Positions 1-64,000 of a stretch of 64,000 nt of DNA are shown in pieces (within the stretch, counting starts at the first letter, position 1; each line of letters begins with the position of its first letter). The stretch is from Candidatus Oxydemutatoraceae bacterium (GTDB taxonomy: Bacteria > Pseudomonadota > Gammaproteobacteria > Poriferisulfidales > Oxydemutatoraceae). The stretch spans positions 104,078-168,077 of the forward strand of contig OZ250161.1 of assembly GCA_965237985.1 (NCBI GenBank). The letters run 5' to 3'. A program made the translations under genes and the position numbers. The notes beneath the pieces are model-generated. The model saw only the letters and a list, made by a program, of their open reading frames with translations, ran no database searches and was not told the origin of the DNA.

Positions 1-478
1 TGTGCCCGGACACGACCTGCATCGGTCCCGATGCATCATCACGCCAATCACCGGTGTTTATTTTGTTCATCCCACTGTAACCGGTGGGAAACAACGCCGC
101 ATGCCAACCGAACAGACGATCTTCTGTGAGCGGTTGGTCAAAACGGCCTGTGGCATCCAGCACCATATCCACCACACCGTCTACATGTCGGTCAGCAGGT
201 GCTAAAGCACCCACATCAACACCTAGGCGGCGTGCGACCGAGGATCTCACTGTTTCGGGGTTTAGGTGTTCACCTTCTATTTCACTGGTTTTGAGAACTT
301 CCTCTGTCAACACCTGCAAAGTGGCCTGATCACGTAATCCCATGCCGATGTTCTGCATACGCCCGAGGAGATGCCCCTGAGCGTGGTGAACCTTTGCCAA
401 TAGGCCGACGAGACGTTCAGCATCATAGTACCAACGAGGCCAGTCAGTGTGTTGCCAGATATATTTGCTGCTATTCAT
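1..478 (-). CDS. Fic/DOC family protein, N-terminal part only (the 3' end of the gene lies beyond the window start)
   Basis: Minus-strand frame from ATG at 476-478 reads MNSSKYIWQHTDWPRWYYDAERL...LKTSEIEGEHL and stays open to position 1. This matches the N-terminal domain seen upstream of Fic cores. It is absent from the ORF track because no stop lies inside the window. Confidence 0.6.
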   Translation of the reverse strand, partial: MNSSKYIWQHTDWPRWYYDAERLVGLLAKVHHAQGHLLGRMQNIGMGLRDQATLQVLTEEVLKTSEIEGEHLNPETVRSSVARRLGVDVGALAPADRHVDGVVDMVLDATGRFDQPLTEDRLFGWHAALFPTGYSGMNKINTGDWRDDASGPMQVVSGH

Positions 479-565
479 GCGGAGATTATGGGCTTTATTC
501 TCTGCAAGGTCAATTCTTTCACCGCATATTATGCGGTGTTAAATGATCTTATTCACCGCAATTAA

Positions 566-971
566 GTGGCTGCGGATCAATATAAATCAGTTTTAGTCCG
601 CCTTCTTTTTCTATCTCCTCGTGCAGAACCCCACTTTTCAAACTGGATGAACAAGTTTGTTGTCGCCCCAAATGAGCTTGTTTGTCCAACCAGCAATTTG
701 CCTGCTTCTATCATCAAAATCAAAAAGCATTTGTTGGGCTTGCTTTTTGGTATCTTGGGTATTTTCCGCCCTTGGCTCATCTACCAACCGCAATTGTTTG
801 AAAGGGTAAGACAACATTTGCCACTTCACAGATTTTTCCATTCCATACCAGTTCAACCTCTTTTTTATCTGCGAAAAGTAAAAAACGAAATTTTTCCGGA
901 AGTGGTTTTCCAGATTCAAGATATTTGATAATAGCCCTTACTTCCTTTTTAGTTAGATTAACTTTATCCAT
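566..971 (-). pseudogene. Remnant of an N6/N4 DNA methyltransferase (type III Mod or type IIG-like N-terminus), broken by a frameshift
   Basis: ORF 777..971 (KEVELVWNGK...LPFQ) and ORF 638..919 (NKLIWGDNKLV) are consecutive methyltransferase N-terminal motifs in different frames. No catalytic or target-recognition part follows. Confidence 0.4.
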
Positions 972-1093
972 AGTTTTACTTCATTAAATCATTAGGAGTA
1001 ATGTCGAGAGCATCAGCGGTTTTTTTAACCGTATCAATTAAACCTTGTGATAGTGGTGTTTTGTTTCTTACCCACAAAATGATGAAACGGGTA

Positions 1094-1185
1094 TGGCGGA
1101 GAGAGAGGGATTCGAACCCTCGACACGGAATTCCCCGTATACACGCTTTCCAGGCGTGCGCCTTAGACCGCTCGGCCATCTCTCC
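1094..1185 (-). tRNA. tRNA-Ser (anticodon GGA), class II with long variable arm, CCA encoded
   Basis: The reverse complement GGAGAGATGGCCGAGCGGTCTAAGGCGCACGCCTGGAAAGCGTG...GGTTCGAATCCCTCTCTCTCCGCCA folds as a cloverleaf. The anticodon loop CTGGAAA gives anticodon GGA. Confidence 0.9.
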
Positions 1186-1783
1186 AGAAACCCTTCTGTT
1201 TTTTAGTCCAGGTCGGCGGTCGCCGAGTGAAATCATTCTCGACTTGCGCCCTGCACAACGCACAGCACTGGCGACGGCTTCCGGCACACCCAACAACTGC
1301 CAGTCTTGCCGTGGTCAGGATGGGCTATGGAACAGAAGCCACTATAATTGTAGCAATCTGTCCATGCATTTTCCAAGCAGTGTTGCGGGTAGGCAATACA
1401 ATCCCATTTGGAGAAAAAGCTGGGTTTTCGCTGTGCCGTTGGAAGATTTTCGTGATTCGAGGTTCGTCCGTACTTTGAGACAGGTGTGTATGGATAACGC
1501 GGTTGCGCGTCATGTCAAAATCGGTGTTTGGTTATATCCTTGGGGATGCTCTGCTAGGTGCAGCTTAACTGGAGGGATTCCACTTTGCAAGGGGATGAAA
1601 GGGGTTGTAGTAACGGTATGTGTGGCTGCTTTTGGCACCCCGGAATTCTGATTTGTTGCATTCTGGGTAAAAAAGTTGGTAAAACCAGCTTAAGATTTTT
1701 GAGAAGTATCCAGAAATTTATTAGAAGTTTATTGGTAGTTTGTGAGAACTCCTGTTATTGTAGAATAAGCATCAGGAGTGTTT

Positions 1784-2851
1784 ATGTTTATCCCGAAATT
1801 TCAAATCAGCCCAAAACTGAGCAAAGCTCTTATGGAAATTGAGGCGTGCCGACAGGCTGTCGCCTACTTGTCCGTTACGGTGACTTTGTTGGACAGTTTA
1901 CGCAAAAGCGCCCGGCTTGTTTCCACTCATTATTCAACTCAGATTGAAGGCAATCGCCTGACACAAGAACAGGTTCAGGAAGTGGTTTTACAGGGCGGCA
2001 CGTTCCCCAACCGGGAGCGAGACGAGCAAGAGGTTCGCAATTATTACCGCGCTCTTGATTACGTGGACACGCTTCTGGCCTCCCCCGGCGAGTTGACGGA
2101 GGCACACGTCCAGACCCTGCACGGGCTGGTCATGAACGGCAAGAACAAGCCTACCCCATACCGCGACGGACAAAATGTCATTCGCGATAGCGCCTCCGGC
2201 GGTATCGTTTACATGCCGCCCGAGGCAAAAGACGTGCTGGAATTAATGACCGAACTGGTAGCGTGGATAAAAAGCCAACGCACAACGAACAAACTCCCGG
2301 TTCCGATCATGGCCGGGCTTGTCCATTACCAGTTCGCGACTGTCCACCCTTATTATGACGGCAATGGCAGAACGGCGCGGCTGCTGACAAACCTTCTTCT
2401 CCATAAGGCGGGATACGGCCTCAAGGGCATCTATTCGCTTGAAGAATACTATGCGCGGAACCTTGGGGTATACTATGAAGCCTTGAGCGTTGGCCCGTCT
2501 CACAACTACTACACGGGCCGTGTAGAGGCCGACCTGTCCGGCTGGAACGAATATTTTTGCCTTGGCATGGCGGATGCATTTTCAACGGTTCGTGCCAAGG
2601 CTGCAGAGGCTGCAAAAAGGTCACGCCCGGATCAGACAGAGCAACTGCGCAGGCTGGATGCCAGACAGCGGCAAATCCTGATACTATTTGAAACGGACGC
2701 ATATGTTACCACAAAGCAAATCGCCGAACACCTCGGCATCCATCGCCGCACGGCTCTTAATCTTTGCAATCAATGGCTCAAGGACGGTTTTTTCATTCAA
2801 TATGGCGAGGCAAGGAAAAGCCGAAAATATGGGCTGGCAAGCGAAGACTGA
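1784..2851 (+). CDS. Fic family protein (AMPylation-type toxin or regulator) with C-terminal winged HTH
   Basis: Fic motif HPYYDGNGRTARLL. AGGAG lies 6 nt upstream of ATG 1784. The ORF-track start at 1778 is a GTG two codons earlier. Confidence 0.85.
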   Translation: MFIPKFQISPKLSKALMEIEACRQAVAYLSVTVTLLDSLRKSARLVSTHYSTQIEGNRLTQEQVQEVVLQGGTFPNRERDEQEVRNYYRALDYVDTLLASPGELTEAHVQTLHGLVMNGKNKPTPYRDGQNVIRDSASGGIVYMPPEAKDVLELMTELVAWIKSQRTTNKLPVPIMAGLVHYQFATVHPYYDGNGRTARLLTNLLLHKAGYGLKGIYSLEEYYARNLGVYYEALSVGPSHNYYTGRVEADLSGWNEYFCLGMADAFSTVRAKAAEAAKRSRPDQTEQLRRLDARQRQILILFETDAYVTTKQIAEHLGIHRRTALNLCNQWLKDGFFIQYGEARKSRKYGLASED

Positions 2852-2865
2852 CAATATTTAGGAAA

Positions 2866-3604
2866 GGGTCATGACAAGTTAAGCGGCTCTTTTCTGAATA
2901 TTCCAAGCAAAATCTTGTAAAGATTTTGCTTGCGATTGTTGAATCTAAATTCACATTCTTTAAGATGTAAATTGAATGTACTTTTGTCCATCCCTTTAAA
3001 CTTTACCAACCTAGTTTTTGCATAACCCCAAAATGACTCTATGCCATTAATATGAGAATTTCCTCTGGCGAATTCATTCTCACCATGATGAACTCTAAAG
3101 TGCTTCTTATAACCAAAATCTACTAAACCATTATACCCACGCCAGCCATCAGAATGAACAACACTATCTATGCTTGTTTTACCTCTAATTATCTTGGTTA
3201 AAGTCGCTGCAGTGCAATCTGGAACAATCTCAGTATAAACTTTATCACCGCGTTTTAATAAACCAAATACTTTGGTTTTACCTTTGGCGCCACGACCACG
3301 CACACCTTTGACTCTTTTTGCCCCAAAGTAAGATTCATCAACTTCAATCTGTCCCACTAATAGGGCAGATTGGTTGGTTGAATCTCTGGCAACCCGCTTG
3401 CGAATTGCCTTTAAATATTGATTAATAGTTTGTCTACTTAACTTTGTTAATTATTGGATTTGAACGGCGTTCAAATCCAAAGAAAAATAGCGAATAATTT
3501 CTCTAAATTTATGCTCAGAAATTCTTGAACGAATTACATATTTGTTTTTCATTGTCATAACAATACTTATCATGTTTTTAAACATGCTTAATTTGTCATG
3601 ACCC
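2866..3604. mobile_element. IS1595-family insertion sequence (ISXO2/IS1016-like, about 739 bp) with 19-bp terminal inverted repeats GGGTCATGACAA(G/A)TTAAGC
   Basis: Inverted repeats at 2866-2884 and 3586-3604. The element encodes a DDE_Tnp_IS1595-type transposase split across two frames. Confidence 0.7.
2869..3357 (-). CDS. IS1595-family transposase, catalytic DDE portion
   Basis: 162-aa ORF with ISXO2-like transposase motifs (HSDGWRGY, NGIESFW). The N-terminal HTH part (MTMKNKYVIRSRISEHKF...) lies in another frame at 3451..3558. Confidence 0.7.
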   Translation of the reverse strand: MGQIEVDESYFGAKRVKGVRGRGAKGKTKVFGLLKRGDKVYTEIVPDCTAATLTKIIRGKTSIDSVVHSDGWRGYNGLVDFGYKKHFRVHHGENEFARGNSHINGIESFWGYAKTRLVKFKGMDKSTFNLHLKECEFRFNNRKQNLYKILLGIFRKEPLNLS

Positions 3605-3623
3605 TACTTTTTTACTAATTTTT

Positions 3624-5525
3624 TCAATACGCACTATTCGCTCCCGCCAGCACGGCCCTTGCCCAACAGGAAACGGAACACCCGGCGGCTTTTGCTGCTA
3701 CGGCGTATTGGTCGGCCTGTGCCTGGGTGAGGCGAAATCCGATGAGTGTTGTACTCCCTCTGCTCCGGGCGTCCGGCGGCGGGATGTTTTCGGGCGGGTT
3801 GTTCAGTATGTCTCTGGCCCACATCGCCACGCTCTGGCCGCTGGCTTTCGCCCGGACAGTGGCGGCGGTGTGAACGGCATTACTCACACGCAGAGCAAAC
3901 ATTATGCTCTTTAGAGGTTGCTTGACCGTGGCAGGCTTTGCTTTGACTTTGGGCCGTTGAACTTCCTTTATTTTCGACTCGGCTGGGGCTGTTGCTGGTG
4001 CCGGGGAAGGTGCGCCACCAAGCAACACCGCCCTTGCCCAGTACGTTATGGAATGCCCTGCCGCTTCTGCGGCAAGGGCGTATTCTTCGGCTTGGGCAGG
4101 GGTAATGCGAAAGCCGATCATTTTCCGGCGATTTTCACGTCTGGTGTTTACCGGGGGAAGCTGCTCCGGCGGGAAGTTCAGCATCGCGCTGGCCCAAATG
4201 CCGACACTCAGCCCCTCGGCCTCCGCCTTGGCGGCGGCGGCGTATTCTTCCTCGCTGACACGTATGGAAAACATACTGCGTGTGCTTGGTTCATAGGGGT
4301 CTTTTGGCGGTTTTAAGTTATGGCTATTTTGCCTCGGTGTTGCCGATAGCTTTTTCTTCGGCTTGCTTTTACCTTGCAGCAAATCGCGCAAGGTCGCGCC
4401 GATCCGCTCGGCGGCGACTTCTGTGGCTTTATCCGATACGTGGGTATAACGCAAGGTCATGCTGGTTTTGCGATGCCCCAACAGTTTTGAGACCATTGGG
4501 ATTGTTACCCCCTTGATTACGGCGTGGCTGGCGAAGGTATGGCGCAGGTCATGGACTCGCACGTCCTCAATTCCCGCCCTTTCGCGCATGTCTCGCCAAT
4601 ACTGATCTATGTTGTTTCGGGGCAGTTTCGGGTCTTTAATCCACGGAAACACCCACCGGGTGCCGTTTCTTGGTTGGCGTTCCAGAATGCTGATGGCCTT
4701 CTTGCTCAAATAAACTTCTCGCTGCCCGGTTTTGGTGTCGGGTATCTTGATAATGCCGTCACGAATCATCGACCATTCAAGCAAGGTGATCTCCCGATGA
4801 CGGCACCCGGTCAAAAGGATCAAGCGGACAATATCCGCGCCCTGCCTGTAGTCCCGGCTTTCCTTTTCGGCATTTTTCAGAACCTTTGATAACCGGGTGA
4901 TTTCCTCTGACGACAGAAAGCGGTTAAGAATTTTCTTCGGGTTCTTGCGAATACCCTTGGCCGGGTTTTCGCTCAAATGGCCGCAAACGACTGCAAACTC
5001 CAGAATGGACAGAAGAACCTCCAGTGCGCGATTAGCCCCGCCGGGATAGGTCTTGCTGTAGATGTCGAACCACTCGGCAACCCCCGGCTTGTTGATCTCG
5101 TCCAGATACATCTTGCCGAACTCTGGCAACAAGCGGGAATTGATATAGCTACGGGTCGATCTCTGGCCCGTGGGTTTGAGCAAGACAAATTTCTGCTCAT
5201 GCCACGCACCAAAAATAAACTCGTCAAAGCGTGGCGCGTTCGATATGCGCTCGGCCTGTGTCGGCTCTCCCATCTGCAAGCTGGTCAGCGTATCAACGCA
5301 AGCCTGACGGGCCTCGGCCTCCGACATAACCGGGAACTTTCCCAGCGTTACCTTGTGGATTTTATCGCGTACCAATCCATGCAGGATAAAAGCCTTGTAC
5401 CCGGTCGGCCTGACGCGAAGGCCACACCCGAAAAGCTGATTGTCCCATGCAACGTATTCCTTGCCCTCAACGGCAAGCTGGCGCACACGACTGTCCGTGA
5501 GTTTTAATTTCAATTTGCTTTTCAT
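3624..5525 (-). CDS. int: P4-type tyrosine integrase (DUF4102 arm-binding N-domain plus catalytic core) fused to four C-terminal ribbon-helix-helix (MobC/NikA-like) repeats
   Basis: The catalytic region carries HDLRHTFAS...LGH...Y. The C-terminal 230 aa hold four copies of a motif of the form h-x-[FL]R[VIL][ST]-x7-A-x-A-x-G-x-S[VI]-x2-W-x-R-x2-[LM]. Confidence 0.85.
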   Translation of the reverse strand: MKSKLKLKLTDSRVRQLAVEGKEYVAWDNQLFGCGLRVRPTGYKAFILHGLVRDKIHKVTLGKFPVMSEAEARQACVDTLTSLQMGEPTQAERISNAPRFDEFIFGAWHEQKFVLLKPTGQRSTRSYINSRLLPEFGKMYLDEINKPGVAEWFDIYSKTYPGGANRALEVLLSILEFAVVCGHLSENPAKGIRKNPKKILNRFLSSEEITRLSKVLKNAEKESRDYRQGADIVRLILLTGCRHREITLLEWSMIRDGIIKIPDTKTGQREVYLSKKAISILERQPRNGTRWVFPWIKDPKLPRNNIDQYWRDMRERAGIEDVRVHDLRHTFASHAVIKGVTIPMVSKLLGHRKTSMTLRYTHVSDKATEVAAERIGATLRDLLQGKSKPKKKLSATPRQNSHNLKPPKDPYEPSTRSMFSIRVSEEEYAAAAKAEAEGLSVGIWASAMLNFPPEQLPPVNTRRENRRKMIGFRITPAQAEEYALAAEAAGHSITYWARAVLLGGAPSPAPATAPAESKIKEVQRPKVKAKPATVKQPLKSIMFALRVSNAVHTAATVRAKASGQSVAMWARDILNNPPENIPPPDARSRGSTTLIGFRLTQAQADQYAVAAKAAGCSVSCWARAVLAGANSAY

Positions 5526-6671
5526 GATGACAGCACTCCCCCGATGGCAGAGGACACGGTCCGCGCCGTGTATTGGATATCGTCGTTGGCAAGGTGGGAA
5601 TATTTCAGGGTGATTTCCGGGTCGGCATGTCCCAGCAATCTCCCGATGGTGATAATATGCTCGCCATGCCCAAGGGCCACGCTGGCGTAAGTGTGGCGCA
5701 AGTCATGCATTCGAACGTTTGCCAGCCCCGCTTGTTCGCGGATGGCGCGCCAATTGTAGTCGATATAACTTTGAGTGATGGTTCCCGCTTTCCCGCGTAA
5801 GGCCGGGAAAACATACAGGGACGTTCTGGGGATTGCTTCCAGAACGTCACGGGCGGCGGATGAGAGGAAAATGGTTTTCGCACCCGTCTTGCTGTCGGGC
5901 AAATACAGGTTGCCGTGCCTGCAGCTTGGCCACTGCAACCCCATCGCTTCCCCTTTCCGGCAACCCGTCAAAATAACAAATTTCAGAAAGGACACCACAA
6001 GCGGTGATGTTGCGCGATTGCTTTCCAAAACGCCCCCAAGCGTTGCCAGTTCATCCGCCGACAAGAACCGCTCCTTTGCCGCCACCTTATAACGGGGGGT
6101 GCCTTTGCACGGGTTGGAATTATCAGGCCGATAACCGTAAATTTCGGCTTGCTGCATCAGGACGGAAAGAATAGGCAGGGTTCGGTTTGCCATGCCGGGC
6201 CGGTTGCCAAGCGAGGCGAACCAGCGGGTAATATGGCTCTTGTCGCTCTCGCCAATTTTCATCCCTTTGAAAAATGGCAAAATGTGGTGATCGTAGGTGT
6301 TGCGGCTGGAACGAAACATGGAATCTTTCCAGTGCCGTCTGTAACGGTCAAAGAATATCTCGCCGACTTCCTCAAACAACGCCTGTTTAAGCTCCGGCGG
6401 TCTGGGGGTCGCTCTGCTTTGCAATACTCCGCAAGGCCAGTGCGCGTGCCTTCGCCTCCGTCAACTTTGTAGTTGAACCAAGGCTATTCCACTTTCGCCG
6501 CCCCCTCACCTGAGCCTGAACGAAGTACGTTTTGCCCCCGCTAGGCGAAACCCGAACGCCAAACCCGGTAAGCTCACCATCGCGAACACTGTAAAATTTT
6601 TCTTGGGGTTTAAGGCTATCAATCAGTTTTTGGGTTGATTTTTGCTTCTCCATGAGTTTTTCCTTTTGCAT
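5522..6671 (-). pseudogene. Second P4-type integrase, split by a frameshift between the arm-binding domain ORF (6387..6671) and the catalytic ORF (5522..6424)
   Basis: ORF 6387..6671 is a DUF4102-like N-domain (YSVRDGELTGFGVRVSPSGGKTYF). ORF 5522..6424 is the catalytic core (HDLRHTYAS). They overlap by 38 nt in different frames near a C5 run. Confidence 0.6.
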
Positions 6672-6965
6672 TTAATCCATGTTTGAATTTGCTGCAAAGT
6701 GGGAAAACAAGAGCTCACCCATTGCGCAACGCTACACAGAACGCAAGGTATAACCCTTTGATTTTGATGAATTTAACGCGCCACTATTTTTACTTTTAAC
6801 TACGAAGTAGTGACGGGTGTGGGCTTTATGAAGCCGGTGCCGGAGATTCCAGATTTCCAACGCACCCGGCTGACGTTATCCGTTTTCATTTCCCTGACAG
6901 TCCTCCCTGTTTCGGGTTGCTGATGTTTTTTATCCGGGGCTTATTAAGCTAAACTGCACACCTAC

Positions 6966-7667
6966 ATGAGTCAAGGCATGACAGTTTACGGTCTGGTGAC
7001 CGAATCCGGGGCAGTGGTGCAGTTTGTGCTGCTGATCCTGTTGATTGCTTCGGTTTTAAGCTGGGCGTTCATTTTTGAGAAGTGGCGGGAATTAAAAGTG
7101 GCTCGTGCCGAAGCGGATCAATTTGAAGGCAAATTCTGGTCTGGGTCTAACCTGTTCGAGCTTTACGAGACCTATTCTGCTCGTGATGACAATTTTGGAA
7201 TGGGCGAGATTTTTGTTTCCGGGTTCGCTGAATTTCAGCGTTTGCGCGAAAGTGACGCGTTTGCTGAAAAAGTATTGAGTGACGGGATTACGCGCGCTAT
7301 GAGAGTGTCCATTTCGCGCCATGCGGAGCAATTGGAAAAACGTTTGAATTTCCTTGCGACCGTGGGTTCTGTGTCCCCATACGTGGGTTTGTTTGGGACA
7401 GTGTGGGGCATCATGCATGCTTTCATTTCGCTTAGCGATGTGCGTCAGGCGACCTTGGCGCTGGTGGCGCCGGGCATCGCCGAGGCTTTGGTGGCGACTG
7501 CCATGGGTCTCGTGGCCGCCATCCCGGCCGTTGTTGCGTATAACCGTTATCGTGAAACTACCGAGCGGCTGATTACCCGTTACGACAACTTCGTTGAGGA
7601 ATTTTTTGGGATTCTCATCACTCAGGCGAAACCGGCTGGTCAAACAGGCGAAGCTGCCGAAAATTGA
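6966..7667 (+). CDS. tolQ: Tol-Pal system protein TolQ
   Basis: Three-TMS MotA/TolQ/ExbB family (GLFGTVWGIMHAF), followed by tolR, tolA and tolB. Confidence 0.9.
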   Translation: MSQGMTVYGLVTESGAVVQFVLLILLIASVLSWAFIFEKWRELKVARAEADQFEGKFWSGSNLFELYETYSARDDNFGMGEIFVSGFAEFQRLRESDAFAEKVLSDGITRAMRVSISRHAEQLEKRLNFLATVGSVSPYVGLFGTVWGIMHAFISLSDVRQATLALVAPGIAEALVATAMGLVAAIPAVVAYNRYRETTERLITRYDNFVEEFFGILITQAKPAGQTGEAAEN

Positions 7668-7670
7668 ACA

Positions 7671-8132
7671 ATGCCTCGTGTCCCAAAACGTCCTCTGATT
7701 TCGGAAATCAATGTCGTGCCCTACATCGACGTTATGCTGGTGTTGCTGGTTATTTTCATGATTACGGTTCCTTTGATTCAGCAGGGGGTAGAAATCAACT
7801 TGCCTGAAGTAGAGGGGAAGCCGGTTACCGATGCGGATGGCGCGCCGGTTACTGATCCGTTAATTGTTACGGTGGAACGCGATGGGAAACTTTGGGTCAA
7901 TCGCCAGGGTGTTGGGGAAACGGCCATGGACTTGGAGGGGATTGCGGACGCTTTGCAGCAGCTGTTGCCGGAAAATCATTACGAGGTCTATTTGCGGGCG
8001 GATGAACATGCCAGATATGGTGATGTGGTGAAGGTTCTGGTCACCATTCAGGAACTCTTTCCCGAGGGCGTGGCAGGAGGACAGACTGTCGGCCTGATAA
8101 CAGCCCCGCCGCCTGATGAGGAAAACTTTTGA
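7671..8132 (+). CDS. tolR: Tol-Pal system protein TolR
   Basis: ExbD/TolR family. N-terminus MPRVPKRPLISEINVVPYIDVMLVLLVIFMIT. Confidence 0.9.
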   Translation: MPRVPKRPLISEINVVPYIDVMLVLLVIFMITVPLIQQGVEINLPEVEGKPVTDADGAPVTDPLIVTVERDGKLWVNRQGVGETAMDLEGIADALQQLLPENHYEVYLRADEHARYGDVVKVLVTIQELFPEGVAGGQTVGLITAPPPDEENF

Positions 8133-9132
8133 AGTGAACCTGGAAAGGCTTTGGCTCCGGGGTGGTGAAACGCGGAAAAACAAGTCTTTATTTTCTCTTG
8201 TCCTTGTTGCATCCTTGGCATTGCATGCATTGGTCATTGGTGTCCTTGCCATGGTTATTACCGCCCCGGGGACAAGTGCCACTCCAACCCGTGCTCCCCT
8301 GTCGGGAGTCGTTCAGGCAACGGCGGTCAGTGCGGCGCAGGTTGAACGCTGGCGCGAGCGGAAAGTAGCAGAAAAACGCAGGTTGCAAGAGGAGAAAATG
8401 ACTGAACAGCGGGAGAAAGAACGGGTTGCCCGCAAGCAGCGGGAGGCACAGGAAGCAAAGCGTGCCGCAAAAAGAGAAGCGGATATCATGGTGCGCAAGC
8501 AGGAAGTGATGGAGGCCAAAAGGAGATCAGAAGCGGCTGAGGCGCGTAGAAAGGCGGAAGAAGCCAAGGCGAAAGCGGCGGCTGAGGCGCGTAGAAAGGC
8601 GGAAGAGGCCAAGGCGAAAGCGGCGGCTGAGGTACGTAGAAAGGCGGAAGAGGCCAAGGCGAAAGCGGCGGCTGAGGTACGTAGAAAGGCGGAAGAAGCC
8701 AAAGTGAAAGCGGCGGCTGAGGTACGTAGAAAGGCGGAAGAAGCCAAGGTGAAAGCGGCGGCTGAGGTGCGCAGAAAGGCGGAAGAAGCCAAGGCGAAAG
8801 CGGCGGTAGAGGCACAGCTTCGTGCGGAAGCCGAGGCGCGCCGCAGCCGTGAATTGGTGTTGCTGGTCAACAAATATGTACGCGATATCGAAAATAGGAT
8901 TCGGTCAGTGTGGAGCGTCCCGCCCGGTGGCATTGGTCATGGTGACTGCACCATTCGTTTGGAGCAGGACAGAAGCGGCATGGTAAGAAGCGTGCAGATC
9001 CAAAGCTGCGAGGGCAACCAGTTATATCGCCAATCGCTTGAAGAGGCAGTGTTGAAAGCAGCTCCTTTGCCACTGCCGGGTGCTGCGGAGATCTTTGATG
9101 CGGAGGTCGAAGTCACATTCAGACTTCAGTAG
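8116..9132 (+). CDS. tolA: Tol-Pal system protein TolA with a 6x 15-aa Ala/Lys/Glu-rich tandem repeat
   Basis: N-terminal TM anchor, long AEARRKAEEAKAKAA repeat helix, C-terminal TolA domain. Position between tolR and tolB. Confidence 0.8.
   Translation: MRKTFEVNLERLWLRGGETRKNKSLFSLVLVASLALHALVIGVLAMVITAPGTSATPTRAPLSGVVQATAVSAAQVERWRERKVAEKRRLQEEKMTEQREKERVARKQREAQEAKRAAKREADIMVRKQEVMEAKRRSEAAEARRKAEEAKAKAAAEARRKAEEAKAKAAAEVRRKAEEAKAKAAAEVRRKAEEAKVKAAAEVRRKAEEAKVKAAAEVRRKAEEAKAKAAVEAQLRAEAEARRSRELVLLVNKYVRDIENRIRSVWSVPPGGIGHGDCTIRLEQDRSGMVRSVQIQSCEGNQLYRQSLEEAVLKAAPLPLPGAAEIFDAEVEVTFRLQ
8536..8805 (+). repeat. 45-bp tandem repeat x6 inside tolA (encodes AE[AV]RRKAEEAK[AV]KAA)
   Basis: Direct read of the sequence. 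Period is 45 bp with a few point differences. Confidence 0.85.
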
Positions 9133-9138
9133 GCATGA

Positions 9139-10536
9139 ATGTTGCCAGGAATTTCAGCCAGAGTGTTGCCGGAGCTGCGAATGGACTTTAGGAATGGTAT
9201 TTTTCCCGTGCTCAGGGGCAAGGGTCGCGGCTTCCTGTTTTTCTTTCTGGCTGCGTGGTTTTTTCTGTTGCTTACGCCTCCGTCGTCGGCGGTGTTGAAA
9301 GTCGATGTCAGGGAAGGGCAGCGCGGTAAAATTCCCATCGTCGTCTTGCCTTTTCCTGGAGAAGAAGAGGGCCCAAGAAATTACAGTGGCATCATTGCTT
9401 CGGATCTGGAGCTTACCGGCCAGTTTGCGGTACGCGGTCTGGATGTCCGGGATCTGTCCGTGACAGTTGGGCAAGAAAAAACAGATTACGCCGGGTGGCT
9501 CAAACGGGGAATTGAAAAGTTTGTTACCGGTGAAGTGATACGCAGTCCGGCGACCCACCTGCCAGAGTTGCGATTTGAATTACATGACCCAATCAGGGGA
9601 CAACGTGTGTTTGTTAAATCATTCAGTATTCGTGCCCTTCCGAAACGTCTGGATCATGTCAGCCGCCTGGCACATACGGCCAGCAACGCGCTGTACAAAA
9701 GCCTCACCGGCATGCCTGGTATTTTTACTTCGCAATTGGCTTTTGTCAGTTCGGAGAAGACCGGTTTGAAAAGTCGTATTTACAATCTTTGCCTCAGCGA
9801 TGTTGATGGTCAAAACATTTTCGTTTTGTTTTCCTCGAAAACATTGCTGATGTCTCCTGTCTGGTCGCCAAGCGGACAGGAAGTCGCTTTCGTGTCTTTT
9901 GCCAGTGGCCAGCCGGAACTGCTCATCAAGCCCTTGAATAAACGCCCGATAAGAACTTTGGCACCATTGACCGGCGCTGCTTTCTCCCCCGCCTGGTCGC
10001 GCGATGGTAACCACCTGGCTTATACTGGTCTGCGGAATGGGAATTCTGAAATCTATGTTCTTGATTTGTCTACGAAACAGGTGCAGCGAGTCACCAATAA
10101 TCTGGCAATAGACACGGAACCGGCGTGGGCACCGGATGGTACGCTTTATTTTACTTCGGATCGCAGTGGCAACCCGCAGCTGTACAAAACCGCCTGGTTG
10201 GATCCGCACCCGCAACGGGTGACTTTTTCGGGTTCGTATAACTCTGATGCGGCGGTATCTCCCGATGGGTCCCGCTTGGCTTTCCTCGGTGTGCGTGACG
10301 GAAAGTATTCTATTGTGATCAGGCACTTGAGTGAAAAGTCGGAAATCATTTTAAGCACCGGGCAGCTTGACGAAAGCCCACGGTTTCTCGGCAATGGTTT
10401 TTTGCTTGGCTATCTTACGAGCGAGGGTTCAGAAAGCATTCTTGGTGTCGCAACAGTGGACGGCCTTTTTGGCAGGAAGCTCAGATTGCGAAAAAGTAAT
10501 GTCCGGGCAATTTCGTGGTCCCCTTTAAGACGATGA
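9139..10536 (+). CDS. tolB: Tol-Pal system beta-propeller protein TolB
   Basis: TolB N-domain followed by WD40-like repeats (SPAWSRDGNHLAYT, EPAWAPDG). The true start may be Met 9181. Confidence 0.9.
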   Translation: MLPGISARVLPELRMDFRNGIFPVLRGKGRGFLFFFLAAWFFLLLTPPSSAVLKVDVREGQRGKIPIVVLPFPGEEEGPRNYSGIIASDLELTGQFAVRGLDVRDLSVTVGQEKTDYAGWLKRGIEKFVTGEVIRSPATHLPELRFELHDPIRGQRVFVKSFSIRALPKRLDHVSRLAHTASNALYKSLTGMPGIFTSQLAFVSSEKTGLKSRIYNLCLSDVDGQNIFVLFSSKTLLMSPVWSPSGQEVAFVSFASGQPELLIKPLNKRPIRTLAPLTGAAFSPAWSRDGNHLAYTGLRNGNSEIYVLDLSTKQVQRVTNNLAIDTEPAWAPDGTLYFTSDRSGNPQLYKTAWLDPHPQRVTFSGSYNSDAAVSPDGSRLAFLGVRDGKYSIVIRHLSEKSEIILSTGQLDESPRFLGNGFLLGYLTSEGSESILGVATVDGLFGRKLRLRKSNVRAISWSPLRR

Positions 10537-11456
10537 TTGCTGGCCCGCATTCGTGCCCCTTGGCACGGTCTTCAATAAGCGTTCCAGGCTGTCTGTGGTG
10601 TGCATGCCTGGGTCTTGTCATCGCGTTTTATTCGTTTTCTCTGCATGCGCAAAATACCGAGGAGGCGCCCCAGTTTGAGGCTCAACAGGTGCGGAGTTTT
10701 CAAGTCATTCTTTTGGAACGTGTTGAAAATCTGCATCGGGAACTGCAGGCCTTTCGGGGGCGAAATGAAGTGCTGCGTGCCGAATTGACGGCGTTGCGCA
10801 GCCAATTGGAATCCTTGGAAAAAACAGTGGCCGAATTGCCGGACACGAAGCATTTTTCAGTGCAGTTGTCTTCCCCGCATCACGTTGTCCTTCCTGGATC
10901 AGTGGGGCGGAGTGGTGAGCTTGGCAACGCGGTGCCGGATATGGTACCCGCCTCAACCCGACGGAAGACAGGCACCGCCCGTCTGGTAGTCGACAGCTCG
11001 CCACGTGCTTTGTCCGCAAGGTGGTCTCCAGATCTGTTGCCGGGAGCAACGCAGGGAGGAGCCGGTTCCGATGGCAGTGATGATCGGGATTACTACTTGG
11101 CACTTGCCCCGTTGAAAAGCGGGGACTTCGCGGTCATGAGGCACAGGCTCCAGGAATATGTGGATACACATCGTAGTGGTGTGTACTTGGCTTCTGCCTG
11201 GTACTGGATTGGGGAAAGCTGGTACGAACAGGGAGACTACAAAGAAGCACGGCAGATATTTGAACAGTTTCTACAGGATTACCCGCAACACGAGCGGTAT
11301 CACGATGTGCGTTTCAAGCTTGCTGAAATCTACCGTGCGCAAGGACAGATGAGGCAGGCGAGGATGTTTCTTGAAGCGCTTTCCGGCGTGGCGGATGAAC
11401 GGATCAGCACGGTAGCCCGACAACGTTTGAAAACGCTGGGTGATGTGCAGCAATGA
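10533..11456 (+). CDS. cpoB: Cell-division coordinator CpoB/YbgF (signal peptide, coiled coil, TPR repeats)
   Basis: ATG at 10533 overlaps the tolB stop (ATGA). The C-terminal TPR region reads ASAWYWIGESWYEQGDYKEARQIFEQF. Confidence 0.8.
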   Translation: MIAGPHSCPLARSSISVPGCLWCACLGLVIAFYSFSLHAQNTEEAPQFEAQQVRSFQVILLERVENLHRELQAFRGRNEVLRAELTALRSQLESLEKTVAELPDTKHFSVQLSSPHHVVLPGSVGRSGELGNAVPDMVPASTRRKTGTARLVVDSSPRALSARWSPDLLPGATQGGAGSDGSDDRDYYLALAPLKSGDFAVMRHRLQEYVDTHRSGVYLASAWYWIGESWYEQGDYKEARQIFEQFLQDYPQHERYHDVRFKLAEIYRAQGQMRQARMFLEALSGVADERISTVARQRLKTLGDVQQ

Positions 11457-11461
11457 GTTGA

Positions 11462-12130
11462 GTGCCTGAGCCGACTCCTTCCCTCCGCCTGATTCGCAAT
11501 GATTTGCGGGTGAGTGAAATCTTTTTTTCCATCCAGGGAGAGTCTTTGACGGCGGGTGTGCCGACTGTGTTCGTGCGTCTTGTTGGTTGTCCTCTGCGTT
11601 GTTCTTATTGTGATACGGAGTATGCCTTCCATGGCGGGAAATGGATGGACATGCAACAAGTGCTGCGTTCTGTCAGCCGTTACCCGACACGTTTTGTGAC
11701 CGTTACCGGGGGTGAACCATTGGTACAAAAAGCCTGCCTGTGCCTCTTGACCCGCTTGTGTGACAGTGGTTACCAGGTGTCACTTGAAACCAGTGGAGCT
11801 TTGTGCCTGAGTGGCGTTGACCTGCGCACCACCATTGTCATGGACATTAAGACCCCGGGCTCCGGGGAAGTGGCGAGGAATGATTTTGCAAACCTCAATT
11901 TTCTGAAAGAAACTGATCAGATCAAGTTTGTGATTTGTAATCGGAATGACTATGAGTGGTCCAGGAAGCAACTGATGAAACGCGACTTTTCCTGCAAAGT
12001 GCTTTTTTCTCCGGCATGGGGATGCCAGTCGCCGACAGAACTTGCCGAGTGGATAATGGCAGATGGCCTTGTCGTGCGTCTTCAGTTGCAGATCCACAAA
12101 GTGCTGTGGGGCGACACACCGGGCAGATGA
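11462..12130 (+). CDS. queE: 7-carboxy-7-deazaguanine synthase QueE (radical SAM)
   Basis: CPLRCSYCDT radical-SAM cluster motif. Size and neighbourhood with queC. Confidence 0.85.
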   Translation: MPEPTPSLRLIRNDLRVSEIFFSIQGESLTAGVPTVFVRLVGCPLRCSYCDTEYAFHGGKWMDMQQVLRSVSRYPTRFVTVTGGEPLVQKACLCLLTRLCDSGYQVSLETSGALCLSGVDLRTTIVMDIKTPGSGEVARNDFANLNFLKETDQIKFVICNRNDYEWSRKQLMKRDFSCKVLFSPAWGCQSPTELAEWIMADGLVVRLQLQIHKVLWGDTPGR

Positions 12131-12143
12131 GCACGGTTGACCG

Positions 12144-12875
12144 GTGCGCCGAGTTTCCCCCCGTCCTCGGACTTTCCTGATTTTGAGTCGCATAACAGAC
12201 AGGGGGCTCCCTCCGGCTGTGGTGTTGCTTTCCGGCGGAATGGATTCGGCAACTGTTTTGGCAGTAGCGGCGGGAGATTACAACTGCTACGCTTTGAGCT
12301 TCAGCTATGGTCAGAAACACGCAGCAGAACTGAATGCCGCGCAGGAAATTGCTCAACAGTTTGCGGTAAAAGAGCATGTCATTTTTCCTGTGGACCTGAC
12401 GATGTTTGGTGGTTCGGCTTTGACGGATGCGAAAATTCCGGTTCCGAAAAGGGGCGCTTCAGGGGAGGGAATCCCGAGTACCTATGTTCCGGCACGCAAC
12501 TTGATTTTTTTGTCGTTGGCTTTGGCCTGGGCGGAGACGCTTGGCAGTCGTCATATTTTCATTGGTGCCAACGTAGTGGATTATTCTGGTTATCCCGATT
12601 GCCGTCCGGAATTTTTCCGGTCTTTTGAAGCGACCGGGAGTCTTGCTACGCGGGCTGTTGAAAGTGGGCATTCGGTTGTGGTGCATAGCCCCTTGTTGGA
12701 AATGAGCAAAGCGGAAATTATTCTTTTGGGCGTAGGGCTGGGTTTGGATTATTCGCAAACGGTGTCATGCTATAGTGCGGATACACGTGGATTGGCGTGT
12801 GGCGCATGCGAGGCCTGCTTCTTCCGGAGGAGGGGTTTTGCGGAAGCGGGAATCCCGGATCCAACCAGATATTGA
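12144..12875 (+). CDS. queC: 7-cyano-7-deazaguanine synthase QueC
   Basis: PP-loop SGGMDSATV. C-terminal Zn-binding CxxC...CxxC. The true start may be internal. Confidence 0.85.
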   Translation: MRRVSPRPRTFLILSRITDRGLPPAVVLLSGGMDSATVLAVAAGDYNCYALSFSYGQKHAAELNAAQEIAQQFAVKEHVIFPVDLTMFGGSALTDAKIPVPKRGASGEGIPSTYVPARNLIFLSLALAWAETLGSRHIFIGANVVDYSGYPDCRPEFFRSFEATGSLATRAVESGHSVVVHSPLLEMSKAEIILLGVGLGLDYSQTVSCYSADTRGLACGACEACFFRRRGFAEAGIPDPTRY

Positions 12876-12908
12876 CAGTAGGTGTTTTTTTTGTGGCAGC
12901 TGATGTAC

Positions 12909-12981
12909 GGGTCGTTAGCTCAGCTGGTAGAGCAACGGACTTTTAATCCGCTGGTCGCAGGTTCGAATCCTGCACGACCCA
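12909..12981 (+). tRNA. tRNA-Lys (anticodon TTT)
   Basis: GGGTCGTTAGCTCAGCTGGTAGAGCAACGGACTTTTAATCCGCTGGTCGCAGGTTCGAATCCTGCACGACCCA folds as a cloverleaf. Anticodon loop is CTTTTAA. CCA is not encoded. Confidence 0.9.
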
Positions 12982-13037
12982 CATTTTTTTGTGGGCAGAT
13001 GTTGGTGTTTTCTTTTCATATTTCATAGGTTGCTCTA

Positions 13038-13385
13038 ATGACGACGCAGGATAGTGTGTTCAGGAAAATTATTGACCGCAGCATCGATGCGGACATTGTC
13101 TACGAGGATGATCTGTGTCTGGCGTTCAAGGATAGCCGGCCGGTCGCCCCGACGCATGTGCTGATCATTCCCAAAAAGCCAATTCCCAGGCTGTCGGATG
13201 CCACTGCACAGGACCAGGAACTGTTAGGTCATTTGTTCATCAAAGCGCGGGAAGTGGCAGTGTTACTGGGTTGCGAAGACGCTTTTCGTCTGGTAGTCAA
13301 CAACGGTGCAGAAGCCGGGCAGACGGTGTTTCATTTGCATATACACCTGCTTGCCGGGCGGCCTCTCAGCTGGCCACCCGGCTGA
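13038..13385 (+). CDS. HIT family (histidine triad) nucleotide-binding protein
   Basis: HIT motif HLHIHLLAG at the C-terminus, 115 aa. Confidence 0.75.
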   Translation: MTTQDSVFRKIIDRSIDADIVYEDDLCLAFKDSRPVAPTHVLIIPKKPIPRLSDATAQDQELLGHLFIKAREVAVLLGCEDAFRLVVNNGAEAGQTVFHLHIHLLAGRPLSWPPG

Positions 13386-13395
13386 GCACCGGTCG

Positions 13396-14307
13396 TTACT
13401 GCACAGGCGGCTTTCCTTCCTTTCGGGACCTATTGGCTGCACAGTCTTCGGTGGGCATTTCCTCAACCAGGAAACTCGGGTCCAGTCGTTTTTCAAACCA
13501 GTTTACCCGCCAGTCAAGATGCGGGCCGGTCGCGCGTCCCGTGGCACCGACTTCCCCGATGATTTCTCCCTGTTCTACACGGTCCTTGTGTCTGACCAAC
13601 AGTTTTTCAAGATGCAGGAAAGACGATGAAATGCCATGCCCGTGGTCTATGATGAGTGTCCCTCCTGAAAAAAACAGGTCATTTTCCGCGAGGGTTACTT
13701 CGCCGCCGGCAGGTGCGCGCACTGGCGTGTGTGTTGGACACGTCACGTCGATTCCGTAATGCGGCCTGGCAGACCTGCCGTTCAGTATCCTTTGACTGCC
13801 ATAAACCCCGGTCACAATTCCGTATAGAGGCCAGATAAACGGTCCGACAAAGTTACCGTTGGCGCTGTCCACTGCCCGTGCCTTGCGCACCATGCGGGTT
13901 TCTTTTCGAATGCGCGACCAGTGTTTTGGATCGGGGCTGACTTTTTGGGCCTGCAGTCCGCGGACATGTTGTGTCTGATAGGTGCGTTTCGTGATCGTCA
14001 AGGTTCTGGAATTCCTTTTCCCTCCGGGAGTTTCTATTCTCAGGGTAGCTTCGGCCTGTGCATCTCTTCCGAACCCGAAAACGAATTTTCCTGCGCGGGT
14101 CAGCTGTAGCCTTCGGTTGTCCAGGTATACGGAATTCCCAGGTCTTGTTGTCCCCGACACCAAGCCTCCCTGGGTAAAGTTTCCGTGAAGATCCAGTTGC
14201 GCCAGTGCGGGCCTGGCAAACAGCAGGCACAGCAAAATACAAAGTGTCTGCATTCCGCCCAGCTTGTTAAAATGTGGTCCCTGCGTCCGCATGGCATTTA
14301 TTTTCAC
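13396..14307 (-). CDS. M23 family metallopeptidase (murein DD-endopeptidase-like) with signal peptide
   Basis: HYGIDV...GHGISSSFLHL...GPHLDW M23 motifs. The N-terminus is hydrophobic. Confidence 0.8.
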   Translation of the reverse strand: MKINAMRTQGPHFNKLGGMQTLCILLCLLFARPALAQLDLHGNFTQGGLVSGTTRPGNSVYLDNRRLQLTRAGKFVFGFGRDAQAEATLRIETPGGKRNSRTLTITKRTYQTQHVRGLQAQKVSPDPKHWSRIRKETRMVRKARAVDSANGNFVGPFIWPLYGIVTGVYGSQRILNGRSARPHYGIDVTCPTHTPVRAPAGGEVTLAENDLFFSGGTLIIDHGHGISSSFLHLEKLLVRHKDRVEQGEIIGEVGATGRATGPHLDWRVNWFEKRLDPSFLVEEMPTEDCAANRSRKEGKPPVQ

Positions 14308-14570
14308 CCGCTTTCCCTGCGTTGTTCCGGGGGTTTCAAAAGCTCAAAGCATTTTTGGGAAACGCCTCCTGAACTGGTCTTGATGAGCCGTATAATAACC
14401 GCGTCCTTCGGACGGACCTGGGTGCTTCTTTATGGGTTGGTATGCCGTGCCGCACGGAAAAGGGGCAGTTATTTTTTCGTGAGACTCAGTTGATGGTTTA
14501 TGCTTGTGCAAATTGCTTGCCGACAGGTTTTCAGCGCACCGCCGGGCAGTTTCCGAACGATGGGATTTCA

Positions 14571-16568
14571 CTTTGAAAACAGGAGCATGAAGCCATGAGG
14601 CCTCCTGCACGTTTGTTGCTTGAAGACGGCACTGTTTTTTGTGGTTGCCAAGTGGGTGGGGACCAACGAGGGGATGGCGGTCGGCGAAGTGGTGTTCAAC
14701 ACGGCGATGACTGGTTACCGGGGGATATTGACCGCTCGTCTTGCCGACAGCAGATTATTACCTTGACCTGCCCGCATGTCGGCAACGTCGGGACAAACGG
14801 TGAAGATTCTGAATCGTCCAATTGAAAACAGGAGCATGAAGCCATGAGGCCTCCTGCACGTTTGTTGCTTGAAGACGGCACTGTCTTTTGTGGTCGCCAG
14901 GTGGGGACCGACGAGGGGATGCGGTCGGCGAAGTGGTGTTCAACATGGCGATGACTGGTTACCAGGAGATATTGACCGATCCGTCTTACCGACAGCAGAT
15001 TATTACCTTGACCTGCCCGCATGTCGGCAACGTCGGGACAAACGGTGAAGATTCTGAATCGTCCAATTGAAAACAGGAGCATGAAGCCATGAGGCCTCCT
15101 GCACGTTTGTTGCTTGAAGACGGCACTGTCTTTTGTGGTCGCCAAGTGGGGACCGACGAGGGGATGGCGGTCGGCGAAGTGGTGTTCAACACGGCGATGA
15201 CTGGTTACCGGGGGATATTGACCGATCCGTCTTGCCGACAGCAGATTATTACCTTGACCTGCCCGTATGTCGGAAACGTCGGGACAAACGGTGAAGATTC
15301 TGAATCGTCCAATTGAAAACAGGAGCATGAAGCCATGAGGCCTCCTGCACGTTTGTTGCTTGAAGACGGCACTGTCTTTTGTGGTCGCCAAGTGGGGACC
15401 GACGAGGGGATGCGGTCGGCAAGTGGTGTTCAACACGGCGATGACTGGTTACCGGGGGATATTGACCGATCCGTCTTACCGGCAGCAGATTATTACCTTG
15501 ACCTGCCCGCATGTCGGCAACGTCGGGACAAACGGTGAAGATTCTGAATCGTCCAATTGAAAACAGGAGCATGAAGCCATGAGGCCTCCTGCACGTTTGT
15601 TGCTTGAAGACGGCACTGTCTTTTGTGATCGCCAAGTGGGTGGGGACCAACGAGGGGACGGCGGTCGGCGAAGTGGTGTTCAACACGGCGATGACTGGTT
15701 ACCGGGGGATATTGACCGATCCGTCTTGCCGACAGCAGATTATTACCTTGACCTGCCCGTATGTCGGCAACGTCGGGACAAACGGTGAAGATTCTGAATC
15801 GTCCAATTGAAAACAGGAGCATGAAGCCATGAGGCCTCCTGCACGTTTGTTGCTTGAAGACGGCACTGTCTTTTGTGGTCGCCAAGTGGGGACCGACGAG
15901 GGGATGGCGGTCGGCGAAGTGGTGTTCAACATGGCGATGACTGGTTACCGGGGGATATTGACCGATCCGTCTTACCGGCAGCAGATTATTACCTTGACCT
16001 GCCCGCATGTCGGCAACGTCGGGACAAACGGTGAAGATTCTGAATCGTCCAATTGAAAACAGGAGCATGAAGCCATGAGGCCTCCTGCACGTTTGTTGCT
16101 TGAAGACGGCACTGTCTTTTGTGGTCGCCAGGTGGGGACCGACGAGGGGATGCGGTCGGCGAAGTGGTGTTCAACATGGCGATGACTGGTTACCAGGAGA
16201 TATTGACCGATCCGTCTTACCGACAGCAGATTATTACCTTGACCTGCCCGCATGTCGGCAACGTCGGGACAAACGGTGAAGATTCTGAATCGTCCAACTG
16301 AAAACAGGAGCATGAAGCCATGAGGCCTCCTGCACGTTTGTTGCTTGAAGACGGCACTGTTTTTTGTGGTTGCCAAGTGGGTGGGGACCAACGAGGGGAT
16401 GGCGGTCGGCGAAGTGGTGTTCAACACGGCGATGACTGGTTACCGGGGGATATTGACCGCTCGTCTTGCCGACAGCAGATTATTACCTTGACCTGCCCGC
16501 ATGTCGGCAACGTCGGGACAAACGGTGAAGATTCTGAATCGTCCAATTGAAAACAGGAGCATGAAGCC
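14571..16568 (+). repeat. Tandem array of eight partial copies of the carA 5' end (about 246 bp each; 5'-UTR with SD plus first 74 codons), head-to-tail directly upstream of intact carA
   Basis: ATGs at 14595, 14844, 15089, 15335, 15579, 15829, 16079 and 16320 each follow GAAAACAGGAGCATGAAGCC. Each copy ends ...GAAGATTCTGAATCGTCCAATTGA. The ninth ATG at 16569 is the intact gene. Confidence 0.9.
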
Positions 16569-17702
16569 ATGAGGCCTCCTGCACGTTTGTTGCTTGAAGA
16601 CGGCACTGTCTTTTGTGGTCGCCAAGTGGGGGCCGAGGGGATGGCGGTCGGCGAAGTGGTGTTCAACACGGCGATGACTGGTTACCAGGAGATATTGACC
16701 GATCCGTCTTACCGACAGCAGATTATTACCTTGACCTGCCCGCATGTCGGCAACGTTGGGACAAACGGTGAAGATTCTGAATCATCCACAGTATTTGCTT
16801 CTGGTCTGGTGTTGCGGGATGTTCCGCTCATGGAACAGAACTGGCGTAGCGAATGTTCTCTTCCTGACTTTTTGAAACTGCGGGGAGTGGTCGCGATTTG
16901 TGATGTGGATACCCGGCGCCTGACGCGACATTTACGTGATCAGGGTGCGAAAAACGGGGTTTTGTACAGCACAGACTATAGCGATGAAGAAGCAAAGAAA
17001 GCTCTGTTGGCATTTCGTGGACTGTCCGGCACTGATCTGGCAGCGGAAGTCAGCACCTCCCACGCCTACGACTGGGATGAAAGTGTGTGGTGCCCTGGAG
17101 GCGGGTTTGCCACCAGGAACGACGGTGATTTCTACGTGGTGGCATATGATTTTGGAATCAAGCGGACGATTTTGAGAATCCTGACCAGCCTGAATTGCAA
17201 AGTGCGTGTTGTGCCGGCTAAAACCCCGGTGGGTGAGGTTTTGTCCTTGCGACCTGATGGTGTGTTTTTGTCCAATGGCCCGGGAGATCCGGAGCCATGT
17301 TTTTACGCGATCGAGTCAGTGCGTAAGATCCTGGATGCAGGCATCCCTTTGTTCGGGATATGTTTGGGGCATCAGCTGCTGTCTTTGGCGTGTGGTGCGC
17401 GCACTGTGAAGATGAAATTTGGCCATCATGGTGCCAACCATCCGGTTGAAGAACTGGCGACCGGAAAAGTCTTGATTACTTCCCAGAACCACGGTTTTTG
17501 TGTTGACGAGAGTTTTTTGCCTTCCTGTTTGTCCGCGACCCACCGCTCCCTTTTTGACCAGAGCCTGCAGGGGGTTCATCACACCGGGAAACCGGCCTTC
17601 GGGTTCCAGGGACACCCCGAAGCCAGCCCCGGCCCGCACGATCTGGTACCGTTTTTCTCCCACTTCATGGATTTGATGAAAGATTGTGCCAAAAAGAACT
17701 GA
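16569..17702 (+). CDS. carA: Carbamoyl-phosphate synthase small subunit CarA
   Basis: N-terminus [21 protein letters not shown]...[20 protein letters not shown]. GATase triad region GICLGHQ. It overlaps the carB start. Confidence 0.9.
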
Positions 17703-20700
17703 TTTAGAAAGCATTCTAATTATTGGTGCCGGTCCGATTGTCATCGGTCAGGCGTGCGAATTTGATTATTCCGGAACGCAGGCATGCAGGGCGATTCGGG
17801 AAGAAGGTTACCGTGTCGTGTTGGTGAATTCCAACCCGGCGACCATCATGACCGATCCTGGCGAAGCCGACAGCACGTACGTGGAACCGCTCGAATGGCA
17901 ATCGGTTGCCAGAATCATTGAAAAAGAAAAGCCTTCGGCGGTGTTGTCGACGATGGGCGGGCAGACGGCATTGAATTGTGTCCTGGATCTGAATCGCCAT
18001 GGGGTGCTTTCTGAATTTGGAGTGGAAGTCATCGGTGCGCGTTCAGAGGTCATAAAAATTGCTGAGGACCGCGGGCTGTTTTGCAGGGCAATGAGCGAAA
18101 TCGGATTACTGACCGCTCGCTCCATGTTGGTGCGTGATTTTGCAGAAGCACAGGAAGCCCTCCGCCATTTTGCCTTTCCGCTGATGTTGCGTCCTTCGTT
18201 CACTCTGGGAGGTAGTGGCAGTAGTGTGGTCAGGAACCAGGAGGAATTTTCTTCCGCCGTCAGACGCGGGCTGGCTTTGTCGCCAAGCAGCGAGGTGTTG
18301 ATCGAGGAATCGCTCCTGGGTTGGGGCGAATATGAAATGGAAGCAGTCCGCGACCAGCGGGATAACTGCATCATCGTATGTTCGATTGAAAATGTGGACC
18401 CGATGGGGGTGCACACAGGGGATTCCATTACCGTTGCACCGGCATTGACCCTGACGGACAAGGAATACCAGCTGATGCGCGACGCCACGGTCTCTGTTTT
18501 GCGCAAAGTGGGTGTGGATACTGGTGGTTCCAACGTGCAGTTTGCGGTCCATCCAGAAACCGGTCGGCAAGTCGTCGTGGAGATGAATCCGCGGGTGTCG
18601 CGTTCTTCTGCGCTGGCTTCCAAAGCGACTGGTTTTCCGATCGCGAAAGTAGCGGCGAAACTGGCGGTGGGTTACACGCTGGATGAATTGGAAAATACCA
18701 TCAGCGGCCAGCGCATGCCGGCTTCTTTTGAGCCGACTCTGGATTATGTTGTGACCAAGGTGCCACGTTTCACGTTTGAGAAATTCTCGCAAACCGTGGA
18801 TTGTTTGAACACACAAATGAAATCGGTCGGTGAAGTTCTCGCCATGGGTCGCTCTTTCAAGGAATCTTTGCAAAAAGCGCTTTGCGCTCTGGAAACCGGG
18901 GTGGCAGGCCTGGACGAATGCACGCCTCCTGCTCACGAAAACGCAAGAAACTGGATCAGGAAAGAGTTGTCCATTTGCAGTTCCAGACGTTTGTGGCAGG
19001 TCGCACAGGCATTTCGAATCGGGCTTACCGTGGATGAGGTGTTTGTGCTGACGCAGATATCGCGTTGGTTTTTATGGCAAATCAGCGAAATTGTGGATAT
19101 GGAAAGGGATCTGGCAGGAGAATCTCTGGGCAAAATGAGCCGGGAGCATTTGTTTGCCTGCAAACAGTCCGGTTTTTCCGATGCCCGTCTTGCGAAACTG
19201 CTTGATGTGTCTGAAGAATCAGTCAGAAAGCGGCGCACGGAGCTTGAGATCAGGCCGGTTTTCAAGCGTGTGGATAGCTGCGCTGCTGAATTTGCAACAA
19301 ACACCTGCTACATGTACTCGACCTATGAAGAAGAATGCGAGGCAGTTCCAGACAACAGTGCGACAAAAATCATGATTTTAGGCAGTGGCCCGAATCGAAT
19401 CGGGCAGGGCATTGAATTTGATTACTGTTGCGTGCACGCGGGACTGGCTTTGCGGGAAATGGGCTATCAAACACTGATGGTGAATTGCAATCCGGAAACG
19501 GTATCTACGGATTACGACATTTCTGACCGTTTGTATTTTGAACCGCTGACTATGGAGCATGTCAGTGAAATTCTTCATGTGGAAAAACCTTGGGGCGTGG
19601 TGGTTCAATATGGTGGACTGACGCCTCTGAAGCTTGCCCGGCCGCTTGAACGTGCCGGGGTGCGTGTGCTTGGGACTTCGCCAGATTCAATCGACCTGGC
19701 CGAAGACCGTGAACGCTTCAAGGCCTTGCTCACCAGATTGGGGTTGCGTCAGCCATCCAGCGCCATGGTGAACACTGCCGAGGATGCGTTTGCTTTCGCC
19801 AGTATCCAGGGTTACCCCTTGGTAGTACGGCCTTCTTACGTCCTCGGTGGCAGAGCCATGGAGATTGTGCATGACTGGGAGGAGCTTGAAGCTTATATGC
19901 GACGGGAAAGGCATGTACAGACTGGAAAAGCGGTTTTGCTGGACAGCTTTCTTTGTGATGCCACAGAAATTGATGTGGATGCCATGTGCGATGGAGAAGA
20001 GGTGTTAATCGGCGGGATCATGCAGCATATCGAACAGGCCGGTATTCATTCCGGCGACTCCGCCTGCTCGCTGCCGCCCCATTCCCTATCGGAACGGGTG
20101 CTGGCGGAAATTACCCGCCAGGTTAAAGTGCTTGGCAAAGCGTTGGCAGTGAAAGGTTTGATGAACATGCAATGTGCAGTGCGTGATGAGGAGATTTACA
20201 TATTGGAAGTCAATCCGCGTGCCTCACGTACAGTGCCATTTGTTTCCAAGGTGACCGGGTTGCCCCTTGTGAAAATTGCCGCCCGCTGCATGATGGGACA
20301 AAGTCTTGCTTCGCAGGGAGTGAAGGCCAGACCCGTCAAAGACTTTTTTGCAGTGAAAGAAGTAGTATTCCCTTTTCTCAAATTTCCCGGTGTCGATGCA
20401 CTGATGGGGCCGGAAATGAAGTCTACCGGTGAGGTGATGGGCCTCGGGAGAAGCTTTGGCGAGGCTTTTTTGAAATCTCAGATTGCTGTCGGGAACCGTA
20501 TGCCAAGGTCGGGAACGGTGCTGTTAAGCGTACAGGATGCAGACAAGGCAGGGGCCGTTGAGTTGGCTCGCCTGTTCCTCGATCTGGGGCTGTCCCTGAT
20601 GGCGACCAAGGGCACGGCACGAGCTTTGCATGCGGCTGCTATGGAATGCGAGCATGTTTTCAAAGTGAAAGAGGGGAAACGGCCGCATGTCGTGGACCGA

Positions 20701-20904
20701 ATCAAGCGAAAGGAGGTGGTTTTGATCGTGAATACCACGGAAGGGCGACAGGCTGTCGCGGATTCTTTTTCTATTCGCCGCGAAGCCTTGGTGAATGAAA
20801 TCTGCTACTCCACCACTTTGGCGGGAGCTTTTGCACTGGTGAAAGCCCTGCATTGTCAGCCGGAACTGTTGTGCAGCCTGCAGGAGCTGCACAATCTCAA
20901 TTAA
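17686..20904 (+). CDS. carB: Carbamoyl-phosphate synthase large subunit CarB
   Basis: 1072 aa. N-terminus [30 protein letters not shown] and duplicated ATP-grasp halves. Confidence 0.95.
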
Positions 20905-20921
20905 CAGACTGGAGAATTCTT

Positions 20922-21398
20922 ATGGAACGTGTATTGCTGACTGTCGCGGGGGCAAAGCAACTTCAAGAAGAGCTGGATGATTTGAAAAGCCGGCAACGCC
21001 CCACTATTACCGCCGCAATTGCCAGGGCCCGCGAACATGGGGATCTGCGTGAGAATGCGGAGTACCAGGTGGCTCGGGAAAAACAAAGTTTTTGCGAGGG
21101 ACGCATCAGTGGAATTGAAACCAAACTAGCCAGTGCCGAAATTATTGATGTAATGAAAATAAATGCCCGTGGAAAAGTGATTTTTGGCTCAACTGTCGTC
21201 GTTCATGATCGGGGCACAGACAAAACGCTTCGCTACCGTATCGTGGGAGAAGACGAGGCCAATGTCGACAAGGGAATCATATCGTTTTCTTCCCCTGTTG
21301 GGCGCACCTTGATTGGCCACGAGAAAGGTGATGTGGTGGAGATTAAAACGCCAGGCGGCGTGAGAGAGTGCGAAATCCGGGAAGTACTGTATATTTGA
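20922..21398 (+). CDS. greA: Transcription elongation factor GreA
   Basis: [22 protein letters not shown]... GreA N-terminal coiled coil. GGAG lies 8 nt upstream of ATG 20922. carA-carB-greA order. Confidence 0.9.
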
Positions 21399-21404
21399 GT
21401 TACG

Positions 21405-21455
21405 AGTCAGTTGCTGATAAACGGGTAACTGTCAGATCAGGTCTAAACTTCTACA
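21405..21455. repeat. Solo terminal fragment of the IS481-family element present at 58.6 and 62.6 kb
   Basis: GTCAGTTGCTGATAAACGGGTAACTGTCAGATCAGGTCTAAACTTCTACA matches the right end of the IS at 60700-60756 (52 of 56 positions, 2-nt gap plus 3 substitutions; 51 of 56 bases are present). Confidence 0.5.
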
Positions 21456-21758
21456 AGTTACGCAAGCGCCGGGTACTGTTGCAAAGCCTTTTCAGTCACC
21501 CAAATCACCCCTTTCAATCCTCATTTTTTTCGGTCTTGAAACAAGGGTCCGGAGTGGGTACCAGCTTCAAGCTTTCCTGGTTTGCAAACAGCCCGGTTCT
21601 TCGCTGCGCCTGTCTTTAGACTGAAGAGGCTGAACTTCCCTGCCACGCCCTTCCGAATAAGGGCACGAACCTCGTTTCTCCTGAGCTTACAAACAAATGC
21701 CCAGTCCTGGAGTCAGAGCAGGGCGATTTCAGTAGCGGCACCAAATCGGGCCTCATCA

Positions 21759-23630
21759 TCACGATTTCCCCTTTGGTGATTCTACTTCTTTCCCTTCGCA
21801 AAAGTGCACGAATCCTTTAACGTTGCCCACGACCCACTCAAACTCTTCCTTCGTAAGTTCTTGGCCGTCTTGACTGAATTTTTTCCTGTATACAGGTTCA
21901 CTGGCTTTTTTGTGCATTAGAGTGAGAAGGTTTTTACCTTCTCGGTTGTACATGGGTATTCCCGTTTTCCGGTTTACAGGCAATTGTTTGATGACCCTGT
22001 CGACACAATGCATTAGTTTTGCACTGGGTACGCGCCTGCAGCAGCTTTCGGCAACATCTGGGATGCCCAATATGCCGGTTTCTTTAAAATCAGTCGACCA
22101 CTTTGCATTTGTTGATGATTTCTCCATGTGCTCCAGATCAAACAGTGTGTCTCTGTTTGGTGCACGTCCATTTTTCAGTGTGAGGTAGCTAAGACAGTGC
22201 TTTGTATTTGCACTCACTTTCGTGCCCTCAATATACCCTGCCAATCTATACCCTTCCAATCTTTCGCCAATTCTTTTTTCCAAGGTGGCTGTCAGTTGCG
22301 CATGTAAGCGATTCTGTCCTGATGAAGAGATTCCGGGCGCAAAAGCGAGCGGTTCCTCTGCTGTCCTGATATCAAAAAATTCTGTGACATGATAAGCCTG
22401 CATTTTATGAGTTGCCCAGTAATCTCTACGTTGAATCCATGTTTCGTTATCAGAAATTGTCCGTGTCTTCCCGGACACCGCAACAAGTGTTTTCGTTATT
22501 TCTATTTTGGGGCGTTCTGCCCCTACACTTTTCCCTATTATTGCTGCGTCGGTTTTGCCGGCATCGGGCTTCGTTGCGCTCGTGTCTGGTGTATTTTTTC
22601 CAGTTATAGGCCGATTTCTGCCGCTTCCGGGATCTTTTGCCACTTTGATACGACTACTCTCATCTTGTGGCGTAGGCCCACTTTTGGTGGTACTGGATTT
22701 ACTGGATTGTGGTGTTCCTGCTCTGCTCGTGTTCGGCGTTTCTTTTTTTTTGTTCCTTGTAGGCTGACTGTTGCCTTTTTTCGCAGGGGGCTTCAGATTT
22801 TGTTTCGGGTTTTTTGTTAGGGCATTGCTGGCTGCCGTTCCTCGTGTTAAGTCCCTCCGGGTTACTCGTTTTTTTTCTGTCACCGGCTGACTGTTGCCGG
22901 GATCTTGTGTCGTACCTGTGAGGTGACTTTGCTCTTGTGTTGCAACCGTAGATGTCAGGTTGGTGTGTTCCTCAGTGGGTTTTTTGTCTGTCACCGGCTG
23001 ACTGTTGCCGGGATCTTGTGTCGTACCTGTGAGGTGACTTTGCTCTTGTGTTGCAACCGTAGATGTCAGGTTGGTGTGTTCCTCAGTGGGTTTTTTGTCT
23101 GTCACCGGCTGACTGTTGCCGGGATCTTGTGTCGTACCTGTGAGGTGACTTTGCTCTTGTGTTGCAGCCGTAGATGTCAGCTTGGTGTGTTCCTCAGTGG
23201 ATTCTTTGTCTGTTGCCGGGTCTTGAAAGGTGCTGGGCGTGATGGCTTCAGTGTTAGTTTTGGGAAGTTCAGTGCCCGGGGTGTTCTGGTTGCCTCCCGT
23301 ATCGGGTGTGGCTCTGCTGCTGGCAAGTCTTTGCGATTCCTCATGGATGTAACGGTTAAACTCCCTCCTGTTCTGCAAGGTTTTTTCTTGTTCTGTGGAG
23401 ATCTTGAATTCCTCATTTTCACTACCAAGAGCTGCAGCCAGTATATTCCTGCGGCTCTGCAGCTCTTGCTTGCGATAATTTTCACTGAACTTGTAGCGAA
23501 AAATATGCACTACCCAGCCTGAGAATGAGTTCTTGAGAACACATTGCCCGTTACCATTGTCTGTTTGTACCCCCAGTCTGCCCAGCTGACTTCTGGCAGC
23601 TCTCTGCAAGATTCCATCACCAATTTCCAT
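21759..23630 (-). CDS. Hypothetical protein, 623 aa, with central Thr/Gln/Ser-rich low-complexity region (3 x 37-aa repeats) and a conserved-looking C-terminal domain
   Basis: Long open frame. Repeat TDKKPTEEHTNLTSTVATQEQSHLTGTTQDPGNSQPV x3. No recognisable family. Confidence 0.55.
   Translation of the reverse strand: MEIGDGILQRAARSQLGRLGVQTDNGNGQCVLKNSFSGWVVHIFRYKFSENYRKQELQSRRNILAAALGSENEEFKISTEQEKTLQNRREFNRYIHEESQRLASSRATPDTGGNQNTPGTELPKTNTEAITPSTFQDPATDKESTEEHTKLTSTAATQEQSHLTGTTQDPGNSQPVTDKKPTEEHTNLTSTVATQEQSHLTGTTQDPGNSQPVTDKKPTEEHTNLTSTVATQEQSHLTGTTQDPGNSQPVTEKKRVTRRDLTRGTAASNALTKNPKQNLKPPAKKGNSQPTRNKKKETPNTSRAGTPQSSKSSTTKSGPTPQDESSRIKVAKDPGSGRNRPITGKNTPDTSATKPDAGKTDAAIIGKSVGAERPKIEITKTLVAVSGKTRTISDNETWIQRRDYWATHKMQAYHVTEFFDIRTAEEPLAFAPGISSSGQNRLHAQLTATLEKRIGERLEGYRLAGYIEGTKVSANTKHCLSYLTLKNGRAPNRDTLFDLEHMEKSSTNAKWSTDFKETGILGIPDVAESCCRRVPSAKLMHCVDRVIKQLPVNRKTGIPMYNREGKNLLTLMHKKASEPVYRKKFSQDGQELTKEEFEWVVGNVKGFVHFCEGKEVESPKGKS
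22880..23215. repeat. 111-bp tandem repeat x3 inside the 21759..23630 ORF
   Basis: Direct read of the sequence. Period is about 110-111 bp. Confidence 0.8.
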
Positions 23631-23758
23631 TTTTACAACCCCTCCATAAGCATTACCGCAACTTTGCGCATACTAACATCAATGTGTTGTGATTGTTTGG
23701 GGAGAACTGGTTGGTCTTGGTTCTTTGGGCAGTTCAGTGGCCTGTTTCAGGGTGCATT

Positions 23759-24367
23759 TCAATATGCTTGTTCCCACCGCTTGCTTCCTGTCGGAATTGC
23801 ATTAACCAGGATTATCGACTGGCTGACTTTTTCGGCAAACTTTTTTCTGGGATCGTCCCCGCAGGCCGAGTATGGCCTGTCGCTGTCGGAGCAATTGATT
23901 CGGTCAGTGATGGCACGCTCAACGATGCCGCTGTCCCCGGGTGCTCGCCGGTAGATTTTTTCGTATTTGAGCCAAGGACAGGATCTTTCTTCGTTGACCC
24001 CGTCAATGCGGTGCCCCCGGTTAGCCATGGAAATCCGAATGCAACCGTTCGGGAAAGGCAAGGTTGGTACATTGGCAACCTTGGCTGGGGTTGAAGATCT
24101 TAGGCTGGCAGTTGTGGCGGAGTGCTTCAACAGCGCTTGTCCAAAGTGTTCGACAGTTGTCCCACGCCAAGAACTTTCCGGCTTGCCCGGTTGTAGATGG
24201 CAACCAGGGATACGAACCCCCGTCGCATTGGGACGCGCATGATGTCGGCACACCAGATACGCAGATTGATTGTCATGTTCTTCAGCAAGGTCCGGTGCTC
24301 TGGATATGGCTTGCTGATGCGGGGTTTGCGATGGATCACTGCCAAGCCGGCACAGTATGGCCTGCAC
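23759..24367 (-). CDS. Hypothetical protein (202 aa), no recognisable family; may be non-coding
   Basis: ORF only. Plus-strand alternatives are Trp-rich and less protein-like. Confidence 0.25.
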   Translation of the reverse strand: MQAILCRLGSDPSQTPHQQAISRAPDLAEEHDNQSAYLVCRHHARPNATGVRIPGCHLQPGKPESSWRGTTVEHFGQALLKHSATTASLRSSTPAKVANVPTLPFPNGCIRISMANRGHRIDGVNEERSCPWLKYEKIYRRAPGDSGIVERAITDRINCSDSDRPYSACGDDPRKKFAEKVSQSIILVNAIPTGSKRWEQAY

Positions 24368-24541
24368 TGGGGTTTCAACGGCCCCGGCATCATTTCTTGA
24401 CCCCTCACTGCCTTTGTGCTCTGGTGATGGTTTTGTGTTTCCTCAGTCAATGGGAGAATAGACGGAAACAAAGTGCGACCACACGTTCACTTGTAAATGC
24501 AACATCCAGCAGGTAGCACTGGCATTCGGACATCGGCAGAT

Positions 24542-25234
24542 GGGGCTGATTTGTGGCTACGGTCAGTGGTTTCCGTCCTGTTTCAGTCGTCCGGATTTTT
24601 TAGTTTTTTTGCAGTGCGTAAATGGTTGCGAGTGCCTGGCGAGGAGACAGTTCGTTTGGGTCCAGTTTTTTCAGAGCTTTCAATGCCGGGTGGTGGTGGT
24701 CAAATGCGAGTTTCGGTTGCTGCGGGGAGGGTTTTTGGACACACTGCATGGCTTCCAGCTCCTCCAGCTTCTGGGGCTGATTTGTGGCTACGGTCAGTGG
24801 TTTCCGTCCTGTTTCAGTCGTCCGGATTTTTTAGTTTTTTTGCAGTGCGTAAATGGTTGCGAGTGCCTGGCGAGGAGACAGTTCGTTTGGGTCCAGTTTT
24901 TTCAGAGCTTTCAATGCCGGGTGGTGGTGGTCAAATGCGAGTTTCGGTTGCTGCGGGGAGGGTTTTTGGACACACTGCATGGCTTCCAGCTCCTCCAGCT
25001 TCTGGGGCTGATCTGTGGCTACGGTCAGTGGTTTCCGTCCTGTTTCAGTCGTCCGGATTTTTTAGTTTTTTTTGCAGTGCGTAAATGGTTGCGAGTGCCT
25101 GGCGAGGAGACAGTTCGTTTGGGTCCAGTTTTTTCAGAGCTTTCAATGCCGGGTGGTGGTGGTCAAATGCGAGTTTCGGTTGCTGCGGGGAGGGTTTTTG
25201 TTTTTGGGCACACTGCATGGCTTCCAGCTCCTCC
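24542..25234. repeat. 231-bp unit x3 comprising the last ~63 codons of mutS plus ~42 bp of 3' flank; two extra copies lie downstream of the mutS stop
   Basis: Units start at 24542, 24773 and 25004. The third overlaps the genuine mutS 3' end (stop 25045). Confidence 0.85.
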
Positions 25235-27630
25235 AGCTTCGCAAGCGCCTGTTTCAGGGTGGCTTCCGGAAGACCTGCCAGGCGGGCGACCTGGATGCCG
25301 TGGCTGCGGCTGGTGCCTCCGACTTTTACTTTGTGCAAAAACACGACTTCTCCGGCGTGCTCTATTGCGTCCATGTGGACATTTTGCACTTGTGGGTATT
25401 TTTCGCAGAGCGTTGTCAATTCGAAATAGTGTGTGGCAAACAATGTCAGTGAGTGGTTCCGGCTTGCCAGTTCTGCCGCACATGCCCAGGCCAGGCTGAG
25501 TCCGTCGAAGGTACTTGTTCCCCTTCCGATTTCATCCATCAGTACCAGGCTGTCCGGCCCGGCGTTATTCAAAATGTTGGCTGATTCCGTCATTTCCACC
25601 ATGAATGTAGAACGTCCCGAGGCGATGTCATCTGCCGCGCCAATCCTCGTGTAAATGCAATCCAGGGGGCCGATGGTGGCTTCTGTAGCAGGCACCCAGG
25701 CGCCGATATGTGCCAGTAAGGCAATTTGAGCTGTTTGGCGCATGTAGGTGGATTTTCCGCCCATATTCGGTCCGGTGATTACCAGCATGCGTTGTTTCTC
25801 ATCCAGATCGAGGTCGTTTTCCACGAAAATGTTTTCCTGGCTGAGTTCTACGACGGGATGTCGTCCGCCCTTGATGTGTATCCCCCGGGAGGCAGCCAGT
25901 GTCGGTCGGCAGTACTTTCGTTCTTCTGCGCATTTGGCAAGGGTGGTAATGACATCTGTCGCAGCCAGAGCGGCTGATGTTGCCTGCAGGCGACTGATGA
26001 AGGGGCGGAAATAAAGCAGGATTTCCCGGAACAGTTTTTTCTCTTTGGCAAGTGCTTGATCGCGGGCGGCAAGTACACGGCCTTCCAGAGATTTCAATTC
26101 GGCAATGGAGTAACGTTCTGAGTGTTTTAGCGTTTGCATTCTTCGGTAGTCCTCCGGAGCTTTCTCAGCAACTGCGCGTGGCATCTCTATGTAATAGCCG
26201 TGCACCCGGTTGTAAGCGACGCGCAAATTATTGACTCCTGTCCTGCGCCGTTCCCGATTTTCAATTTCTATCAAATGTCCGGAAACGTTTTTATGCAGTC
26301 CGCGAAAATAGTCCAATTCCGGGTCGTATTTGGAGCGAATGACTCCGCCATCACGTATGGTGGCAGGGGGAGTGTCCACAATTGCCTGTGCAAGATGTTG
26401 TGCGAGTTCCGGTTCGGGGTGCAGGTTGGCATCAAGATTTTTGGCCAGCGGGCTTGTCAGAGTGCCCAGCGTAGTTTTCAAAACCGGCACCAGCTCCAGA
26501 GTTTCCCGAATGCCGTTCAGATCTCGGGGTTTTGCTGTTTCCAGAACCACGCGTGCCAGCATGCGTTCCAGGTCATTACTGCGTCCCAGTATGGCGCGTA
26601 GATTGTGCAGGGTTTCCTTATGTACCAGTTCGCCGATCAGTTCCTGGCGTTTTTGCAGGGCTTCGCGTTGCCGTAAGGGACTGGCAAACCAGCGCCGCAA
26701 ACAGCGCGCTCCCATGCTGGTAACGGTGTGATCGTGAATGCCAACGAGCGTTCGCTTGTGATCGCCTGAAGTCGATTTTTCTATTTCCAGGCAACGGCGA
26801 CTTGTGGCGCTGAGCTGCACAAAATCTTCATCGTTTTCCACGATGAGGCTACGCAAATGTGGCAACTCTGATTTCCTGGTGTCCAGCACGTATTGCAAAA
26901 GCGCCCCGGCAGCTGCAACAGCCGTGTCTTTGTTTATGCAACCGAATCCTTCCAGACCCAGCACCTCAAGCTGCCGGCATAATAGCCTGCGTGCATTTCT
27001 TATCAGAAAAACTGATGCCGGCAAGCTTTGCGGCTGGTGCTTTTCCAAAGTGAAAGTGCGGTTTTCACTGACCAGAAGTTCAGCCGGATGCAGGCGGTCT
27101 ATTTCATCATCCAGTGCGGCGTGGCTGGCAGTCTGGCGGATAGTCAAACGACCGGAACTGAGTTCAAGCGTGGCGATGCCGAATACCGGCTGTTTTGTTT
27201 TTTCATCGCTATGTACGGCCATGACCAGATTGTCTCGTTGCTCATCCAGCAGTGTGTCTTCAACGACGGTTCCCGGAGTGACCACGCGCACCACTTTGCG
27301 CTCCACAGGCCCGCGGCCTTGTACCGGGTCGCCGACCTGGTCGCAGATTGCCACAGTCTTTCCCAGGCGAACCAGTTTGGCGAGATAGCTTTCCACCGCA
27401 TGTACTGGCACACCAGCCATGGGCACTTTCTTATTGCCGTAACGGCCGCGGGAAGTCAAAGTAATATCAAGGAGCTTTGCTGCTTTTTCGGCATCGTGAA
27501 AAAACAGTTCATAAAAATCCCCCATATGATAGAAAAGCAGGGTGTCCGGGTATTCAGACTTTATGCGCAGGTACTGCTGCATCACGGGGGTGTGTTCGCT
27601 GATCATGAGTGTGCTGCTCTCCAGGGGCAT
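25045..27630 (-). CDS. mutS: DNA mismatch repair protein MutS
   Basis: 861 aa. N-terminus [28 protein letters not shown]. Walker [10 protein letters not shown]. Confidence 0.95.
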
Positions 27631-27678
27631 GTTTCTTGACCGAGGCTCACGGGTCTCGATGTTCGGGCCGGATAGGAG

Positions 27679-28182
27679 GTGAACCGGGAAATGCCGGGTA
27701 TTCGTGAAGTGGTTCTGTCACTGGCATGCGAGTTGCGCAGGCGACAGCTGCGTCTGGTGAGCGTCGAGTCCTGCACTGGTGGCTGGATCGCAAAGGCTTG
27801 CACGGATGTACCGGGAAGTTCGGAGTGGTTTGAGGGGGCACTGGTGGTTTACAGCGACCATGCCAAGCGGCAACTGTCAGGTGTCCGGGAAAAGACTTTG
27901 GCCAGAGAAGGCGCAGTCAGCAAAGAGGTGGCCGAGGAAATGGTAGAGGGCGCACTGCTACGGGTGAGCGCGGCGGATATTGCGGTTTCGGTCAGTGGAG
28001 TTGCTGGTCCGGGTGGTGGGACTTTGAAGAAACCGGTAGGGCTGGTTTGTTTCGCGTGGCAACAGCGGGGCAGGGCGATCAAGAGCAGCAGCGTACGCTT
28101 TTCCGGCGACCGCGAAGCAGTCAGAAGCAAGTCCGTCGTCACTGCCTTGTCTGGCGTGATGGAACTGCTGGTGCCTGGATGA
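27679..28182 (+). CDS. pncC: CinA C-terminal domain protein / nicotinamide-nucleotide amidohydrolase PncC
   Basis: CinA_C motifs [18 protein letters not shown]. About 165 aa. Confidence 0.75.
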
Positions 28183-28264
28183 TATTTGGCAGTTCAGCTA
28201 AAAAAGTTCAGTGCAAGAGGTCCCCGAAGAGACTATCGCCTGCAATCCAGTACCGTTTTTTCAT

Positions 28265-28612
28265 TCAACCGGATGCCTGTGTCGGGAAGCGATAGAAATT
28301 GCGGTTCAAATAATCAATCACTTCCTGGATTTGGGCATCATTCCAATCGATGTCGGGACTTGCGTGGCAACCGCGAATTTGTTTGACCAGGCCCTGGTAG
28401 CTCTGAACAATGCGGTCCCTTCTTGAATATAATAGCGAACCATCGCCTCCTGTCATCTGGATATGACAGGAAGTGCATTTTTCCTGGTAGTGAGCAGGTG
28501 CTTCGCTGGTTTCTTCGGAAGCCGAAAAATTGCCAGACAACAGCATCGGCCAAATGAGGCTGACGGCGAGTACACGGTGCCACTTGTTCGCGTTGTCGAC
28601 AGGACGTCTCAT
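28265..28612 (-). CDS. Small periplasmic monohaem c-type cytochrome (putative)
   Basis: N-terminal signal-like segment and a single CTSCH haem-binding motif. 115 aa. Confidence 0.5.
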   Translation of the reverse strand: MRRPVDNANKWHRVLAVSLIWPMLLSGNFSASEETSEAPAHYQEKCTSCHIQMTGGDGSLLYSRRDRIVQSYQGLVKQIRGCHASPDIDWNDAQIQEVIDYLNRNFYRFPTQASG

Positions 28613-28695
28613 GCCCGCTGATTATACTGCTTTGTGTGTGGGAAACAGATTACGGGGCCTGACTGCTTTTGCTGATTGGCTCGTCATGACCTTGG

Positions 28696-29250
28696 GTGTG
28701 TATTGTGCGTATTGATGCTGCCAACCTGATCTGGATCGATCTGGAAATGACCGGTCTTGACCCGGAAAACGATGCCATCCTGGAGATTTCCACGGCTGTC
28801 ACTGACGCGCAGTTGCGGGAAATGAAGCTTGGTCCCACGTTGCAAATCCACCAGTCCAAGAAAGTGCTTGGCAAAATGGATGAGTGGAACATCAGCCAGC
28901 ACGGTGCTTCGGGCCTGTTGAACAAGGTGCAGGAAAGCACATTGGAGTACGCGCAGGTAGAAACGGAGACCTTGCGTTTTCTAAAGCTTTGGGCAGTTCC
29001 TGGAAAGTCCCCCATGTGTGGTAAATCGATCTGTCAGGACCGCCGCTTTCTGGCTCGCCTGATGCCAGATTTGTGTGCGTTTTTTCACTACCGACACTTG
29101 GATGTCAGCACCTTGAGCGAACTGGCAAAGCGCTGGGCGCCGGAAGTGGAAAATGGCCTTGTGAAAGTTTCGACGCACCTGGCGCAGGATGACGTTCTTG
29201 CTGCCATCAAGCAACTCAAGCACTACCGTAAGCACTTGATGAAGTGTTGA
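28696..29250 (+). CDS. orn: Oligoribonuclease Orn
   Basis: [15 protein letters not shown]h exonuclease motif I. Size and conservation. Confidence 0.85.
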
Positions 29251-29290
29251 ATTTCATGGCGGTAATCCTTCACATGCATCGCCACAGGAA

Positions 29291-31102
29291 ATGACGGTTC
29301 ATTCGCCACAACAGATTCGAAATTTCTCGATCATTGCGCACATTGATCATGGCAAATCTACGCTTGCAGACCGCTTTATTGAACATTGCGGGGCGCTGGA
29401 TGCGCGTAATCCTGATGAGCAGGTGCTGGATTCCATGGAACTCGAACGCGAACGCGGCATTACGATCAAAGCGCAATCCGTGCAACTGGATTACGTGTCG
29501 GATTCTGGGGAAAACTACCAGTTCAACTTGATCGATACCCCCGGGCACGTAGATTTCGGCTATGAAGTTTCCCGTGCTTTGGCTGCCTGTGAAGGATGTC
29601 TCCTGGTGGTGGATGCAGTGCAGGGCGTGCAGGCACAAACCATTGCGAATTGCTATCAGGCCATTGCCGAAAACCTGGAAGTGTTGCCAGTGATCAACAA
29701 GATAGACTTGACGGCGGCAGACCCGGAGCAAGTAAAGCAGGATATTGAGGAAATGATTGGCATTGACGCGACGAACGCGGCATTGGTCAGCGCACGTGAT
29801 GGCACAGGAATCAGCGACCTGATGGAACGAGTCGTGCGGCAGCTGCCGCCGCCTCAAGGCGTAGCGGATGCGCCGTTGAAAGCGTTGGTGGTGGATTCCT
29901 GGTTTGATCGCTATCAGGGAGTTGTGACACTGGTTCGAGTTGTCCAGGGGGTGATGTGCAAAGGAGACACAGTGAAGTTTTTCGGAACGGAACATTCTTA
30001 CCGTGTCGAAGAACTCGGGGTGTTCAGACCGAAGCAAAGCGAAAAGGAGCGGCTGAGTTCTGGTGAGGTGGGTTACGTTATTGCCGGTGTAAAAGATATT
30101 TCCGAAGTCAGAGTCGGAGACACGCTTACGCATAAAAAATTTCCTGCCGGAGAACTTTTGCCAGGATTTGCGAAAATTCAGCCCTTGGTGTTTGCCGGTT
30201 TTTTCCCGGTTCAGTCAGAGGACTATGAGCGGCTTCGGGAGTCCCTTGTAAAACTGGCACTTAACGACGCTTCCCTGCATTATGAGAAAGAAGTATCCCA
30301 GGCACTCGGGTTTGGGTTTCGTTGCGGTTTTCTCGGCATGTTGCACATGGAAATCGTGCAGCAGCGGCTGGAGAGGGAATATCTGCTGAAGATTATCAGT
30401 ACCGCGCCGACGGTCAGTTACCAGATTCTGGGCACCAACGGAGCGCTCCTGGAAGTTCGCAAGCCCGGAGATTTGCCTGATGCCGGCATGATCTCTGAAA
30501 TTCGCGAACCGCTGGTGGACGTTTCCATCATCCTGCCGGAGAAATATGTTGGTGGCGTGATCACGTTGTGCATTCAAAAGCGTGGTCGGCAACGCAAGCT
30601 GCAGTACACCGGACGGCACGTTTCCTTGGGATTCACTATGCCGATGAGTGAAGTCATCAGAGATTTTTTTGATCGCCTGAAATCGGTGACCCGTGGCTAT
30701 GCATCGTTTGATTACAAACCTGCGGGATACCAGGCAGGTGACTTAGTACGAATCGATGTGCTGCTGAATGGCGAGCGCGTCGACGCTTTGTCCATGATTG
30801 TGCACCGAAAGCATACCCGGCACCTGGCTCAGGAGCTATGCCGAAAAATGAAAGACCTGATCCCGCGCCAACTGTACGACGTTGCCATCCAGGTTGCGAT
30901 TGGCAGCCGGATCATTTCCCGTTCCACAACGAAAGCGCTGCGTAAGAACGTGACCGGCAAGTGTTATGGTGGCGACATTACACGCAAAAGGAAACTGCTG
31001 GATAAACAGAAAGCCGGGAAGAAGCGTTTGAAGCGTATTGGCCACGTGGAAGTCCCACAAGAAGCATTTCTGTCTATTTTGAAAGTTGAAAGCCGGACCT
31101 GA
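29291..31102 (+). CDS. lepA: Translation elongation factor 4 (LepA)
   Basis: [21 protein letters not shown]-domain. 603 aa. Confidence 0.95.
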
Positions 31103-31208
31103 AACGAGCTTTCTTTACTGTTATGCCAAGGCCGCGATGGGCCCGTTTATTCCAACCTTTAGCTGAAAGCAAAACCACACACGCCGGGCAGGTTGTGCTG
31201 AGAATGGC

Positions 31209-32096
31209 TTGGCAACGAACAGGATTGACGGGGCCGCCATGAATCGCATGGTCGCCGACGTGGATTTCTCGAAACCCTGCCTGATGGGGATCCTGAACAT
31301 CACGCCGGACAGCTTTTCAGACGGTGGAAATTATCTGGACCCGCGCAAGGCCATTCAGCATGCTGAAGAAATGGTGGCGCAGGGGGCGGACATCATCGAT
31401 GTCGGCGGGGAGTCGACCCGTCCTGGTTCCGAACGGGTTTCTGTTGCCGAGCAAAGGCACCGCGTGATTGACGTGATTTTTGCCATCAGGAAGGCTTTTC
31501 CACATATTCCAATCAGTATTGACACCACACAAAGCGCGGTCGCAGACGCGGCTTTGGCAGCTGGTGCCAGCATCCTGAATGATGTTTCCGCCGGCTGCGA
31601 AGACTCCGCCATGTTCCGACTTGCCGCAGAAAACAGGGCTTATTTATGCTTGATGCATAAGCAGGGTTCTCCGATGGACATGCAGGACAATCCACATTAT
31701 GGAGACGTCGTGGCGGAAGTGGAAGAGTTTCTTTTGCAACGTGCAGAGGATGCGAAAAAATCCGGTGTTGATGACAACAAAATTCTTTTGGATCCAGGCA
31801 TTGGTTTCGGAAAAACATTGCAACATAATCTGGAATTGCTTGCCAATCTCCAAAGCTTGACCCGTCACGCTTACCCGGTTTTGCTGGGCGCAAGTCGTAA
31901 GCGTTTTATCGCCAGTCTTTCTCGAGGCGAATCTCCGGAACAAAGGGAGCCGGCCGGCTTGGCGACTACGGTTTACGGTTATTTAAGCGGAGTGAAAGTG
32001 TTTCGCGTTCACGATGTGGCAGCGCATCGCCAGGTTTTGCTTGCGACGAGTGCCATTCATGTCCACCGGGTGCCTGCCTGGGGTGATTTGCTTTAG
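31209..32096 (+). CDS. folP: Dihydropteroate synthase FolP
   Basis: GILNITPDSFSDGG and DIIDVGGESTRPG motifs. The start may be Met 31239. Confidence 0.85.
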   Translation: MATNRIDGAAMNRMVADVDFSKPCLMGILNITPDSFSDGGNYLDPRKAIQHAEEMVAQGADIIDVGGESTRPGSERVSVAEQRHRVIDVIFAIRKAFPHIPISIDTTQSAVADAALAAGASILNDVSAGCEDSAMFRLAAENRAYLCLMHKQGSPMDMQDNPHYGDVVAEVEEFLLQRAEDAKKSGVDDNKILLDPGIGFGKTLQHNLELLANLQSLTRHAYPVLLGASRKRFIASLSRGESPEQREPAGLATTVYGYLSGVKVFRVHDVAAHRQVLLATSAIHVHRVPAWGDLL

Positions 32097-32350
32097 GAAC
32101 AACCCGGTCTGGTGATTGTGATGTCGCGGCATGGTTCCGGGACAGACCCGGCCGGTGCGCTCCCGGTGGAGAGATTTCATTGTCGTCCATCGTCATCCAT
32201 CGTCATCCATGTTCACCGGGTGCCTGCTTGGGGTGATTTTCTTTGGGAACCGCCCGGTCTGGTGACTGTGCGGTGTCGCGGCATGGTTCCGGGACAGACC
32301 AGGCTGCACCTGGTGCAGAAATTCCACTGGGTCGTCGGTTTCCAAGGCAC
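32059..32350. repeat. ~145-bp unit x2 covering the convergent 3' ends of folP and thiE
   Basis: CATGT(C/T)CACCGGGTGCCTGC(C/T)TGGGGTGATTT...GGCATGGTTCCGGGACAGACC occurs at 32059 and again at 32207. The second copy supplies the current ThiE C-terminus. Confidence 0.7.
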
Positions 32351-32915
32351 TGATAAAAGCGAAAAACCTGTGACCGCTGGTATAAAGTTTGTACCAATTG
32401 TGCCGGTTCACCCCACCGATGATGCACATCGGAATGCGTAGCGTTTGTTGAAATTCAGCCAGTTTTTTCAATGTAGTCCGGGGCGTGCGTTTTTTGGTCG
32501 GTGAAGCGAAAGGCGAACTGAACGACACATAGTCTGCGCCCTGTGCCTGTGCCTGCAATGCCGTGTCCAGGCAGGTATAGCAGGAAATTCCAATGACACT
32601 ATGGGCACCAAGCAGGAGCCGGGCGGTGGCAACATCCGGGTCGTCTGCCCCCAAATGCACTCCATGCGCCTTGGTGGCATGCGCAAGTACCGGGTCATCG
32701 TTTATGACCAAGTGCACTCCGTTTTTTTCACAGGCATTACGCAGGGCAATGATCTTCGCTAAATTGTGAAAAGCGTTTCCGGTTTTGTCTCGGTATTGCA
32801 GGATATTGAAACCCGTCGCAAGCAAGACATCCAGTTTTCGGGTATGCAACAGGCTGGCAAGCAGTTCTGGCGATAAAACGGGATAGGGGCCGGTGAGGAT
32901 GGGTGATGTCAACAA
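32193..32915 (-). CDS. thiE: Thiamine-phosphate synthase ThiE (C-terminal ~45 aa read through the duplicated segment)
   Basis: HLGADDPDVATARLLLGAHSVIGISC...GADYVSF...CIIGGV ThiE motifs. Probable TTG start at 32915 or 32912 overlaps the thiD stop (TTGA). The ORF-track ATG at 33074 lies inside thiD. Confidence 0.7.
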   Translation of the reverse strand: MLTSPILTGPYPVLSPELLASLLHTRKLDVLLATGFNILQYRDKTGNAFHNLAKIIALRNACEKNGVHLVINDDPVLAHATKAHGVHLGADDPDVATARLLLGAHSVIGISCYTCLDTALQAQAQGADYVSFSSPFASPTKKRTPRTTLKKLAEFQQTLRIPMCIIGGVNRHNWYKLYTSGHRFFAFISALETDDPVEFLHQVQPGLSRNHAATPHSHQTGRFPKKITPSRHPVNMDDDG

Positions 32916-32916
32916 G

Positions 32917-33696
32917 TCAACAGCGCTTTGGCAGCCATGTCCCTGTATTGCTTTGCATGGCGTTGAGAAGAGCGATGTACGTGAAATCCAGTGCTTTTTG
33001 TACAGCGGCTTCCAAAGGATTGGCGCAGGCCATGTACGTGGCAATCGCGCTTGCCAATGTGCAGCCACTGCCATGATAGGTGTGCCGGAGGCGGCGGCTG
33101 CGAAAAGTCCGTGTGGTTTTTTTTGTCTGGTACAGCCGATGAATCAATTCTTGCCGTGTGATTTTCACGCTGGTGACCAATATGGCGGTGCAACCAGAGT
33201 CGAGGAGGACCTGTGCTGCCATGTCGGCATTGTGGGTTCCTGGGGCCAGTGTCAGTGCTTCTTCGTAGTTGGGGGTCGCCAGGCATGCCATGGGCAACAA
33301 CTGCTTTTGCAAAGCCGCGATTCCAGTTGTAGTGTTGAGTGACTGGCCGGTTCCAGCATTGATGACCGGGTCGACGACTAAAGGTACAGGTGGAAATTCC
33401 CGCAAGACCTCGCTGACTGTTTTCGCATGCGGCCCCAGCATTCCAGTTTTGATCAGAGAGATTTTGAACTCTGAAAAAACCGTTTGAATTTGAGCCCGCA
33501 AATCGCGGGCACTTATGGCCTGCCAGGAAAGGACTGCGTTTCCGCTTTGTGTGGTGTTGCAGGCAAGTGCACAGACCGGATGTCCCCCGCAGGCGGAAAC
33601 CGTTTCTATGTCGGCCTGCAACCCGGCACCTCCGGTAGGATCGAATCCAGAAACGCATAGCACGACTGGTATTTTTCTGTTTTTTATTTTAACCAT
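32917..33696 (-). CDS. thiD: Hydroxymethylpyrimidine/phosphomethylpyrimidine kinase ThiD
   Basis: VVLCVSGFDPTGGAGLQADI N-terminus. PfkB-family kinase. 259 aa. Confidence 0.85.
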   Translation of the reverse strand: MVKIKNRKIPVVLCVSGFDPTGGAGLQADIETVSACGGHPVCALACNTTQSGNAVLSWQAISARDLRAQIQTVFSEFKISLIKTGMLGPHAKTVSEVLREFPPVPLVVDPVINAGTGQSLNTTTGIAALQKQLLPMACLATPNYEEALTLAPGTHNADMAAQVLLDSGCTAILVTSVKITRQELIHRLYQTKKTTRTFRSRRLRHTYHGSGCTLASAIATYMACANPLEAAVQKALDFTYIALLNAMQSNTGTWLPKRC

Positions 33697-33942
33697 GGCG
33701 ACAGTTTAATGAGTACGACGACGCATTGTAGAAAATAACGGCGGTGCGCAAGGAAGGGTTTTTAGTGGCGTGGTATGCGCAGTGTTCGGTTGTCGTGAAC
33801 GCATAGCACGACTGGTATTTTTCTGTTTTTTATTTTAACCATGGCGACAGTTTAATGAGTACGACGACGCATTGTAGAAAATAACGGCGGTGCGCAAGGA
33901 AGGGTTTTTAGTGGCGTGGTACGCGCAGTGTCCGGTTGTCGT
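33653..33942. repeat. 145-bp unit x2: thiD start codon, first 14 codons and ~100 bp of upstream leader duplicated in tandem
   Basis: AACGCATAGCACGACTGGTATTTTTCTGTTTTTTATTTTAACCATGGCGACAG... occurs at 33653 and 33798. Only two base differences between copies. Confidence 0.85.
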
Positions 33943-34173
33943 GTAGGAGAAGTTGGGAATATCCGGTTTTTGTTTCTGCTGACCTCACTCTGTATCAGGC
34001 ACTCTGTCAAACCAGGGAGCCAAGCAGCCATGCTGCTTCCTGACGAAGACTGCCGCCGGGTAGAATAGCTCGCCTTGCAGTGCAAAGTTTGAAATGAAAC
34101 TGTGTTTTGTAAGAATTGCCTGGCGTAGTTGTCTGTGGCGGAGGCGTTGGTTTTCCTGTTTGGAGTAGTCGAG

Positions 34174-34356
34174 ATGGCTTATAAAAAATGGATGTGCATG
34201 ATATGTGGGTGGATTTACGATGAGGAGCATGGTGTTCCGGAAGACGGACTCGCTCCCGGCACACGGTGGCAGGATGTGCCGGATAATTGGACGTGTCCGG
34301 AATGTGGCGCAGCGAAAAGCGATTTTGACATGATTGATGTCCCAGCGGACGAGTAA
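34174..34356 (+). CDS. Rubredoxin
   Basis: [18 protein letters not shown]...WTCPECG with two CxxCG iron-binding knuckles. About 60 aa. Confidence 0.85.
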
Positions 34357-34427
34357 ACGGCAAATGGTTCCCTGAAGAACGATTTCCAACTCCTGTTGTT
34401 TTCCTGAAACGGCTGTTACATTCCCAC

Positions 34428-35759
34428 TTGCCACCTGAGCATTTCAGGCTTTGGCAAATCACGCTCCCCATGATGTTGACCGGCCTGTCGGTGCCGTTAC
34501 TGGGGTTCGTGGACATGGCAGTACTCGGTCACCTTGACGATTCGCTTTTTCTTGCCGCGGGAGCTGTCGGGATTGCCGTGATGCACTTTCTGTTCTGGCT
34601 TTTCGGGTTTTTGCGCATGGGCACGACTGGGGTAATCGCGCAGTTGTATGGAAGAGGTGAGCACAAAACCTTGGTGCGGAGCTTTCATCAGGTGCTGTTT
34701 CTGGGATTGTCACTCGCTGCCATTCTGATCCTGCTAAAAAAACCGTTGGTGGAACTGGTCTTGCTTTTGTACCATCCAGAGCAATCGTTCGGTGCTTTGA
34801 TTTCCGATTATGTGGACATGCGGATCTGGGCGGCACCGGCGACGTTCATTCATTTCATTGTCTGGGGGGTTTTTCTGGGCTTGCAAAAGCCGCTGTACCC
34901 GTTGGCGTTGATGGTTTTCATCAACACCCTCAACGCTGTACTGGATGTGGTTTTTGTGTTTTTCTTGGGGCTTGACGTGACGGGTGTTGCTTTGGCTTCA
35001 GTGATTGCTGAATACAGTGGGCTGATACCGGCTTTCTGTTTTTTGAGACGTTCCTTCCCCGCCGGCATCAGGCCTTGGCGCGTTTCGGAATGGAGCAATG
35101 CCCAGCTATGGGCACTACTCTCTTTGAACTACTACCTGTTTCTGCGGACCTTGTTGCTGCTGTTTGCGTTTCTGTTTTTCAATCTGCAATCTGCCAGGCT
35201 GGGCACGTCGTATGTCGCAGCCAATGCCATTTTGATCAATATGCTGATGTTTATGGCTTTTGCGCTTGATGGATTCGCCTATGCCATTGAAACCTTGATC
35301 GGTTATTGTGCAGGTCGCCGCGACCTTGCGGGGGTGAAAAAGTTTTTGTCGGCGGGTTGGATTTGGGCGGCATTGCTGGGCGGCGGTTTCTCCTTGTTTT
35401 ACTGGTTCAGTGGTGACTGGATTATTTATTTGCTGACGGATCTGACCGAGGTGCGGGTGGTTGCAGAAGAATTTCTTCCCTGGATGGTGCTCATGCCGCT
35501 GCTGTGCGTGGCCCCCTTTTTTTACGACGGCGTTTTTATTGGCCTACTGAAATTCAAGGCCATGCTGGTCTGCCTGGTATTTGCGACGATTGTGGTGTAT
35601 TTGCCGCTTTGGTATTTTCTTTTCGAACTTGGCAACGACGGACTCTGGATAGCCATGAGTGCTTTCATGCTGACTCGTGGCCTGGTGCTTCATGTCTGGT
35701 ACCTGTACGGGCGTGCCACCAATACGCTTTTTGCAAAGCCTGGAGGCAAAATTGTTTGA
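34428..35759 (+). CDS. MATE family efflux transporter (DinF/NorM-like)
   Basis: 443 aa, 12 predicted TM helices, MATE signature segments. Confidence 0.85.
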   Translation: MPPEHFRLWQITLPMMLTGLSVPLLGFVDMAVLGHLDDSLFLAAGAVGIAVMHFLFWLFGFLRMGTTGVIAQLYGRGEHKTLVRSFHQVLFLGLSLAAILILLKKPLVELVLLLYHPEQSFGALISDYVDMRIWAAPATFIHFIVWGVFLGLQKPLYPLALMVFINTLNAVLDVVFVFFLGLDVTGVALASVIAEYSGLIPAFCFLRRSFPAGIRPWRVSEWSNAQLWALLSLNYYLFLRTLLLLFAFLFFNLQSARLGTSYVAANAILINMLMFMAFALDGFAYAIETLIGYCAGRRDLAGVKKFLSAGWIWAALLGGGFSLFYWFSGDWIIYLLTDLTEVRVVAEEFLPWMVLMPLLCVAPFFYDGVFIGLLKFKAMLVCLVFATIVVYLPLWYFLFELGNDGLWIAMSAFMLTRGLVLHVWYLYGRATNTLFAKPGGKIV

Positions 35760-35860
35760 GGCCGGTTGGATAGCCATGGTTCTCGGGATGATTCGACTGG
35801 AAGATTTGGAAGCAGTCTCTCTTGCGGGCAAGCGCGGTCCCGTTTTTTATGAAACGGTTT

Positions 35861-36721
35861 TCAGTGTGTTTCGTTTTTTCCGGTAATCTCCCGCAGTTTC
35901 TGCGTGGGGTTCTCCGCCTTCAAAAGTGCTTCCCCGACCAGGAAGGCATACACAGAAGCGGATTGCAGTTTGAGAACATCGGCACGGCTGTGAATGCCGC
36001 TTTCGCTGACTATAAGACAGTCGTTTGCCTGTGATATTTGGGGTGCCAGGCGCAAGGTGACATCCAGTCGTGTGGTGAAGTCACGCAGGTCACGATTGTT
36101 GATGCCGATCAATTTCAGCGCTTCGCCAATTTCAAGCGCATGCTCCAGGTCCGCTTCGTCGTGGATTTCCACTAAAGCGTCCATGCCGAGTTCACTTGTC
36201 TGGTGAAACAGATCGGCCAGTTGCTGGCCATCCAGCGCGCTGGCAATCAACAATAGCGCATCGGCACCGTAAGCCCGGCTTTCCATGATTTGCCAAGGGT
36301 CAATGATGAAGTCCTTGCGCAAGACTGGCAAAAAACAGTACCGGCGTACCATGTCAAGGTGTACGCTTGAACCTTTGAAAAAATGTTCTTCCGTCAAAAC
36401 CGAAAGGCAGATTGCACCGGCCTGCGCGTAATATCGTGCCAGATCCAGCGGTTCAAACGGTTCGCACAACACCCCGCGACTGGGGGAGGCGCGTTTGATT
36501 TCAGCAATGATCGCAGTTTCCTGCTTTTCTGTGGTGCGTTGCAAAGCGGCAATGAACCCGCGCGTGTTTCCTTGTTCCTCGCCTCGTTCCTTGAGTTCGG
36601 TCACTTGCCACCGCCTTTTGGCGGTCGCCAATGTTTCTTTTTTGTGCGCGAGTATTTTTCGCAGCAAGCCGTCCGGTTTTTTCAATTTCTTTCCTTCCTG
36701 AGTTGTGTTGTGGTTTCGCAA
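35861..36721 (-). CDS. trpC: Indole-3-glycerol phosphate synthase TrpC
   Basis: FLPVLRKDFIIDPWQIMESRAYGADA and INNRDL motifs. The start is probably internal to the listed ORF. Confidence 0.85.
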   Translation of the reverse strand: MRNHNTTQEGKKLKKPDGLLRKILAHKKETLATAKRRWQVTELKERGEEQGNTRGFIAALQRTTEKQETAIIAEIKRASPSRGVLCEPFEPLDLARYYAQAGAICLSVLTEEHFFKGSSVHLDMVRRYCFLPVLRKDFIIDPWQIMESRAYGADALLLIASALDGQQLADLFHQTSELGMDALVEIHDEADLEHALEIGEALKLIGINNRDLRDFTTRLDVTLRLAPQISQANDCLIVSESGIHSRADVLKLQSASVYAFLVGEALLKAENPTQKLREITGKNETH

Positions 36722-37716
36722 AGTGTCTGGAGGGTGTTTTCAGCAGCGCCGGATTGAATCGCCGCCAATGCGACGCGCACTCCCTGTTCAAGGGTTTTTG
36801 CCATCCCGGAAATGTAAATTGTTGCTCCGGCATTCATGGCCACCACGTCCCGTGCAGCCCCCGTTTCACCGGCGAATACCCGCTTTATGATCGCCAGACT
36901 TTCTGCCGGGCCAGAGGCTCTGATGGTTTTTATGTCCGCCATGTCAAAGCCAAAAATTTGCGGGGAAAGCGTGTAGCTTGTTTCTTGGTCGCCAGTCCGT
37001 TCCACAACCCGGGTTTTCGCGCAAATGGATATTTCGTCCATCCCATCTTCGCCGTGTACCACCAGCACGTGGCGCACGCCGAGCTGGGTGGCTGCCCGTG
37101 CCATGGGCACCAGCCACGTTGTGTCGAACACGCCCAGTAAACGGGTATCGGCATGAGCAGGATTGACCAAGGGGCCGAGCAAGTTGAAAATCGTGGGCAC
37201 TGACAAGGCTTTGCGTATGGGGGCGACGTGGCGCATGGCAGTGTGGTAGACAGGTGCAAAAAGAAAGCCCAGACCGGTTTGTTCAATGCACTGTATGACT
37301 TCGGAAGCCTGCAAGGCAATTTTGACTCCGGCGGCTTCCAGAACATCGGCGCTTCCGGTTGCACCTGACACGGCACGGTTGCCATGCTTGGCAATTTTGA
37401 CTCCGGCGGCGGCAGCTACGATGGCAGCGGCGGTGGAGATATTAAAAGTGCCAGAAGCATCGCCACCTGTGCCGCAGGTGTCGGTCAAAGGTGCCGGCCA
37501 GGCCTCCGTCTGCTGGGTGAATTTTTGCAATGTCGCGGCCGCCGTGGCAATTTCTTCTGCAGTTTCTCTTTTTGCGCGCCAAGCGATCAAAAGTCCGGCC
37601 GTCTCCGCGGCACCAAGCTCACCCGACATCAGCGCGTTCATGACCGCTGTGACCTGTCCGATTTCCAGGTCCTGGTTGGCGAGCAGTGTTTCCAGGATTT
37701 TTTTATAGGCGGTCAT
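36682..37716 (-). CDS. trpD: Anthranilate phosphoribosyltransferase TrpD
   Basis: CGTGGDASGTFNISTAAAIVAA glycine-rich motif. 344 aa. Confidence 0.9.
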   Translation of the reverse strand: MTAYKKILETLLANQDLEIGQVTAVMNALMSGELGAAETAGLLIAWRAKRETAEEIATAAATLQKFTQQTEAWPAPLTDTCGTGGDASGTFNISTAAAIVAAAAGVKIAKHGNRAVSGATGSADVLEAAGVKIALQASEVIQCIEQTGLGFLFAPVYHTAMRHVAPIRKALSVPTIFNLLGPLVNPAHADTRLLGVFDTTWLVPMARAATQLGVRHVLVVHGEDGMDEISICAKTRVVERTGDQETSYTLSPQIFGFDMADIKTIRASGPAESLAIIKRVFAGETGAARDVVAMNAGATIYISGMAKTLEQGVRVALAAIQSGAAENTLQTLCETTTQLRKERN

Positions 37717-38287
37717 GCAGAAAGTGGTCCAGGAGTTTGTGCCCGTTTTTTGTCAGGATGGATTCGGGATGAAACTGGACACCCACCAAAGGATATTGTC
37801 GGTGGCGGATGCCCATGATCTCTTCGATTGCTCCGTCTGCATTCAGCGTCCAGGCAGTCACTTCAAAGCAGTCTGGCAGGGTTTCCCTGTTAACGGCAAG
37901 CGAGTGATAGCGCACTGCCTGGTAGGGGTTTTCAAAGCCTTCGAACAGTCCTTTGGCGTTGTGATGAATAGCGGAGGTCTTGCCGTGCATGATGTGCCGT
38001 GCCCGTACGATCCGGGCGCCGAACGCTTGGCCGATGGTCTGGTGCCCGAGACAGACGCCGATGATCGGCAACTGTCCGGCAAAGTGACGAACCAGTTCCA
38101 GAGATATTCCGGCCTTTTCCGGTCGACAGGGGCCGGGAGAGAGCACAACACGTTCTGGTTGTCGGCGTTCTATTTCCGCCACCGTAACCTGGTCGTTTCG
38201 CTCTACCCATATCTCGGCTCCGAGCTCACCCAGGTACTGAACGAGGTTGTAGGTGAAGGAATCGTAGTTATCCAGGACCAGGATCAC
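37703..38287 (-). CDS. trpG: Anthranilate synthase component II (glutamine amidotransferase) TrpG
   Basis: ILVLDNYDSFTYNLVQY and GVCLGHQ. Probable GTG start at 38287 overlaps the trpE stop (GTGA). Confidence 0.85.
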   Translation of the reverse strand: MILVLDNYDSFTYNLVQYLGELGAEIWVERNDQVTVAEIERRQPERVVLSPGPCRPEKAGISLELVRHFAGQLPIIGVCLGHQTIGQAFGARIVRARHIMHGKTSAIHHNAKGLFEGFENPYQAVRYHSLAVNRETLPDCFEVTAWTLNADGAIEEIMGIRHRQYPLVGVQFHPESILTKNGHKLLDHFLHDRL

Positions 38288-39771
38288 TGGCTGTTCCAAT
38301 CCTGGCTGCTGGCAGAAATCGCGGCCTGGATCAGTACCTGCACCTTGCTCATGGTCTCGTTCCATTCGTTTTGTGGCTGGGAATCAAATACCAGTCCCGC
38401 GCCCGCCTGGGCATAAATTTTCTGGTCCTTGATGAGTGCTGTCCGAATGGCGATCGCGGCATCAATGTTGCCGGTCCACGAAATATAACCTACTGAGCCC
38501 GCATATACTGACCGTCTTACGGGTTCGAATTGTGCAATCAGTTCCATGGCACGAATTTTCGGCGCTCCGGTCACGGTTCCGGCTGGAAACGATGCTTTGA
38601 GAATATCTATGGCGGAGACTCCCTGCGCACATTGCCCGACAATGTTTGACACGACATGCATGACGTGGGAGTAGCGTTCTACTTCCATCATGCGTTCGAC
38701 AGTTATGCTGCCGGTTTTACATACCCGCCCCAGATCGTTGCGTCCCAGGTCCACCAGCATCAGATGTTCGGCCAGCTCCTTGGGGTCATTGAGCAGTTCA
38801 GTAGCCAGCAGGCGGTCTGTTTCCGGGACCTCGCTCCTCGGTCGGGTTCCTGCTATCGGGCGCAAAGTCAACAGGTTGTTTTCTTTGCGTATCAGGATTT
38901 CAGGAGAAGAACCGACCACGTGAAATTTTCCCAGGTCCAAGTAGTACATGTAGGGAGAAGGGTTCAGGTGGCGCAGGCTTCGGTAATAACTCAGTGGTGA
39001 GACAGTAAGACGGGCCTGCAGTCTTTGTGAAATCACTACCTGCATGAGGTCGCCGTCGGCAATGTATCGCAAAGCGTCTTCGACTGAAGATTTGTAAGCG
39101 GACTCCCCGGTCAGCGAAGAAAAATCATTTTCAGATATTGGCACGGGCAGCTCGTTCCGGGGAGGGCACGCCGGCACATCACGTAGCTGCTCTGCGATTC
39201 TTGCAATACGCAGCCTGGCTTTTTCGTAAGCCCCTTCCTCATCGGTGTCTGCACAGACAACAATGTAAAGCACATTGCGCAGTCTGTCCAAGACTACGAC
39301 TTCATTCGAAATCATCAACAGCGCGTCAGGAACATCCGGTTCATTTACTGCCGGCATAATGTTTGCCAGGCTGGGTTCTACCAAGCCGGAAATTTCATAG
39401 CCAAAGTAGCCTACCAGGCCACCGGCAAAGCGAGGTGCACCAGGCATGGTTGGCATTTTGCGCTTTGCCAAGAAGCATTCAAGGTATTCCAGCGGTGCGT
39501 CATGGGTGGCTTCAGTGCGAGTGTCATCCGTCAAGCAGGTCAGGCGATCGCGGTGTATTTCCAGCCGTTCGCTACAGGGCAAACCGATGATGGAGAAGCG
39601 TCCCCAGTATTCTTCCTGGCTGACGGATTCCAGAAGGTAACTGAACGGGGTATTTGCCAGTTTCAAATAAATCCCCAATGGCGTATCCAGATCCGCAGGC
39701 AATTCCCGGGCCAAGGGTATTTTGGCGTAGCCTTGCCGGGCGTAGCGTGTGTATTGCTGTTTAGTGATCAA
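38284..39771 (-). CDS. trpE: Anthranilate synthase component I TrpE
   Basis: 495 aa. Chorismate-binding domain FPAGTVTGAPKIRAMELI. Confidence 0.9.
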   Translation of the reverse strand: MITKQQYTRYARQGYAKIPLARELPADLDTPLGIYLKLANTPFSYLLESVSQEEYWGRFSIIGLPCSERLEIHRDRLTCLTDDTRTEATHDAPLEYLECFLAKRKMPTMPGAPRFAGGLVGYFGYEISGLVEPSLANIMPAVNEPDVPDALLMISNEVVVLDRLRNVLYIVVCADTDEEGAYEKARLRIARIAEQLRDVPACPPRNELPVPISENDFSSLTGESAYKSSVEDALRYIADGDLMQVVISQRLQARLTVSPLSYYRSLRHLNPSPYMYYLDLGKFHVVGSSPEILIRKENNLLTLRPIAGTRPRSEVPETDRLLATELLNDPKELAEHLMLVDLGRNDLGRVCKTGSITVERMMEVERYSHVMHVVSNIVGQCAQGVSAIDILKASFPAGTVTGAPKIRAMELIAQFEPVRRSVYAGSVGYISWTGNIDAAIAIRTALIKDQKIYAQAGAGLVFDSQPQNEWNETMSKVQVLIQAAISASSQDWNSQ

Positions 39772-39848
39772 GGTTGAGAATGAGAAAAATCAGGTGGAAA
39801 TTTTTGTGCCTGAGTCAGTAAATTTTCCGCAAGGTCGTCTCGTTGTAC

Positions 39849-40529
39849 TTATTTCGCTTTGTCCGTGGCAGACTGGATCATGACTTTCATTGCGTTTATG
39901 GTTTTCTGGTAATCGGAAGAACCAAAAATTGCTGAACCGGCGACGAAAGTGTCAGCTCCTGCACTTTTGGCGGCGGCAACGTTTTCGGCATTGACTCCCC
40001 CGTCGACCTGTAGGCGGATTTGTCGTCCGCTGGCATCAATGCGGCAGCGTGCCTGTTCCAGTTTCTGGTACGCCAGCGGGAGGAATGTTTGTCCACCAAA
40101 GCCTGGATTGACTGACATCACTAAAATCATGTCTACTTTGTCGAGGACGTAATCCAGGCAGGAAAGTCCGCTCGCCGGGTTGAAAGCCAAGCCGTTTTTA
40201 CAACCACAATTACGGATCAGTTGGAGGCTTCGGTCCACGTGGTCGGTTGCTTCCGGGTGGAAGCTGATGTAATCGGCGCCGGCTTCAGCAAAGGCGGTGA
40301 TTAAACCGTCCACCGGTCGGGTCATGAGATGCACATCGATCGGGGCGTTGATGCCGTAATTCCGCAGGGCGCTGCAGACCATGGGGCCAAAACTCAAGTT
40401 GGGAACATAATGATTGTCCATGACATCAAAATGCACCATGTCGGCACCGGCATCGAGAACAGCAGACACTTCTTCTCCGAGTCGGGCAAAGTCCGCGGCG
40501 AGTATGGAGGGACAGATTTGGTCTTTCAT
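39849..40529 (-). CDS. rpe: Ribulose-phosphate 3-epimerase Rpe
   Basis: [21 protein letters not shown]...[17 protein letters not shown]. 226 aa. Confidence 0.9.
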
Positions 40530-42975
40530 ATGCTGGGTGAGCCATTATCCACCGGTCGGGTCATGAGATGCACATCGATCGGGGCGTTGATGCCGTAATT
40601 CCGCAGGGTGCTGCAGACCATGGTGTCAACACTCAAGTTGGGAACAGAATGGGCACATCGTGTTGGTTCATGACATCAAAATGCACCACGTTTGCGCCGG
40701 CATCGAGAACAGCAGACACTTCTTCTCCGAGTCGGGCAAAGTCTGCGGCGAGTATGGAGGGACAGATTTGCTCTTTCATAAGCCGGGTGAGCCATTATCC
40801 ACGGCTCGGGTCATGAGATGCACATCGATCGGGGCGTTGATGCCGTAATTAAGGGCGCTGCAGACCATGGGGCCACAACTCAAGTTGGGAACATAATGAT
40901 TGTCCATGACATCAAAATGCACCATGTTTGCGCCGGCATCGAGAACAGCAGACACTTCTTCTCCGAGTCGGGCAAAGTCCGCGGCGAGCATGGAGGGGCA
41001 GATTTGCTCTTTCATATGCTGGGTGAGCCATTATCCACGGCTCGGGTCATGGGAGGCACATCTGGTCGGGGAGCTGATGCCGTAATTCCGCAGGGCGCTG
41101 CAGACCATGGGGCCACAACTCAAGTTGGGAACAGAACAGTTGTCCATGACATCAAAATGCATCCTGTCGCGTCGGCGCCGGCATCGAGAACAGCAGACAC
41201 TTCTTCTCCGAGTTGGGCAAAGTCCGCGGCGAGTATGGAGGGACAGATTTGCTCTTTCATATGCTGGGTGAGCCATTATCTACCGGTCGGGTCATGAGAT
41301 GCACATCGATCGGGGCGTTGATGCCGTAATCCCGCAGGGCGCTGCAGACCATGGGCTCAAAACTCAAGTTGGGAACAGAACAGTTGTCCATGACATCAAA
41401 ATGCACCATGTCGGCGCCGGCATCGAGAACAGCAGACACTTCTTCTCCGAGTCGGGCAAAGTCCGCGGCGAGTATGGAGGGACAGATTTGGTCTTTCATA
41501 TGCTGGGTGAGTAATTATCCACGGCTCGGGTCATGGGAGGCACATCTGGTCAGGGAGCTGATGCCGTAATTCCGCAGGGCGCTGCAGACCATGGGGCCAA
41601 AACTCAAGTTGGGAACATAATGATTGTCCATGACATCAAAATGCACCACGTTTGCGCCGGCATCGAGAACAGCAGACACTTCTTCTCCGAGTCGGGCAAA
41701 GTCTGCGGCGAGTATGGAGGGACAGATTTGCTCTTTCATAAGCCGGGTGAGCCATTATCCACGGCTCGGGTCATGAGATGCACATCGATCGGGGCGTTGA
41801 TGCCGTTATTCCATAGGGCTCTGCAGACCATGGGGCCAAAACTCAAGTTGGGAACATAATGATTGTCCATGACATCAAAACACACCATGTTTGCGCCGGC
41901 ATCGAGAACAGCAGACACTTCTTCTCCGAGTCGGGCAAAGTCCGCGGCGAGCATGGAGGGGCAGATTTGCTCTTTCATATGCTGGGTGAGCCATTATCCA
42001 CCGGTCGGGTCATGAGATGCACATCGATCGGGGCGTTGATGCCGTAATCCCGCAGGGCGCTGCAGACCATGGGCCCAAAACTCAAGTTGGGAACAGAACA
42101 GTTGTCCATGACATCAAAATACACCATGTCGGCGCCGGCATCGAGAACAGCAGACACTTCTTCTCCGAGTCGGGCAAAGTCTGCGGCGAGCATGGAGGGA
42201 CAGATTTGCTCTTCCATATGCTGGGTGAGCCATTATCCACGGCTCGGGTCATGGGAGGCACATCGATCGGGGCGTTGATGCCGTTATTCCATAGGGCGCT
42301 GCAGACCATGGGGCCAAAACTCAAGTTGGGAACATAATGATTGTCCATGACATCAAAATGCATCCTGTCGGCGCCGGCGCCGGCATCGAGAACAGCAGAC
42401 ACTTCTTCTCCGAGTCGGGCAAAGTCTGCGGCGAGCATGGAGGGACAGATTTGCTCTTTCATATGCTGGGTGAGCCATTATCCACGGGTCGGGTCATGAG
42501 AGGCACATCGATCGGGGCGTTGATGCCGTTATTCTGCAGGGTGCTGCAGACTGTGTGGGGTCAACACTCGGGTTGGGCGACAGAATGGGTACATCGTGCT
42601 GGTTCATGACATCAAAATGCATCCTGTCGCGTCGGCACCGGCATCGAGAACAGCAGACACTTCTTCTCCGAGTCGGGCAAAGTCCGCGGCGAGTATGGAG
42701 GGACAGATTTGCTCTTTCATATGCCGGGTGATCCATTATCCACGGCTCGGGTCATGGGAGGCACATCTGGTCGGGGCGTTGATGCCGTAATCCCGCAGGG
42801 CGCTGCAGACCATGGGGCCAAAACTCAAGTTGGGGATAGAATGGGTACATTGTGCTGGTTCATGACATCAAAATGCATCCTGTCGCGTCGGCGCCGGCAT
42901 CGAGAACAGCAGACACTTCTTCTCCGAGTCGGGCAAAGTCTGCGGGGGCAGAGAGGGACGGATTTGCTCTTTCAT
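40530..42975 (-). repeat. Tandem array of ten partial copies of the rpe 5' end (about 240 bp each; start codon plus first ~75 codons), head-to-tail directly upstream of intact rpe
   Basis: Minus-strand ATGs at 40779, 41015, 41276, 41499, 41739, 41978, 42217, 42462, 42720 and 42975 each begin MKEQ/DQICPS[IM][19 protein letters not shown]. Most end [13 protein letters not shown] with the TGA overlapping the next ATG. Confidence 0.9.
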
Positions 42976-43873
42976 TTTTGTTGTGTGTGGTCTGTCTCGC
43001 AGGGCTACGGTAATCCAGGCTGAGGGCGGGTTCGCTGACGACATGGTTTTGACTCAGTGTCGGGTCGGGGTGCAGATGTGGTCGGATATGTCCGACATGC
43101 CGGATAGAGGGTTCGTGTGGCGTGCGGCGATTATAGCGTGGGACAAGGAAACACTTTGATTTCTTATTTTGGTTTGTTGCGTCTGGTTCTGATGTTTTTG
43201 GGGTCGGCAATGGTGTTCTTGGCTCCAGACCCAGGGGCAGGGCTCATTCTGAAGTGGCCGGAGGTGTTTCTCACGTTGGTGGCACCGGTACTCGCCCCGC
43301 TTTTTTTTTAACACTTTTGCTGGATGCCTTGGTAACAAGATTGTTTTCAAGCGGCGCTTCCCGCGCGGAACGCCAGCGATTAAACCGTGTTCTGCTGGCT
43401 GATCTGGTGATTGCCATGCTGCTTCTGGTGGGGTGGGCCCCTTATTTCTCAGCTTTGGGTGATTTGTAGTGATGCAGCTGTCAGGAGCGTATCTTTTGTC
43501 GTGTCTGGAAAAACCAGAATGGCATGATGACAGTGACGGTCGGGAATACTCTTTGAAAAATACGTCACTGTAGCCCGACATCAGGATATGGGTGACATGG
43601 GACGTGTTTTGAACAGTCATGTCGGTGCTGCTCGGTCGCGAAAATCCAGTGATGCAGGAAGGTGTTTTTCCCGTTGGTACGGGATGCTTTTCAAGGGAGA
43701 GAGGCTTGTCAAAACGGTTAGGAAAAAGTTTATGCGGAAAGTCTCGAATGGCTGGTCCGGGAAACCGTTTGCCAGGGAGAACCAGCCGTCAGACAGCCTG
43801 AAAAACCAGATGTAGAAACGGTCGGGGAGGCCCTTCCGGTGGCGAAAAAAATCAGTCGCCGGTGCCGCCTGAT

Positions 43874-44851
43874 TCAGAGCTTGACAAGTATCCGACCGGT
43901 GACCTTGCCTTGCAGCAGCAGCTTTGCGGCCGGCAACACTGTATCGAGATCGATTTCCGAATGGCAGAACTGATCAAGATGGGTGGGATGCATGTCGTTG
44001 CCCAGCAAGGACCAGGTATGCTGGCGCAATGTCAGTGGGCAATTCGCCGAGCTCACCCCCAGCAGGTTGACGCCACGTAAAATAAACGGGTGTGTCGTCA
44101 AACACAGCATCGGGGATTGTGCAAGTCCGATGCTCACAACGTTGCCCCACGGTCTGGTGCATTTTACGGCGGTAGCCAGGGTGTCACCGCCCAGGTTGTC
44201 TACGGCTCCCGCCCAAAGAGATTTTCCAAGTAACTTTGGCGTCGCGTCGAGCGGCGGACGGATTCGTTTCGCGCCCAACCGGGTGAGAAATTCATGAGCC
44301 TGCGCTTTACGGGTGGCCGCCAGGCAGTCATAACCTTTTAAAGCCAGCAGATTCACTGCGAAACTTCCGACCCCACCACTGGCGCCCGTGACCAGGACTT
44401 CCCCTTGTTCGGGGGTTTGTCCATTTTTTTCCATTTTTCCAATGGCCAAGGCAGCAGTGAAGCCCGCTGTTCCGATCAACATGGCACTTCTGACATCCAG
44501 ACCTTCCGGCATTCCTACTACACATTCAGCTGGAAGCGTCGCGTAATCGGCAAAACCGCCATCGCGGGTTTCGCTGAGTCCGGTACCCTGTGCCAGCACC
44601 GCGTCACCGGCCCGGAAGTCTGCACTGTTGCTTTCGGTCACGAACCCGCCAAGGTCTATTCCCGCGGTCAGGGGGTAGTGGCGCAAAATCGTCGCTTCCC
44701 CCAAAACAGCTAAAGCATCCTTGTAATTGATCCCGGAATATGCCACCGAGATTTGCACTTCGTTTTTTCCTGGTGGTCGTAACGGGAGCTCTTCGATACG
44801 CGCGTTCCCCGCCCCCTCGTCATGGATACGCAACGCTCTGAAGCTGTTCAC
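43874..44851 (-). CDS. YhdH/AcuI-type NADPH-dependent oxidoreductase (MDR superfamily)
   Basis: GINYKDALA...LVTGASGGVGSFAVNLL. 325 aa. Confidence 0.75.
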   Translation of the reverse strand: MNSFRALRIHDEGAGNARIEELPLRPPGKNEVQISVAYSGINYKDALAVLGEATILRHYPLTAGIDLGGFVTESNSADFRAGDAVLAQGTGLSETRDGGFADYATLPAECVVGMPEGLDVRSAMLIGTAGFTAALAIGKMEKNGQTPEQGEVLVTGASGGVGSFAVNLLALKGYDCLAATRKAQAHEFLTRLGAKRIRPPLDATPKLLGKSLWAGAVDNLGGDTLATAVKCTRPWGNVVSIGLAQSPMLCLTTHPFILRGVNLLGVSSANCPLTLRQHTWSLLGNDMHPTHLDQFCHSEIDLDTVLPAAKLLLQGKVTGRILVKL

Positions 44852-44899
44852 GATTTTGTTGTCGGTACTCGGAAAAATGGGACAGCGTGTCGAAAATTT

Positions 44900-46093
44900 T
44901 CAACTCGCGCTAGCTTGTAAAGCATGACAATTCAAGTCGTCGTGCAGGCGACTGGCGATTTCGGAAATCTTCAGCGGGTCATTTCCCAGCAAACAAAAGT
45001 GTCCCATTTTTCTGCCGCACCGTGCTTCGTTTTTTCCGTACAGGTGCAATATCAGGTCGGCGCGTTTTTGCAACGGAGACCAGTCAGGGGCTTTGTTGTG
45101 CCACAGGTCGCCCAGCAGATTCATCATGACTACGGCGGGATGCATCATCTTTGCCCTCGCGATTTTAACCCCGGCCAGTATACGCACCTGTTGTTCAAAC
45201 TGTGAAACATTGCAGGCATCAATTGTGTAGTGGCCACTGTTGTGAGGACGCGGCGCGAATTCGTTGATCAGAAGCCGGTTTTTCCCGACAGCAAAAAATT
45301 CCACACCGAGAACGCCGCAGTAATCCAAAGCGTGAGCCAGTTTTTCAGCAAGCGACTGTGCTTCCTGGTGCAGCATTTTGGAGATGGGTGCCGGGACTGT
45401 GCTTTTGTGCAGGATGCCTGCCCGGTGCTCGTTTGCCGCTACCGGGTAGGAAAAGCTATTGTCTTGCGCATTGCGCACAACAATGACTGACAGTTCGTGT
45501 TTCAGAGGAACTTTTTCTTCAAGGACACAGGGTACGGAACCCAGAGCAAGAAACGCGTCGCGAGCCTGTTGGGGTGTCTCCACGAGCACCTGCCCTTTTC
45601 CGTCGTAGCCGCCGCGTGCTGTTTTTATGATGATGGGGGGTGCCAGTACGGCAAAATGCTGGGTAATTTCCACGATGTTGTCAAGCACTGCAAAATTGAC
45701 TGTGTCGAATCCTGTCGAGCGCAAGAAAGTTTTTTCGGCAATTCGGTCCTGGGCAATTTCCAAGACCTGCGAGGACGGGTGAAGCACCAATCTTTCGGAC
45801 AAAAACCGCGCCGTGGTTGCCGGAATATTCTCAAATTCCAGAGTGGCCGCGTCGCAGTGCTTTGCAAACTCCGACAGTGCGTCCAGATCGTCGTAGCGGG
45901 CACAGAAATGCCGTTCTGCTTTCCTTCCTGCCGGGCTGTTCGCCTGGTTGTCAAACACAGCTGTGCGATAGCCCATAGCCTGTGCCGCCGTTACAAACAT
46001 AAGGCCAAGTTGGCCGCCACCTAGAACGCCCAGAGTTGAGCCTGTCGGCAAAATCCGGGTTGGTCGGGCAGGACTTTTATCGGCTCCAGGCAC
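44900..46093 (-). CDS. purK: N5-carboxyaminoimidazole ribonucleotide synthase PurK
   Basis: ATP-grasp. LGVLGGGQLGLM N-terminus. Immediately upstream of purE. Confidence 0.9.
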   Translation of the reverse strand: MPGADKSPARPTRILPTGSTLGVLGGGQLGLMFVTAAQAMGYRTAVFDNQANSPAGRKAERHFCARYDDLDALSEFAKHCDAATLEFENIPATTARFLSERLVLHPSSQVLEIAQDRIAEKTFLRSTGFDTVNFAVLDNIVEITQHFAVLAPPIIIKTARGGYDGKGQVLVETPQQARDAFLALGSVPCVLEEKVPLKHELSVIVVRNAQDNSFSYPVAANEHRAGILHKSTVPAPISKMLHQEAQSLAEKLAHALDYCGVLGVEFFAVGKNRLLINEFAPRPHNSGHYTIDACNVSQFEQQVRILAGVKIARAKMMHPAVVMMNLLGDLWHNKAPDWSPLQKRADLILHLYGKNEARCGRKMGHFCLLGNDPLKISEIASRLHDDLNCHALQASAS

Positions 46094-46222
46094 AGCTGAG
46101 GGGTAGTTCAGGTTTATGTGTCGACTTCGTCTCGACGACGAAGGTGGTCAAGACCTGCGCACAGATTTCGTTCAGGAAAGCCTTCTCCCGGCTCTCGCCA
46201 AGTCAGTCCCACCGGCGCCGTC

Positions 46223-46711
46223 TCAGTCGGCAAGCGTGGAGTCGAGCACCGCCACCGTCATGGCTTCGCGAAATGCGGCTAACTTGCGGTGCAGCGATTC
46301 CGAGTGCGTCGCCAGCAAAGCACAAGCGAACAGGGCGGCGTTTTCCGCCCCTGCCGGACCAATAGCAAAAGTCGCGACCGGTACACCTCTGGGCATCTGC
46401 ACAATCGAGCACAGGGCATCCACTCCCTGCAACTGGCCACCAGTAACGGGCACGCCAAGCACGGGAAGCGGCGTCAGCGAGGCAATCATGCCCGGCAAAT
46501 GTGCCGCGCCGCCGGCACCGGCAATGATACATGTCAAACCGCGTTCTTTTGCGCTTTTTGCATACTCATACATCAGTGTTGGTGTGCGGTGTGCCGACAC
46601 GATTTTCTTCTCGTAGGGAATGGCGAAGCTGTCCAGGCGTTCAGCGGCGTGTCTCATGACTGGCCAGTCATTTTTGCTACCCATGAGGAGTCCGACGACT
46701 GGTTCTTTCAT
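46223..46711 (-). CDS. purE: N5-carboxyaminoimidazole ribonucleotide mutase PurE
   Basis: [14 protein letters not shown]...[14 protein letters not shown]. Confidence 0.9.
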
Positions 46712-47159
46712 GATTTTTCCAGGTTCCGGTTAAATATGCAGGGAATGGTTGCGTTCCGGTTATTCTGCCACATCTTCCGGCTCAGGTTCAGGTACTGGTA
46801 GGGCAGGGTGCCGGTAAGGGTGCAGTGGCAACCAGTTTTTCCGTCCAGATTACGTGTCATTAGAAAACGACCGGATGCTCGCACACGATCGATCGGGGAG
46901 GCATGACGAAGTTCCAGCAGGAAATGCCTGAGCTAAAAAGCAAGCATCTCAAATGGGATAAAACTGGCATGATCAGGTTGCTCAGCACCGACAGAAAATT
47001 TGACACAGAGATTCTGTAGGTTTAAAATACAGGAACTGGCTGGGTTCGTGGGCATTAGTCGGTGTTGTTGTATAGCAGCGGAGGGACTGCTGGCGTGCGA
47101 ATTATTGAACGATGCGGGTGCGAGAAGTGGCTGTGAGTGGTCATTCACTCTTGGGTGCT

Positions 47160-47314
47160 GCTGTGAGAAAAACAGCTGTGGCAAGCTGTCCCGGGTATGG
47201 GGCTGATGGCCCATGTTTCAATCAAAGCCGATAAAGGCTGTTTTTCGGATTGCCGGAGCATGGTGGAGCGTTCCTTGGCCGTGTTATGCATCCATGAGTT
47301 GAAAACTGGAGGTA
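47160..47314 (+). promoter_or_regulatory. Core of the conserved leader shared by all five paralogs (GAGAAAAACAGCTGTG(G/A)CAAGCTGTCC...GGAGGTAATGATGGCG) with SD GGAGG
   Basis: Near-identical copies end at 47314, 51100, 56095, 57129 and 61213. Paralog D retains only this ~155-bp core. Confidence 0.4.
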
Positions 47315-49180
47315 ATGATGGCGAATGAAATTAGTGGTCTGTTTGGGAAGTATGAGAGCACGTATACCACAGTTCAGAGTGGGGGAGCTCGCGAGGAGAT
47401 GAATGCCAAGGGGCAACGAAAGACGTCACGATACGAGTTGCGTGGTTTTGATGCTGATGGTCTCCGAATCAGCAAGCGTGGCGGCAATTTTCTTGACCGT
47501 GTCGTATGTTGGTTTGAAGAGCGTGTTTTTTCGCTTACGAGAAGTGGAACCCGTTCCTCGCTACGGCAAAAATCCAGCAATCAATTTGCTTCTGATGTTG
47601 CCGGAGCACTTCGAGAAATAGACCCGGATCTGGTTGCTGAGGGTAGAGATATCAAGGACCATGATTTGATGAAACAAATAGAATCTGTTCGGGTGCGGGA
47701 TTTGCCACTTCGGTCAGGCTTTGTTCGCGGTATTCTTCAGGAGGTTGCGACCTTGGCGCGGGGAGCAGGGCATGGAGGTGATCTGTCAGAGTTGGCCATA
47801 AAGGCTTTTCCCGTACAGGATGAAGAGCCAGAGCAACCGGCTGCCGCCCTGGAAGTGGCAGCGGATGCCCCAGACAATCGCGAAGACGGAGGGGTGACCC
47901 ACCCGAATCTATCTTTGCCCGATGCACTCAAGGGTGGGCAATATCGGCAGGAAGGTGATGGATATCGTACAGTCAACCCTGGTGACCAGAAAGTGGAAGT
48001 GGATGGGCAAGTCAGACACAACAGAGACAAAGGAATGCCCGGGCGGGCTCAATCTCCGCAAGATGCCCCCTGGGGTGGTGGTGTAAGTTTGGAAGATAGT
48101 CATAGTGATGGAAGCTTGGAAGATGGTTGTAGTATGGGCTTCGATGGTGATTTTTTAGTTGGGAATTCTCGAGCAATGCCGACTGGTCCAGTTGATGGGC
48201 AATTTAGCTTTAAGGATCTGAGTGAAGAAGCATTGCTCAAGGTGCTCCGCACCCCGGTGATGTCTAAAATAGTTATCCCAGAGCTGAATGCTCAGAATTT
48301 TTTTGAGAAGGAAGAGCGCTCTGCAGAGAGTGAAGCGGCAGCTGGAGAAATTGGCCGTTTTGTGACTACCCTAATTGTTGGTGGTTTTGGTCCTGTATAT
48401 GTACAAGAAGTTTTGGATAAACACCTGGATGAGGTGAGACAACTTAATCAGCAACAGGACAAACAGCCTAATGGGAAAGCGGAGCAAGCCAAAGCACTGA
48501 ATAAAGTAGTTGACTCACTCTTAACCATTGATGAGTTTATGATTGACGCGAGGCAGACCGTCCTAGAAGGAGCTAGCCGCTATCATCAGAAGGGAATAAC
48601 TGTCGAGCAGCAGGGGGAGGAAGGAGGTATGCCCGGCGCACACCAATTTTTTGCTACTCAGCAAGTGATGCAGAATTGGCCTTTTCCTTCTAATCCATTT
48701 GCGGAGGAATTTAGCTTTACGGATCTGGGGGATAACGAATTTCTTGCACAACTCGGCGAACACGTGAAGTCTGAAATAGTTGTCCCAGAGCTGCAAAGTC
48801 AGAATTTTTGGAAGGATGGGCATGGGGTAAATGAGAATAAAGCGAAGATCGTTGATGGAATCTCCGGGGCGGTGGCTGGTGAGATTGCTGTCGTTTCTCA
48901 AAGTGTTGAACAGATAAAACAGACTGCGAATGAGGCACTGGGAGTATTAAAACTGTCTGTTAAAACTGATGATACAGACCCGCCGTCTGATGAGCAACTG
49001 CAAGCCAAGGCGCTGAAGAGCGTAGTTCAACGATACCAAGCAGCGGATACTGAAGGCCGTTTGAAGGGGGTCGTCGTGCGGGAACTTGGCCATCATTTGG
49101 CACCACCAGACGGTGTGCGAGGTAAAAAGGAAGTGGGTGTAGTCGACGAAGACCTTCTTCCTGATGCTGGTTCTAGGTGA
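47315..49180 (+). CDS. Paralog A of the unknown repeat-protein family (621 aa); its 3' part degenerates into out-of-frame module fragments up to about 49940, where a truncated IS sits
   Basis: Conserved N-terminus MMANEISGLFGKY...RKTSRYELRGFD...ISKRGGNFLDRVVCWFE. Two F-S-F-x-D-L...PV-x-S-x-I-V-x-PEL modules. Further modules continue in other frames (49177..49437). Confidence 0.65.
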   Translation: MMANEISGLFGKYESTYTTVQSGGAREEMNAKGQRKTSRYELRGFDADGLRISKRGGNFLDRVVCWFEERVFSLTRSGTRSSLRQKSSNQFASDVAGALREIDPDLVAEGRDIKDHDLMKQIESVRVRDLPLRSGFVRGILQEVATLARGAGHGGDLSELAIKAFPVQDEEPEQPAAALEVAADAPDNREDGGVTHPNLSLPDALKGGQYRQEGDGYRTVNPGDQKVEVDGQVRHNRDKGMPGRAQSPQDAPWGGGVSLEDSHSDGSLEDGCSMGFDGDFLVGNSRAMPTGPVDGQFSFKDLSEEALLKVLRTPVMSKIVIPELNAQNFFEKEERSAESEAAAGEIGRFVTTLIVGGFGPVYVQEVLDKHLDEVRQLNQQQDKQPNGKAEQAKALNKVVDSLLTIDEFMIDARQTVLEGASRYHQKGITVEQQGEEGGMPGAHQFFATQQVMQNWPFPSNPFAEEFSFTDLGDNEFLAQLGEHVKSEIVVPELQSQNFWKDGHGVNENKAKIVDGISGAVAGEIAVVSQSVEQIKQTANEALGVLKLSVKTDDTDPPSDEQLQAKALKSVVQRYQAADTEGRLKGVVVRELGHHLAPPDGVRGKKEVGVVDEDLLPDAGSR

Positions 49181-49944
49181 GAAGTCCATCGGCAACTTTG
49201 GCGGATCTGAGCAATGAACGATTGTTTGAGAGACTCAGCGAACCGGTGAAGTCTGAAATGGTTATCCCGAAGCTGAAGGATCGGAATTATTGGGCGGAGG
49301 GTACACGTGATGAGGAAACGCGGGGAAAGATGGTTGATAGCATTGTCGATGAAGTGACTGAAAAGTTTGTTGCTGCTTTGGGAGATTTTCAAGCTCTAAG
49401 AGTTACTGCGAATGAAAAACTGGGATTATTAAATTAAGAATGAATATTGATGAACGAGACCCGCCTTCTGATGTGAAACTCCAAGCCGTGGCACTGGAGA
49501 CCGTCGTAAAAGAAGCTGCTGGCAACGACCAGCTGAACGAGGCCGTAACGATGATAATTAACCATCGTCTTAGGGAACCGGAACAAGACAATCCTGAAGA
49601 GAAAAATTTCGCTATCTAGGCAGCACCACAATACACTACGCCAGGCATGCAGCAAGCTGATGAAGTTCGTGCTACCCACCAAGGACGGAATGATGAGCAA
49701 TTATCTTTTCAAGAAATGTCTGCCAAAGGGTTTTTAAAAAGGCTCAGTGAGCATGTAGAAGTCCATTATGTTACTCCTGCACTTTAGGGGGTTGGTTATG
49801 GTTCGGAAAGGGAACGGATGAAAAAAGTAATGACGGTGAACGCAACTGTCTGGTTTGTCGTGAATATAAAGAATCGTCAGATTGCTGACATCCAGGCGCG
49901 AGCACAGGAAAGCTACAATGCAAAAGCCCGTTTCTACGATGCAA

Positions 49945-50528
49945 TATGAGAATTTCCTCTGGCGAATTCATTCTCACCATGATGAACTCTAAAGTGCTTC
50001 TTATAACCAAAATCTACTAAACCATTATACCCACGCCAGCCATCAGAATGAATAACACTATCTATACTTGTTTTACCTCTAATTATCTTGGTTAAAGTCG
50101 CTGCAGTGCAATCCGGAACAATCTCAGTATAAACTTTATCACCGCGTTTTAATAAACCAAATACTTTGGTTTTACCTTTGGCGCCACGACCACGCACACC
50201 TTTGACTCTTTTTGCCCCAAAGTAAGATTCATCAACTTCAATCTGTCCCACTACAATCTGTCCCACTACAATCTGTCCCACTAATAGGGCAGATTAGTTG
50301 GTTGAATCTCTGGCAACCTGCTTGCGAATTGCCTTTAAATATTGATTAATAGTTTGTCTACTTAACTTTGTTAATTATTGGATTTGAACGGCGTTCAAAT
50401 CCAAAGAAAAATAGCGAATAATTTCTCTAAATTTATGCTCAGGAATTCTTGAACGAATTACATATTTGTTTTTCATTGTCATAACAATACTTATCATGTT
50501 TTTAAACATGCTTAACTTGTCATGACCC
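49945..50528. mobile_element. 5'-truncated second copy of the IS1016-like element (missing ~185 bp of one end) carrying an internal 15-bp x3 repeat
   Basis: Colinear and near-identical to 3048-3604, ending in the same terminal repeat (GCTTAACTTGTCATGACCC). CAATCTGTCCCACTA is present three times at 50239-50283 versus once in copy 1. Confidence 0.75.
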
Positions 50529-51100
50529 CCGGTTAAATATGCAGGGAATGGTTGCGTTCCGGTTATTCTGCCACATCTTCCGGCTCAGGTTCAGGTACTG
50601 GTAGGGTAGGGTGCCGGTAAGGGTGCAGTGGCAACCAGTTTTTCCGTCCAGATTACGTGTCATTAGAAAACGACCGAATGCTCGCACACGATCGATCGGG
50701 GGGGCATGACGAAGTTCCAGCAGGAAATGCCTGAGCTAAAAAGCAAGCATCTCAAATGGGATAAAACTGGCATGCTCAGGTTGCTCAGCACCGACAGAAA
50801 ATTTGACACAGAGATTCTGTAGGTTTAGAATACAGGGACTGGCTGGGTTCGCGGCGGTGGTTCGTGGGCATTAGTCGGTGTTGTTGTATAGCAGCGGAGG
50901 GACTGCTGGCGTGCGAATTATTGAACGATGCGGGTGCGAGAAGTGGCTGTGAGAAAAACAGCTGTGACAAGCTGTCCCGGGTATGGGGCTGATGGCCCAT
51001 GTTTCAATCAAAGCCGATAAAGGCTGTTTTTCGGATTGCCGGAGCATGGTGGAGCGTTCCTTGGCCGTGTTATGCATCCATGAGTTGAAAACTGGAGGTA

Positions 51101-54100
51101 ATGATGGCGAGTAAAATTGGTGGTCTGTTTGGGAAGTATTCGGGCACGTATGCCACAAGTGGTCGGGGTGGTGTGGGGCGCGAGGTGCTGGATGCCAAGG
51201 GGCAACGAAAAACGTCACGATACGAGTTGCGTGGTTTTGATGATAATGTTCCCCGAATCAGCAAGCGTGGCGGCAATTTTCTTGACCGTGTCGTATGTTG
51301 GCTTGAAGACCGTGTTTTTTCGCTTACGAGAAGTGGGAAATCTCCCTCGCTACGGCAAAAATCCAGCTATCAATTTGCTTATGATGTTGGTGAAGCACTT
51401 CTGGAAATAGACCCGAATCTGGGTGCTGAGGGTGGAAATGTCGACACACATGAGCTGGTGCGACGAATAGAATCTGTTCGGGTGCGGGATTTGTCACTTC
51501 GGTCAGGCTTTGTTCGCGATATTCTTCAGGAGGTTGCGACCTTGGCGCGGGAAGCAGATCATGGAGACACGCTGCCAGAGTTGGCCAGAAACGCTTTTCC
51601 CGTACAGAATCCTGTACGGGATGAAGACCCAGAGCAACCGGCTGCCGACCCGGAAGCGGGTGCCCCAGGCAATAATCACGAAGACGAAGAGGCGTTCCAG
51701 CAGGTTCTACCTCCTCCAGATGCACCCGTGGGTAGGGAAAATCGGCAGGAAGGTGGTGAAGATGTAGCCCCCCCTGATAGACCAGTTGAGCTTAATCAAG
51801 AAGTGGCGCCTCAGCTTGTTGCTAGACCAGCTGAGGCGCTATTTAACTTTACGGGTCTGAGTGAAGAAGAATTGTTCGACAAACTCCGCGACCCGGTGAG
51901 GTCTAAAATGGTTAAACCATTGCTGGATCAGCGGAATTTTTGGAAGGATGGGGACTATGAAGAGAAAAACAAGGCAGCTGATGCTATGGTCCATTTGGTG
52001 TCTGCCAAACTTGTTGGGGGTTTTGGTGGTTGTGAAAACGTACAAAAAGTTATGAATAATCACCTGGGTACTTTGAGGAATTTTGATATTCCAGAGGACC
52101 AGCGGACTGATGGGCAACTGCAAACAGAGGCACTGAATATCACAGTTCAGACATTCTCAGAAAATGAGGACGCTCTTGAGAGTACGTATCGGATCGTCGT
52201 AGAGGGAATTGGTAATTATACAGGTAGAAAAGAAGGCGTTTTTCTTGGCGCGGAAAATGTCGAGCAGCAGCCTATTGTTCACCCGGAAATGGGTGTCCCA
52301 GGCAATGGTCGCGGAGACGAAGAGCTGCCCCACCCGGTTCTACCTCCTCCCAATGTATTCGCCGCGCGGGGGGGATATCGGCAGCAGGAAGGTGGTGCAT
52401 ATGTTGCAGTCCAGCGTGATGGACCAGTTGCGCCTCATCAAGAAATGCAGATTCAGCCTGCTGCTGATCCAGTTGAGGAGAAATTTAGCTTTACGAATCT
52501 GAATGATGAACAATTGTTCGACAAACTCAACGACCCGGTGAAGTCTAAAATAGTTAACCCATTGCTGGAAGATCGGGATTTTTGGGAGGGTGGGTACAAT
52601 GAAGAGAAAGGCAAAGTAGTTGATGAGATTGTCCGTTCGGTGTCTGCCCGGCTTGTTGCTGTTTTGGGAAATCATGAACAGGTGAAACTTGATGCGAATG
52701 ACAAACTGGAAGTTTTGACGTTTTATGATGATAAAACTGATAAGCTGACTGATATGCAACTGCAAAGAGGGGCACTGGGTGTCGTAGTTCAAGAACACAT
52801 GGAAAAGGATGCAGAGCAGACGAAGCGGATCGTCATGGCGGGAATTAACCGTTATTTGGGTCAAGGCGTTCCTCTTGGCGTGGAAAATGTCGAGCAGCCG
52901 CCTTTTGCTGGTCCAGTTGAGGCGCCATTTAGCTTTGCGGATCTGGATGATGGACAATTGTTCGACAAATTACGCGCCCCGGTGATGTCTAAAATAGTTA
53001 ACCCATTGCTGGCCGAACAGGGTTTTTTGAAGGGTAGGTACAGTGACGAGGAACAAAAGGTAGTTGATAGGATTGTCCGTCTTGTGTCTATCCGGCTTGT
53101 TACTTCTTTTGGAAATTATAATGAGGTACGAGATGCTGCGAATAAAAACCTGGATACTTTGAGAGAACAAGACCAGGTGGGGCAGACTGATGCGCAACTG
53201 CAAACCTGGGCGCTGGAGCTCGTGGCTGTAGAATACGACGAAGAAAAGGCTGCAGGTCAAGCGATGCAGGTCGTCACACAGGAAATTAGTCGTCATGGCG
53301 CTCATGGGAGGGAGAAAGTGGATATGCACCCCGGCCCCAAGTCTACTGCACCTCCTGAAGATGTGGCGCAGGTTCAGCTTGCTGCTGATTCAGTTAGGGG
53401 GGTATTTAGCTTTATGGGTCTGGAAAATGAAGAATTTTATAGCAGACTCAGCGAACCGGTGAAGTCTAAAATAGTTGCCCCAGAGCTGAGAGAGCAGGAT
53501 TTTTTGCAGGATGGGGCAGATGAGAAGACAGTGGATATCGTTAGGTGGATTTCTAGGACGGTGGCTGGTGAGATTGTTGCCACTTCTGGAGGTATTGGAG
53601 AGGTAAAACAGGCTGCGAATGAAGCACTGGAATTATATAGAGTTGCTGTTGATGAAAATAACCCGCTGTCTGATGAGCAACTGCAATCCAGGGTGCTGGA
53701 GAACGTAGTTGAACAATACCAAGGAAAAGGGGCTGATGTAGTAGGCAGGTTGAAGGAGACCGTCGCGACGGAACTTGTCTATCATTTGAACAAAGCAAAG
53801 AAACCAAGCGCGCCAGTTGAAGAGCAGAAAGAGGTGGCGGCTGATCGGCCGGCAAAACCACAATACGCTATGCCAGGCGTGCAAGCTGAAGGAGTTCATG
53901 CTGCCCAACAAAGAGCTCTTGATGAGCAATTACCTTTTCAACAAATGTCTTCCGAAGGGTTTTTGAAAAGGCTCAGTGAGCAGGTAGAAGCCGAATATGT
54001 GCTTCCTGTACTTGGTGCTATGGAGAGGCAGGATGGTCCGGAAAAGGACAAGATGAAAGAAATAATGACGGTGAACGCAACTGTCTGGTTTGTCGCGAGT

Positions 54101-54532
54101 ATTAAGGGAGGTAAGACTGATATAATCAAGCAGGGAGCACAGGAAAGCTACAATGTAAAAGCCACTTTCTATGGACCTGAAGTTCAGGGGGGCGAGATTC
54201 AAAACGAAGTACTGAAGAATTTGTGTGTTGATGGTTTGACGGGTAGGGAGAAAGAAAAGCTGTATAAGATAGCTGGAGATAACACTTTGATTCAAGCTGG
54301 TCTGGGGAGGGATGATGATGTGTATATTGGAAAGGTCATTTTGGATAGAATAGCGGGCTATTTGGAAGTGGAAGCCCGGCGCCTCCCCGCCCACGGATCA
54401 GCTGTGGAGCACCAGCATGGTAACAACATTATCGACCCTAACAAAGAGGCTGTTGCTGGTTCTCAATCTATCGTGCCTGAGCCTGATGATTTTAGCCAGC
54501 CGGTTGGACCCACCCGTTCCGGTAGGTCGTAA
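51101..54532 (+). CDS. Paralog B, the only apparently intact member (1143 aa): conserved N-domain, four to five ~150-aa modules, distinct C-terminal domain
   Basis: Uninterrupted ORF. Modules begin FNFTGLSEEELFDKLRDPVRSKMVKPLL, FSFTNLNDEQLFDKLNDPVKSKIVNPLL, FSFADLDDGQLFDKLRAPVMSKIVNPLL and FSFMGLENEEFYSRLSEPVKSKIVAPEL. Confidence 0.7.
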   Translation: MMASKIGGLFGKYSGTYATSGRGGVGREVLDAKGQRKTSRYELRGFDDNVPRISKRGGNFLDRVVCWLEDRVFSLTRSGKSPSLRQKSSYQFAYDVGEALLEIDPNLGAEGGNVDTHELVRRIESVRVRDLSLRSGFVRDILQEVATLAREADHGDTLPELARNAFPVQNPVRDEDPEQPAADPEAGAPGNNHEDEEAFQQVLPPPDAPVGRENRQEGGEDVAPPDRPVELNQEVAPQLVARPAEALFNFTGLSEEELFDKLRDPVRSKMVKPLLDQRNFWKDGDYEEKNKAADAMVHLVSAKLVGGFGGCENVQKVMNNHLGTLRNFDIPEDQRTDGQLQTEALNITVQTFSENEDALESTYRIVVEGIGNYTGRKEGVFLGAENVEQQPIVHPEMGVPGNGRGDEELPHPVLPPPNVFAARGGYRQQEGGAYVAVQRDGPVAPHQEMQIQPAADPVEEKFSFTNLNDEQLFDKLNDPVKSKIVNPLLEDRDFWEGGYNEEKGKVVDEIVRSVSARLVAVLGNHEQVKLDANDKLEVLTFYDDKTDKLTDMQLQRGALGVVVQEHMEKDAEQTKRIVMAGINRYLGQGVPLGVENVEQPPFAGPVEAPFSFADLDDGQLFDKLRAPVMSKIVNPLLAEQGFLKGRYSDEEQKVVDRIVRLVSIRLVTSFGNYNEVRDAANKNLDTLREQDQVGQTDAQLQTWALELVAVEYDEEKAAGQAMQVVTQEISRHGAHGREKVDMHPGPKSTAPPEDVAQVQLAADSVRGVFSFMGLENEEFYSRLSEPVKSKIVAPELREQDFLQDGADEKTVDIVRWISRTVAGEIVATSGGIGEVKQAANEALELYRVAVDENNPLSDEQLQSRVLENVVEQYQGKGADVVGRLKETVATELVYHLNKAKKPSAPVEEQKEVAADRPAKPQYAMPGVQAEGVHAAQQRALDEQLPFQQMSSEGFLKRLSEQVEAEYVLPVLGAMERQDGPEKDKMKEIMTVNATVWFVASIKGGKTDIIKQGAQESYNVKATFYGPEVQGGEIQNEVLKNLCVDGLTGREKEKLYKIAGDNTLIQAGLGRDDDVYIGKVILDRIAGYLEVEARRLPAHGSAVEHQHGNNIIDPNKEAVAGSQSIVPEPDDFSQPVGPTRSGRS

Positions 54533-55279
54533 CGTTCATGAGACCGTGCCGGTGCCGCGGAAAATGTTCCTGTTTTCGAGTCAGGACAACATGGAGGAGT
54601 TATTACTGACCAACAGAAGGACCAATGATCGGAGATTTTATGACTGATTTGGGTGGGGGATCCGTCAGAGAATGCCTTCGTGCTGTTGCCATTGAAAAGG
54701 GCGTGGTGGCAGGCTACGCAAACGTAGCTCTGGATATTGATACCCCGGGGTATTAAAGTGAAAGCTACGTTTGATGGGCTCTGCGTCTCAAGAATGCCGG
54801 GTGCAGAATCTCGTTACGTTGATGTTGGAACACATCGCATTGATGTTGGAGACCATTACATTGGTGTTTGACACTTGCACTTAGCAGAGCGATTCATACC
54901 CACAACGATCTTGCAGATGCGAGAAGCCCTGTTGACTGGGGCGGTGCAGCAGAGCGAGAACAAGTCACCGGACGAGCTGTTGAGAGCTTTGGTGTTGAAT
55001 TTTGCACGAGTCTTAAGAGCGGCAGCTTAAGCCATGGTAAATGGGTTTGGCTGACGTTGTCTTGATTTCAAGCTCAGGATCGGCGGCCAGCTTGTCAGTC
55101 AGGTAAGCGTCTGTTGACGGGTTTGAGCATTGTTCCTGCGATAAAATTCGTAAAAACCTCCAGGAATGGTGTGGTCGAACGGTGATTTTAGCCAGCTGTC
55201 GGTTTGCGGTGTATTTATCGGACCACCATCAGAAAATCTGGCGTCAGGCACCCGATGAAACTTTTTCACCCAACACCGG

Positions 55280-55489
55280 TTACTCCGTGTGGAGTATCGT
55301 TCCCCGATTGCTTTCTCCCCGTTCAGACTCTGAACATTGTTTCCGCGGCCTTAGTGTTGGTGTGCGGTGTGCCGACACGATTTTCTTCTCGTAGGGAATG
55401 GCGAAGCTGTCCAGGCGTTCAGCGGCGTGTCTCATGACTGGCCAGTCATTTTTGCTACCCATGAGGAGTCCGACGACTGGTTCTTTCAT
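55280..55489 (-). pseudogene. Duplicated 5' fragment of purE (first 46 codons, then divergence)
   Basis: [46 protein letters not shown] is identical to PurE. Part of a segmental duplication that carries the paralog leader. Confidence 0.7.
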
Positions 55490-56095
55490 GATTTTTCCAG
55501 GTTCCGGTTAAATATGCAGGGAATGGTTGCGTTCCGGTTATTCTGCCACATCTTCCGGCTCAGGTTCAGGTACTGGTAGGGCAGGGTGCCGGTAAGGGTG
55601 CAGTGGCAACCAGTTTTTCCGTCCAGATTACGTGTCATTAGAAAACGACCGGATGCTCGCACACGATCGATCGGGGGGGCATGACGAAGTTCCAGCAGGA
55701 AATGCCTGAGCTAAAAAGCAAGCATCTCAAATGGGATAAAACCGGCATGATCAGGTTGCTCAGCACCGACAGAAAATTTGACACAGAGATTCTGTTGGTT
55801 TAGAATACAGGGACTGGCTGGGTTCGCGTGCGGTGGTTCAGTGGACATTCGTCGGTGTTGTTGTATAGCAGCGGAGGGGCTGTCGGCGTGCGAATCATTG
55901 AACGATGCGGGTGCGAGAAGTGGCTGTGAGTGGTCATTCACTCTTGGGTGCTGCTGTGAGAAAAACAGCTGTGGCAAGCTGTCCCGGGTATGGGGCTGAT
56001 GGCCCATGTTTCAATCAAAGCCGATAAAGGCTGTTTTTCGGATTGCCGGAGCATGGTGGAGCGCATATGCATCCATGAGTTGAAAACTGGAGGTA

Positions 56096-56659
56096 ATGAT
56101 GGCGAATGAAATTAGTGGTCTGTTTGGGAAGTATGAGAGCACGTATACCACAGTTCAGAGTGGGGGAGCTCGCGAGGAGATGGATGCCAAGGGGCAACGA
56201 AAGACGTCACGATACGAGTTGCGTGGTTTTGATGCTGATGGTCTCCGAATCAGCAAGCGTGGCGGCAATTTTCTTGACCGTGTCGTATGTTGGTTTGAAG
56301 ACCGTGTTTTTTCGCTTACGAGAGTGGATGCGACTATCTCTATACGGCAACAATCCAGCAAACAATTTGCTGAAGATGTTTCCGCAGCACTTATAGCAAT
56401 GGACCCGAAACTGAAAGTTGTAGACCCGAATCCGGAAGCTGTGGGCCATAATCTGAAAGAGGGGGAAATAGATCTCAGCAAACATGATTTGATGCAACAA
56501 ATAGAATCTGTTCGGGTGCGGGATTTGCCACTTCGGTCAGGCTTTGTTCTCGGTATTCTTCAGGAGGTTGCGAACTTGGCGCGGATGAATGAAGGTAGTG
56601 TAGGCAATCTGCCAGATTTGGCCAAAAAGGCTTTTCCCGACAATCGAGCCAACCCCTAA
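56096..56659 (+). CDS. Paralog C, truncated (187 aa), followed by out-of-frame module fragments up to about 57000
   Basis: Same conserved N-terminus, then stop. ORF 56748..57140 continues with an FSFTNLNDEQLYGRL module in another frame. Confidence 0.5.
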   Translation: MMANEISGLFGKYESTYTTVQSGGAREEMDAKGQRKTSRYELRGFDADGLRISKRGGNFLDRVVCWFEDRVFSLTRVDATISIRQQSSKQFAEDVSAALIAMDPKLKVVDPNPEAVGHNLKEGEIDLSKHDLMQQIESVRVRDLPLRSGFVLGILQEVANLARMNEGSVGNLPDLAKKAFPDNRANP

Positions 56660-57129
56660 CCGGCTGTCCACCCGGCTCTACCTTTTTCCAATGCATTCGG
56701 GGGTAGGGGAAATCGACAGGAAGGTGGTGAGGATGTAGCCCGCCCTGATGGATCAGCTGAGCCTCATCAAGGAGTGCAGATTCAGCCTGTTGCTGGATCC
56801 AGTTGAGGAGCAATTTAGCTTTACGAATCTGAATGATGAACAATTGTACGGCAGACTCCGCGGCCCGGTGAGGTCTGAAATAGTTAACCCATGTCTGAAC
56901 GAGCAGAATTTTTGGAAGGATGGGGAAGATGAAGGGAAAATGCGGTTCGTTGATGAGATTGTCCATGAGGTGGCTGTGAGAAAAACAGCTGTGGCAAGCT
57001 GTCCCGGGTATGGTCTGATGATCAATGTTTCAATCAAAGCCGACAGATGCTGTTGTTCTGGTTGCCGGAGTATGGTGGAGCGTTCCTTGGCCGCATTATG
57101 CATCCATGAGTTGAAAACTGGAGGCAATT

Positions 57130-58368
57130 ATGGCGAATGATATTGGCGGTCTGTTTAAAAAGTATTCGGGTACGTATTCCACGGCTCAGGGTTCCACGGC
57201 TCAGGGTGATGTGGGTCGCGAGGTGCTGGATGCCAAGGGGCAACGAAAGACGTCTCGGCACGAGTTGCGTGGTTTTGATGCTGGTGTTCCCCGAATCAGC
57301 AAGCGTGGCGGTAATTTTCTTGACCGTGTCGTATGTTGGCTTGAAGACCGTGTTTTTTCGCTTACGAGAAGTGGGAGCCGTCTCTCGCCACGGCAAAAAT
57401 CCAGCAATCAATTTGCTGCTGATGTTGCTGAAGCACTTCGAGAAATAGACCCGGATCTGGTTGCTGAGGGTGGAGGTGGCGAGAAACATGATCTGGTGCG
57501 ACGAATAGAATCTGTTCAGGTGCGGGATTTGCCACTTCGGTCAGGCTTTGTTCGCGGTATTCTTCAGGAGGTTGCGACCTTGGCGCGGAGAGCAGAGCAT
57601 GGAGACAAGCTGCCAGATTTGGCCAAAAACGCTTTTCCCGTACAGGATGGAAGGCTAGGGCAACCGGCTGTCCACCCGGAAGTGGGTGCCCAAGACAATC
57701 GCGAAGCCGAAGAGGTGATCCACCAGAATCTACCTTTGCCCCATGCACTCGGGGGTAGGGGAAATCGGCAGGAAGGTGGTGAAGATGTAGCCCGCCCTGA
57801 TGGATCAGCTGAGCCTCATCAAGGAGTGCAGATTCAGCCTGTTGCTGATCAAGTTGAGGAGCCATTTAGCTTTGCGGATCTGAATGATGAACAACTTTTG
57901 GGCAGACTCAGAGAACCGGTGAAGTCTAAAATGATTATCCCAGTGCTGCGCGAACGGGGTTTATGGGCGGCGGGGGCAGGTGATGAGCAAGAGCGGGAGC
58001 AGATAGCTGATAGGATTGTCGATGATGTGGCTAACGCGGTTGTTGCTGCTGGTAAAGGTGGTCTTGAACAGCTAAAACTTGATGCGGATGGTTCACTGGG
58101 TTTATTGAGAACTGTTGCTTCTTCTGGCCGTGAGGTCGTGGTGACTGATAGGCAACTGCAAAACAGGGCATTGAAAGCCGTAGTTGAACAACACATAGGA
58201 AGACTTTCTGCAGTCCGGTCGGTGGAGATCGTCACGGAGATAATTGACCGTCATCTTAGAGGGCGACCAGACGGTCTTAGCATGGAAAATCACGGGCAAG
58301 AGGTAGTGGATGATGAGTGGCTGGCAGTGCCAGGCGAGCAAGCTAAAGCAGTTCATACTGCCCAATAA
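57130..58368 (+). CDS. Paralog D (412 aa); its C-terminal region is cut by an IS481-family insertion at 58558
   Basis: Conserved N-terminus (MANDIGGLFKKYSGTY...) and two modules. After the stop, in-frame remnants of the family C-terminal domain (MTVNATVCFVVNIK) run into the IS end. Confidence 0.6.
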   Translation: MANDIGGLFKKYSGTYSTAQGSTAQGDVGREVLDAKGQRKTSRHELRGFDAGVPRISKRGGNFLDRVVCWLEDRVFSLTRSGSRLSPRQKSSNQFAADVAEALREIDPDLVAEGGGGEKHDLVRRIESVQVRDLPLRSGFVRGILQEVATLARRAEHGDKLPDLAKNAFPVQDGRLGQPAVHPEVGAQDNREAEEVIHQNLPLPHALGGRGNRQEGGEDVARPDGSAEPHQGVQIQPVADQVEEPFSFADLNDEQLLGRLREPVKSKMIIPVLRERGLWAAGAGDEQEREQIADRIVDDVANAVVAAGKGGLEQLKLDADGSLGLLRTVASSGREVVVTDRQLQNRALKAVVEQHIGRLSAVRSVEIVTEIIDRHLRGRPDGLSMENHGQEVVDDEWLAVPGEQAKAVHTAQ

Positions 58369-58557
58369 AGACAGAATGATGAGTAATTATCTTTTCAAGA
58401 AATGTCTTCCGAAGGGTTTTTGAAAAGGCTCAGTGAGCAGGTAGAAGCCCAATATGTTCTTCCTCATGCTAAGGGGGTTCAGAATGGTCCGGAAAGGGAA
58501 CGGATGAAAAAAATAATGACGGTGAACGCAACTGTCTGTTTTGTCGTGAATATAAAG

Positions 58558-60756
58558 TGTAGAAGTTTAGACCCAATCTGACACATCACTCAATCAAGCT
58601 GAGCGCAGCGAAGCTTGATTGAGTGAGAGTTACCCGTTTAGATGTAATTGCAATATTAACATCCAAACAAAGAGGTAACTCTCATGATCCATACTAACGA
58701 TAAAGTCATTAAATATAAAGTCGGCCTACTCAATCTGGCTGAAGAACTCGGAAACGTCTCAAAAGCCTGCAAGATGATGGGCGTATCCAGAGATACTTTC
58801 TATCGATACAAAGCCGCTGCTGATGAAGGTGGCATTGAAGCACTTTTTGATCAAAACAGGCGTATCGCGAACCTCAAAAATAGAGTTGATCCTGCGATTG
58901 AATCCATCGTCGTTGAACACGCTCTGGAAGAACCTGCCCATGGGCAGACCCGAACCAGCAATGAGCTACGCAAAATGGGGACATATTATTTCGCCGACGG
59001 GCGTACGAAGTATTTGGTTACGCCATAACCTGGCTTGCTTTAAATGTAGAAGTTTAGACCCAATCTGACACATCACTCAATCAAGCTGAGCGCAGCGAAG
59101 CTTGATTGAGTGAGAGTTACCCGTTTAGATGTAATTGCAATATTAACATCCAAACAAAGAGGTAACTCTCATGATCCATACTAACGATAAAGTCATTAAA
59201 TATAAAGTCGGCCTACTCAATCTGGCTGAAGAACTCGGAAACGTCTCAAAAGCCTGCAAGATGATGGGCGTATCCAGAGATACTTTCTATCGATACAAAG
59301 CCGCTGCTGATGAAGGTGGCATTGAAGCACTTTTTGATCAAAACAGGCGTATCGTGAACCTCAAAAATAGAGTTGATCCTGCGATTGAATCCATCGTCGT
59401 TGAACACGCTCTGGAAGAACCTGCCCATGGGCAGACCCGAACCAGCAATGAGCTACGCAAAATGGGGACATATTATTTCGCCGACGGGCGTACGAAGTAT
59501 TTGGTTACGCCATAACCTGGCTTGCTTTAAATGTAGAAGTTTAGACCCAATCTGACACATCACTCAATCAAGCTGAGCGCAGCGAAGCTTGATTGAGTGA
59601 GAGTTACCCGTTTAGATGTAATTGCAATATTAACATCCAAACAAAGAGGTAACTCTCATGATCCATACTAACGATAAAGTCATTAAATATAAAGTCGGCC
59701 TACTCAATCTGGCTGAAGAACTCGGAAACGTCTCAAAAGCCTGCAAGATGATGGGCGTATCCAGAGATACTTTCTATCGATACAAAGCCGCTGCTGATGA
59801 AGGTGGCATTGAAGCACTTTTTGATCAAAACAGGCGTATCGTGAACCTCAAAAATAGAGTTGATCCTGCGATTGAATCCATCGTCGTTGAACACGCTCTG
59901 GAAGAACCTGCCCATGGGCAGACCCGAACCAGCAATGAGCTACGCAAAATGGGGACATATTATTTCGCCGACGGGCGTACGAAGTATTTGGTTACGCCAT
60001 AACCTGGCTTGCCTTAAAGATCGACTCAAAGCACTATCCGATAAAGTGGCCACTGAAGGCCTGATTCTTACTGAACCTCAAGTCGCTGCCATGGAACGCA
60101 AACAAGATGACGATCAGGCCTGTGGTGAGATAGAAACAGCCCACCCTGGCTATTTGGGCTCGCAAGACACTTACTATGTGGGTATATTCAAGGATATTGA
60201 CCGAGTCTATCAGCAGACGTTTGTTGATACTTACAGTAAAGTCGCTCACGCCAAGCTCTACACCACCAAAACGCCGATTACCGCCGCTGATATGCTCAAT
60301 GATCGTGTGTTGCCGTTCTATGAGGAACAAGCACTTCCCATGCTGCGGATTCTCACCGACCGTGGTACAGAATATTGTGGTCGAGCTGACCAACATGATT
60401 ACCAGCTCTACCTGGCTTTGAATGATATTGAGCACACCAAAACCAAAGTCAGGTCACCGCAAACCAATGGCATTTGTGAACGCTTCCACAAGACCCTTCT
60501 CAATGAGTTTTACCAAGTGACCTTGCGTAAGAAAATCTATCAATCGATAGAAGAATTACAAATTGATCTTGACAAATGGCTCATCAAATACAATACTCAA
60601 CGAACTCACCAAGGCAAAATGTGCTGTGGGAGAACGCCGATGGAAACTCTCATCGACGGCAAATCAATCTGGAAGGAAAAGTCTTTGAACTAAACTTAAC
60701 CTGACAGTCGGTTGCTGATAAACGGGTAACTGTCAGATCAAGTCTGAATTTCTACA
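58558..60756 (+). mobile_element. IS481-family insertion sequence whose left end (terminal repeat, leader and first 114 codons) is tandemly triplicated (3 x 487 bp)
   Basis: Terminal repeats TGTAGAAGTTTAGACCCAATCTGACA at 58558 and TGTCAGATCAAGTCTGAATTTCTACA ending at 60756. Unit starts at 58558, 59045 and 59532. rve-type DDE ORF at 59860..60693. Confidence 0.8.
59658..60693 (+). pseudogene. IS481-family transposase (HTH plus rve DDE domain) with a +1 frameshift near 59960 relative to the inverted copy
   Basis: ORF A ends ...ELRKMGTYYFADGRTKYLVTP-stop while ORF B continues HIISPTGVRSIWLRHNL. The copy at 63.3 kb reads ELRKMGTFVSPTGVRSIW in one frame. The difference is GACATATTATTTCGCC versus GACATTTGTTTCGCC. 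Confidence 0.7.
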
Positions 60757-61213
60757 CATTAGAAAACGACCGGATGCTCGCACACGATCGATCGGGGGGG
60801 CATGACGAAGTTCCAGCAGGAAATGCCTGAGCTAAAAAGCAAGCATCTCAAATGGGATAAAACTGGCATGATCAGGTTGCTCAGCACCGACAGAAAATTT
60901 GACACAGAGATTCTGTAGGTTTAAAATACAGGAACTGGCTGGGTTCGTGGATATTCGTCGGTGTTGTTGTATAGTAGCGGAGGGGCTGCTGGCGTGCGAA
61001 TTATTGAACGATGCGGGTGCGAGAAGTGGCTGTGAGTGGTCATTCACTCTTGGGTGCTGCTGTGAGAAAAACAGCTGTGACAAGCTGTCCCGGGTATGGG
61101 GCTGATGGCCCATGTTTCAATCAAAGCAGATAAAGGCTGTTTTTCGGATTGCCGGAGCATGATGGAGCGTTCCTTGGTCGTGTTATGCATCCATGAATTG
61201 AAAACTGGAGGTA

Positions 61214-64000: not shown

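Follow-up and report, generated by a model that had tools for sequence, protein, structure and literature searches.

The intact rpe gene occupies positions 39849-40529 on the minus strand of the 64-kb window (the whole stretch of DNA that was analysed) and encodes a protein of 226 aa. This protein matched the TIGR01163 equivalog at 296 bits (cut-off 212.6) over profile positions 2-211 of 211, which identifies it as ribulose-phosphate 3-epimerase. Look-ups of Rpe and CarA in the protein collection returned the identical proteins P0001 and P0124, respectively, and PF00834 is recorded for P0001. Upstream of rpe, the minus strand between 40530 and 42975 is made up of ten head-to-tail rpe 5' units, each comprising the first 221 nt of rpe followed by an 18-nt linker, and the first 221 nt of the intact gene form the eleventh, proximal repeat copy. 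Tandem Repeats Finder reported the array at 40309-42975 with a period of 239, 10.9 copies and 88% matches, and a two-unit period of 484 slightly outscored the single period. The reading of the first-pass annotation, i.e. eleven tandem rpe starts consisting of ten 5' fragments and the intact gene, was borne out by Tandem Repeats Finder and by the alignment of the units. One of the starts that it listed, at 41276, is an ATG within the linker, and shifting this start to the true position at 41260 corrects the range of unit lengths from 223-261 bp to 236-258 bp.

All units stop after codon 74 and none of the upstream units spans the whole (beta/alpha)8 barrel; fragment u4, for example, aligned to TIGR01163 only at positions 2-71 of 211, with a score of 90 bits that falls under the cut-off. 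Both sides of the array are unique sequence. A unique spacer (42976-43873, minus strand) separates the array from an alcohol-dehydrogenase-like gene assigned by Pfam (43874-44851, upstream of the array), and was found by alignment to be orthologous to the region upstream of the single-copy rpe of relatives. A promoter and terminator scan found no sigma-70-like promoter in 39500-43900 and no excess of terminators, and an Rfam scan of the window returned two tRNAs and nothing more.

The units, all on the minus strand, were numbered from the distal end. The distal u1 (42721-42975) is the most diverged, is frameshifted with an ORF of 35 codons, and is preceded by unique sequence (...CACACACAACAAAA), confirming that the distal copy has a different upstream sequence. 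Unit u2 (42463-42720) has +5 and +12 nt variants and is frameshifted with a 38-codon ORF, and u3 (42218-42462) is in frame, carries a 6-nt duplication (GCCGGCGCCGAC) and runs through an ATATGG junction into u4 as an ORF of 126 codons. Intact ORFs of 80 codons are present in u4 (41979-42217), u5 (41740-41978) and u7 (41261-41499), those of u4 and u5 with an ATGA overlap at the end, whilst u6 (41500-41739) has a +1 frameshift close to its 3' end and a 74-codon ORF. Unit u8 (41016-41260) is frameshifted with a 46-codon ORF, and u9 (40780-41015) has a 3-nt in-frame deletion and a 79-codon ORF with an ATGA overlap at its end. The last unit, u10 (40530-40779), adjoins intact rpe and has an 11-nt internal duplication; its ORF ends at 40633, approximately 100 nt short of the rpe ATG.

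A constant junction, GTGGA-TAATGGCTCACCC(A/G)GC(A/T)T-ATG, is found in all ten rpe units. The linker, exemplified by 40530-40547 on the minus strand (TAATGGCTCACCCAGCAT), lies at the 3' end of every unit and has no Shine-Dalgarno motif, and the joining of GTGGA to TAAT gives rise to a GATAAT sequence 14 nt upstream of each unit's ATG. ATGA or TTATGA is present at nine of the ten junctions, the exception being the ATATGG between u3 and u4, and the stop-start overlap exists because of the junction sequence. It had been claimed that every fragment ends in a TGA that overlaps the next ATG; this holds for u4, u5, u7 and u9 only, the four units with uninterrupted ORFs of 79-80 codons, and does not hold for the other six. 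Five of these (u1, u2, u6, u8 and u10) have the internal frameshifts that had been reported for some copies and stop early, and the sixth is u3.

The best match for the linker was the rpe leader of relatives, TGGCTCA(AG)CC(ACA)CAGCA. When compared with the leaders of two relatives, 18 and 186 of 5000 shuffles scored as high, and several internal deletions were needed for the match. A derivation of the linker from the rpe leader is thus moderately supported by this similarity. The alternative source of rpe codons past the breakpoint was rejected as the weaker match (271/5000 shuffles against 18/5000 for the leader of relatives).

Decay and exchange among the fragments

The rpe units are 79-97% identical to each other in pairwise comparisons and each has at least one private substitution or indel. 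The 53 distinct substitution variants found in the fragments are distributed 20:17:16 over the three codon positions, 13 being synonymous and 40 non-synonymous; the corresponding distribution for differences between the first 221 nt of intact rpe and its orthologues is 7:1:14. Frame or stop has been lost in six of the ten units, and slippage-like indels are present, including the 6-nt GCCGAC duplication, the 11-nt ATTATGTTCCC duplication and +1 and -3 changes. The rpe fragments evolve as pseudogenes, neutrally, and nothing points to a dedicated function. A diversity-generating retroelement was considered as a source of the variants and rejected, as only 12 of the 53 substitution variants start from an A in the intact copy and no reverse transcriptase domain was found among 30 window ORFs scanned against Pfam.

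Mosaicism among the units is strong. In the four-gamete test, all four combinations were present for 317 of 630 informative site pairs (Rm=12), and high identity links u4 and u7 (97%), u5 and u9 (96%), and u7 and intact rpe (96%), the last pair having the ancestral GAC codon 3 in common. A higher-order block is also discernible, with u4-u5-u6 resembling u7-u9-u10. The rpe locus therefore displays both the head-to-tail copies, single constant junction and unique flanks of a tandem duplication and the mosaicism and higher-order blocks of exchange between units. When folded as single-stranded DNA, the rpe and carA units gave z values of +0.84 and -1.56, i.e. no unusual structure that could drive slippage.

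A single expressed copy next to a tandem row of partial copies with blockwise, mosaic differences, together with evident exchange and the ancestral codon 3 common to u7 and intact rpe, would fit a store of silent cassettes of the vls or pilS type, from which segmental gene conversion would introduce diversity into the expressed rpe. We give this reading almost no credence: the target would be a cytoplasmic housekeeping enzyme and not a surface antigen, five units are frameshifted, and the variant blocks disrupt a conserved Rpe motif. Furthermore, the N-terminal 74 residues of intact Rpe are more conserved against relatives than the remainder of the protein, and carA, trpE and an insertion sequence (IS) share this architecture.

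Arrays elsewhere in the window and in relatives

Four other loci in the window carry arrays of this kind. On the plus strand, the carA 5' array (14573-16788) consists of eight fragments, each with 22 nt of leader and 224 nt of coding sequence (period 246), located before intact carA (16569-17702). The mutS 3' array (24541-25240, minus strand) contains the last ~196 nt of mutS (25045-27630) and ~40 nt of downstream sequence three times, with the intact gene first; the MutS protein is full length. The thiD 5' duplication (33652-33943, minus strand) has two copies of ~100 nt of upstream sequence and the first 45 nt of coding sequence with a period of 146, and in the IS array (58553-60018, plus strand) the first 487 nt, made up of the left terminus and an HTH orfA, occur three times with 99-100% identity. 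The carA, rpe, mutS, thiD and IS arrays are separate repeat families, each derived from its own gene and without shared sequence, and a dispersed minisatellite of the MIRU type was rejected on these grounds.

The 64-kb window has six arrays with a period of at least 100 bp, five of which span a gene boundary. The controls, for which loci from a protein-based scan of JGI metagenomes were reused, amounted to 1.33 Mb of orthologous neighbourhoods in 160 other bacteria and held three arrays with a period of at least 70 bp, all with 2.9 copies or fewer. The density of arrays with periods of at least 70 bp in the window is approximately 40 times that of the control loci.

The proteins of the window are at most ~72% identical to those of any named organism. 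A GTDB scan found nothing closer than 71% identity among the matches listed, and the protein-based scan of JGI metagenomes found none above 72%. The clade survey covered ~170 kb. The relatives include ERZ25069837 ctg28099_58x_c and ERZ25071281 ctg49616_67x_c as well as the array-poor ERZ25072670 ctg256697_60x_c and ERZ25068833 ctg53937. A single rpe 5' end was present in all four relatives with purE-purK-ADH-rpe-trpEGDC synteny. Three of the four have analogous arrays at trpE (5') and trpC (3'), with 10.8, ~10.8 and 6.8 copies at trpE and 5, 3 and 3 copies at trpC in the three strains, the flanks of which are 98-99% identical; both arrays are missing from a genome that is ~90% identical. A rubredoxin 3' array was found in close relatives, and 21 kb of sequence from a distant relative contain three arrays, including a 3' array on an M23 peptidase gene.

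A single-copy rpe with the same flanks in related genomes had been put forward as a finding that would count against the array. It was found in the four relatives and implies that the rpe array is young and lineage-specific; it does not show the array to be artefactual, because three of these relatives have equivalent trpE and trpC arrays. The exact rpe junction had no match in JGI metagenomes, and its absence from those contigs could be taken to favour an artefact of assembly or sequencing, by which one rpe 5' end would have been multiplied. Such an artefact is extremely unlikely, as artefactual expansion would give identical copies, whereas the private variants and indels in every unit make these copies distinguishable from one another and from the identical copies an assembler would make. 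The higher-order and mosaic structure is coherent, and the same class of array is present in the independent assemblies of relatives (13-67x coverage, two of them circular). As assembled, the rpe array is confirmed as a real feature of the sequence.

The first-pass annotation had also proposed that rpe and carA share a mechanism. The six arrays of the window, the arrays of relatives and the sparse controls agree with a single phenomenon; however, the features by which it had been characterised did not stand. The ~240-bp unit is not a mechanistic signature, with units ranging from 72 to 487 bp over the arrays, nor is the process confined to gene starts, given the 3' arrays on mutS, trpC, rubredoxin and M23 peptidase genes, or to housekeeping genes, an insertion sequence being hit as well. 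Short tandem duplications seem to be made or kept unusually readily in this lineage. In the window, recA does not occupy its conserved place behind cinA.

Transcription of rpe is likely to pass through ~2.4 kb of decoy starts or to begin at an internal promoter that escaped recognition, and the ribosome would probably meet in every fragment the start context of the real gene, which has no Shine-Dalgarno motif. The repetition of the true start context in every unit, the GATAAT upstream of each ATG, the ATGA overlap retained in four units and the strain-variable copy number at the analogous trpE array could be seen as parts of an adaptive contingency or regulatory device, in which array length, decoy starts, ATGA coupling or junction promoters would tune rpe and copy number would be the switch. 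We consider a device of this kind very improbable. The fragments are neutral and six of the ten are without frame or stop, coupling into rpe is broken because u10 ends ~100 nt before the real start, no -35 element was found and the promoter scan was negative. In addition, a decoy start could have no effect at the 3' ends that carry equivalent arrays, and relatives manage with a single rpe 5' end.

Origin of the arrays

We consider it quite probable that the array is a genuine and evolutionarily young expansion of a gene fragment by boundary-spanning tandem duplication followed by unequal exchange or slippage, and not a designed regulatory device. The founding event would have been a tandem duplication of ~240 bp with breakpoints in the rpe leader and after codon 74; as it spanned the start codon, it would have left a complete rpe downstream and been tolerated. 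Unequal sister-strand exchange or replication slippage may then have expanded the array to ten fragments, and the pattern among the units shows that multi-unit blocks were duplicated and that segments were repeatedly exchanged. Selection acts on the proximal copy only, which is joined to the rest of the gene, leaving the fragments to drift and to gain the substitutions and slippage indels seen in them. The process is lineage-wide, affecting gene starts and ends alike and shifting copy number between closely related strains.

A selective filter may explain which duplications persist, such that those internal to a gene are kept only in frame and those spanning a start or stop are kept at any length. 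The period is a multiple of 3 in all five arrays that lie inside an ORF (45, 111, 39/75, 96 and 96) and in five of the 11 that span a boundary. Microhomology at the junctions is 0-5 nt.

The placement of the breakpoints bears on another reading, in which the founding duplications would be seeded near transcript ends by a process linked to transcription or RNA, for example replication-transcription conflicts at promoter- or terminator-proximal RNA polymerase, R-loops or reverse transcription of transcript ends. Boundary location would then result from where mutations arise and not from selection alone, and later unequal exchange would be compatible with such an origin. The non-coding share of the unit is below 10% in the three largest 5' arrays (22/246 for carA, 18/239 for rpe and 7/152 for trpE) and 2.5-18% in three of the four 3' arrays; averaged over ten arrays, it is ~0.26, compared to 0.5 expected for randomly placed breakpoints. 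This low share is a hint that breakpoints arise non-randomly, a feature not predicted by the simple filter model, and GC skew indicates that rpe, mutS and thiD, all on the minus strand, are probably oriented head-on to replication. However, the sample is small, the carA and IS arrays are on the opposite strand, and the bias is missing in the low-copy arrays of thiD (101/146), rubredoxin (56/105) and M23 peptidase (38/72). A scan of 30 window ORFs detected no reverse transcriptase, and the same bias could equally be produced if units carrying a promoter or terminator cannot expand. Seeding at transcript ends is hence an unlikely origin in our assessment. We would attach a similarly low probability to the broader proposal that a specific process, possibly enzymatic or conflict-driven, seeds short tandem duplications mainly at transcript ends and thereby generates rapidly evolving minisatellites at essential-gene boundaries, whose copy number modulates transcription or translation; if both seeding and modulation were true, the arrays would represent an unrecognised layer of heritable and rapidly reversible variation in expression.

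Repeats without a function do not normally persist in bacterial genomes. To our knowledge, arrays of gene fragments on the kilobase scale are seldom seen beside core genes such as rpe, carA, trpE, trpC and mutS, and more unusual still are their recurrence at different genes in sister species and their variation between co-occurring strains. If boundary-spanning duplication and expansion prove to be genome-wide, the lineage would offer a natural experiment in which to measure how fast short tandem duplications form, units are unequally exchanged and pseudogenes decay, as well as a route to the replication or repair feature by which other bacteria suppress such events. In practice, gene callers yield spurious short ORFs and N-terminally extended proteins, e.g. 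a 313-aa Rpe in one relative, and short-read assemblies would break or collapse at the array loci.

Comparison with known systems

No account of such arrays was found in the literature searched, and known systems share their features in part. In the classical bacterial duplication-amplification model of the Roth and Andersson laboratories, illegitimate joining reportedly creates a duplication that is then amplified by slippage or unequal homologous exchange. The arrays reported here resemble that model in a founding join that needs little or no homology, in copy-number change, in exchange between copies and in instability over short time scales. Classical amplifications, however, extend over kilobases to hundreds of kilobases, include whole genes, are kept for dosage and are otherwise quickly lost, whereas the arrays here are made of 72-487-bp gene ends, confer no dosage, have diverged by up to 20% and are found at many loci of a single lineage.

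The silent-cassette loci for antigenic variation, such as vls of Borrelia and pilS of Neisseria, resemble the rpe array in that partial copies lie in tandem beside one expressed copy and differ from it and from each other as mosaics. In the present lineage, by contrast, housekeeping enzymes and an IS are affected, the expressed copy has no sign of variation, and the fragments, which retain their start codons, contain frameshifts and are under neutral evolution.

The mycobacterial MIRUs, reportedly described by Supply et al. in 1997, are said to be tandem units of 40-100 bp in operon spacers with small ORFs that overlap the stop and start codons of neighbouring genes. Like these and other VNTRs, the present arrays are intergenic tandem units with strain-variable copy number and small, stop-start-overlapping ORFs in the direction of transcription. 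The MIRUs are nonetheless a dispersed family with one shared sequence, and each array here derives from the adjacent gene's own end.

In work attributed to Sankar et al. (Nature, in 2016), replication-transcription collisions reportedly gave rise to promoter mutations and, inside transcription units, to deletions and duplications. Mutagenesis of this kind is a possible source of short, promoter-anchored duplications such as those considered here, but the collision mutations are single events in a reporter system, and natural, genome-wide arrays of 3-11 copies are not known to be described there.

The Borg extrachromosomal elements are said, by Schoelmerich et al. in 2023, to carry perfect tandem repeats. 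A lineage-specific abundance of tandem repeats, located both in and between genes, and their rapid evolution are common to Borgs and the present lineage, whereas Borg units are short and mostly perfect, frequently lie in frame inside ORFs, and do not repeat the terminus of an intact gene next to them. Silent tandem multiplications of gene fragments beside intact genes were reportedly mentioned for the genome of Nitrosomonas europaea by Chain et al. in 2003; this species belongs to the Betaproteobacteria, a different class from that of the host of the rpe array.

Structure, decay and exchange in the rpe array

Tandem Repeats Finder (TRF) reports a single array at 40309-42975 of the window, with a period of 239, 10.9 copies and 88% matches, and reading of the minus strand resolves it into ten truncated units (u1-u10, distal to proximal) followed by the intact rpe gene (40529-39849, minus strand, 226 aa). 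The intact gene encodes a full-length TIGR01163 ribulose-phosphate 3-epimerase (profile search, 296 bits against a cut-off of 212.6) and a fragment matches profile positions 2-71 of 211 only. The ten 5' units that the first-pass annotation placed before the intact gene were thus confirmed, with corrections in detail. The ATG at 41276, which had been taken as a unit start, falls within the linker that ends the unit before it; once the start is placed at 41260, the supposed units of 223 and 261 bp vanish and lengths span 236-258 bp. On the minus strand, u1 to u10 start at 42975, 42720, 42462, 42217, 41978, 41739, 41499, 41260, 41015 and 40779, and measure 255, 258, 245, 239, 239, 240, 239, 245, 236 and 250 bp, respectively.

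A unit is made up of rpe nucleotides 1-221, ending in ...CCGGTGGA, and an 18-nt linker, TAATGGCTCACCCAGCAT, after which comes the next ATG; in the intact gene, CGGTTTAATCACC comes after GTGGA. Upstream of the distal unit lies a unique sequence, ...GACCACACACAACAAAA, as had been noticed earlier. The sequence that now lies upstream in the window is not an obvious source of the linker, which does match the rpe leader of a related locus (L082), TGGCTCA(AG)CC(ACA)CAGCA, a score equalled by 18 of 5000 shuffled linkers, and the leader of a second (L083), equalled by 186 of 5000; the rpe codons past the breakpoint, as an alternative source, give a weaker match (271 of 5000). Since the relatives' leader is the better match, the unit is read with moderate confidence as a leader residue joined to the first 221 nt of the coding sequence. 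The carA unit has the same layout (22 nt of leader including AGGAG, and 224 nt of coding sequence), and a Shine-Dalgarno motif is absent from the rpe linker. The joining of GTGGA to TAAT yields GATAAT 14 nt 5' of each ATG; no -35 element was found near the junctions and a promoter scan of 39500-43900 was empty.

Against the intact copy, the ten units hold 53 distinct substitution variants, split 20:17:16 between first, second and third codon positions (13 synonymous and 40 non-synonymous), while the same 221 nt of intact rpe compared with three orthologues gave 7:1:14, 6:2:15 and 7:1:13. The fragments are decaying pseudogenes. The TGA-ATG overlap once ascribed to every unit holds for u4, u5, u7 and u9, the only units with an unbroken ORF (79-80 codons) ending in ATGA. 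Internal frameshifts had been described for some copies and are present in u1, u2, u6, u8 and u10; u3 has lost its TGA (ATATGG) and its ORF continues into u4. The ORF of u10, which adjoins the real gene, ends about 100 nt 5' of the rpe ATG, so the array does not maintain translational coupling into rpe. The indels are slippage-like, comprising a 6-nt GCCGAC duplication, an 11-nt ATTATGTTCCC duplication that diverged later, and +1 and -3 changes.

Variation among the units is mosaic, in that the same variant blocks reappear in different combinations. All four combinations occur in 317 of 630 informative-site pairs, and by the Hudson-Kaplan method at least 12 exchange events took place in 239 bp; sequence is thus exchanged between units. 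Identity is 97% between u4 and u7, 96% between u5 and u9 and 96% between u7 and the intact copy, and the most diverged units are the distal u1 and u2 (79-89%). A two-unit period scores slightly above the single one in TRF, and the ancestral GAC at codon 3 is common to u7, intact rpe and the orthologues, with GAG in the other nine units. Every unit differs from all the others and carries private variants; the array is not, by its sequence, a likely assembler product. The unit junction had no match in JGI metagenome contigs.

Arrays in related genomes

Relatives were reached through an Rpe protein 85% identical to that of the window (P0005 and its cluster), and four of their loci share its purE-purK-ADH-rpe-trpE-G-D-C order. 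One sample yielded L081 (19x coverage), L083 (67x, a circular contig of 2,997,607 bp) and L084 (13x), and a different sample L082 (58x, a circular contig of 1,918,571 bp). A single-copy rpe with the same flanks in relatives had been named as counting against the array, and the rpe 5' end is indeed single, with orthologous flanks, in all four loci; this marks the array as young and does not make it an artefact. L081, L083 and L084, whose flanks are 98-99% identical, carry a trpE 5' fragment array of 152-bp units (10.8 copies at 8741-10345, about 10.8 at 8808-10449 and 6.8 at 7242-8268, respectively) and a trpC 3' fragment array of 279-280-bp units (5 copies at 13903-15316, 3 at 13950-14783 and 3 at 11826-12659). 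L082, about 90% identical to L083, is without both, and has a 105-bp, 3.1-copy rubredoxin 3' array; the carA 5' end of the same genome (L085) is single. More distant relatives have CarA proteins 66-69% identical and a GC content of 60-65%. One of these loci, L086 (69% identical, GC 65%), holds three boundary arrays, i.e. arrays spanning a gene start or stop, in 21 kb (6711-6974, 7826-8022 and 8545-9531); L087 and L169 share its gene order and lack them. Given these differences in presence and copy number, the arrays are young: the genes affected are not the same from one species to the next, and copy number changes between strains.

The trpE and trpC copy numbers differ between sister-species strains that co-occur in one sample, and the trpE pseudo-units have an internal deletion of about 30 nt relative to intact trpE. 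The 3' array on an M23 peptidase gene, one of the three in L086 (323 bp, 3.1 copies), was annotated as two additional 108-aa genes, and Rpe of L082 (8001-8942, 313 aa) was given a spurious 87-residue N-terminal extension by the caller, the conserved GTG start being at 8262. A 246-aa glutamine-amidotransferase gene 3' of trpC is present twice in L083 (14842-15582, 16155-16681) and L084 (12718-13458, 14046-14786) and once in L082, hence the lineage has larger, whole-gene duplications as well.

The control set, 160 rpe neighbourhoods of other bacteria (1.33 Mb) run under the same TRF settings, gave three arrays with a period of at least 70 bp and none above 2.9 copies. Within the 64 kb of the window there are six arrays, and in the close relatives one or two per ~16 kb. 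In the literature searched, arrays of gene-boundary fragments were nowhere described as a feature of a whole lineage.

Other arrays and neighbouring features of the window

An intact mutS (25045-27630, minus strand, 861 aa, full length with all five MutS domains, I-V) comes first in a 3' array (24541-25240, minus strand) in which its last ~196 nt and ~40 nt downstream occur three times, copies 2 and 3 being identical. The thiD 5' duplication (33652-33943, minus strand) has two 146-bp copies of ~100 nt upstream and the first 45 nt of coding sequence; its upstream part includes a promoter-like pair, TTGCGC...TACAAT. The first 487 nt of a 1228-bp IS (58553-60759, HTH_29 orfA and rve_3) are tandemly triplicated, and an inverted second copy of the IS (62575-63802), 98.5% identical to the first, has the segment once only. 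This event is very recent, as the repeats are 99-100% identical and the second copy has a single segment. The repeat unit begins precisely at the IS terminus, TGTAGAAG, which suggests self-insertion followed by recombination and not random duplication.

Microhomology at array junctions is 0-5 nt, and folding of the rpe and carA units found no unusual secondary structure. In the carA leader (14580-14610), codons 3-5 contain GCCTCCTG, which is able to pair with the AGGAG ribosome-binding site; this pairing forms a hairpin in the minimum-free-energy fold, is copied in every carA unit and could be a translational control element. In-frame repeats also occur within large hypothetical ORFs located between greA and mutS, with a very A-rich coding strand (22868-23213, 111 bp; in L085, 13811-13987 and 15921-16220, 96 bp).

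In L086, L087 and L169, cinA is followed by recA-recX-alaS (~17.7-20 kb). In the window (27679-29015), an ORF resembling cytochrome c, on the opposite strand, comes after cinA, with lepA next, and these different neighbours mean that recA is missing from this conserved position. The region 46500-63400 is a cluster of four or five paralogous genes without a Pfam match (47315-49180, 51101-54532, 56096-56659, 57130-58368 and 61214-62236); they share conserved upstream blocks of ~500 nt and internal modules of ~440-640 nt, at a GC of 45-48%, below the rest of the window. The region 1097-6424 looks like an integrated element adjoining a tRNA gene (1097-1185, minus strand), with a Fic-domain protein (1778-2851), two tyrosine-recombinase ORFs, one of which (3624-5525, 633 aa) also matches NikA-like and HicB domains, and a GC of 46-47%.

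Origin of the arrays and comparison with known systems

The shared mechanism proposed in the first-pass annotation finds support, though in a wider and more ordinary form, as arrays at many gene ends, and nothing points to a function of the rpe array. The simplest model fitting everything combines a duplication-prone lineage, a selective filter, and expansion with homogenisation. Short tandem duplications would arise, or be retained, at a high rate; a gene-internal duplication would be disruptive unless in frame, one over the start codon would leave an intact gene 3' and one over the stop codon an intact gene 5', and the arrays would expand and homogenise by unequal exchange or slippage. In agreement with the filter, the intact gene lies 3' of 5' arrays and 5' of 3' arrays. 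Periods are divisible by three in all five ORF-internal arrays (45, 111, 39/75, 96 and 96) and in only 5 of the 11 boundary arrays. Non-coding sequence makes up little of the unit in the largest arrays and averages ~0.26 of it over ten arrays against 0.5 expected, which the model leaves unexplained. This bias may mean that promoter- or terminator-bearing units are unable to expand, or that breakpoints cluster near transcript ends, the latter being the leading alternative for how the arrays were founded.

Silent-cassette loci are alike in appearance, but here there is no surface antigen target and there are no in-frame cassettes; adenine-specific mutagenesis was considered and is not seen in the rpe units. 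Bacterial minisatellites, including MIRUs, are also alike, with stop-start overlapping ORFs, but the unit sequence here is not common to different arrays. Similar tandem partial genes are reportedly described in the Nitrosomonas europaea genome paper. Classical duplication-amplification has the same mechanism as these arrays, although the units here are tiny, derived from gene ends and amplified without dosage selection.

Follow-up and report, generated by a model that had tools for sequence, protein, structure and literature searches.

The leader in front of each gene of an orphan family arranged in tandem is probably a private expression module, one for each cassette, in the 64-kb window (the whole stretch of DNA analyzed here). 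As a promoter and UTR module it is ordinary, and it possibly holds a lineage-specific RNA element. Its predicted layout would begin with ~290 nt of purE-side intergenic DNA carried along, continue with a strong sigma-70-type promoter and a 5'UTR of ~280 nt, and end with a GGAGG ribosome-binding site ahead of the start at 47318; the module would have been duplicated together with its gene by segmental duplication. Judged from the alignments, the likeness of the copies appears to come mainly from segmental duplication and gene conversion. The leaders, their genes, and the neighboring features are listed here.

46223–46711, minus strand: purE (N5-CAIR mutase, by translation), divergent neighbor of leader A; purK is next to it, with Pfam matches
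46712–47317, plus strand: leader copy A, the entire purE–paralog A intergenic region (blastn, MAFFT)
46712–46999, no strand: purE-side upstream block, duplicated into B and C and, from 46858 onward, into E
47130–47137 and 47160–47167, plus strand: 8-nt direct repeats GCTGTGAG; homology of D begins here
47318–49180, plus strand: paralog A
50529–51103, plus strand: leader copy B, with a 30-nt deletion and a 13-nt insertion
51104–54532, plus strand: paralog B
55353–55489, minus strand: duplicated purE 5' fragment carried with leader C (55353–55652 equals 46575–46874, 100%)
55490–56098, plus strand: leader copy C, with a 15-nt insertion and a 12-nt deletion that takes out the 3' arm of hairpin H2
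56099–56659, plus strand: paralog C
56973–57129, plus strand: partial leader D, promoterless, joined at GTGGCTGTGAG to decayed repeat-coding sequence of C
57130–58368, plus strand: paralog D
58553–60759, plus strand: IS element (HTH orfA and rve orfB), first 487 bp triplicated, adjoining leader E
60760–61216, plus strand: leader copy E, 5' end cut by the IS element
61217–62236, plus strand: paralog E
62575–63810, minus strand: second IS copy, inverted, which with the first brackets cassette E

A blastn search with leader A (46712–47314) matched exactly five places in the window, and the MAFFT alignment of the leaders agrees with this picture: the five paralogs are preceded by four near-full leaders (A, B, C, and E) and one stub (D). 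Identity to leader A is 93.5% for C (55490–56095), 91.7% for B (50529–51100), 97.6% for E (60757–61213), and 90.9% for D (56973–57124), the last over the final 153 nt only. The original prediction, made from the sequence before this analysis, had described near-identical copies at these places and a copy D reduced to its last ~155 bp, and both descriptions were recovered. A profile built from the last 115 nt matched the same five places only within the 64 kb, and by blastn, profile search, and covariance model alike the leader was found solely upstream of family genes. Because purE occupies 46223–46711 on the minus strand, copy A is the purE–paralog intergenic region and does double, as had been proposed, as the upstream region of purE; positions 46755–46872 are ~65% similar to the sequence upstream of purE in the O genome, one of the relatives described below. 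The internal direct repeats and the 30-bp segment missing in B were also found as proposed: in the leader alignment the deletion is exactly the 30 nt from the first GCTGTGAG repeat up to the second.

The outer limits of the copies differ (46712/46728, the equivalents of 46575 and of 46858, and −153), and each is explained by a separate local event. Homology of leader C continues 137 nt further, into the duplicated purE 5' fragment, and leader E starts at the exact end of the IS element (60759/60760). The array locus is rich in rearrangements.

All five paralogs open with a common N-terminal domain of ~165 aa, and variable repeats follow it. No Pfam family matches this domain, and no PDB fold was matched at E < 1 by its AlphaFold model (pLDDT 75); the paralog proteins show no evident signal peptide. 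Among the paralogs of the window genome dN/dS exceeds 1. Out of 1.84 billion protein clusters, just 25 represent the family, and its products are probably host-directed. The purK–purE–array synteny is repeated in related MAGs, and the array occupies one chromosomal site (purE ... lysS–gmk) in the three genomes with flanks seen, namely that of the window, a MAG of Ca. Oxydemutatoraceae, and contigs from the metagenome in which a Ca. Porisulfidus MAG was recovered. Both Ca. Oxydemutatoraceae and Ca. Porisulfidus are sponge symbionts. A GTDB scan for relatives returned the O and P genomes only, and a protein scan of JGI metagenomes found no further relatives; the DNA pattern AAAGGCYGTTTTTYGKRTTGC gave 13 JGI matches over the pattern length only, consistent with chance.

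The features that carry the proposed expression signals in leader A are listed next.

47000–47028, plus strand: sigma-70-type promoter TTGACA-17-TAAAAT, 11/12 (promoter scans)
47035–47317, plus strand: predicted 5'UTR of ~280 nt, placed from the promoter position
47308–47320, plus strand: SD GGAGG (47308–47312) and ATGATG, likely start 47318

The same 11/12 site, TTGACA-17-TAAAAT/TAGAAT, is present in A, B (50803–50831), C (55778–55806), and E (60899–60927), and the sites of the latter three are the top three matches of the scan in the 15-kb array. All 22 full leaders from the three related sponge-symbiont genomes have a TAnAAT −10 box 264–292 nt from the ATG, preceded in every case by (T)TGGAT or TTGACA; in the O and P clades the −35 box is weak (3–4 of 6) and the scan made no call at that site. 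The last 110 nt gave no sign of another promoter, whether inspected by eye or scanned. From the motif, transcription is predicted to start near 47035, which would give the ~280-nt UTR. Between the GGAGG and the two ATG codons there are 2 nt (first ATG, 47315) and 5 nt (second ATG, 47318), not 8 nt as originally stated, and the second ATG is the likely start codon of paralog A, since D has the second ATG only and the database protein is 620 aa long.

The original prediction that the leader is regulatory therefore stands in the plain sense that a promoter, a 5'UTR, and a ribosome-binding site lie inside it, but its suggestion of promoter sharing does not, as every full copy has its own promoter and D alone is without one. 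All full copies would be transcribed and translated under common control, while D, its promoter lost by deletion, would be expressed solely by read-through from C. The ~290 nt upstream, highly similar in B and C, could alternatively be functional for the paralogs rather than baggage. The promoter has none of the phase-variation features looked for (the spacer is a constant 17 nt and no inverted repeats flank it), and the sole repeat tract, a G7 in B, C, and E, lies ~100 nt ahead of the −35 box. GGA motifs of the CsrA/RsmA type are not enriched (6–9 vs. 5.5–6.4 expected; p = 0.11–0.64). The octamer GCCGATAA at 47228–47235, which equals the FliA −10 consensus, was rejected as a sigma-28 site after visual checking: the −35 is absent or misspaced, and the octamer is not retained in D, E, O, and P.

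Signatures of recombination are visible directly in the alignments. A and C are ~100% identical over a tract from −750, inside the purE fragment, through the leader to about +200 in the coding sequence, and successive blocks carry incompatible site patterns (AE|BC at 47025–47047, AB|CE at 47052–47086, and AC|BE at 47181), all three within 160 nt. This mosaic and the A–C tract bear out the homologous recombination between paralogs that had been suggested. The junction of C and D lies at the GTGGCTGTGAG microhomology, and its sequence indicates that D arose through microhomology deletion. The copies would be held alike by exchange between cassettes, through gene conversion and through unequal or illegitimate recombination, the leader together with the conserved N-terminal coding block offering ~1 kb of homology; ordinary purifying constraint on promoter and UTR DNA would be added on top, with the coding regions diverging faster.

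Leader and gene were compared at several depths, for which the synonymous rate of the paralogs themselves is the preferred baseline. Identity of leader and coding start, respectively, is 95 and 87% within the W copies, 93 and 87% within P, 87 and 83% within O, 78 and 78% for O vs. P, and 47–49 and 64% for W vs. O or P. The corresponding leader d and gene dS are 0.05 and 0.11 (W), 0.07 and 0.19 (P), 0.14 and 0.28 (O), 0.26 and 0.40 (O vs. P), and, for the last 110 nt of W vs. O/P, 0.53 and 1.1, so the ratio is roughly one half at every depth. Purifying selection generally acts on bacterial intergenic regions too, though less strongly than on genes (PMC5890482). On these alignments a ratio of ~0.5 reads as ordinary intergenic constraint, with the proviso that constraint and more frequent conversion would look alike. 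The term “conserved” in the original prediction is apt within a genome, but not between genera, where the 5' 175 nt of the UTR are unalignable and the last 110 nt are ~62% identical, compared to 65% at purE four-fold sites. Leaders of O and P are 74–79% alike, vs. 85–89% at neutral sites of the flanking housekeeping genes, so leader identity alone is no argument for selection.

Four further features of the leader bear on whether it holds more than expression signals.

47226–47245, plus strand: hairpin H1 and U5 run (AGCC/GGCU, 47226–47229 with 47236–47239; U5 at 47241–47245), from folds
47247–47293, plus strand: extended hairpin H2 (core 47257–47264 with 47278–47285), from folds
47197–47328, plus strand: 43-codon upstream ORF, overlapping the main start and open in all five window copies
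46933–47214, minus strand: 93-aa ORF, no gene (frame broken in B, no Pfam match, no tblastx conservation)

The hairpin and T-run of the original prediction are present, ~70–90 nt before the start and not 110. H1 with its U-run and H2 are kept in three clades, and H1 and the H2 core are predicted by alifold from O and P alone. A covariance model built from O and P sequences only scored 62 bits with structure vs. 32 without (a gain of ~30), and window leaders A and B form 19 of the 20 model pairs as standard pairs; the model structure was picked on an alignment that included the window, which leaves H1 and the H2 core as its only independent parts. Over three lineages, 88–96% of H1/H2 cells are paired, vs. 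27–56% in slid controls, in a count for which the shuffle control of the tool can be exceeded through relatedness alone. Double changes occur in 4–5 H1/H2 pairs (three lineages only); compensatory ones are found between clades and also in E (47263 with 47279, G-C to A-U) and in D (C-G to U-A). The structured RNA that had been proposed for the whole leader is accordingly reduced to two hairpins with modest covariation in the last ~110 nt, as the leader at large has no Rfam match (cmscan of 42000–64000, E ≤ 1) and whole UTRs from three clades have ordinary folding energies relative to shuffled sequences (z = −1.19, −0.70, −1.04, and −0.07). At gathering score Rfam identified two tRNAs only in the entire window. 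Sub-threshold psRNA2 matches in 42000–64000 lie outside the leader, except that 17 nt at the 5' edge of leader E are overlapped, and were set aside as IS element ends. Also rejected was a long-range anti-SD helix from alifold (columns 86–97 with 341–352), which is nearly all G-U in the window and of a size expected by chance. We consider H1, the U-run, and H2 to be probably a genuine RNA feature that would act on transcript fate, through pausing or weak termination, stability, or factor binding.

Whether that feature makes the last ~110 nt, or the whole UTR, a dedicated cis-regulatory RNA is more doubtful, and we regard this as possible yet clearly the weaker reading. Such an RNA might be an attenuator, in which H1 and the U-run stop transcription unless an alternative pairing or a factor intervenes, or a site of the Hfq/RNase E type, with the U-run between two hairpins. 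The retention of both hairpins with compensatory changes, the ~30 bits from structure, and a divergence of the last 110 nt at about half the synonymous rate speak for it, as does an H1 in one scanned O-genome leader that passes the terminator scan (6-bp stem, T6). The window H1, however, has only 4 bp and U5 and is not called by that scan, the 3' arm of H2 is deleted in C, the U-run is broken in D, and an identity of ~62% is no higher than at purE four-fold sites; the missing Rfam family and the ordinary z-scores weigh on the same side. For an attenuator specifically, window positions 47167–47176 pair perfectly over 10 nt with 47237–47246, which could tie up the U-run together with the 3' arm of H1 (duplex z about −2, p about 0.03–0.04), but in O and P such a pairing is missing from the comparable place, or is non-significant and not in register, so the attenuator switch first suggested is not conserved across genomes. 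A bolder version, to which we give still less credence, holds that H1, the U-run, and H2 form an undescribed, lineage-restricted cis-regulatory RNA that would set, in sponge-symbiont Gammaproteobacteria, the output of the whole array of rapidly diversifying and probably host-directed proteins, for example by conditional termination or factor binding, and would be kept uniform by gene conversion.

Control by a small ORF in the leader is unlikely. In this case translation of the 43-codon frame, or its peptide, would act on the paralog. The original prediction knew only the 93-aa ORF, but this plus-strand frame is open in 5/5 copies, the diverged D among them, and so formally touches the refuting condition of that prediction, a coding frame conserved across the copies; the 12-nt deletion of C is in frame, and the changes of B at 47325 and 47327 are silent there (GAA TGA to GAG TAA) and non-synonymous in the main frame. 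Its synonymous excess (10 of 22 events vs. 6.6 expected; pairwise pN/pS 0.30 vs. 4.2 and 0.63 in the other two frames) falls short of significance at p = 0.06–0.08 (0.08 for all copies, 0.056 without D, three frames tested). O and P leaders also contain long ORFs, which end at the TGA that overlaps ATGATG, but they have no codon-position bias in any frame over 119 substitution events (31 synonymous vs. 30 expected), and the frame differs between clades because of 1–2-nt indels. There is no good ribosome-binding site ahead of 47197 or 47206, and no embedded leader ORF has a Pfam match or homolog signal. A real gene in the 93-aa minus-strand ORF, or in another ORF upstream of the promoter, such that the conservation is coding, is the least credible reading of all: the frame is intact in A and E and longer in C, but it is shifted in B, as the original prediction had recognized in calling it not frame-conserved, and tblastx against the O and P leaders showed no similarity. 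On this evidence the leader appears to be non-coding in practice. Hardly more credible is that the paralogs are spread by a mobile element (IS, MITE, or cassette) with the leader as its end or an internal section. The two inverted IS copies around cassette E, the start of leader E at an IS end, and the rearrangement-rich locus would suit such an origin, but the leader is bounded by neither terminal inverted repeats nor target duplications, stands only ahead of family genes, and has copy boundaries that each reflect their own local event; the array keeps the same site in three genomes, and JGI metagenome pattern and protein scans gave chance-length matches only.

The preferred reading, of one expression module per cassette, has parallels among multigene families of host-associated bacteria. 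In the bab/sab outer-membrane paralogs of Helicobacter pylori and in Neisseria opa, the 5' regions evolve in concert. The array resembles these in its near-identical upstream and 5' coding sequence with divergent downstream parts, its mosaic conversion tracts, and a promoter for each copy; it differs in that the proteins are unrelated and without an evident signal peptide, no repeat-tract phase switch was found, and the copies form a single tandem array whose housekeeping site is fixed. The vsp, vlp, and vpma lipoprotein loci of Mycoplasma likewise combine variable, repeat-rich coding parts with a 5' non-coding region that is highly conserved from gene to gene, and switch expression by a promoter poly(A) tract or by site-specific inversion that moves a single promoter. 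Shared with them are the conserved 5' non-coding block before every member, the tandem repeats in coding regions, and the clustering of genes; here, in contrast, the promoter is complete in each full copy, its spacer is constant at 17 nt, and no recombinase sites or inverted repeats flank it. Terminator-type attenuator and riboswitch leaders in Rfam are comparable in the predicted ~280-nt UTR, the internal hairpin followed by a U-run, and some covariation, and differ from this leader with its absent Rfam match, weak window stem, lack of a conserved alternative pairing, and ordinary folding energy.

For the genes, as opposed to the leader, the nearest likeness is to tandem-repeat effectors with which intracellular bacteria engage NEDD4-type ligases, Ehrlichia TRP32 among them (PMC5768648), and to PY-motif adaptors of WW-domain ligases (PMC12720080). 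The paralogs, too, are repeat-rich orphans of a host-associated bacterium, and the distant family members P0020, P0022, and P0023 have several PPxY-like motifs. The N-terminal domain has no PDB fold match, any relation in sequence or fold would be hypothetical, and secretion of the paralogs is putative.

Reading the leader correctly keeps within-genome identity alone from being taken as a new RNA class. The array would be a compact natural example of uniform control sequences joined to diversifying coding sequences. If H1 and H2 are functional, they would provide a handle on how symbionts of this kind regulate candidate host-interaction genes, and if a lineage-restricted RNA is present, the uniformity kept by conversion would let all paralogs answer one signal.

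A blastn search of the window with the intergenic region between purE and paralog A returned five places, which correspond to the leaders of the five tandem paralogs A to E.

46223-46711, minus strand: purE, divergent neighbor, with the array downstream
46712-47314, plus strand: leader A (self-match)
47226-47239, plus strand: hairpin H1, followed by U5, in the last ~110 nt of leader A
47247-47293, plus strand: hairpin H2, the longer, also in the last ~110 nt
47318-49180, plus strand: paralog A, in the last 17 kb of the window, as are B, C, D, and E
50529-51100, plus strand: leader B (91.7% to A)
51104-54532, plus strand: paralog B
55490-56095, plus strand: leader C (93.5% to A)
56099-56659, plus strand: paralog C, 187 aa
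56973-57124, plus strand: leader D (90.9% to A, last 153 nt only)
57130-58368, plus strand: paralog D
58553-60759: IS element, left copy, HTH_29 orfA and rve orfB
60757-61213, plus strand: leader E (97.6% to A)
61217-62236, plus strand: paralog E
62575-63810: IS element, right inverted copy, HTH_29 orfA and rve orfB

The paralog proteins share an N-terminal domain of ~165 aa, followed by ~150-aa repeats in variable number. A Pfam search of the proteins gave no match, nor did a search of the PDB for the fold of the N-terminal domain (AlphaFold model, pLDDT 75). One block inside the B coding region (53871-54171) recurs 3′ of the A stop codon (49642-49936) and at the end of D (58328-58622); next to B, A and D thus appear shortened, and B (1143 aa) is the one paralog that seems full length. 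The family is tiny, with 11 homologues among 5.8 billion sequences searched and 25 members when 1.84 billion representatives were searched with a profile, and its relatives are in long-read metagenome assemblies. Clade O is represented by a “Candidatus Oxydemutatoraceae bacterium” chromosome of 1.92 Mb (Gammaproteobacteria, order Chromatiales), and clade P is a 3.0-Mb “candidatus Porisulfidus” chromosome, with more contigs from the P sample bearing family genes; Porisulfidus has been described as a known symbiont of sponges (PMC12988363). The order trpCDGE-rpe-adh-purK-purE and then the array occurs in clade O and one further contig, and the array followed by lysS-gmk in a second contig as well as in both clades. 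The window has the same trp-to-purE order as far as the array, which relates it to these symbionts; its purE protein is 78–83% identical to theirs.

Alignment of the leaders bears out some details of the original prediction and amends others. The 30-bp segment reported missing from B is indeed gone, from the first up to the second of two 8-nt direct repeats (GCTGTGAG, at 47130 and 47160). The small hairpin with its T-run exists (hairpin plus T5 at 47226-47245), but lies 70–90 nt upstream of the start rather than about 110. GGAGG is at 47308-47312, and translation probably starts at the second of two ATGs (47318). The homology of copy C extends by a further 137 nt into a duplicated 5′ coding end of purE (55353-55489, 100% identical to 46575-46711), and copy E has its 5′ end at the final base of an IS element. 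About 100 nt before the −35 box, a G7 homopolymer (GATCGGGGGGGCATG) is present in leaders B, C, and E, where A reads GGGGAGG (46893-46899); because it is well outside the promoter, a role in phase variation is unlikely.

A consensus scan found one strong promoter site in leader A, TTGACA-17-TAAAAT (47000-47028, 11/12), and at the corresponding positions B, C, and E have the three best sites of the 15-kb array; D is without a promoter. Every full O and P leader has TAnAAT 264–292 nt from the ATG, with TTGGAT-like hexamers 17–18 nt upstream of it and a common GAAAAT stretch, and MAFFT lines up the −10 boxes across the three clades. Given this conserved promoter position, from which we infer the transcription start itself, a 5′UTR of ~280 nt is predicted throughout the family. 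Two clade O genes that follow the preceding gene by only ~90–110 nt (locus L001, 12064-12152 and 13682-13790) keep just the last ~35–80 nt of the leader and look operonic, much like the window's D.

The leader had been called conserved, which holds within the genome but not between clades. When the window is compared with O/P, the 5′-most 175 nt of the UTR are not alignable, and the last 110 nt are 60–64% identical, no more than purE four-fold sites (65%). O and P leaders are 74–79% identical to each other, with higher values for flanking housekeeping genes (~85% at four-fold sites) and an intergenic spacer (89%). At every depth, leader divergence is 0.4–0.6 of the paralogs' own synonymous rate, the ratio that ordinary constraint gives for DNA between genes; in bacteria, purifying selection generally acts on such regions, though less strongly than on genes (PMC5890482).

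Leader divergence (d) and synonymous divergence (dS) of the paralogs; W is the window genome
Within W: d 0.05, dS 0.11
Within P: d 0.07, dS 0.19
Within O: d 0.14, dS 0.28
O vs. P: d 0.26, dS 0.40
W vs. O/P, last 110 nt: d 0.53, dS 1.1

Within the window, the last 155 nt of leaders A, B, C, and E are 96–99% identical, vs. 86–92% over the first 500 coding nt. The A–C identity tract stays at ~100% from within the purE fragment as far as codon ~70, where it falls, and since that fragment has no reason to be conserved, the tract argues for recombination; the fragment itself is the mark of a duplication or conversion that happened very recently. The few variable sites of the leader also fall in consecutive blocks into three mutually incompatible patterns, AE/BC (47025, 47034, and a shared insertion at 47047), AB/CE (47052, 47057, and 47086), and AC/BE (47181), and the copies end where unrelated accidents left them (an IS insertion, repeat-mediated deletions, and one deletion at a microhomology). 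Together these point to recombination, rather than selection alone, as the source of leader likeness.

Past the stop of C, 56660-56976 holds the decayed remains of repeat-coding sequence, ~80% alike to the first repeat of D (57719-58032). A GTGGCTGTGAG microhomology joins it to a B-type leader at that leader's position −159, so that what is fused to it before D is a remnant of the last 153–159 nt. The junction shows that a deletion took the 3′ part of C and the promoter of D together, with C and D as its two ends. Other rearrangements lie nearby. About eleven tandem copies of the rpe 5′ end (40309-42975, minus strand; period 239–245 bp, 86–89% alike) continue from intact rpe (39849-40529); each appears to start with the rpe-like N-terminus MKEQICPS..., and one (ORF 42082-42462) matches Pfam Ribul_P_3_epim positions 2–75. 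It is unusual for the 5′ fragment of a gene to be amplified in tandem. The two inverted IS copies bracket cassette E like a composite transposon, with inner arms (60256-60759 and 62575-63078) 100% complementary; the first 487 bp of the left copy, including orfA, are triplicated at 99–100% identity (58553-60018). Sub-threshold Rfam psRNA2 matches are all within these two copies.

On the minus strand, the 93-aa ORF has a frameshift in B, in keeping with its reported lack of frame conservation, and has no Pfam match and no tblastx echo in O/P. It had been named the only embedded ORF; a 43-codon plus-strand ORF overlapping the main start (47197-47328) is open in 5/5 copies, and the 12-nt deletion in C is in frame. 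Two B changes are silent in this frame and non-synonymous in the main frame, and 10 of 22 events are synonymous vs. 6.6 expected (p = 0.08, or 0.056 without D, three frames uncorrected). The 119 events in O/P leaders show no bias in any frame, and the frame open there differs from the window's. We consider this candidate upstream ORF a minor lead.

As a structured RNA, the whole leader finds no support: no Rfam family matches it, and whole-UTR folding energies are ordinary in all three clades. The last ~110 nt do, suggestively. Alifold on O/P alone gives H1 and the H2 core, and when this structure is put on the window by gap-free alignment, 5/6 H1 pairs and 7/8 H2 core pairs hold; seven of the nine changed pairs are still paired (estimated p ~0.02 vs. 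a 37.5% chance rate). Compensatory double changes are seen between clades (one inner pair and two core pairs), in leader D (C-G to U-A), and in leader E. There the G-C pair of 47263 (now A) and 47279 (C to T) has become A-U, which accounts for two of only four E changes in that stretch. In the hairpins 88–96% of cells are paired, vs. 27–56% in slid controls. A covariance model, its sequences all from O/P but its full structure chosen on an alignment including the window, scores the five window leaders at 62, 62, 55.7, 43.9, and 41.5 bits, vs. 32, 31.9, 28.1, 29.8, and 25 bits for a sequence-only model. One arm of H2 is deleted in leader C, and the U-run is broken in D. Drawn from only three lineages, this evidence for H1 and H2 as RNA structure is suggestive, not decisive. 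Of other candidates, the apparent anti-SD helix is rich in G-U pairs, with a size expected by chance, and a perfect 10-nt pairing able to mask the U-run occurs in the window only; GGA motifs are not enriched in the leader.

For the proteins, dN/dS of the N-terminal domain is 0.33 between genera vs. 1.3 among window paralogs (1.2–1.7 for 47318-47820 and its paralogs, and 1.1–1.8 over the first 500 coding nt, at synonymous divergence 0.09–0.21). Purifying selection thus acts on it between genera and not among the window's copies; the high values reflect either diversifying or relaxed selection after duplication. Three distant, shorter members (P0020, P0022, and P0023) have, after the common N-terminal domain, proline-rich tails with several PPxY-like motifs (PPPDY, PPAY, and PPSY). 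Two of them, on contigs that could be read (L025, 1888-2607; L026, 8001-8660), occur singly at a second locus; there the lone gene adjoins a fatty-acid desaturase, and its leader is short and different. PPxY is a ligand of the WW domains of NEDD4-type ligases (PMC12720080), and these motifs make a host-directed role for the family plausible but unproven.

The finding is real but mostly ordinary, and what might be new is the H1–U-run–H2 module in the last ~110 nt, nothing else. In this tandem family, whose cassettes recombine, the leader gives each of them a private promoter and long 5′UTR, and its uniformity comes from duplication, gene conversion, and normal constraint.

Follow-up and report, generated by a model that had tools for sequence, protein, structure and literature searches.

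A lineage-restricted family of modular repeat proteins in sponge-associated Gammaproteobacteria, apparently built on two new folds

What kind of protein is assembled from diverging copies of a single module, and why does its gene stand in tandem with broken copies of itself? This question is raised by ORF B, which encodes an acidic protein of 1143 amino acids (pI 4.8) within a 64-kb stretch of DNA from a Candidatus Oxydemutatoraceae bacterium, referred to here as the window. A first-pass annotation described B as a modular repeat protein to which no function could be assigned. We combined profile searches, structure prediction, comparison with related contigs and analysis of substitution patterns. 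By sequence, B is the largest intact member of what appears to be a previously undescribed, lineage-restricted gene family of sponge-associated sulfur-oxidising Gammaproteobacteria. We give an even chance to the reading that B is a variable protein, probably exported, which binds a partner and owes its diversity to recombination and positive selection.

Architecture of ORF B

Repeats within B were detected by blastp of segment against segment, as self-comparison of the whole protein gave the diagonal only. Similarity between modules was far beyond chance (30-50% identity over 106-162 aa), with E values of 5e-41 for modules 1 and 2, 1e-35 for modules 2 and 3, and 2e-26, 3e-25, 2e-17 and 3e-15 for the remaining pairs, which bears out the internal repetition that had been annotated. 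A module HMM placed four modules at aa 241-395, 455-601, 603-748 and 762-915 (Table 1), each ~140 aa long, the repeat unit measuring 135-150 aa. The module starts proposed earlier, at about aa 246, 459, 607 and 770, agree with F-x-F motifs at aa 248, 462, 610 and 769, the proposed L-x-D-x-Q-L-Q-x-x-A-L ends agree with ..D.QLQ..AL.. blocks at aa 336, 549, 696 and 857, and all of the quoted peptide strings are present in the sequence. The modules keep a fixed hydrophobic core together with fixed F-x-F, P-x-L and QLQ..AL motifs. Most of the conserved columns are hydrophobic, and the alignment contains no conserved stretch of 7-10 columns. Module 4 shares 43-45% identity with module 2 of paralog A and module 1 of paralog F. 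The linker is itself repeated, aa 178-235 recurring at aa 389-449 (blastp between segments, E 4e-9).

Table 1 Positions of ORF B, its parts and the neighbouring features in the window
Feature	Position	Strand	Description
ORF B	51101-54532	+	open frame exactly there
Promoter/leader of B	50661-51100	+	conserved, non-coding, ~450 bp
Sigma70-like site TTGACA-17-TAGAAT	50803-50831		11/12 matches
N-terminal domain of B	51101-51625	+	~175 aa, pI 8.8, constant, family-defining
Linker of B, aa 176-240	51626-51820	+	acidic, Pro/Gln-rich; Pro 15-18%, pI 4-5
Module 1 of B	51821-52285	+	HMM domain E 1.5e-72
Second similar linker of B, aa 396-454	52286-52462	+	between modules 1 and 2
Module 2 of B	52463-52903	+	HMM; copy used for the AlphaFold2 model
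Module 3 of B	52907-53344	+	HMM; abuts module 2 directly
Module 4 of B	53384-53845	+	HMM; subtype common to A module 2 and F module 1
Fifth module of B (aa 944 to about 1085)	53930-54355	+	divergent, terminal-type; from alignments
PDDFSQPVG motif of B	54482-54508	+	family motif; stop 8 codons later
Promoter/leader copy of A	46860-47314
Paralog A	47315-49940	+	intact N-domain and 2 modules (ORF to 49180), frameshifted third module, tail fragments
IS1595 fragment	49934-50281	-	cuts paralog A
Promoter/leader copy of D	55636-56095
Paralog D	56096-56990	+	N-domain only (ORF to 56659), then out-of-frame module fragment
Paralog E	57130-58572	+	N-domain and 1 module (ORF to 58368); tail-module fragment past two stops
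Inverted 1.2-kb IS3-family copies	59524-60759 and 62575-63810		flank paralog F
Promoter/leader copy of F	60757-61213
Paralog F	61214-62576	+	N-domain and 1 module (ORF to 62236), then out-of-frame module fragment

The C-terminal ~250 aa of B had been considered unrelated to the modules. However, module 4 is matched by aa 944-1042 (E 1e-5), and the final module of the homologues P0004 and P0002 can be aligned over its full length with aa 942-1136 (E 1.4e-6). The tail is a divergent fifth module of the type-1, terminal kind, and it ends in the PDDFSQPVG motif. Its assignment to the 'type-2' module of relatives was unsupported, the HMM reaching E 0.11 over 30 residues only. Tail fragments do occur after paralog A ('MTVNATVWFV..' at 49830) and after paralog E (at 58519), and VKATFDG is present downstream of B at 54758. 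In relatives (P0002-4, P0007, P0015-19) the DDFSQPVG motif is followed by a conserved C-terminal domain of ~110 aa, which B lacks. No significant copy of this domain was found in the whole window (HMM E at least 10); its survival downstream of B is unproven, as the out-of-frame match at 54610-54747 is weak (tblastn E 0.01) and the profile unsupportive there (E 28). Since B has neither this domain nor the 'type-2' module, loss of function may be under way in the window copies.

Modelling of a single module with AlphaFold2 gave four helices (residues 15-37, 47-68, 71-92 and 97-133; pLDDT 83.6, pTM 0.75), in keeping with the helical fold that had been suggested. The N-terminal domain was modelled as alpha/beta (pLDDT 77.9, pTM 0.77) with moderate and uneven confidence, the five models ranging from 42 to 78. 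Foldseek searches of the PDB found no counterpart of the module (best E 0.55, TM <0.3) or of the N-terminal domain (best E 0.89, TM <0.3), and the module was also unmatched among viral folds (BFVD); as modelled, the two are apparently new folds. Sequence searches were equally negative: no Pfam-A or NCBIfam family reached its curated cut-off (best for the whole protein DUF4853, 15.4 bits against 34.8), no family recurred among 23 module sequences, PDB sequences gave E values of at least 0.058 in phmmer and profile searches, and the best PADLOC and PHROGs matches (E 0.026-0.08) had zero or one matched stretch. The annotators' view that no function is assignable from sequence held throughout, and the modules matched no well-known repeat family in curated collections, the PDB or fold searches. 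We found no description of the gene family in the literature.

The Kyte-Doolittle 19-residue average peaks at 1.04 over the whole of B, which contains neither a hydrophobic signal nor a transmembrane segment. Ser, Thr, Gly and Lys abound in the first 25 amino acids and acidic residues are absent there, recorded here as no more than a lead towards a possible type III secretion signal.

A polymorphic toxin architecture (Rhs, CDI or MafB-type) was not recovered. No toxin or immunity family was matched in Pfam, NCBIfam or PADLOC, the space between paralogs holds a conserved promoter/leader and not small ORFs that could encode immunity proteins, and the C-terminal domain of relatives is conserved and not variable.

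Family membership and distribution

B matches the N-terminal domain HMM with an E value of 2e-104 and contains the family motifs LF.KYS.TY, ELRGF, SKRGGNFLDRVVCW.E.RVFSLT and RDLPLRSGFV..IL.EVA. Identity of this domain is 64-80% among the window paralogs and 52-60% to the Porisulfidus and Oxydemutatoraceae copies. The genes stand behind a common promoter/leader in an array adjoining purE, downstream of trpE-rpe-ADH-purK. This arrangement next to purE is syntenic between the window, both Porisulfidus strains (contigs L001/L005 and L002) and an Oxydemutatoraceae MAG (L004), a chromosomal position fixed in three species; a further contig (L003) carries the family without the flanking housekeeping genes.

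Searches of 5.8 billion clusters returned 4, 3 and 14 matches and the module profile, read exhaustively, 11 matches in 1.84 billion representatives; among about 15 billion proteins all matches fell on five contigs only. Relatives with an organism name came from Ca. Porisulfidus and Ca. Oxydemutatoraceae MAGs, which are Gammaproteobacteria of the Chromatiales-type sponge symbionts, and both groups have been described as sponge symbionts. Homologous modules elsewhere, which it had been proposed to seek, were found as a few matches in contigs of relatives; a scan of JGI metagenomes and IMG/VR with the N-terminal domain found no relative.

The absence of a signal peptide or transmembrane segment, the all-helical modular build with linkers and the housekeeping neighbourhood would all suit an intracellular scaffold, a spectrin- or phasin-like rod in which flexible linkers join helical bundles, which is not exported and might be associated with sulfur globules or another inclusion. 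We consider such a role unlikely. Foldseek does not relate the module to spectrin, talin, phasin or any other bundle protein, no other sulfur oxidiser among the about 15 billion proteins searched has the family, and the dN/dS above 1, module indels between strains and many paralogs per genome would be unusual for a housekeeping scaffold.

A tandem array under decay and selection

Five family copies (A, B, D, E and F) lie in tandem in the window, compared with at least 10 in relatives, and across the family a copy carries 0-6 modules behind the constant N-terminal domain and Pro/Gln-rich linkers. Module number and sequence differ between paralogs, as originally observed, by both HMM placement and module comparison. 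All copies but B, four of the five, have been truncated by multiple nonsense or frameshift lesions (A, D, E and F), and the array in this genome is partly degraded. Phase variation at the frame breaks was ruled out, there being no repeat tracts and several lesions per copy. Upstream of A, B, D and F the full promoter/leader of ~450 bp is retained, 96.6-98.6% identical among the four while the coding DNA behind it differs by 15-37%, and all five copies, E included, keep a start codon and the N-terminal domain. The leader structure is one that the Porisulfidus and Oxydemutatoraceae copies share; of its 23 predicted pairs, 7 show compensatory changes. In B a GGAGG Shine-Dalgarno sequence directly precedes the ATG, and we argue from this strong signal and the intact frame of 1143 codons that B itself is maintained. 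No secretion-system gene was found in the window. A Neisseriaceae origin, suspected from the IS1595 fragment, was rejected because DNA uptake sequences are absent and the relatives belong to the Chromatiales-type sponge symbionts. An integrase is encoded elsewhere in the window, outside the array.

We estimated dN/dS (omega) by the NG86, LWL85 and YN00 methods together with a count-based test and neutral simulations. Window modules gave omega values, not independent between pairs, of 1.7-2.5 (NG86), 2.1-2.6 (LWL85) and 3.3-5.4 (YN00), and codon positions 1 and 2 differed more than position 3 (Fisher p 0.0005-0.035 per pair), whereas housekeeping controls gave about 0.2. Neutral simulations on the real sequences under three substitution spectra had medians of 0.6-0.96, and their 99th percentile did not exceed 1.81. 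The N-terminal domain is at 0.32 between genera and 0.9-1.7 among the window paralogs, the latter close to neutral. Between two Porisulfidus strains that co-occur, omega is 1.05 and 3.0 for the family genes and their dN is ~10 times that of flanking genes, with differences clustered in tracts and module-scale indels. Modules of the Porisulfidus protein P0002 gave 0.6-1.6 with no pair significant, so that the demonstration of omega above 1 is confined to the window lineage and, between the strains, to a 906-aa gene. The faster change of non-core module positions than of synonymous sites suggests that they touch a partner, for instance the host, which evolves along with them.

The window array could also be a decaying remnant of a family that once had a function, with relaxed selection in this genome, a B that has simply not yet acquired a stop, and a high dN/dS made up of relaxation and noise. 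The lesions in four copies, the IS elements inserted in the array, the missing C-terminal domain of B, the near-neutral N-terminal domains and an array GC content (0.47-0.50) below that of the flanking genome (0.53-0.55) point in this direction. We judge it rather improbable, however, since neutral simulation almost never reaches the module values (P(omega >= 2.19) <= 0.001), omega is 2.2-2.3 also inside the intact ORF (B1-B2 and B3-B4), the core residues of the modules are still invariant, a frame of 1143 codons would not outlast 27-37% neutral divergence and the promoter/leader is kept nearly identical.

At the DNA level the modules are mosaic, blocks of 95-100% identity alternating with patches of 62-88%. 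Synonymous sites are also constant within the motif blocks, where pS is 0.00-0.07 compared with 0.25-0.5 elsewhere, so that constant DNA blocks flank hypervariable segments, and relationships between modules cross paralogs (for example B4 with A2 and F1, and a 64-nt exact match between E and D). Cassette-type antigenic variation, in which B would be the expressed gene and the truncated paralogs mainly gene-conversion donors as in pilS-pilE or vls-vlsE, would account for these patterns, for the partial copies retained beside B and for the clustered strain differences. It is nonetheless distinctly improbable. Promoterless silent cassettes were not found; the partial copies keep their own promoter (A, D and F), Shine-Dalgarno sequence, start codon and N-terminal domain, so none of them is a silent cassette. 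Modules differ by 27-37% in DNA with longest exact matches of only 21-64 nt, making them a poor substrate for frequent conversion, and no recombination-promoting element was identified. Mutagenesis by a diversity-generating retroelement was also rejected, since no reverse transcriptase was found among the window ORFs scanned and there was no adenine-specific pattern: A takes part in only 63% of module mismatches, each of the six mismatch types is common and variation spans the whole proteins.

Diversifying selection is also typical of conflict between phage and host, and with IS elements in the array and an integrase elsewhere in the window a decoy, receptor-masking protein or defence component might be envisaged. 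This phage-related or anti-phage role seems very remote, however, as there was no PADLOC or PHROG match, no relative in IMG/VR or BFVD, no adjacent phage genes, and a position fixed and syntenic in three species.

A possible role and comparison with known systems

Under the preferred reading of B as a variable partner-binding protein, the modules would offer variable surfaces for binding, or as decoys, to a partner that co-evolves with them; this would most likely be the sponge host, and possibly phage. The constant N-terminal domain might be the handle by which all copies are exported, anchored or made active. As B has no Sec signal, export would need a non-Sec route. Variation may arise when modules and paralogs undergo unequal recombination and gene conversion with one another, with the constant DNA blocks serving as anchors; module number changes by module-scale insertions and deletions, and positive selection may then fix the recombination-derived changes. 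More tentatively, and with considerable doubt, the family could represent a new class of symbiosis protein, exported by a non-Sec route and hypervariable, in which a previously unseen four-helix module is joined to a new N-terminal 'handle' domain and diversified by recombination and positive selection. Were this so, it would be a functional analogue of var, VSG or Vls variation or of TALE-like repeat effectors, one by which sponge symbionts manage recognition by an early-branching animal host.

Recognition and tolerance of sponge symbionts by their hosts are poorly understood, the usual candidates being 'eukaryotic-like' proteins with ankyrin, TPR or LRR repeats. The locus adds a candidate of a different kind, an orphan family confined to a small group of genomes, in which a dN/dS of about 2 and module-scale recombination between co-occurring strains are among the clearest signs of molecular conflict. 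It offers specific proteins and a constant domain for the study of export and host binding, and a compact natural example of repeat-protein diversification. The established sponge-symbiont ankyrin, TPR, LRR and Sel1 proteins resemble the B family in ecological setting, repeat architecture and presumed host interaction, but B has no Pfam match, a module about four times longer and no homologue outside its clade.

TAL effectors of Xanthomonas and Ralstonia and the BAT proteins of Mycetohabitans bind DNA through repeats of 33-35 aa with two hypervariable residues. They share with B and its relatives an N-terminal region that stays constant, tandem helical repeats in varying number and a constant C-terminal region (the last in the relatives), as well as several paralogs per genome often beside IS elements, recombinational change in repeat number and host-associated bacteria. 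In contrast, the units of B are four-helix modules of 135-150 aa with Pro/Gln linkers that vary over the whole surface; repeats of 33-35 aa with a repeat-variable diresidue were not found, nor was any TAL match in Pfam, sequence or fold searches. The 'STE' effectors of Salmonella comprise families sharing a conserved N-terminal translocation domain, and there too many paralogs have in common an N-terminal domain of ~140-175 aa while the rest differs and a Sec signal is lacking, although no sequence similarity to B was detected and no secretion system was seen in the window.

Tandem helical bundles of ~110-150 aa also make up the rods of spectrin, talin and vinculin, but no Foldseek match links these to B (best E 0.55, TM <0.3), whose bundles are split by disordered linkers and evolve extremely fast. 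Variant antigen families built on helical scaffolds (Borrelia VlsE, Neisseria pilE/pilS minicassettes, Plasmodium PfEMP1 domains and trypanosome VSG) display a conserved framework with variable surface patches, DNA blocks that are constant between hypervariable segments, multigene arrays that include pseudogenes, and a dN that exceeds dS, all of which recur here. The B family differs in consisting of bacterial proteins without signal peptide or lipobox, and in lacking a single expression site because its copies have their own promoters.

Modular architecture of B and its family

We confirmed that ORF B encodes 1143 aa and contains internal repeats, as proposed in the first-pass annotation, whose quoted peptides were all found. 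Segment-against-segment blastp resolved four modules with 30-50 % identity over 106-162 aa (E 3e-15 to 5e-41). The linkers in B are acidic and rich in Pro and Gln, and the one preceding module 1 recurs ahead of module 2 (E 4e-9). The same annotation had held the last ~250 aa of B to be unrelated to the modules, which proved incorrect. Similarity to module 4 covers residues 944-1042 (E 1e-5), and residues 942-1136 align end to end with the final module in two homologues (E 1.4e-6), including a common PDDFSQPVG motif, so that B consists of five modules, four canonical and one of a divergent terminal type.

Positions of B, its paralogs and other features of the window (nt unless marked aa)
Feature	Position	Strand	Details
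ORF B	51101-54532	+	
B modules 1-4	aa 241-395, 455-601, 603-748, 762-915	+	module HMM
F-x-F starts in B	aa 248, 462, 610, 769		
D.QLQ..AL blocks in B	aa 336, 549, 696, 857		
N-domain copies	47315 (A), 51101 (B), 56096 (D), 57130 (E), 61214 (F)		
Conserved upstream element	46860-47314 (A), 50661-51100 (B), 55636-56095 (D), 60757-61213 (F)		
sigma70-type promoter of B	50803-50831	+	TTGACA-17-TAGAAT, near-consensus
Leader of B	50832-51100	+	~270 nt
C-domain remnant, weak	54610-54747		out of frame; tblastn alone, E 0.01
IS3-family copies	59524-60759, 62575-63810		1.2 kb, inverted, 98 % identical
rve-domain ORF of IS3-family element	59860-60693		
487-bp unit	58553-60018		3 tandem repeats, 99 % identical
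300-bp duplicate	46575-46874, 55353-55652		100 % identity
PurE N-terminal fragment ORF	55280-55489	-	
246-bp array	14573-16788		~9 copies, 95 % matches
carA-carB	16569-20904		intact
239-bp array	40309-42975		~11 copies, 88 % matches
rpe	39849-40529	-	
Orphan ORF	21759-23630	-	623 aa
111-bp repeats in orphan ORF	22868-23213		three in tandem, 97 % identical
231-bp repeat	24541-25240		x 3
146-bp repeat	33652-33943		x 2
Probable mobile element	1778-6424		
Fic/DOC-HTH gene	1778-2851		
Fused tyrosine integrase gene	3624-5525	-	
tRNA-Ser gene	1094-1185		

The first ~175 aa of B form a constant N-domain, which also heads its four window paralogs A, D, E and F (64-80 % mutual identity), many genes in the MAG chromosomes OZ244118.1 ('uncultured Ca. 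Porisulfidus') and OZ243039.1 (Ca. Oxydemutatoraceae), and genes on related metagenome contigs. In the window, both Porisulfidus strains and the Oxydemutatoraceae MAG, family genes lie head to tail adjoining purE, downstream of trpE-rpe-ADH-purK; a further 14-kb relative contig (L003) carries them without flanking housekeeping genes. The usual order in relatives is N-domain and linker, a second module type (signature F.DLT..EFTEKLC..), zero to six B-type modules, DDFSQPVG and a conserved C-terminal domain of ~110 aa. A distant relationship between the two module types is possible, judging from an hhalign match confined to the first 55 columns (E 4e-4). In the relatives' proteins P0021, P0022 and P0024 (L001 8054-9199, L004 10001-11158) a middle region of a third kind (NLSSMNNGMFFGRLSDHVEEIV...) replaces the type-2 module and the C-terminal domain is missing; architectural variants in the family exceed the set analysed here.

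Among 5.8 billion clusters, three word-indexed searches matched only 4, 3 and 14 proteins, and the module profile, run exhaustively with HMMER against 1.84 billion representatives, matched 11. All database matches were confined to five contigs, none of the matched proteins is named or has a Pfam domain, and the named lineages carrying the family are described as sponge symbionts. Whole proteins, all 23 module sequences and the profiles gave no match in Pfam, NCBIfam, PADLOC, PHROGs or PDB sequences, and neither did N-domain scans of JGI metagenomes and IMG/VR; a phage-related function is extremely improbable.

Regulation and decay of the window array

A sigma70-type promoter within the conserved upstream element precedes B, and the non-coding ~450 bp ahead of A, B, D and F are 96.6-98.6 % identical. 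This shared element makes each paralog an independent transcription unit, and the paralogs are probably co-regulated. The promoter is followed by a ~270-nt leader, the final 120 nt of which fold into a structure retained in three genomes (23 pairs, seven with compensatory changes), and a small hairpin and then a U-run occur ~70 nt upstream of the ATG. The leader, which matches no Rfam family, may be an attenuator or other cis-regulatory RNA.

B itself has neither the second module type nor the C-terminal domain, ending 8 codons past PDDFSQPVG, and the whole window holds no significant copy of that domain, a weak remnant downstream of B aside. Each of A, D, E and F is cut short by several lesions, both nonsense and frameshift, and the frame breaks carry no repeat tracts. 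The assemblies of the named lineages derive from PacBio HiFi metagenomes, which makes sequencing error an unlikely source of the frameshifts and repeats. A is interrupted by an IS1595 fragment, and F is bracketed by inverted IS3-family copies in a layout resembling a composite transposon; the 487-bp repeats lie at the end of the copy that holds the rve-domain ORF. A 300-bp duplicate inside the array spans the purE 5′ end and upstream DNA, which shows that segmental duplication enlarged the array and took flanking DNA along.

Other long-unit repeats occur in the window, and the genome seems prone to such tandem duplication. The 246-bp unit holds a ribosome-binding site and the first carA codons, and its array, directly upstream of carA-carB, is an unusual amplification of a gene 5′ end. 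The 239-bp array starts within the rpe 5′ end and fills a 3.3-kb gap ahead of ADH; the same spacer in Porisulfidus (L001) is only ~660 nt. Further examples are the 111-bp repeats of an orphan ORF without Pfam match, the 146-bp repeat and the 231-bp repeat, which adjoins and overlaps the mutS 3′ end. A Fic/DOC-HTH gene adjoins a pair of tyrosine integrase genes, of which one also contains fused NikA-like and HicB-like regions, and with a tRNA-Ser gene nearby these probably represent an integrated mobile element.

Recombination and selection acting on the modules

Two N-domain coding blocks, SKRGGNFLDRVVCW..FSLT and RDLPLRSGFV..ILQEVA, keep 95-100 % identity while the patches between them drop to 62-88 %; within modules, pS is 0.05-0.07 in motif blocks versus 0.25-0.5 elsewhere, and pN is higher than pS in all but one of 12 sliding windows. 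Modules group by lineage, and subtypes are common to several paralogs (B4~A2~F1), and B1-B3 are a recent internal expansion. Housekeeping DNA of the two co-occurring Porisulfidus strains shows 0-3 mismatches per 300 nt. In their large family proteins the mismatches are clustered in tracts, at 13-25 per 300 nt, and there are module-scale indels as well. These observations indicate that repeats recombine unequally and undergo gene conversion, with the constant blocks serving as anchors, and that amino-acid change is favoured by selection. Recombination from donor cassettes as in pilS-like systems would likewise involve constant blocks, which are present, but the silent cassettes were not found, and this reading is very unlikely.

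The chief new result is the mode of evolution. In every comparison of window modules tested dN exceeded dS, with omega of 1.7-2.5 (NG86), 2.1-2.6 (LWL85) and 3.3-5.4 (YN00), more substitutions at codon positions 1 and 2 than at position 3, and p = 0.0005-0.035 per pair in Fisher tests on Nei-Gojobori counts. Under the same pipeline purK, ADH and purE, compared between the window and Porisulfidus, gave omega ~0.2. Neutral simulations started from real module sequences under three substitution spectra gave median omega of 0.6-0.96, 99th percentiles of 1.05-1.81 and P(omega >= 2.19) <= 0.001, so pseudogene drift cannot account for the observed values. The lesions in the other paralogs would suit a window array that is a decaying remnant, a reading we consider rather unlikely. 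Adenine-targeted mutagenesis was rejected, as the spectrum is not adenine-directed and a reverse transcriptase is absent nearby.

In the more distant comparison with Porisulfidus, purifying selection acts on the N-domain (omega 0.32). Module pairs within the Porisulfidus protein P0002 gave omega of 0.6-1.6, none significant, and a 906-aa gene compared between strains gave 3.0 (p 0.03); excess omega is thus proven only in the window lineage and, between strains, in this gene.

AlphaFold2 predicts four long helices for the module (pLDDT 83.6, pTM 0.75) and a mixed alpha/beta fold for the N-domain (pLDDT 77.9, pTM 0.77; five models uneven). With Foldseek the best E values were 0.39-0.89 and TM did not exceed 0.38, so that neither model had a match in PDB and the module had none in BFVD. 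Conserved module columns are chiefly hydrophobic core positions plus QLQ..AL. The helical-bundle module has a fixed core, and its other positions change fast.

Possible role and known analogues

B is a modular member of an orphan, lineage-restricted and tandemly arrayed family with a constant head, recombinational turnover and, here, partial decay. We infer that its modules may be variable binding or decoy surfaces turned towards a partner that co-evolves with them, the sponge host being the most plausible candidate. B is acidic (pI 4.8), its N-domain basic (pI 8.8), and hydrophobic signal or membrane segments are absent; B could be exported independently of Sec, the N-domain serving as common handle. 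Taken jointly, partner-facing modules and such export have roughly an even chance of being correct. An intracellular scaffold, which would also lack such segments, is unlikely.

The interest of the family rests mainly on its strong selection signal and extreme taxonomic restriction. On the features tested, B falls outside the TALE-like, shared-N-terminus effector and variant-antigen families, although by architecture it is closest to TALE-like repeat effectors and effector families with a common N-terminal translocation domain, and by evolutionary pattern to variant-antigen families on helical scaffolds. The B family may be a variable repeat family of host-interaction type whose parts are new.

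Follow-up and report, generated by a model that had tools for sequence, protein, structure and literature searches.

A decaying insertion sequence with three left ends

The window, by which we mean the whole stretch of 64,000 nucleotides that was analysed, carries two copies of one insertion sequence (IS). The first copy (copy 1) is preceded by two further copies of its own left end (Table 1). The array units and the element together are a decaying IS481-family insertion sequence, and as to identity this is a known kind of element that has been changed by known processes. The left and right inverted repeats of copy 1 (IRL and IRR, 26 nt each) both begin with TGTAG and are identical at 21 of 26 positions, and at the DNA level copy 1 shows ~70% identity to plasmid-borne elements annotated as IS481-family. 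With one base removed, the transposase gene reads as an uninterrupted protein of 344 aa with the Pfam domains HTH_29 and rve/rve_3. This repaired protein scores 270.6 bits against the NCBIfam IS481-family model NF033577 (cutoff 224), versus 83.9 against an IS3 model, which is below the cutoff of 160.

Table 1. Features of the triplicated left end, the two IS copies, their flanks and the other tandem arrays. Positions are those of the window.
Feature	Position	Strand	Description
Unit 1 (La)	58558-59044	+	IS positions 1-487: IRL, structured leader, HTH ORF, 16 nt past the stop; C311, T482
Unit 2	59045-59531	+	487 bp; T311, T482; 5' part of unit-3 type, 3' part of unit-1 type
Unit 3	59532-60018	+	First 487 bp of complete element copy 1; T311, C482
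IRL	58558-58583, 59045-59070, 59532-59557	+	TGTAGAAGTTTAGACCCAATCTGACA, 26 nt; identical in all three units
IRR	60731-60756	-	TGTAGAAATTCAGACTTGATCTGACA (read inward); single right repeat of copy 1
114-aa ORF	58684-59028, 59171-59515, 59658-60002	+	Ends ...YLVTP*; HTH_29; 100 native N-terminal codons and a 14-codon frameshifted tail
Extra A	58985, 59472, 59959	+	IS position 428; shifts the frame; not present in copy 2 or in intact copies
CTTTAAA at the joint	59038-59044, 59525-59531	+	IS positions 481-487; adjoins the next TGTAG
CCTTAAA	60012-60018	+	Native counterpart of the joint 7-mer in unit 3
Copy 1	59532-60756	+	Complete IS481-family element, 1225 bp
DDE (rve/rve_3) part	59960-60693	+	+1 frame relative to the HTH ORF
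Copy 2	62578-63802	-	Same IS; single ends; decayed (TAG stop, frameshift); 18 differences from copy 1
Left flank	58467-58557	+	Ends TATAAAG; 84% identical to its paralogue at 54016-54106, which there runs on as coding DNA
Right flank	60757-60947	+	Starts CATTAGA; paralogue of 55636-55826 (98% identity)
carA 5' array			246 bp x 9; dimer period 494
rpe 5' array			239 bp x 10.9; dimer period 484
thiD-upstream array			146 bp x 2; upstream of a minus-strand gene
mutS array			231 bp x 3; over the 3' end of mutS

Tandem Repeats Finder reports three head-to-tail units of 487 bp at 58558-60018 on the + strand (period 487, 3.0 copies, 99% matches, score 2909). The program sets the start at 58553 rather than at the true 58558 through a chance TAAA(G) similarity, and the array comprises exactly 3.0 units. 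Taken with the alignment and the three matches to the IRL, a sequence for which no chance matches are expected, this bears out the claim of an earlier sequence-only reading that the left end of the element is present in three tandem copies. We also see, as that reading had described, that the IRL starts every unit, that every unit holds the HTH ORF, and that unit 3 alone extends into the DDE domain, the single rve/rve_3 part and the single IRR both lying past unit 3. Its figure of 114 transposase codons per unit needs adjustment: the start of the transposase with its HTH is indeed there, but the last 14 of these codons are out of frame, and the native codons number ~120 per unit. In each unit the leader RNA folds over the ribosome-binding site.

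The same extra A was found in all three units, which agrees with the reported common frameshift. The order drawn from it, with the triplication later than the frameshift, is the most parsimonious one but is unproven, as gene conversion between copies 1 and 2 could also spread the lesion. Several relatives of copy 1 are intact. The transposases P0001 and P0122 (344/347 aa) are 97% identical to the repaired copy-1 protein, P0001 and P0121 (344 aa, 97% identity) are intact and free of the frameshift, and in another sample a locus termed L118 holds an intact DNA copy of the same IS with single ends, without the extra A and with a 7-bp target duplication, TTTAATG. As intact relatives do without the extra A, the frameshift of copy 1 is a mutation rather than a two-ORF design. 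Programmed frameshifting was considered and rejected: the intact relatives lack the extra base, and the shift needed is +1, for which a recognisable signal is absent. P0001 and P0122 are encoded on a 2,000,500-bp contig, and P0123, a CarA that is 100% identical to that of the window, on a contig of equal length. This indicates that the source genome has intact copies of the element, and with them a source of trans-acting transposase.

Copies 1 and 2 share a stretch of 504 nt at 100% identity (60256-60759 versus 62575-63078), so that the right 501 bp of copy 2 are 100% identical to copy 1, while the remainder is 97-98% identical. A fully identical stretch in such surroundings shows recent gene conversion between the two copies. 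The flanks of copy 1 do not match one another: their 7-mers are unequal (TATAAAG versus CATTAGA) and a target duplication is absent. The points in the paralogous segment that match the two flanks lie 1529 bp apart, which places the element on a rearrangement joint, and the mismatch fits an IS-associated deletion joint. The flank 7-mers of copy 2, TGTTATG and GCTTAAG, are also unequal, and its flanks too map to unrelated points. The idea that a simple inversion between the two copies would restore matching target duplications was tried and rejected, as the flank pairs remain unmatched. The element sits within a cluster of paralogous genes without a Pfam domain (56.1-62.2 kb).

The array joints and a 7-bp target rule

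An alignment and site-by-site comparison of the three units revealed differences at only two sites. IS position 311 is C/T/T in units 1/2/3 (58868, 59355 and 59842), and IS position 482 is T/T/C (59039, 59526 and 60013). The internal joints read ...GGCTTGCTTTAAA then TGTAGAAG, with IS position 487 set directly against the terminus TGTAG, and the complete left-to-left (L-L) joint sequence is GCTTTAAATGTAGAAG. On the interior side the sequence ends ...GCTTTAAA at IS position 487, and the very next base is the start of TGTAG, with no flank base in between. For comparison, the native left flank of the array runs ...ATATAAAG then TGTAG, and the native interior beyond position 487 runs ...TTAAAG then ATCG. 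Sequence comparison found 0 bases common to both sides at the array joints. No IRR lies at these joints (59020-59044 and 59507-59531), the sole IRR being that at the right end of copy 1.

A collection of relatives was obtained through an inverted-repeat pattern search of genome contigs, which gave at least 116 loci in many genomes; among the matches listed in this search there was no close copy of the window IS. Identical 7-bp flanks were found in 24 of the 36 full-length relatives with both flanks among the matches listed, amounting to 23 distinct sequences. All 23 distinct target duplications have T as the third and A as the fifth base, giving the rule NNTNANN. The joint 7-mer CTTTAAA satisfies this rule, which 5.2% of the window's 7-mers do.

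IS sequence lies directly outside the terminus at 6 of 173 IS ends examined in the window and among the matches listed: two IS ends in the window, and the loci L010, L027, L028 and L064. In L010 a 133-bp left-end fragment stands outside a complete copy (joint CATGATT then TGTAG), in L064 a 68-bp right-end fragment stands outside a copy (joint ATTCATT), and L028 has two right-end fragments (63 bp, joint ACTTAAC). The joints of these three loci, from three unrelated genomes, satisfy NNTNANN in all three cases. The outer unit of L010 is 95.5% identical to every copy there, while more than 8 copies match the inner unit at 100% identity, which indicates that a young copy inserted into an older one and that slippage was not involved. 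In L027, a right-end relic encloses a full copy that has the target duplication CTTAACC. It follows that members of this IS group do insert into IS sequence of their own kind.

The sequence-only reading had allowed that other copies might routinely carry the same triplication. Instead, the compared copies end singly (copy 2 of the window, the intact L118, and 36 full-length relatives among the matches listed), so triplication is no built-in feature of the element. With IS sequence outside the terminus in only those few ends, terminal multimers are rare and are no routine part of the element. Scans of metagenomes for the joint of position 487 to position 1 and for the IS leader found nothing.

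Proposed origin of the array

We consider it probable that the array arose in two steps, in which a transposase-made L-L joint between sibling copies was followed by one unequal crossover. In the first step, transposase that an intact copy at another place in the genome supplied in trans would have linked a complete copy, by its left terminus, to the CTTTAAA inside the transposase gene of a closely related copy in the same orientation, giving an L-L-R arrangement (where R is the right end). The combination of an exact terminus and a target-rule 7-mer at the joint favours such a transposase-made seed. Bluntness of the joint would not by itself point to a transposase, as the other young arrays of the window are also blunt. 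There is no CA-3' end on the interior side of the joint, nor any resemblance to the IRR, so this side served as a target rather than as a pseudo-end. An internal pseudo-IRR was rejected in the same vein, given the missing CA-3' and terminal bases that match at only 4/9. Microhomology recombination through TAAAG is also rejected as the origin, because it would keep the G and give units of 488 bp where the observed units are 487 bp.

Three routes could lead to L-L-R. In route (a), a sibling would insert at the CTTTAAA of a resident copy to give L-L-R-R, after which the right parts would collapse by recombination and the flanks would be exchanged separately. In route (a'), a downstream copy would attack an upstream sibling with its left end and delete the intervening DNA, reaching L-L-R in one step; this would also explain why 1.5 kb is missing and why the flanks do not match. 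In route (b), a small autointegration circle would re-enter by homologous recombination. A nested insertion would be predicted to form a reciprocal joint, TTTCTACA then CTTTAAAGATCG. At the locus the displaced right part and a second CTTTAAA after the IRR are absent, and non-IS DNA (CATTAGA...) follows position 60756. Given that the reciprocal product is absent, nested insertion needs either an additional loss step or the one-step deletion, a route that for IS481-family elements is a proposal by analogy. Both parental units would have carried the same frameshift, so that either a defective copy must have been moved in trans or the lesion was spread by gene conversion. The three routes are all compatible with the present data, and all require a trans-acting transposase working on a defective copy, or later conversion.

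In the second step, an unequal homologous crossover between two L units of sister chromosomes would add a hybrid middle unit and turn L-L-R into L-L-L-R. With La as (C311,T482) and Lb as (T311,C482), a single crossover between the two sites predicts the series (C,T), (T,T), (T,C), and this is the observed pattern. We infer the crossover by parsimony from these two sites, and one mutation before the triplication with one after it would fit equally well. Three successive insertions at the same site were set aside as less parsimonious than a single crossover, given the hybrid middle unit.

Other tandem arrays in the window and alternative explanations

Besides the IS array, Tandem Repeats Finder reports five long-period arrays in the window, one of which is an in-frame coding repeat. 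The sequence-only reading had taken the triplicated left end for the same 5'-segment amplification as is seen at carA, rpe and thiD. There are real likenesses between the IS array and the carA, rpe, thiD-upstream and mutS arrays, namely blunt joints, head-to-tail units and later expansion by recombination. The differences are that the IS array has its boundary at an IS terminus and its joint on the target motif. We therefore do not retain the equation: the IS joint falls exactly at the terminus next to a target-rule 7-mer and recurs at IS ends in unrelated genomes, while the other arrays of the window miss NNTNANN, and that of mutS covers a 3' end.

It could still be argued that a transposase-independent tandem duplication, by the same process as formed the carA, rpe, thiD-upstream and mutS arrays, happened to start at the IS terminus and was then expanded by recombination. 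This reading draws on the sheer number of long-period arrays in the window (five further ones), on the blunt joints without microhomology that the young arrays elsewhere in the window likewise have, and on the closeness of 487 to the dimer periods at carA and rpe. It also gains from L117, a related, syntenic genome of 1.9 Mb: the carA array is absent there, with a 275-bp spacer instead, but L117 has an array of its own (196 bp x 6.9), which marks the lineage as prone to arrays. Even so, we regard a fortuitous start as unlikely. The rough chance that a generic boundary falls exactly at an IS terminus is ~1e-3 (~12 array boundaries x 7 termini / 64,000 positions), and with a joint that also lies on a target-like 7-mer with T3 and A5 (~0.05, from the 5% background) the combined chance is of the order of 1e-4. 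None of the joint 7-mers of the other arrays (CGTCCAA, CAGCTTC and TGTCGTG) satisfies NNTNANN, and no IS end is involved in them, whereas terminus-to-interior joints in three unrelated genomes all do follow the rule. We think it quite improbable that a genome-wide process of the lineage makes blunt arrays near 240 bp or double that length, mainly across gene starts, so that the match to the IS terminus would be coincidental or secondary (a weaker variant would have the HTH-only ORFs and decoy ends kept as a damper). The unit lengths that bring this reading to mind are 231, 239 and 246 bp near the single length, with 487 and the dimer periods 484 and 494 near its double.

An assembly artefact, in which an assembler expanded a single left end to three, has to be weighed because the genome appears to be a long-read metagenome assembly, to judge by the contig names of relatives, which are of the ctgN_58x_c type. 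We rate this as very improbable: the array is 1.46 kb long, below long-read size, and two variants distinguish its units in the pattern expected from recombination. The other arrays of the window include diverged units with indels, which argues that they are real, old repeats. Finally, selection might have kept the array as useful, with three HTH-only ORFs of 114 aa and three decoy IRLs damping the transposition of intact copies. Truncated DNA-binding derivatives of transposases act as inhibitors in IS1, IS911 and Tn5. In every unit of the array the HTH_29 ORF is indeed intact and both IRL and leader are retained, and the same genome holds intact, potentially active copies on which such a damper could work. 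On the other side, one of the two substitutions falls outside the ORF and the one within it is non-synonymous (A to V), the leader fold sequesters the ribosome-binding site, and a neutral origin accounts for everything observed; we can give this idea hardly any credence. The array structure is probably a by-product.

Comparison with known systems and implications

The element shares with the IS481 family (prototype IS481 of Bordetella pertussis; NF033577) a single-ORF HTH and DDE (rve) transposase of 344 aa, a length of ~1.2 kb, repeats that start with TGT and, in its relatives, short target duplications. IS481 itself makes a 6-bp duplication at NCTAGN. The subgroup represented in the window differs in that it duplicates 7 bp at NNTNANN, and copy 1 differs further in being frameshifted, with unmatched flanks and three left ends. 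A different form of tandem IS ends is known from the (IS)2 head-to-tail dimers and IS circles of IS30, IS911 and IS21, where IRR and IRL lie a few bp apart in highly reactive, transposase-made intermediates. What the window array would have in common with these is that IS ends stand in tandem as products of the element's own transposase; in the window, however, the partner of the left end is an interior target.

Closer likenesses are offered by nested IS insertions, which together with partial IS copies are catalogued for example by ISfinder/ISbrowser (PMC2808865). As in those cases, and in the clear nested examples of L010 and L027, a copy terminus adjoins the interior of the same element at a target-fitting site. 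The window array departs from them in lacking both the displaced rest of the host copy and a second 7-bp target, and in that the fragment is multiplied head-to-tail. A 'sloppy' first strand transfer has been proposed for deletions by IS629 and other copy-out-paste-in elements of the IS3 type (bioRxiv 10.1101/2023.06.07.543989). That proposal likewise involves joints from an exact IS terminus to a target that is not an end, and, corresponding to route (a'), it would in one step provide the L-L joint and explain both the loss of 1.5 kb and the mismatch of the flanks. It was, however, made for the IS3 family and would extend to the IS481 family by analogy, and its outcome is here indistinguishable from nested insertion plus recombination. 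For the second step, the parallel is unequal crossing-over in tandem arrays, by which two units would become three with a hybrid in the middle, in a genome that is rich in arrays of 100-500 bp; the difference is that the seed joint is IS-specific. Tandem arrays of variable copy number are reported for Ehrlichia ruminantium. In the literature we found nothing specific on tandem terminal multimers of IS481-type elements.

The main lesson of the locus would be that IS insertion chemistry and ordinary homologous recombination can together build a multi-ended IS. For annotation this is a warning that 'three left ends' do not necessarily signify a new kind of element, and it follows from the same comparison that look-alike arrays of one genome can differ in origin. 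The 7-bp target rule NNTNANN is newly read out for this IS481 subgroup. With its three left ends and its frameshifted HTH ORFs, the locus offers handles on questions of trans-action and of inhibition by truncated products; of the features of an OrfA/InsA/Inh-type inhibitor, the HTH_29-containing ORF is the one seen in the sequence.

Most likely the IS array is a neat, unsurprising case of genome decay, of modest interest. The abundance of long-period arrays in a gammaproteobacterial lineage of ~2 Mb is a more interesting question than the IS array. Survivorship can account for the apparent preference of these arrays for gene starts, as in a compact genome a duplication leaves the gene with an intact copy only if it extends across a gene boundary.

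Insertion sequence copies and end relics

The two IS481-family copies in the window (copy 1, preceded by two extra 487-bp left-end units, and copy 2, with single ends) lie in inverted orientation and are 100% identical over their right 501 bp and three flanking bases (CAT), whereas their remaining parts share 97-98% identity. This difference points to recent gene conversion between the two. In the surrounding cluster of paralogous genes, each IS end coincides exactly with a paralogy breakpoint, and the left-terminal flank of copy 2 (63803 onward) is similar to the sequence from 55026 onward. No Pfam domain is present in the genes of either part of this cluster.

Features of the window with their coordinates
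Feature	Position	Strand or orientation	Description
carA 5' segment array	14573-16788		9 repeats; unit, 22 nt upstream + ~75 codons
Solo right-end fragment, related IS	21405-21455 (with repeats, 21398-21462)		51 bp; directly 3' of greA stop codon
In-frame repeat	22868-23213		111 bp x 3; within ORF 21759-23630 (minus)
mutS 3' array	24541-25240		231 bp x 3, 98% identity; mutS 3' end + downstream DNA
mutS	25045-27630	minus
Blunt duplication	33652-33943		146 bp x 2; upstream region + first codons of minus-strand gene
rpe 5' segment array	40309-42975	gene on minus	~11 repeats
Paralogous gene cluster	55636-58368 and 60757-62577
Cluster gene (example)	57130-58368		412 aa
Cluster gene (example)	61214-62236		340 aa
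Cluster gene fragments	56096-57140 and 62400-62582
Identical stretch, IS copies 1 and 2	60256-60759 and 62575-63078	inverted

The leader RNA of the element (59532-59675, in the third left-end unit) has a predicted folding energy of -47.6 kcal/mol (z = -7.1), with a pair of strong hairpins, and the leader segments of units 1 and 2 are the same. In the second predicted hairpin GAGAGUUACC pairs with GGUAACUCUC, so that the ribosome-binding site, just 5' of the start codon, would be buried. The fold likely exerts translational control of the transposase.

Partial ends of such elements are also seen elsewhere. On each side of the right-end fragment beside greA stands the 7-bp sequence AGTTACG, a perfect direct repeat that agrees with the NNTNANN rule drawn from the target duplications of related elements. 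As 51 bp of right end lie between perfect repeats, the inserted copy must have lost all sequence from its exact left terminus to approximately position 1174, with both target copies retained. Comparable right-end relics of 55-66 bp occur in other genomes at two loci with related IS copies, L027 (3' of argG) and L028. In L118, a locus from another sample where this IS is intact, a 14-nt fragment at 4438-4451 is identical to the start of the left terminal repeat (TGTAGAAGTTTAGA). It lies 52 bp upstream of the intact copy, and is a further left-end remnant adjoining a complete element.

Tandem arrays of the window

The density of long-period arrays is unusually high for a genome of ~2 Mb. Unit lengths of the arrays between 2 kb and 64 kb of the window cluster at 231, 239 and 246 bp, and dimer periods of 484 and 494 group with the IS unit of 487. 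The mutS array, with a blunt joint that lacks microhomology, covers the 3' end of its gene, so 5' segments are not the rule for every array in the window.

In the rpe array, unit length varies between 236 and 260 bp, at ~88% identity, and the joints carry a stretch of ~17 nt (AATGGCTCACCCAGCAT) ahead of each ATG that differs from the native upstream sequence. The upstream units of the carA array contain frameshifting indels. Near-identity is found there between non-adjacent units (u2 and u7, 100%; u1 and u8, 99.6%; u4 and u6, 98.8%), and the most divergent unit is the functional last one (92-95%). The carA array is not present in the syntenic relative L117, and that genome has an array of 196 bp x 6.9 at a different locus (L117 1-1364).
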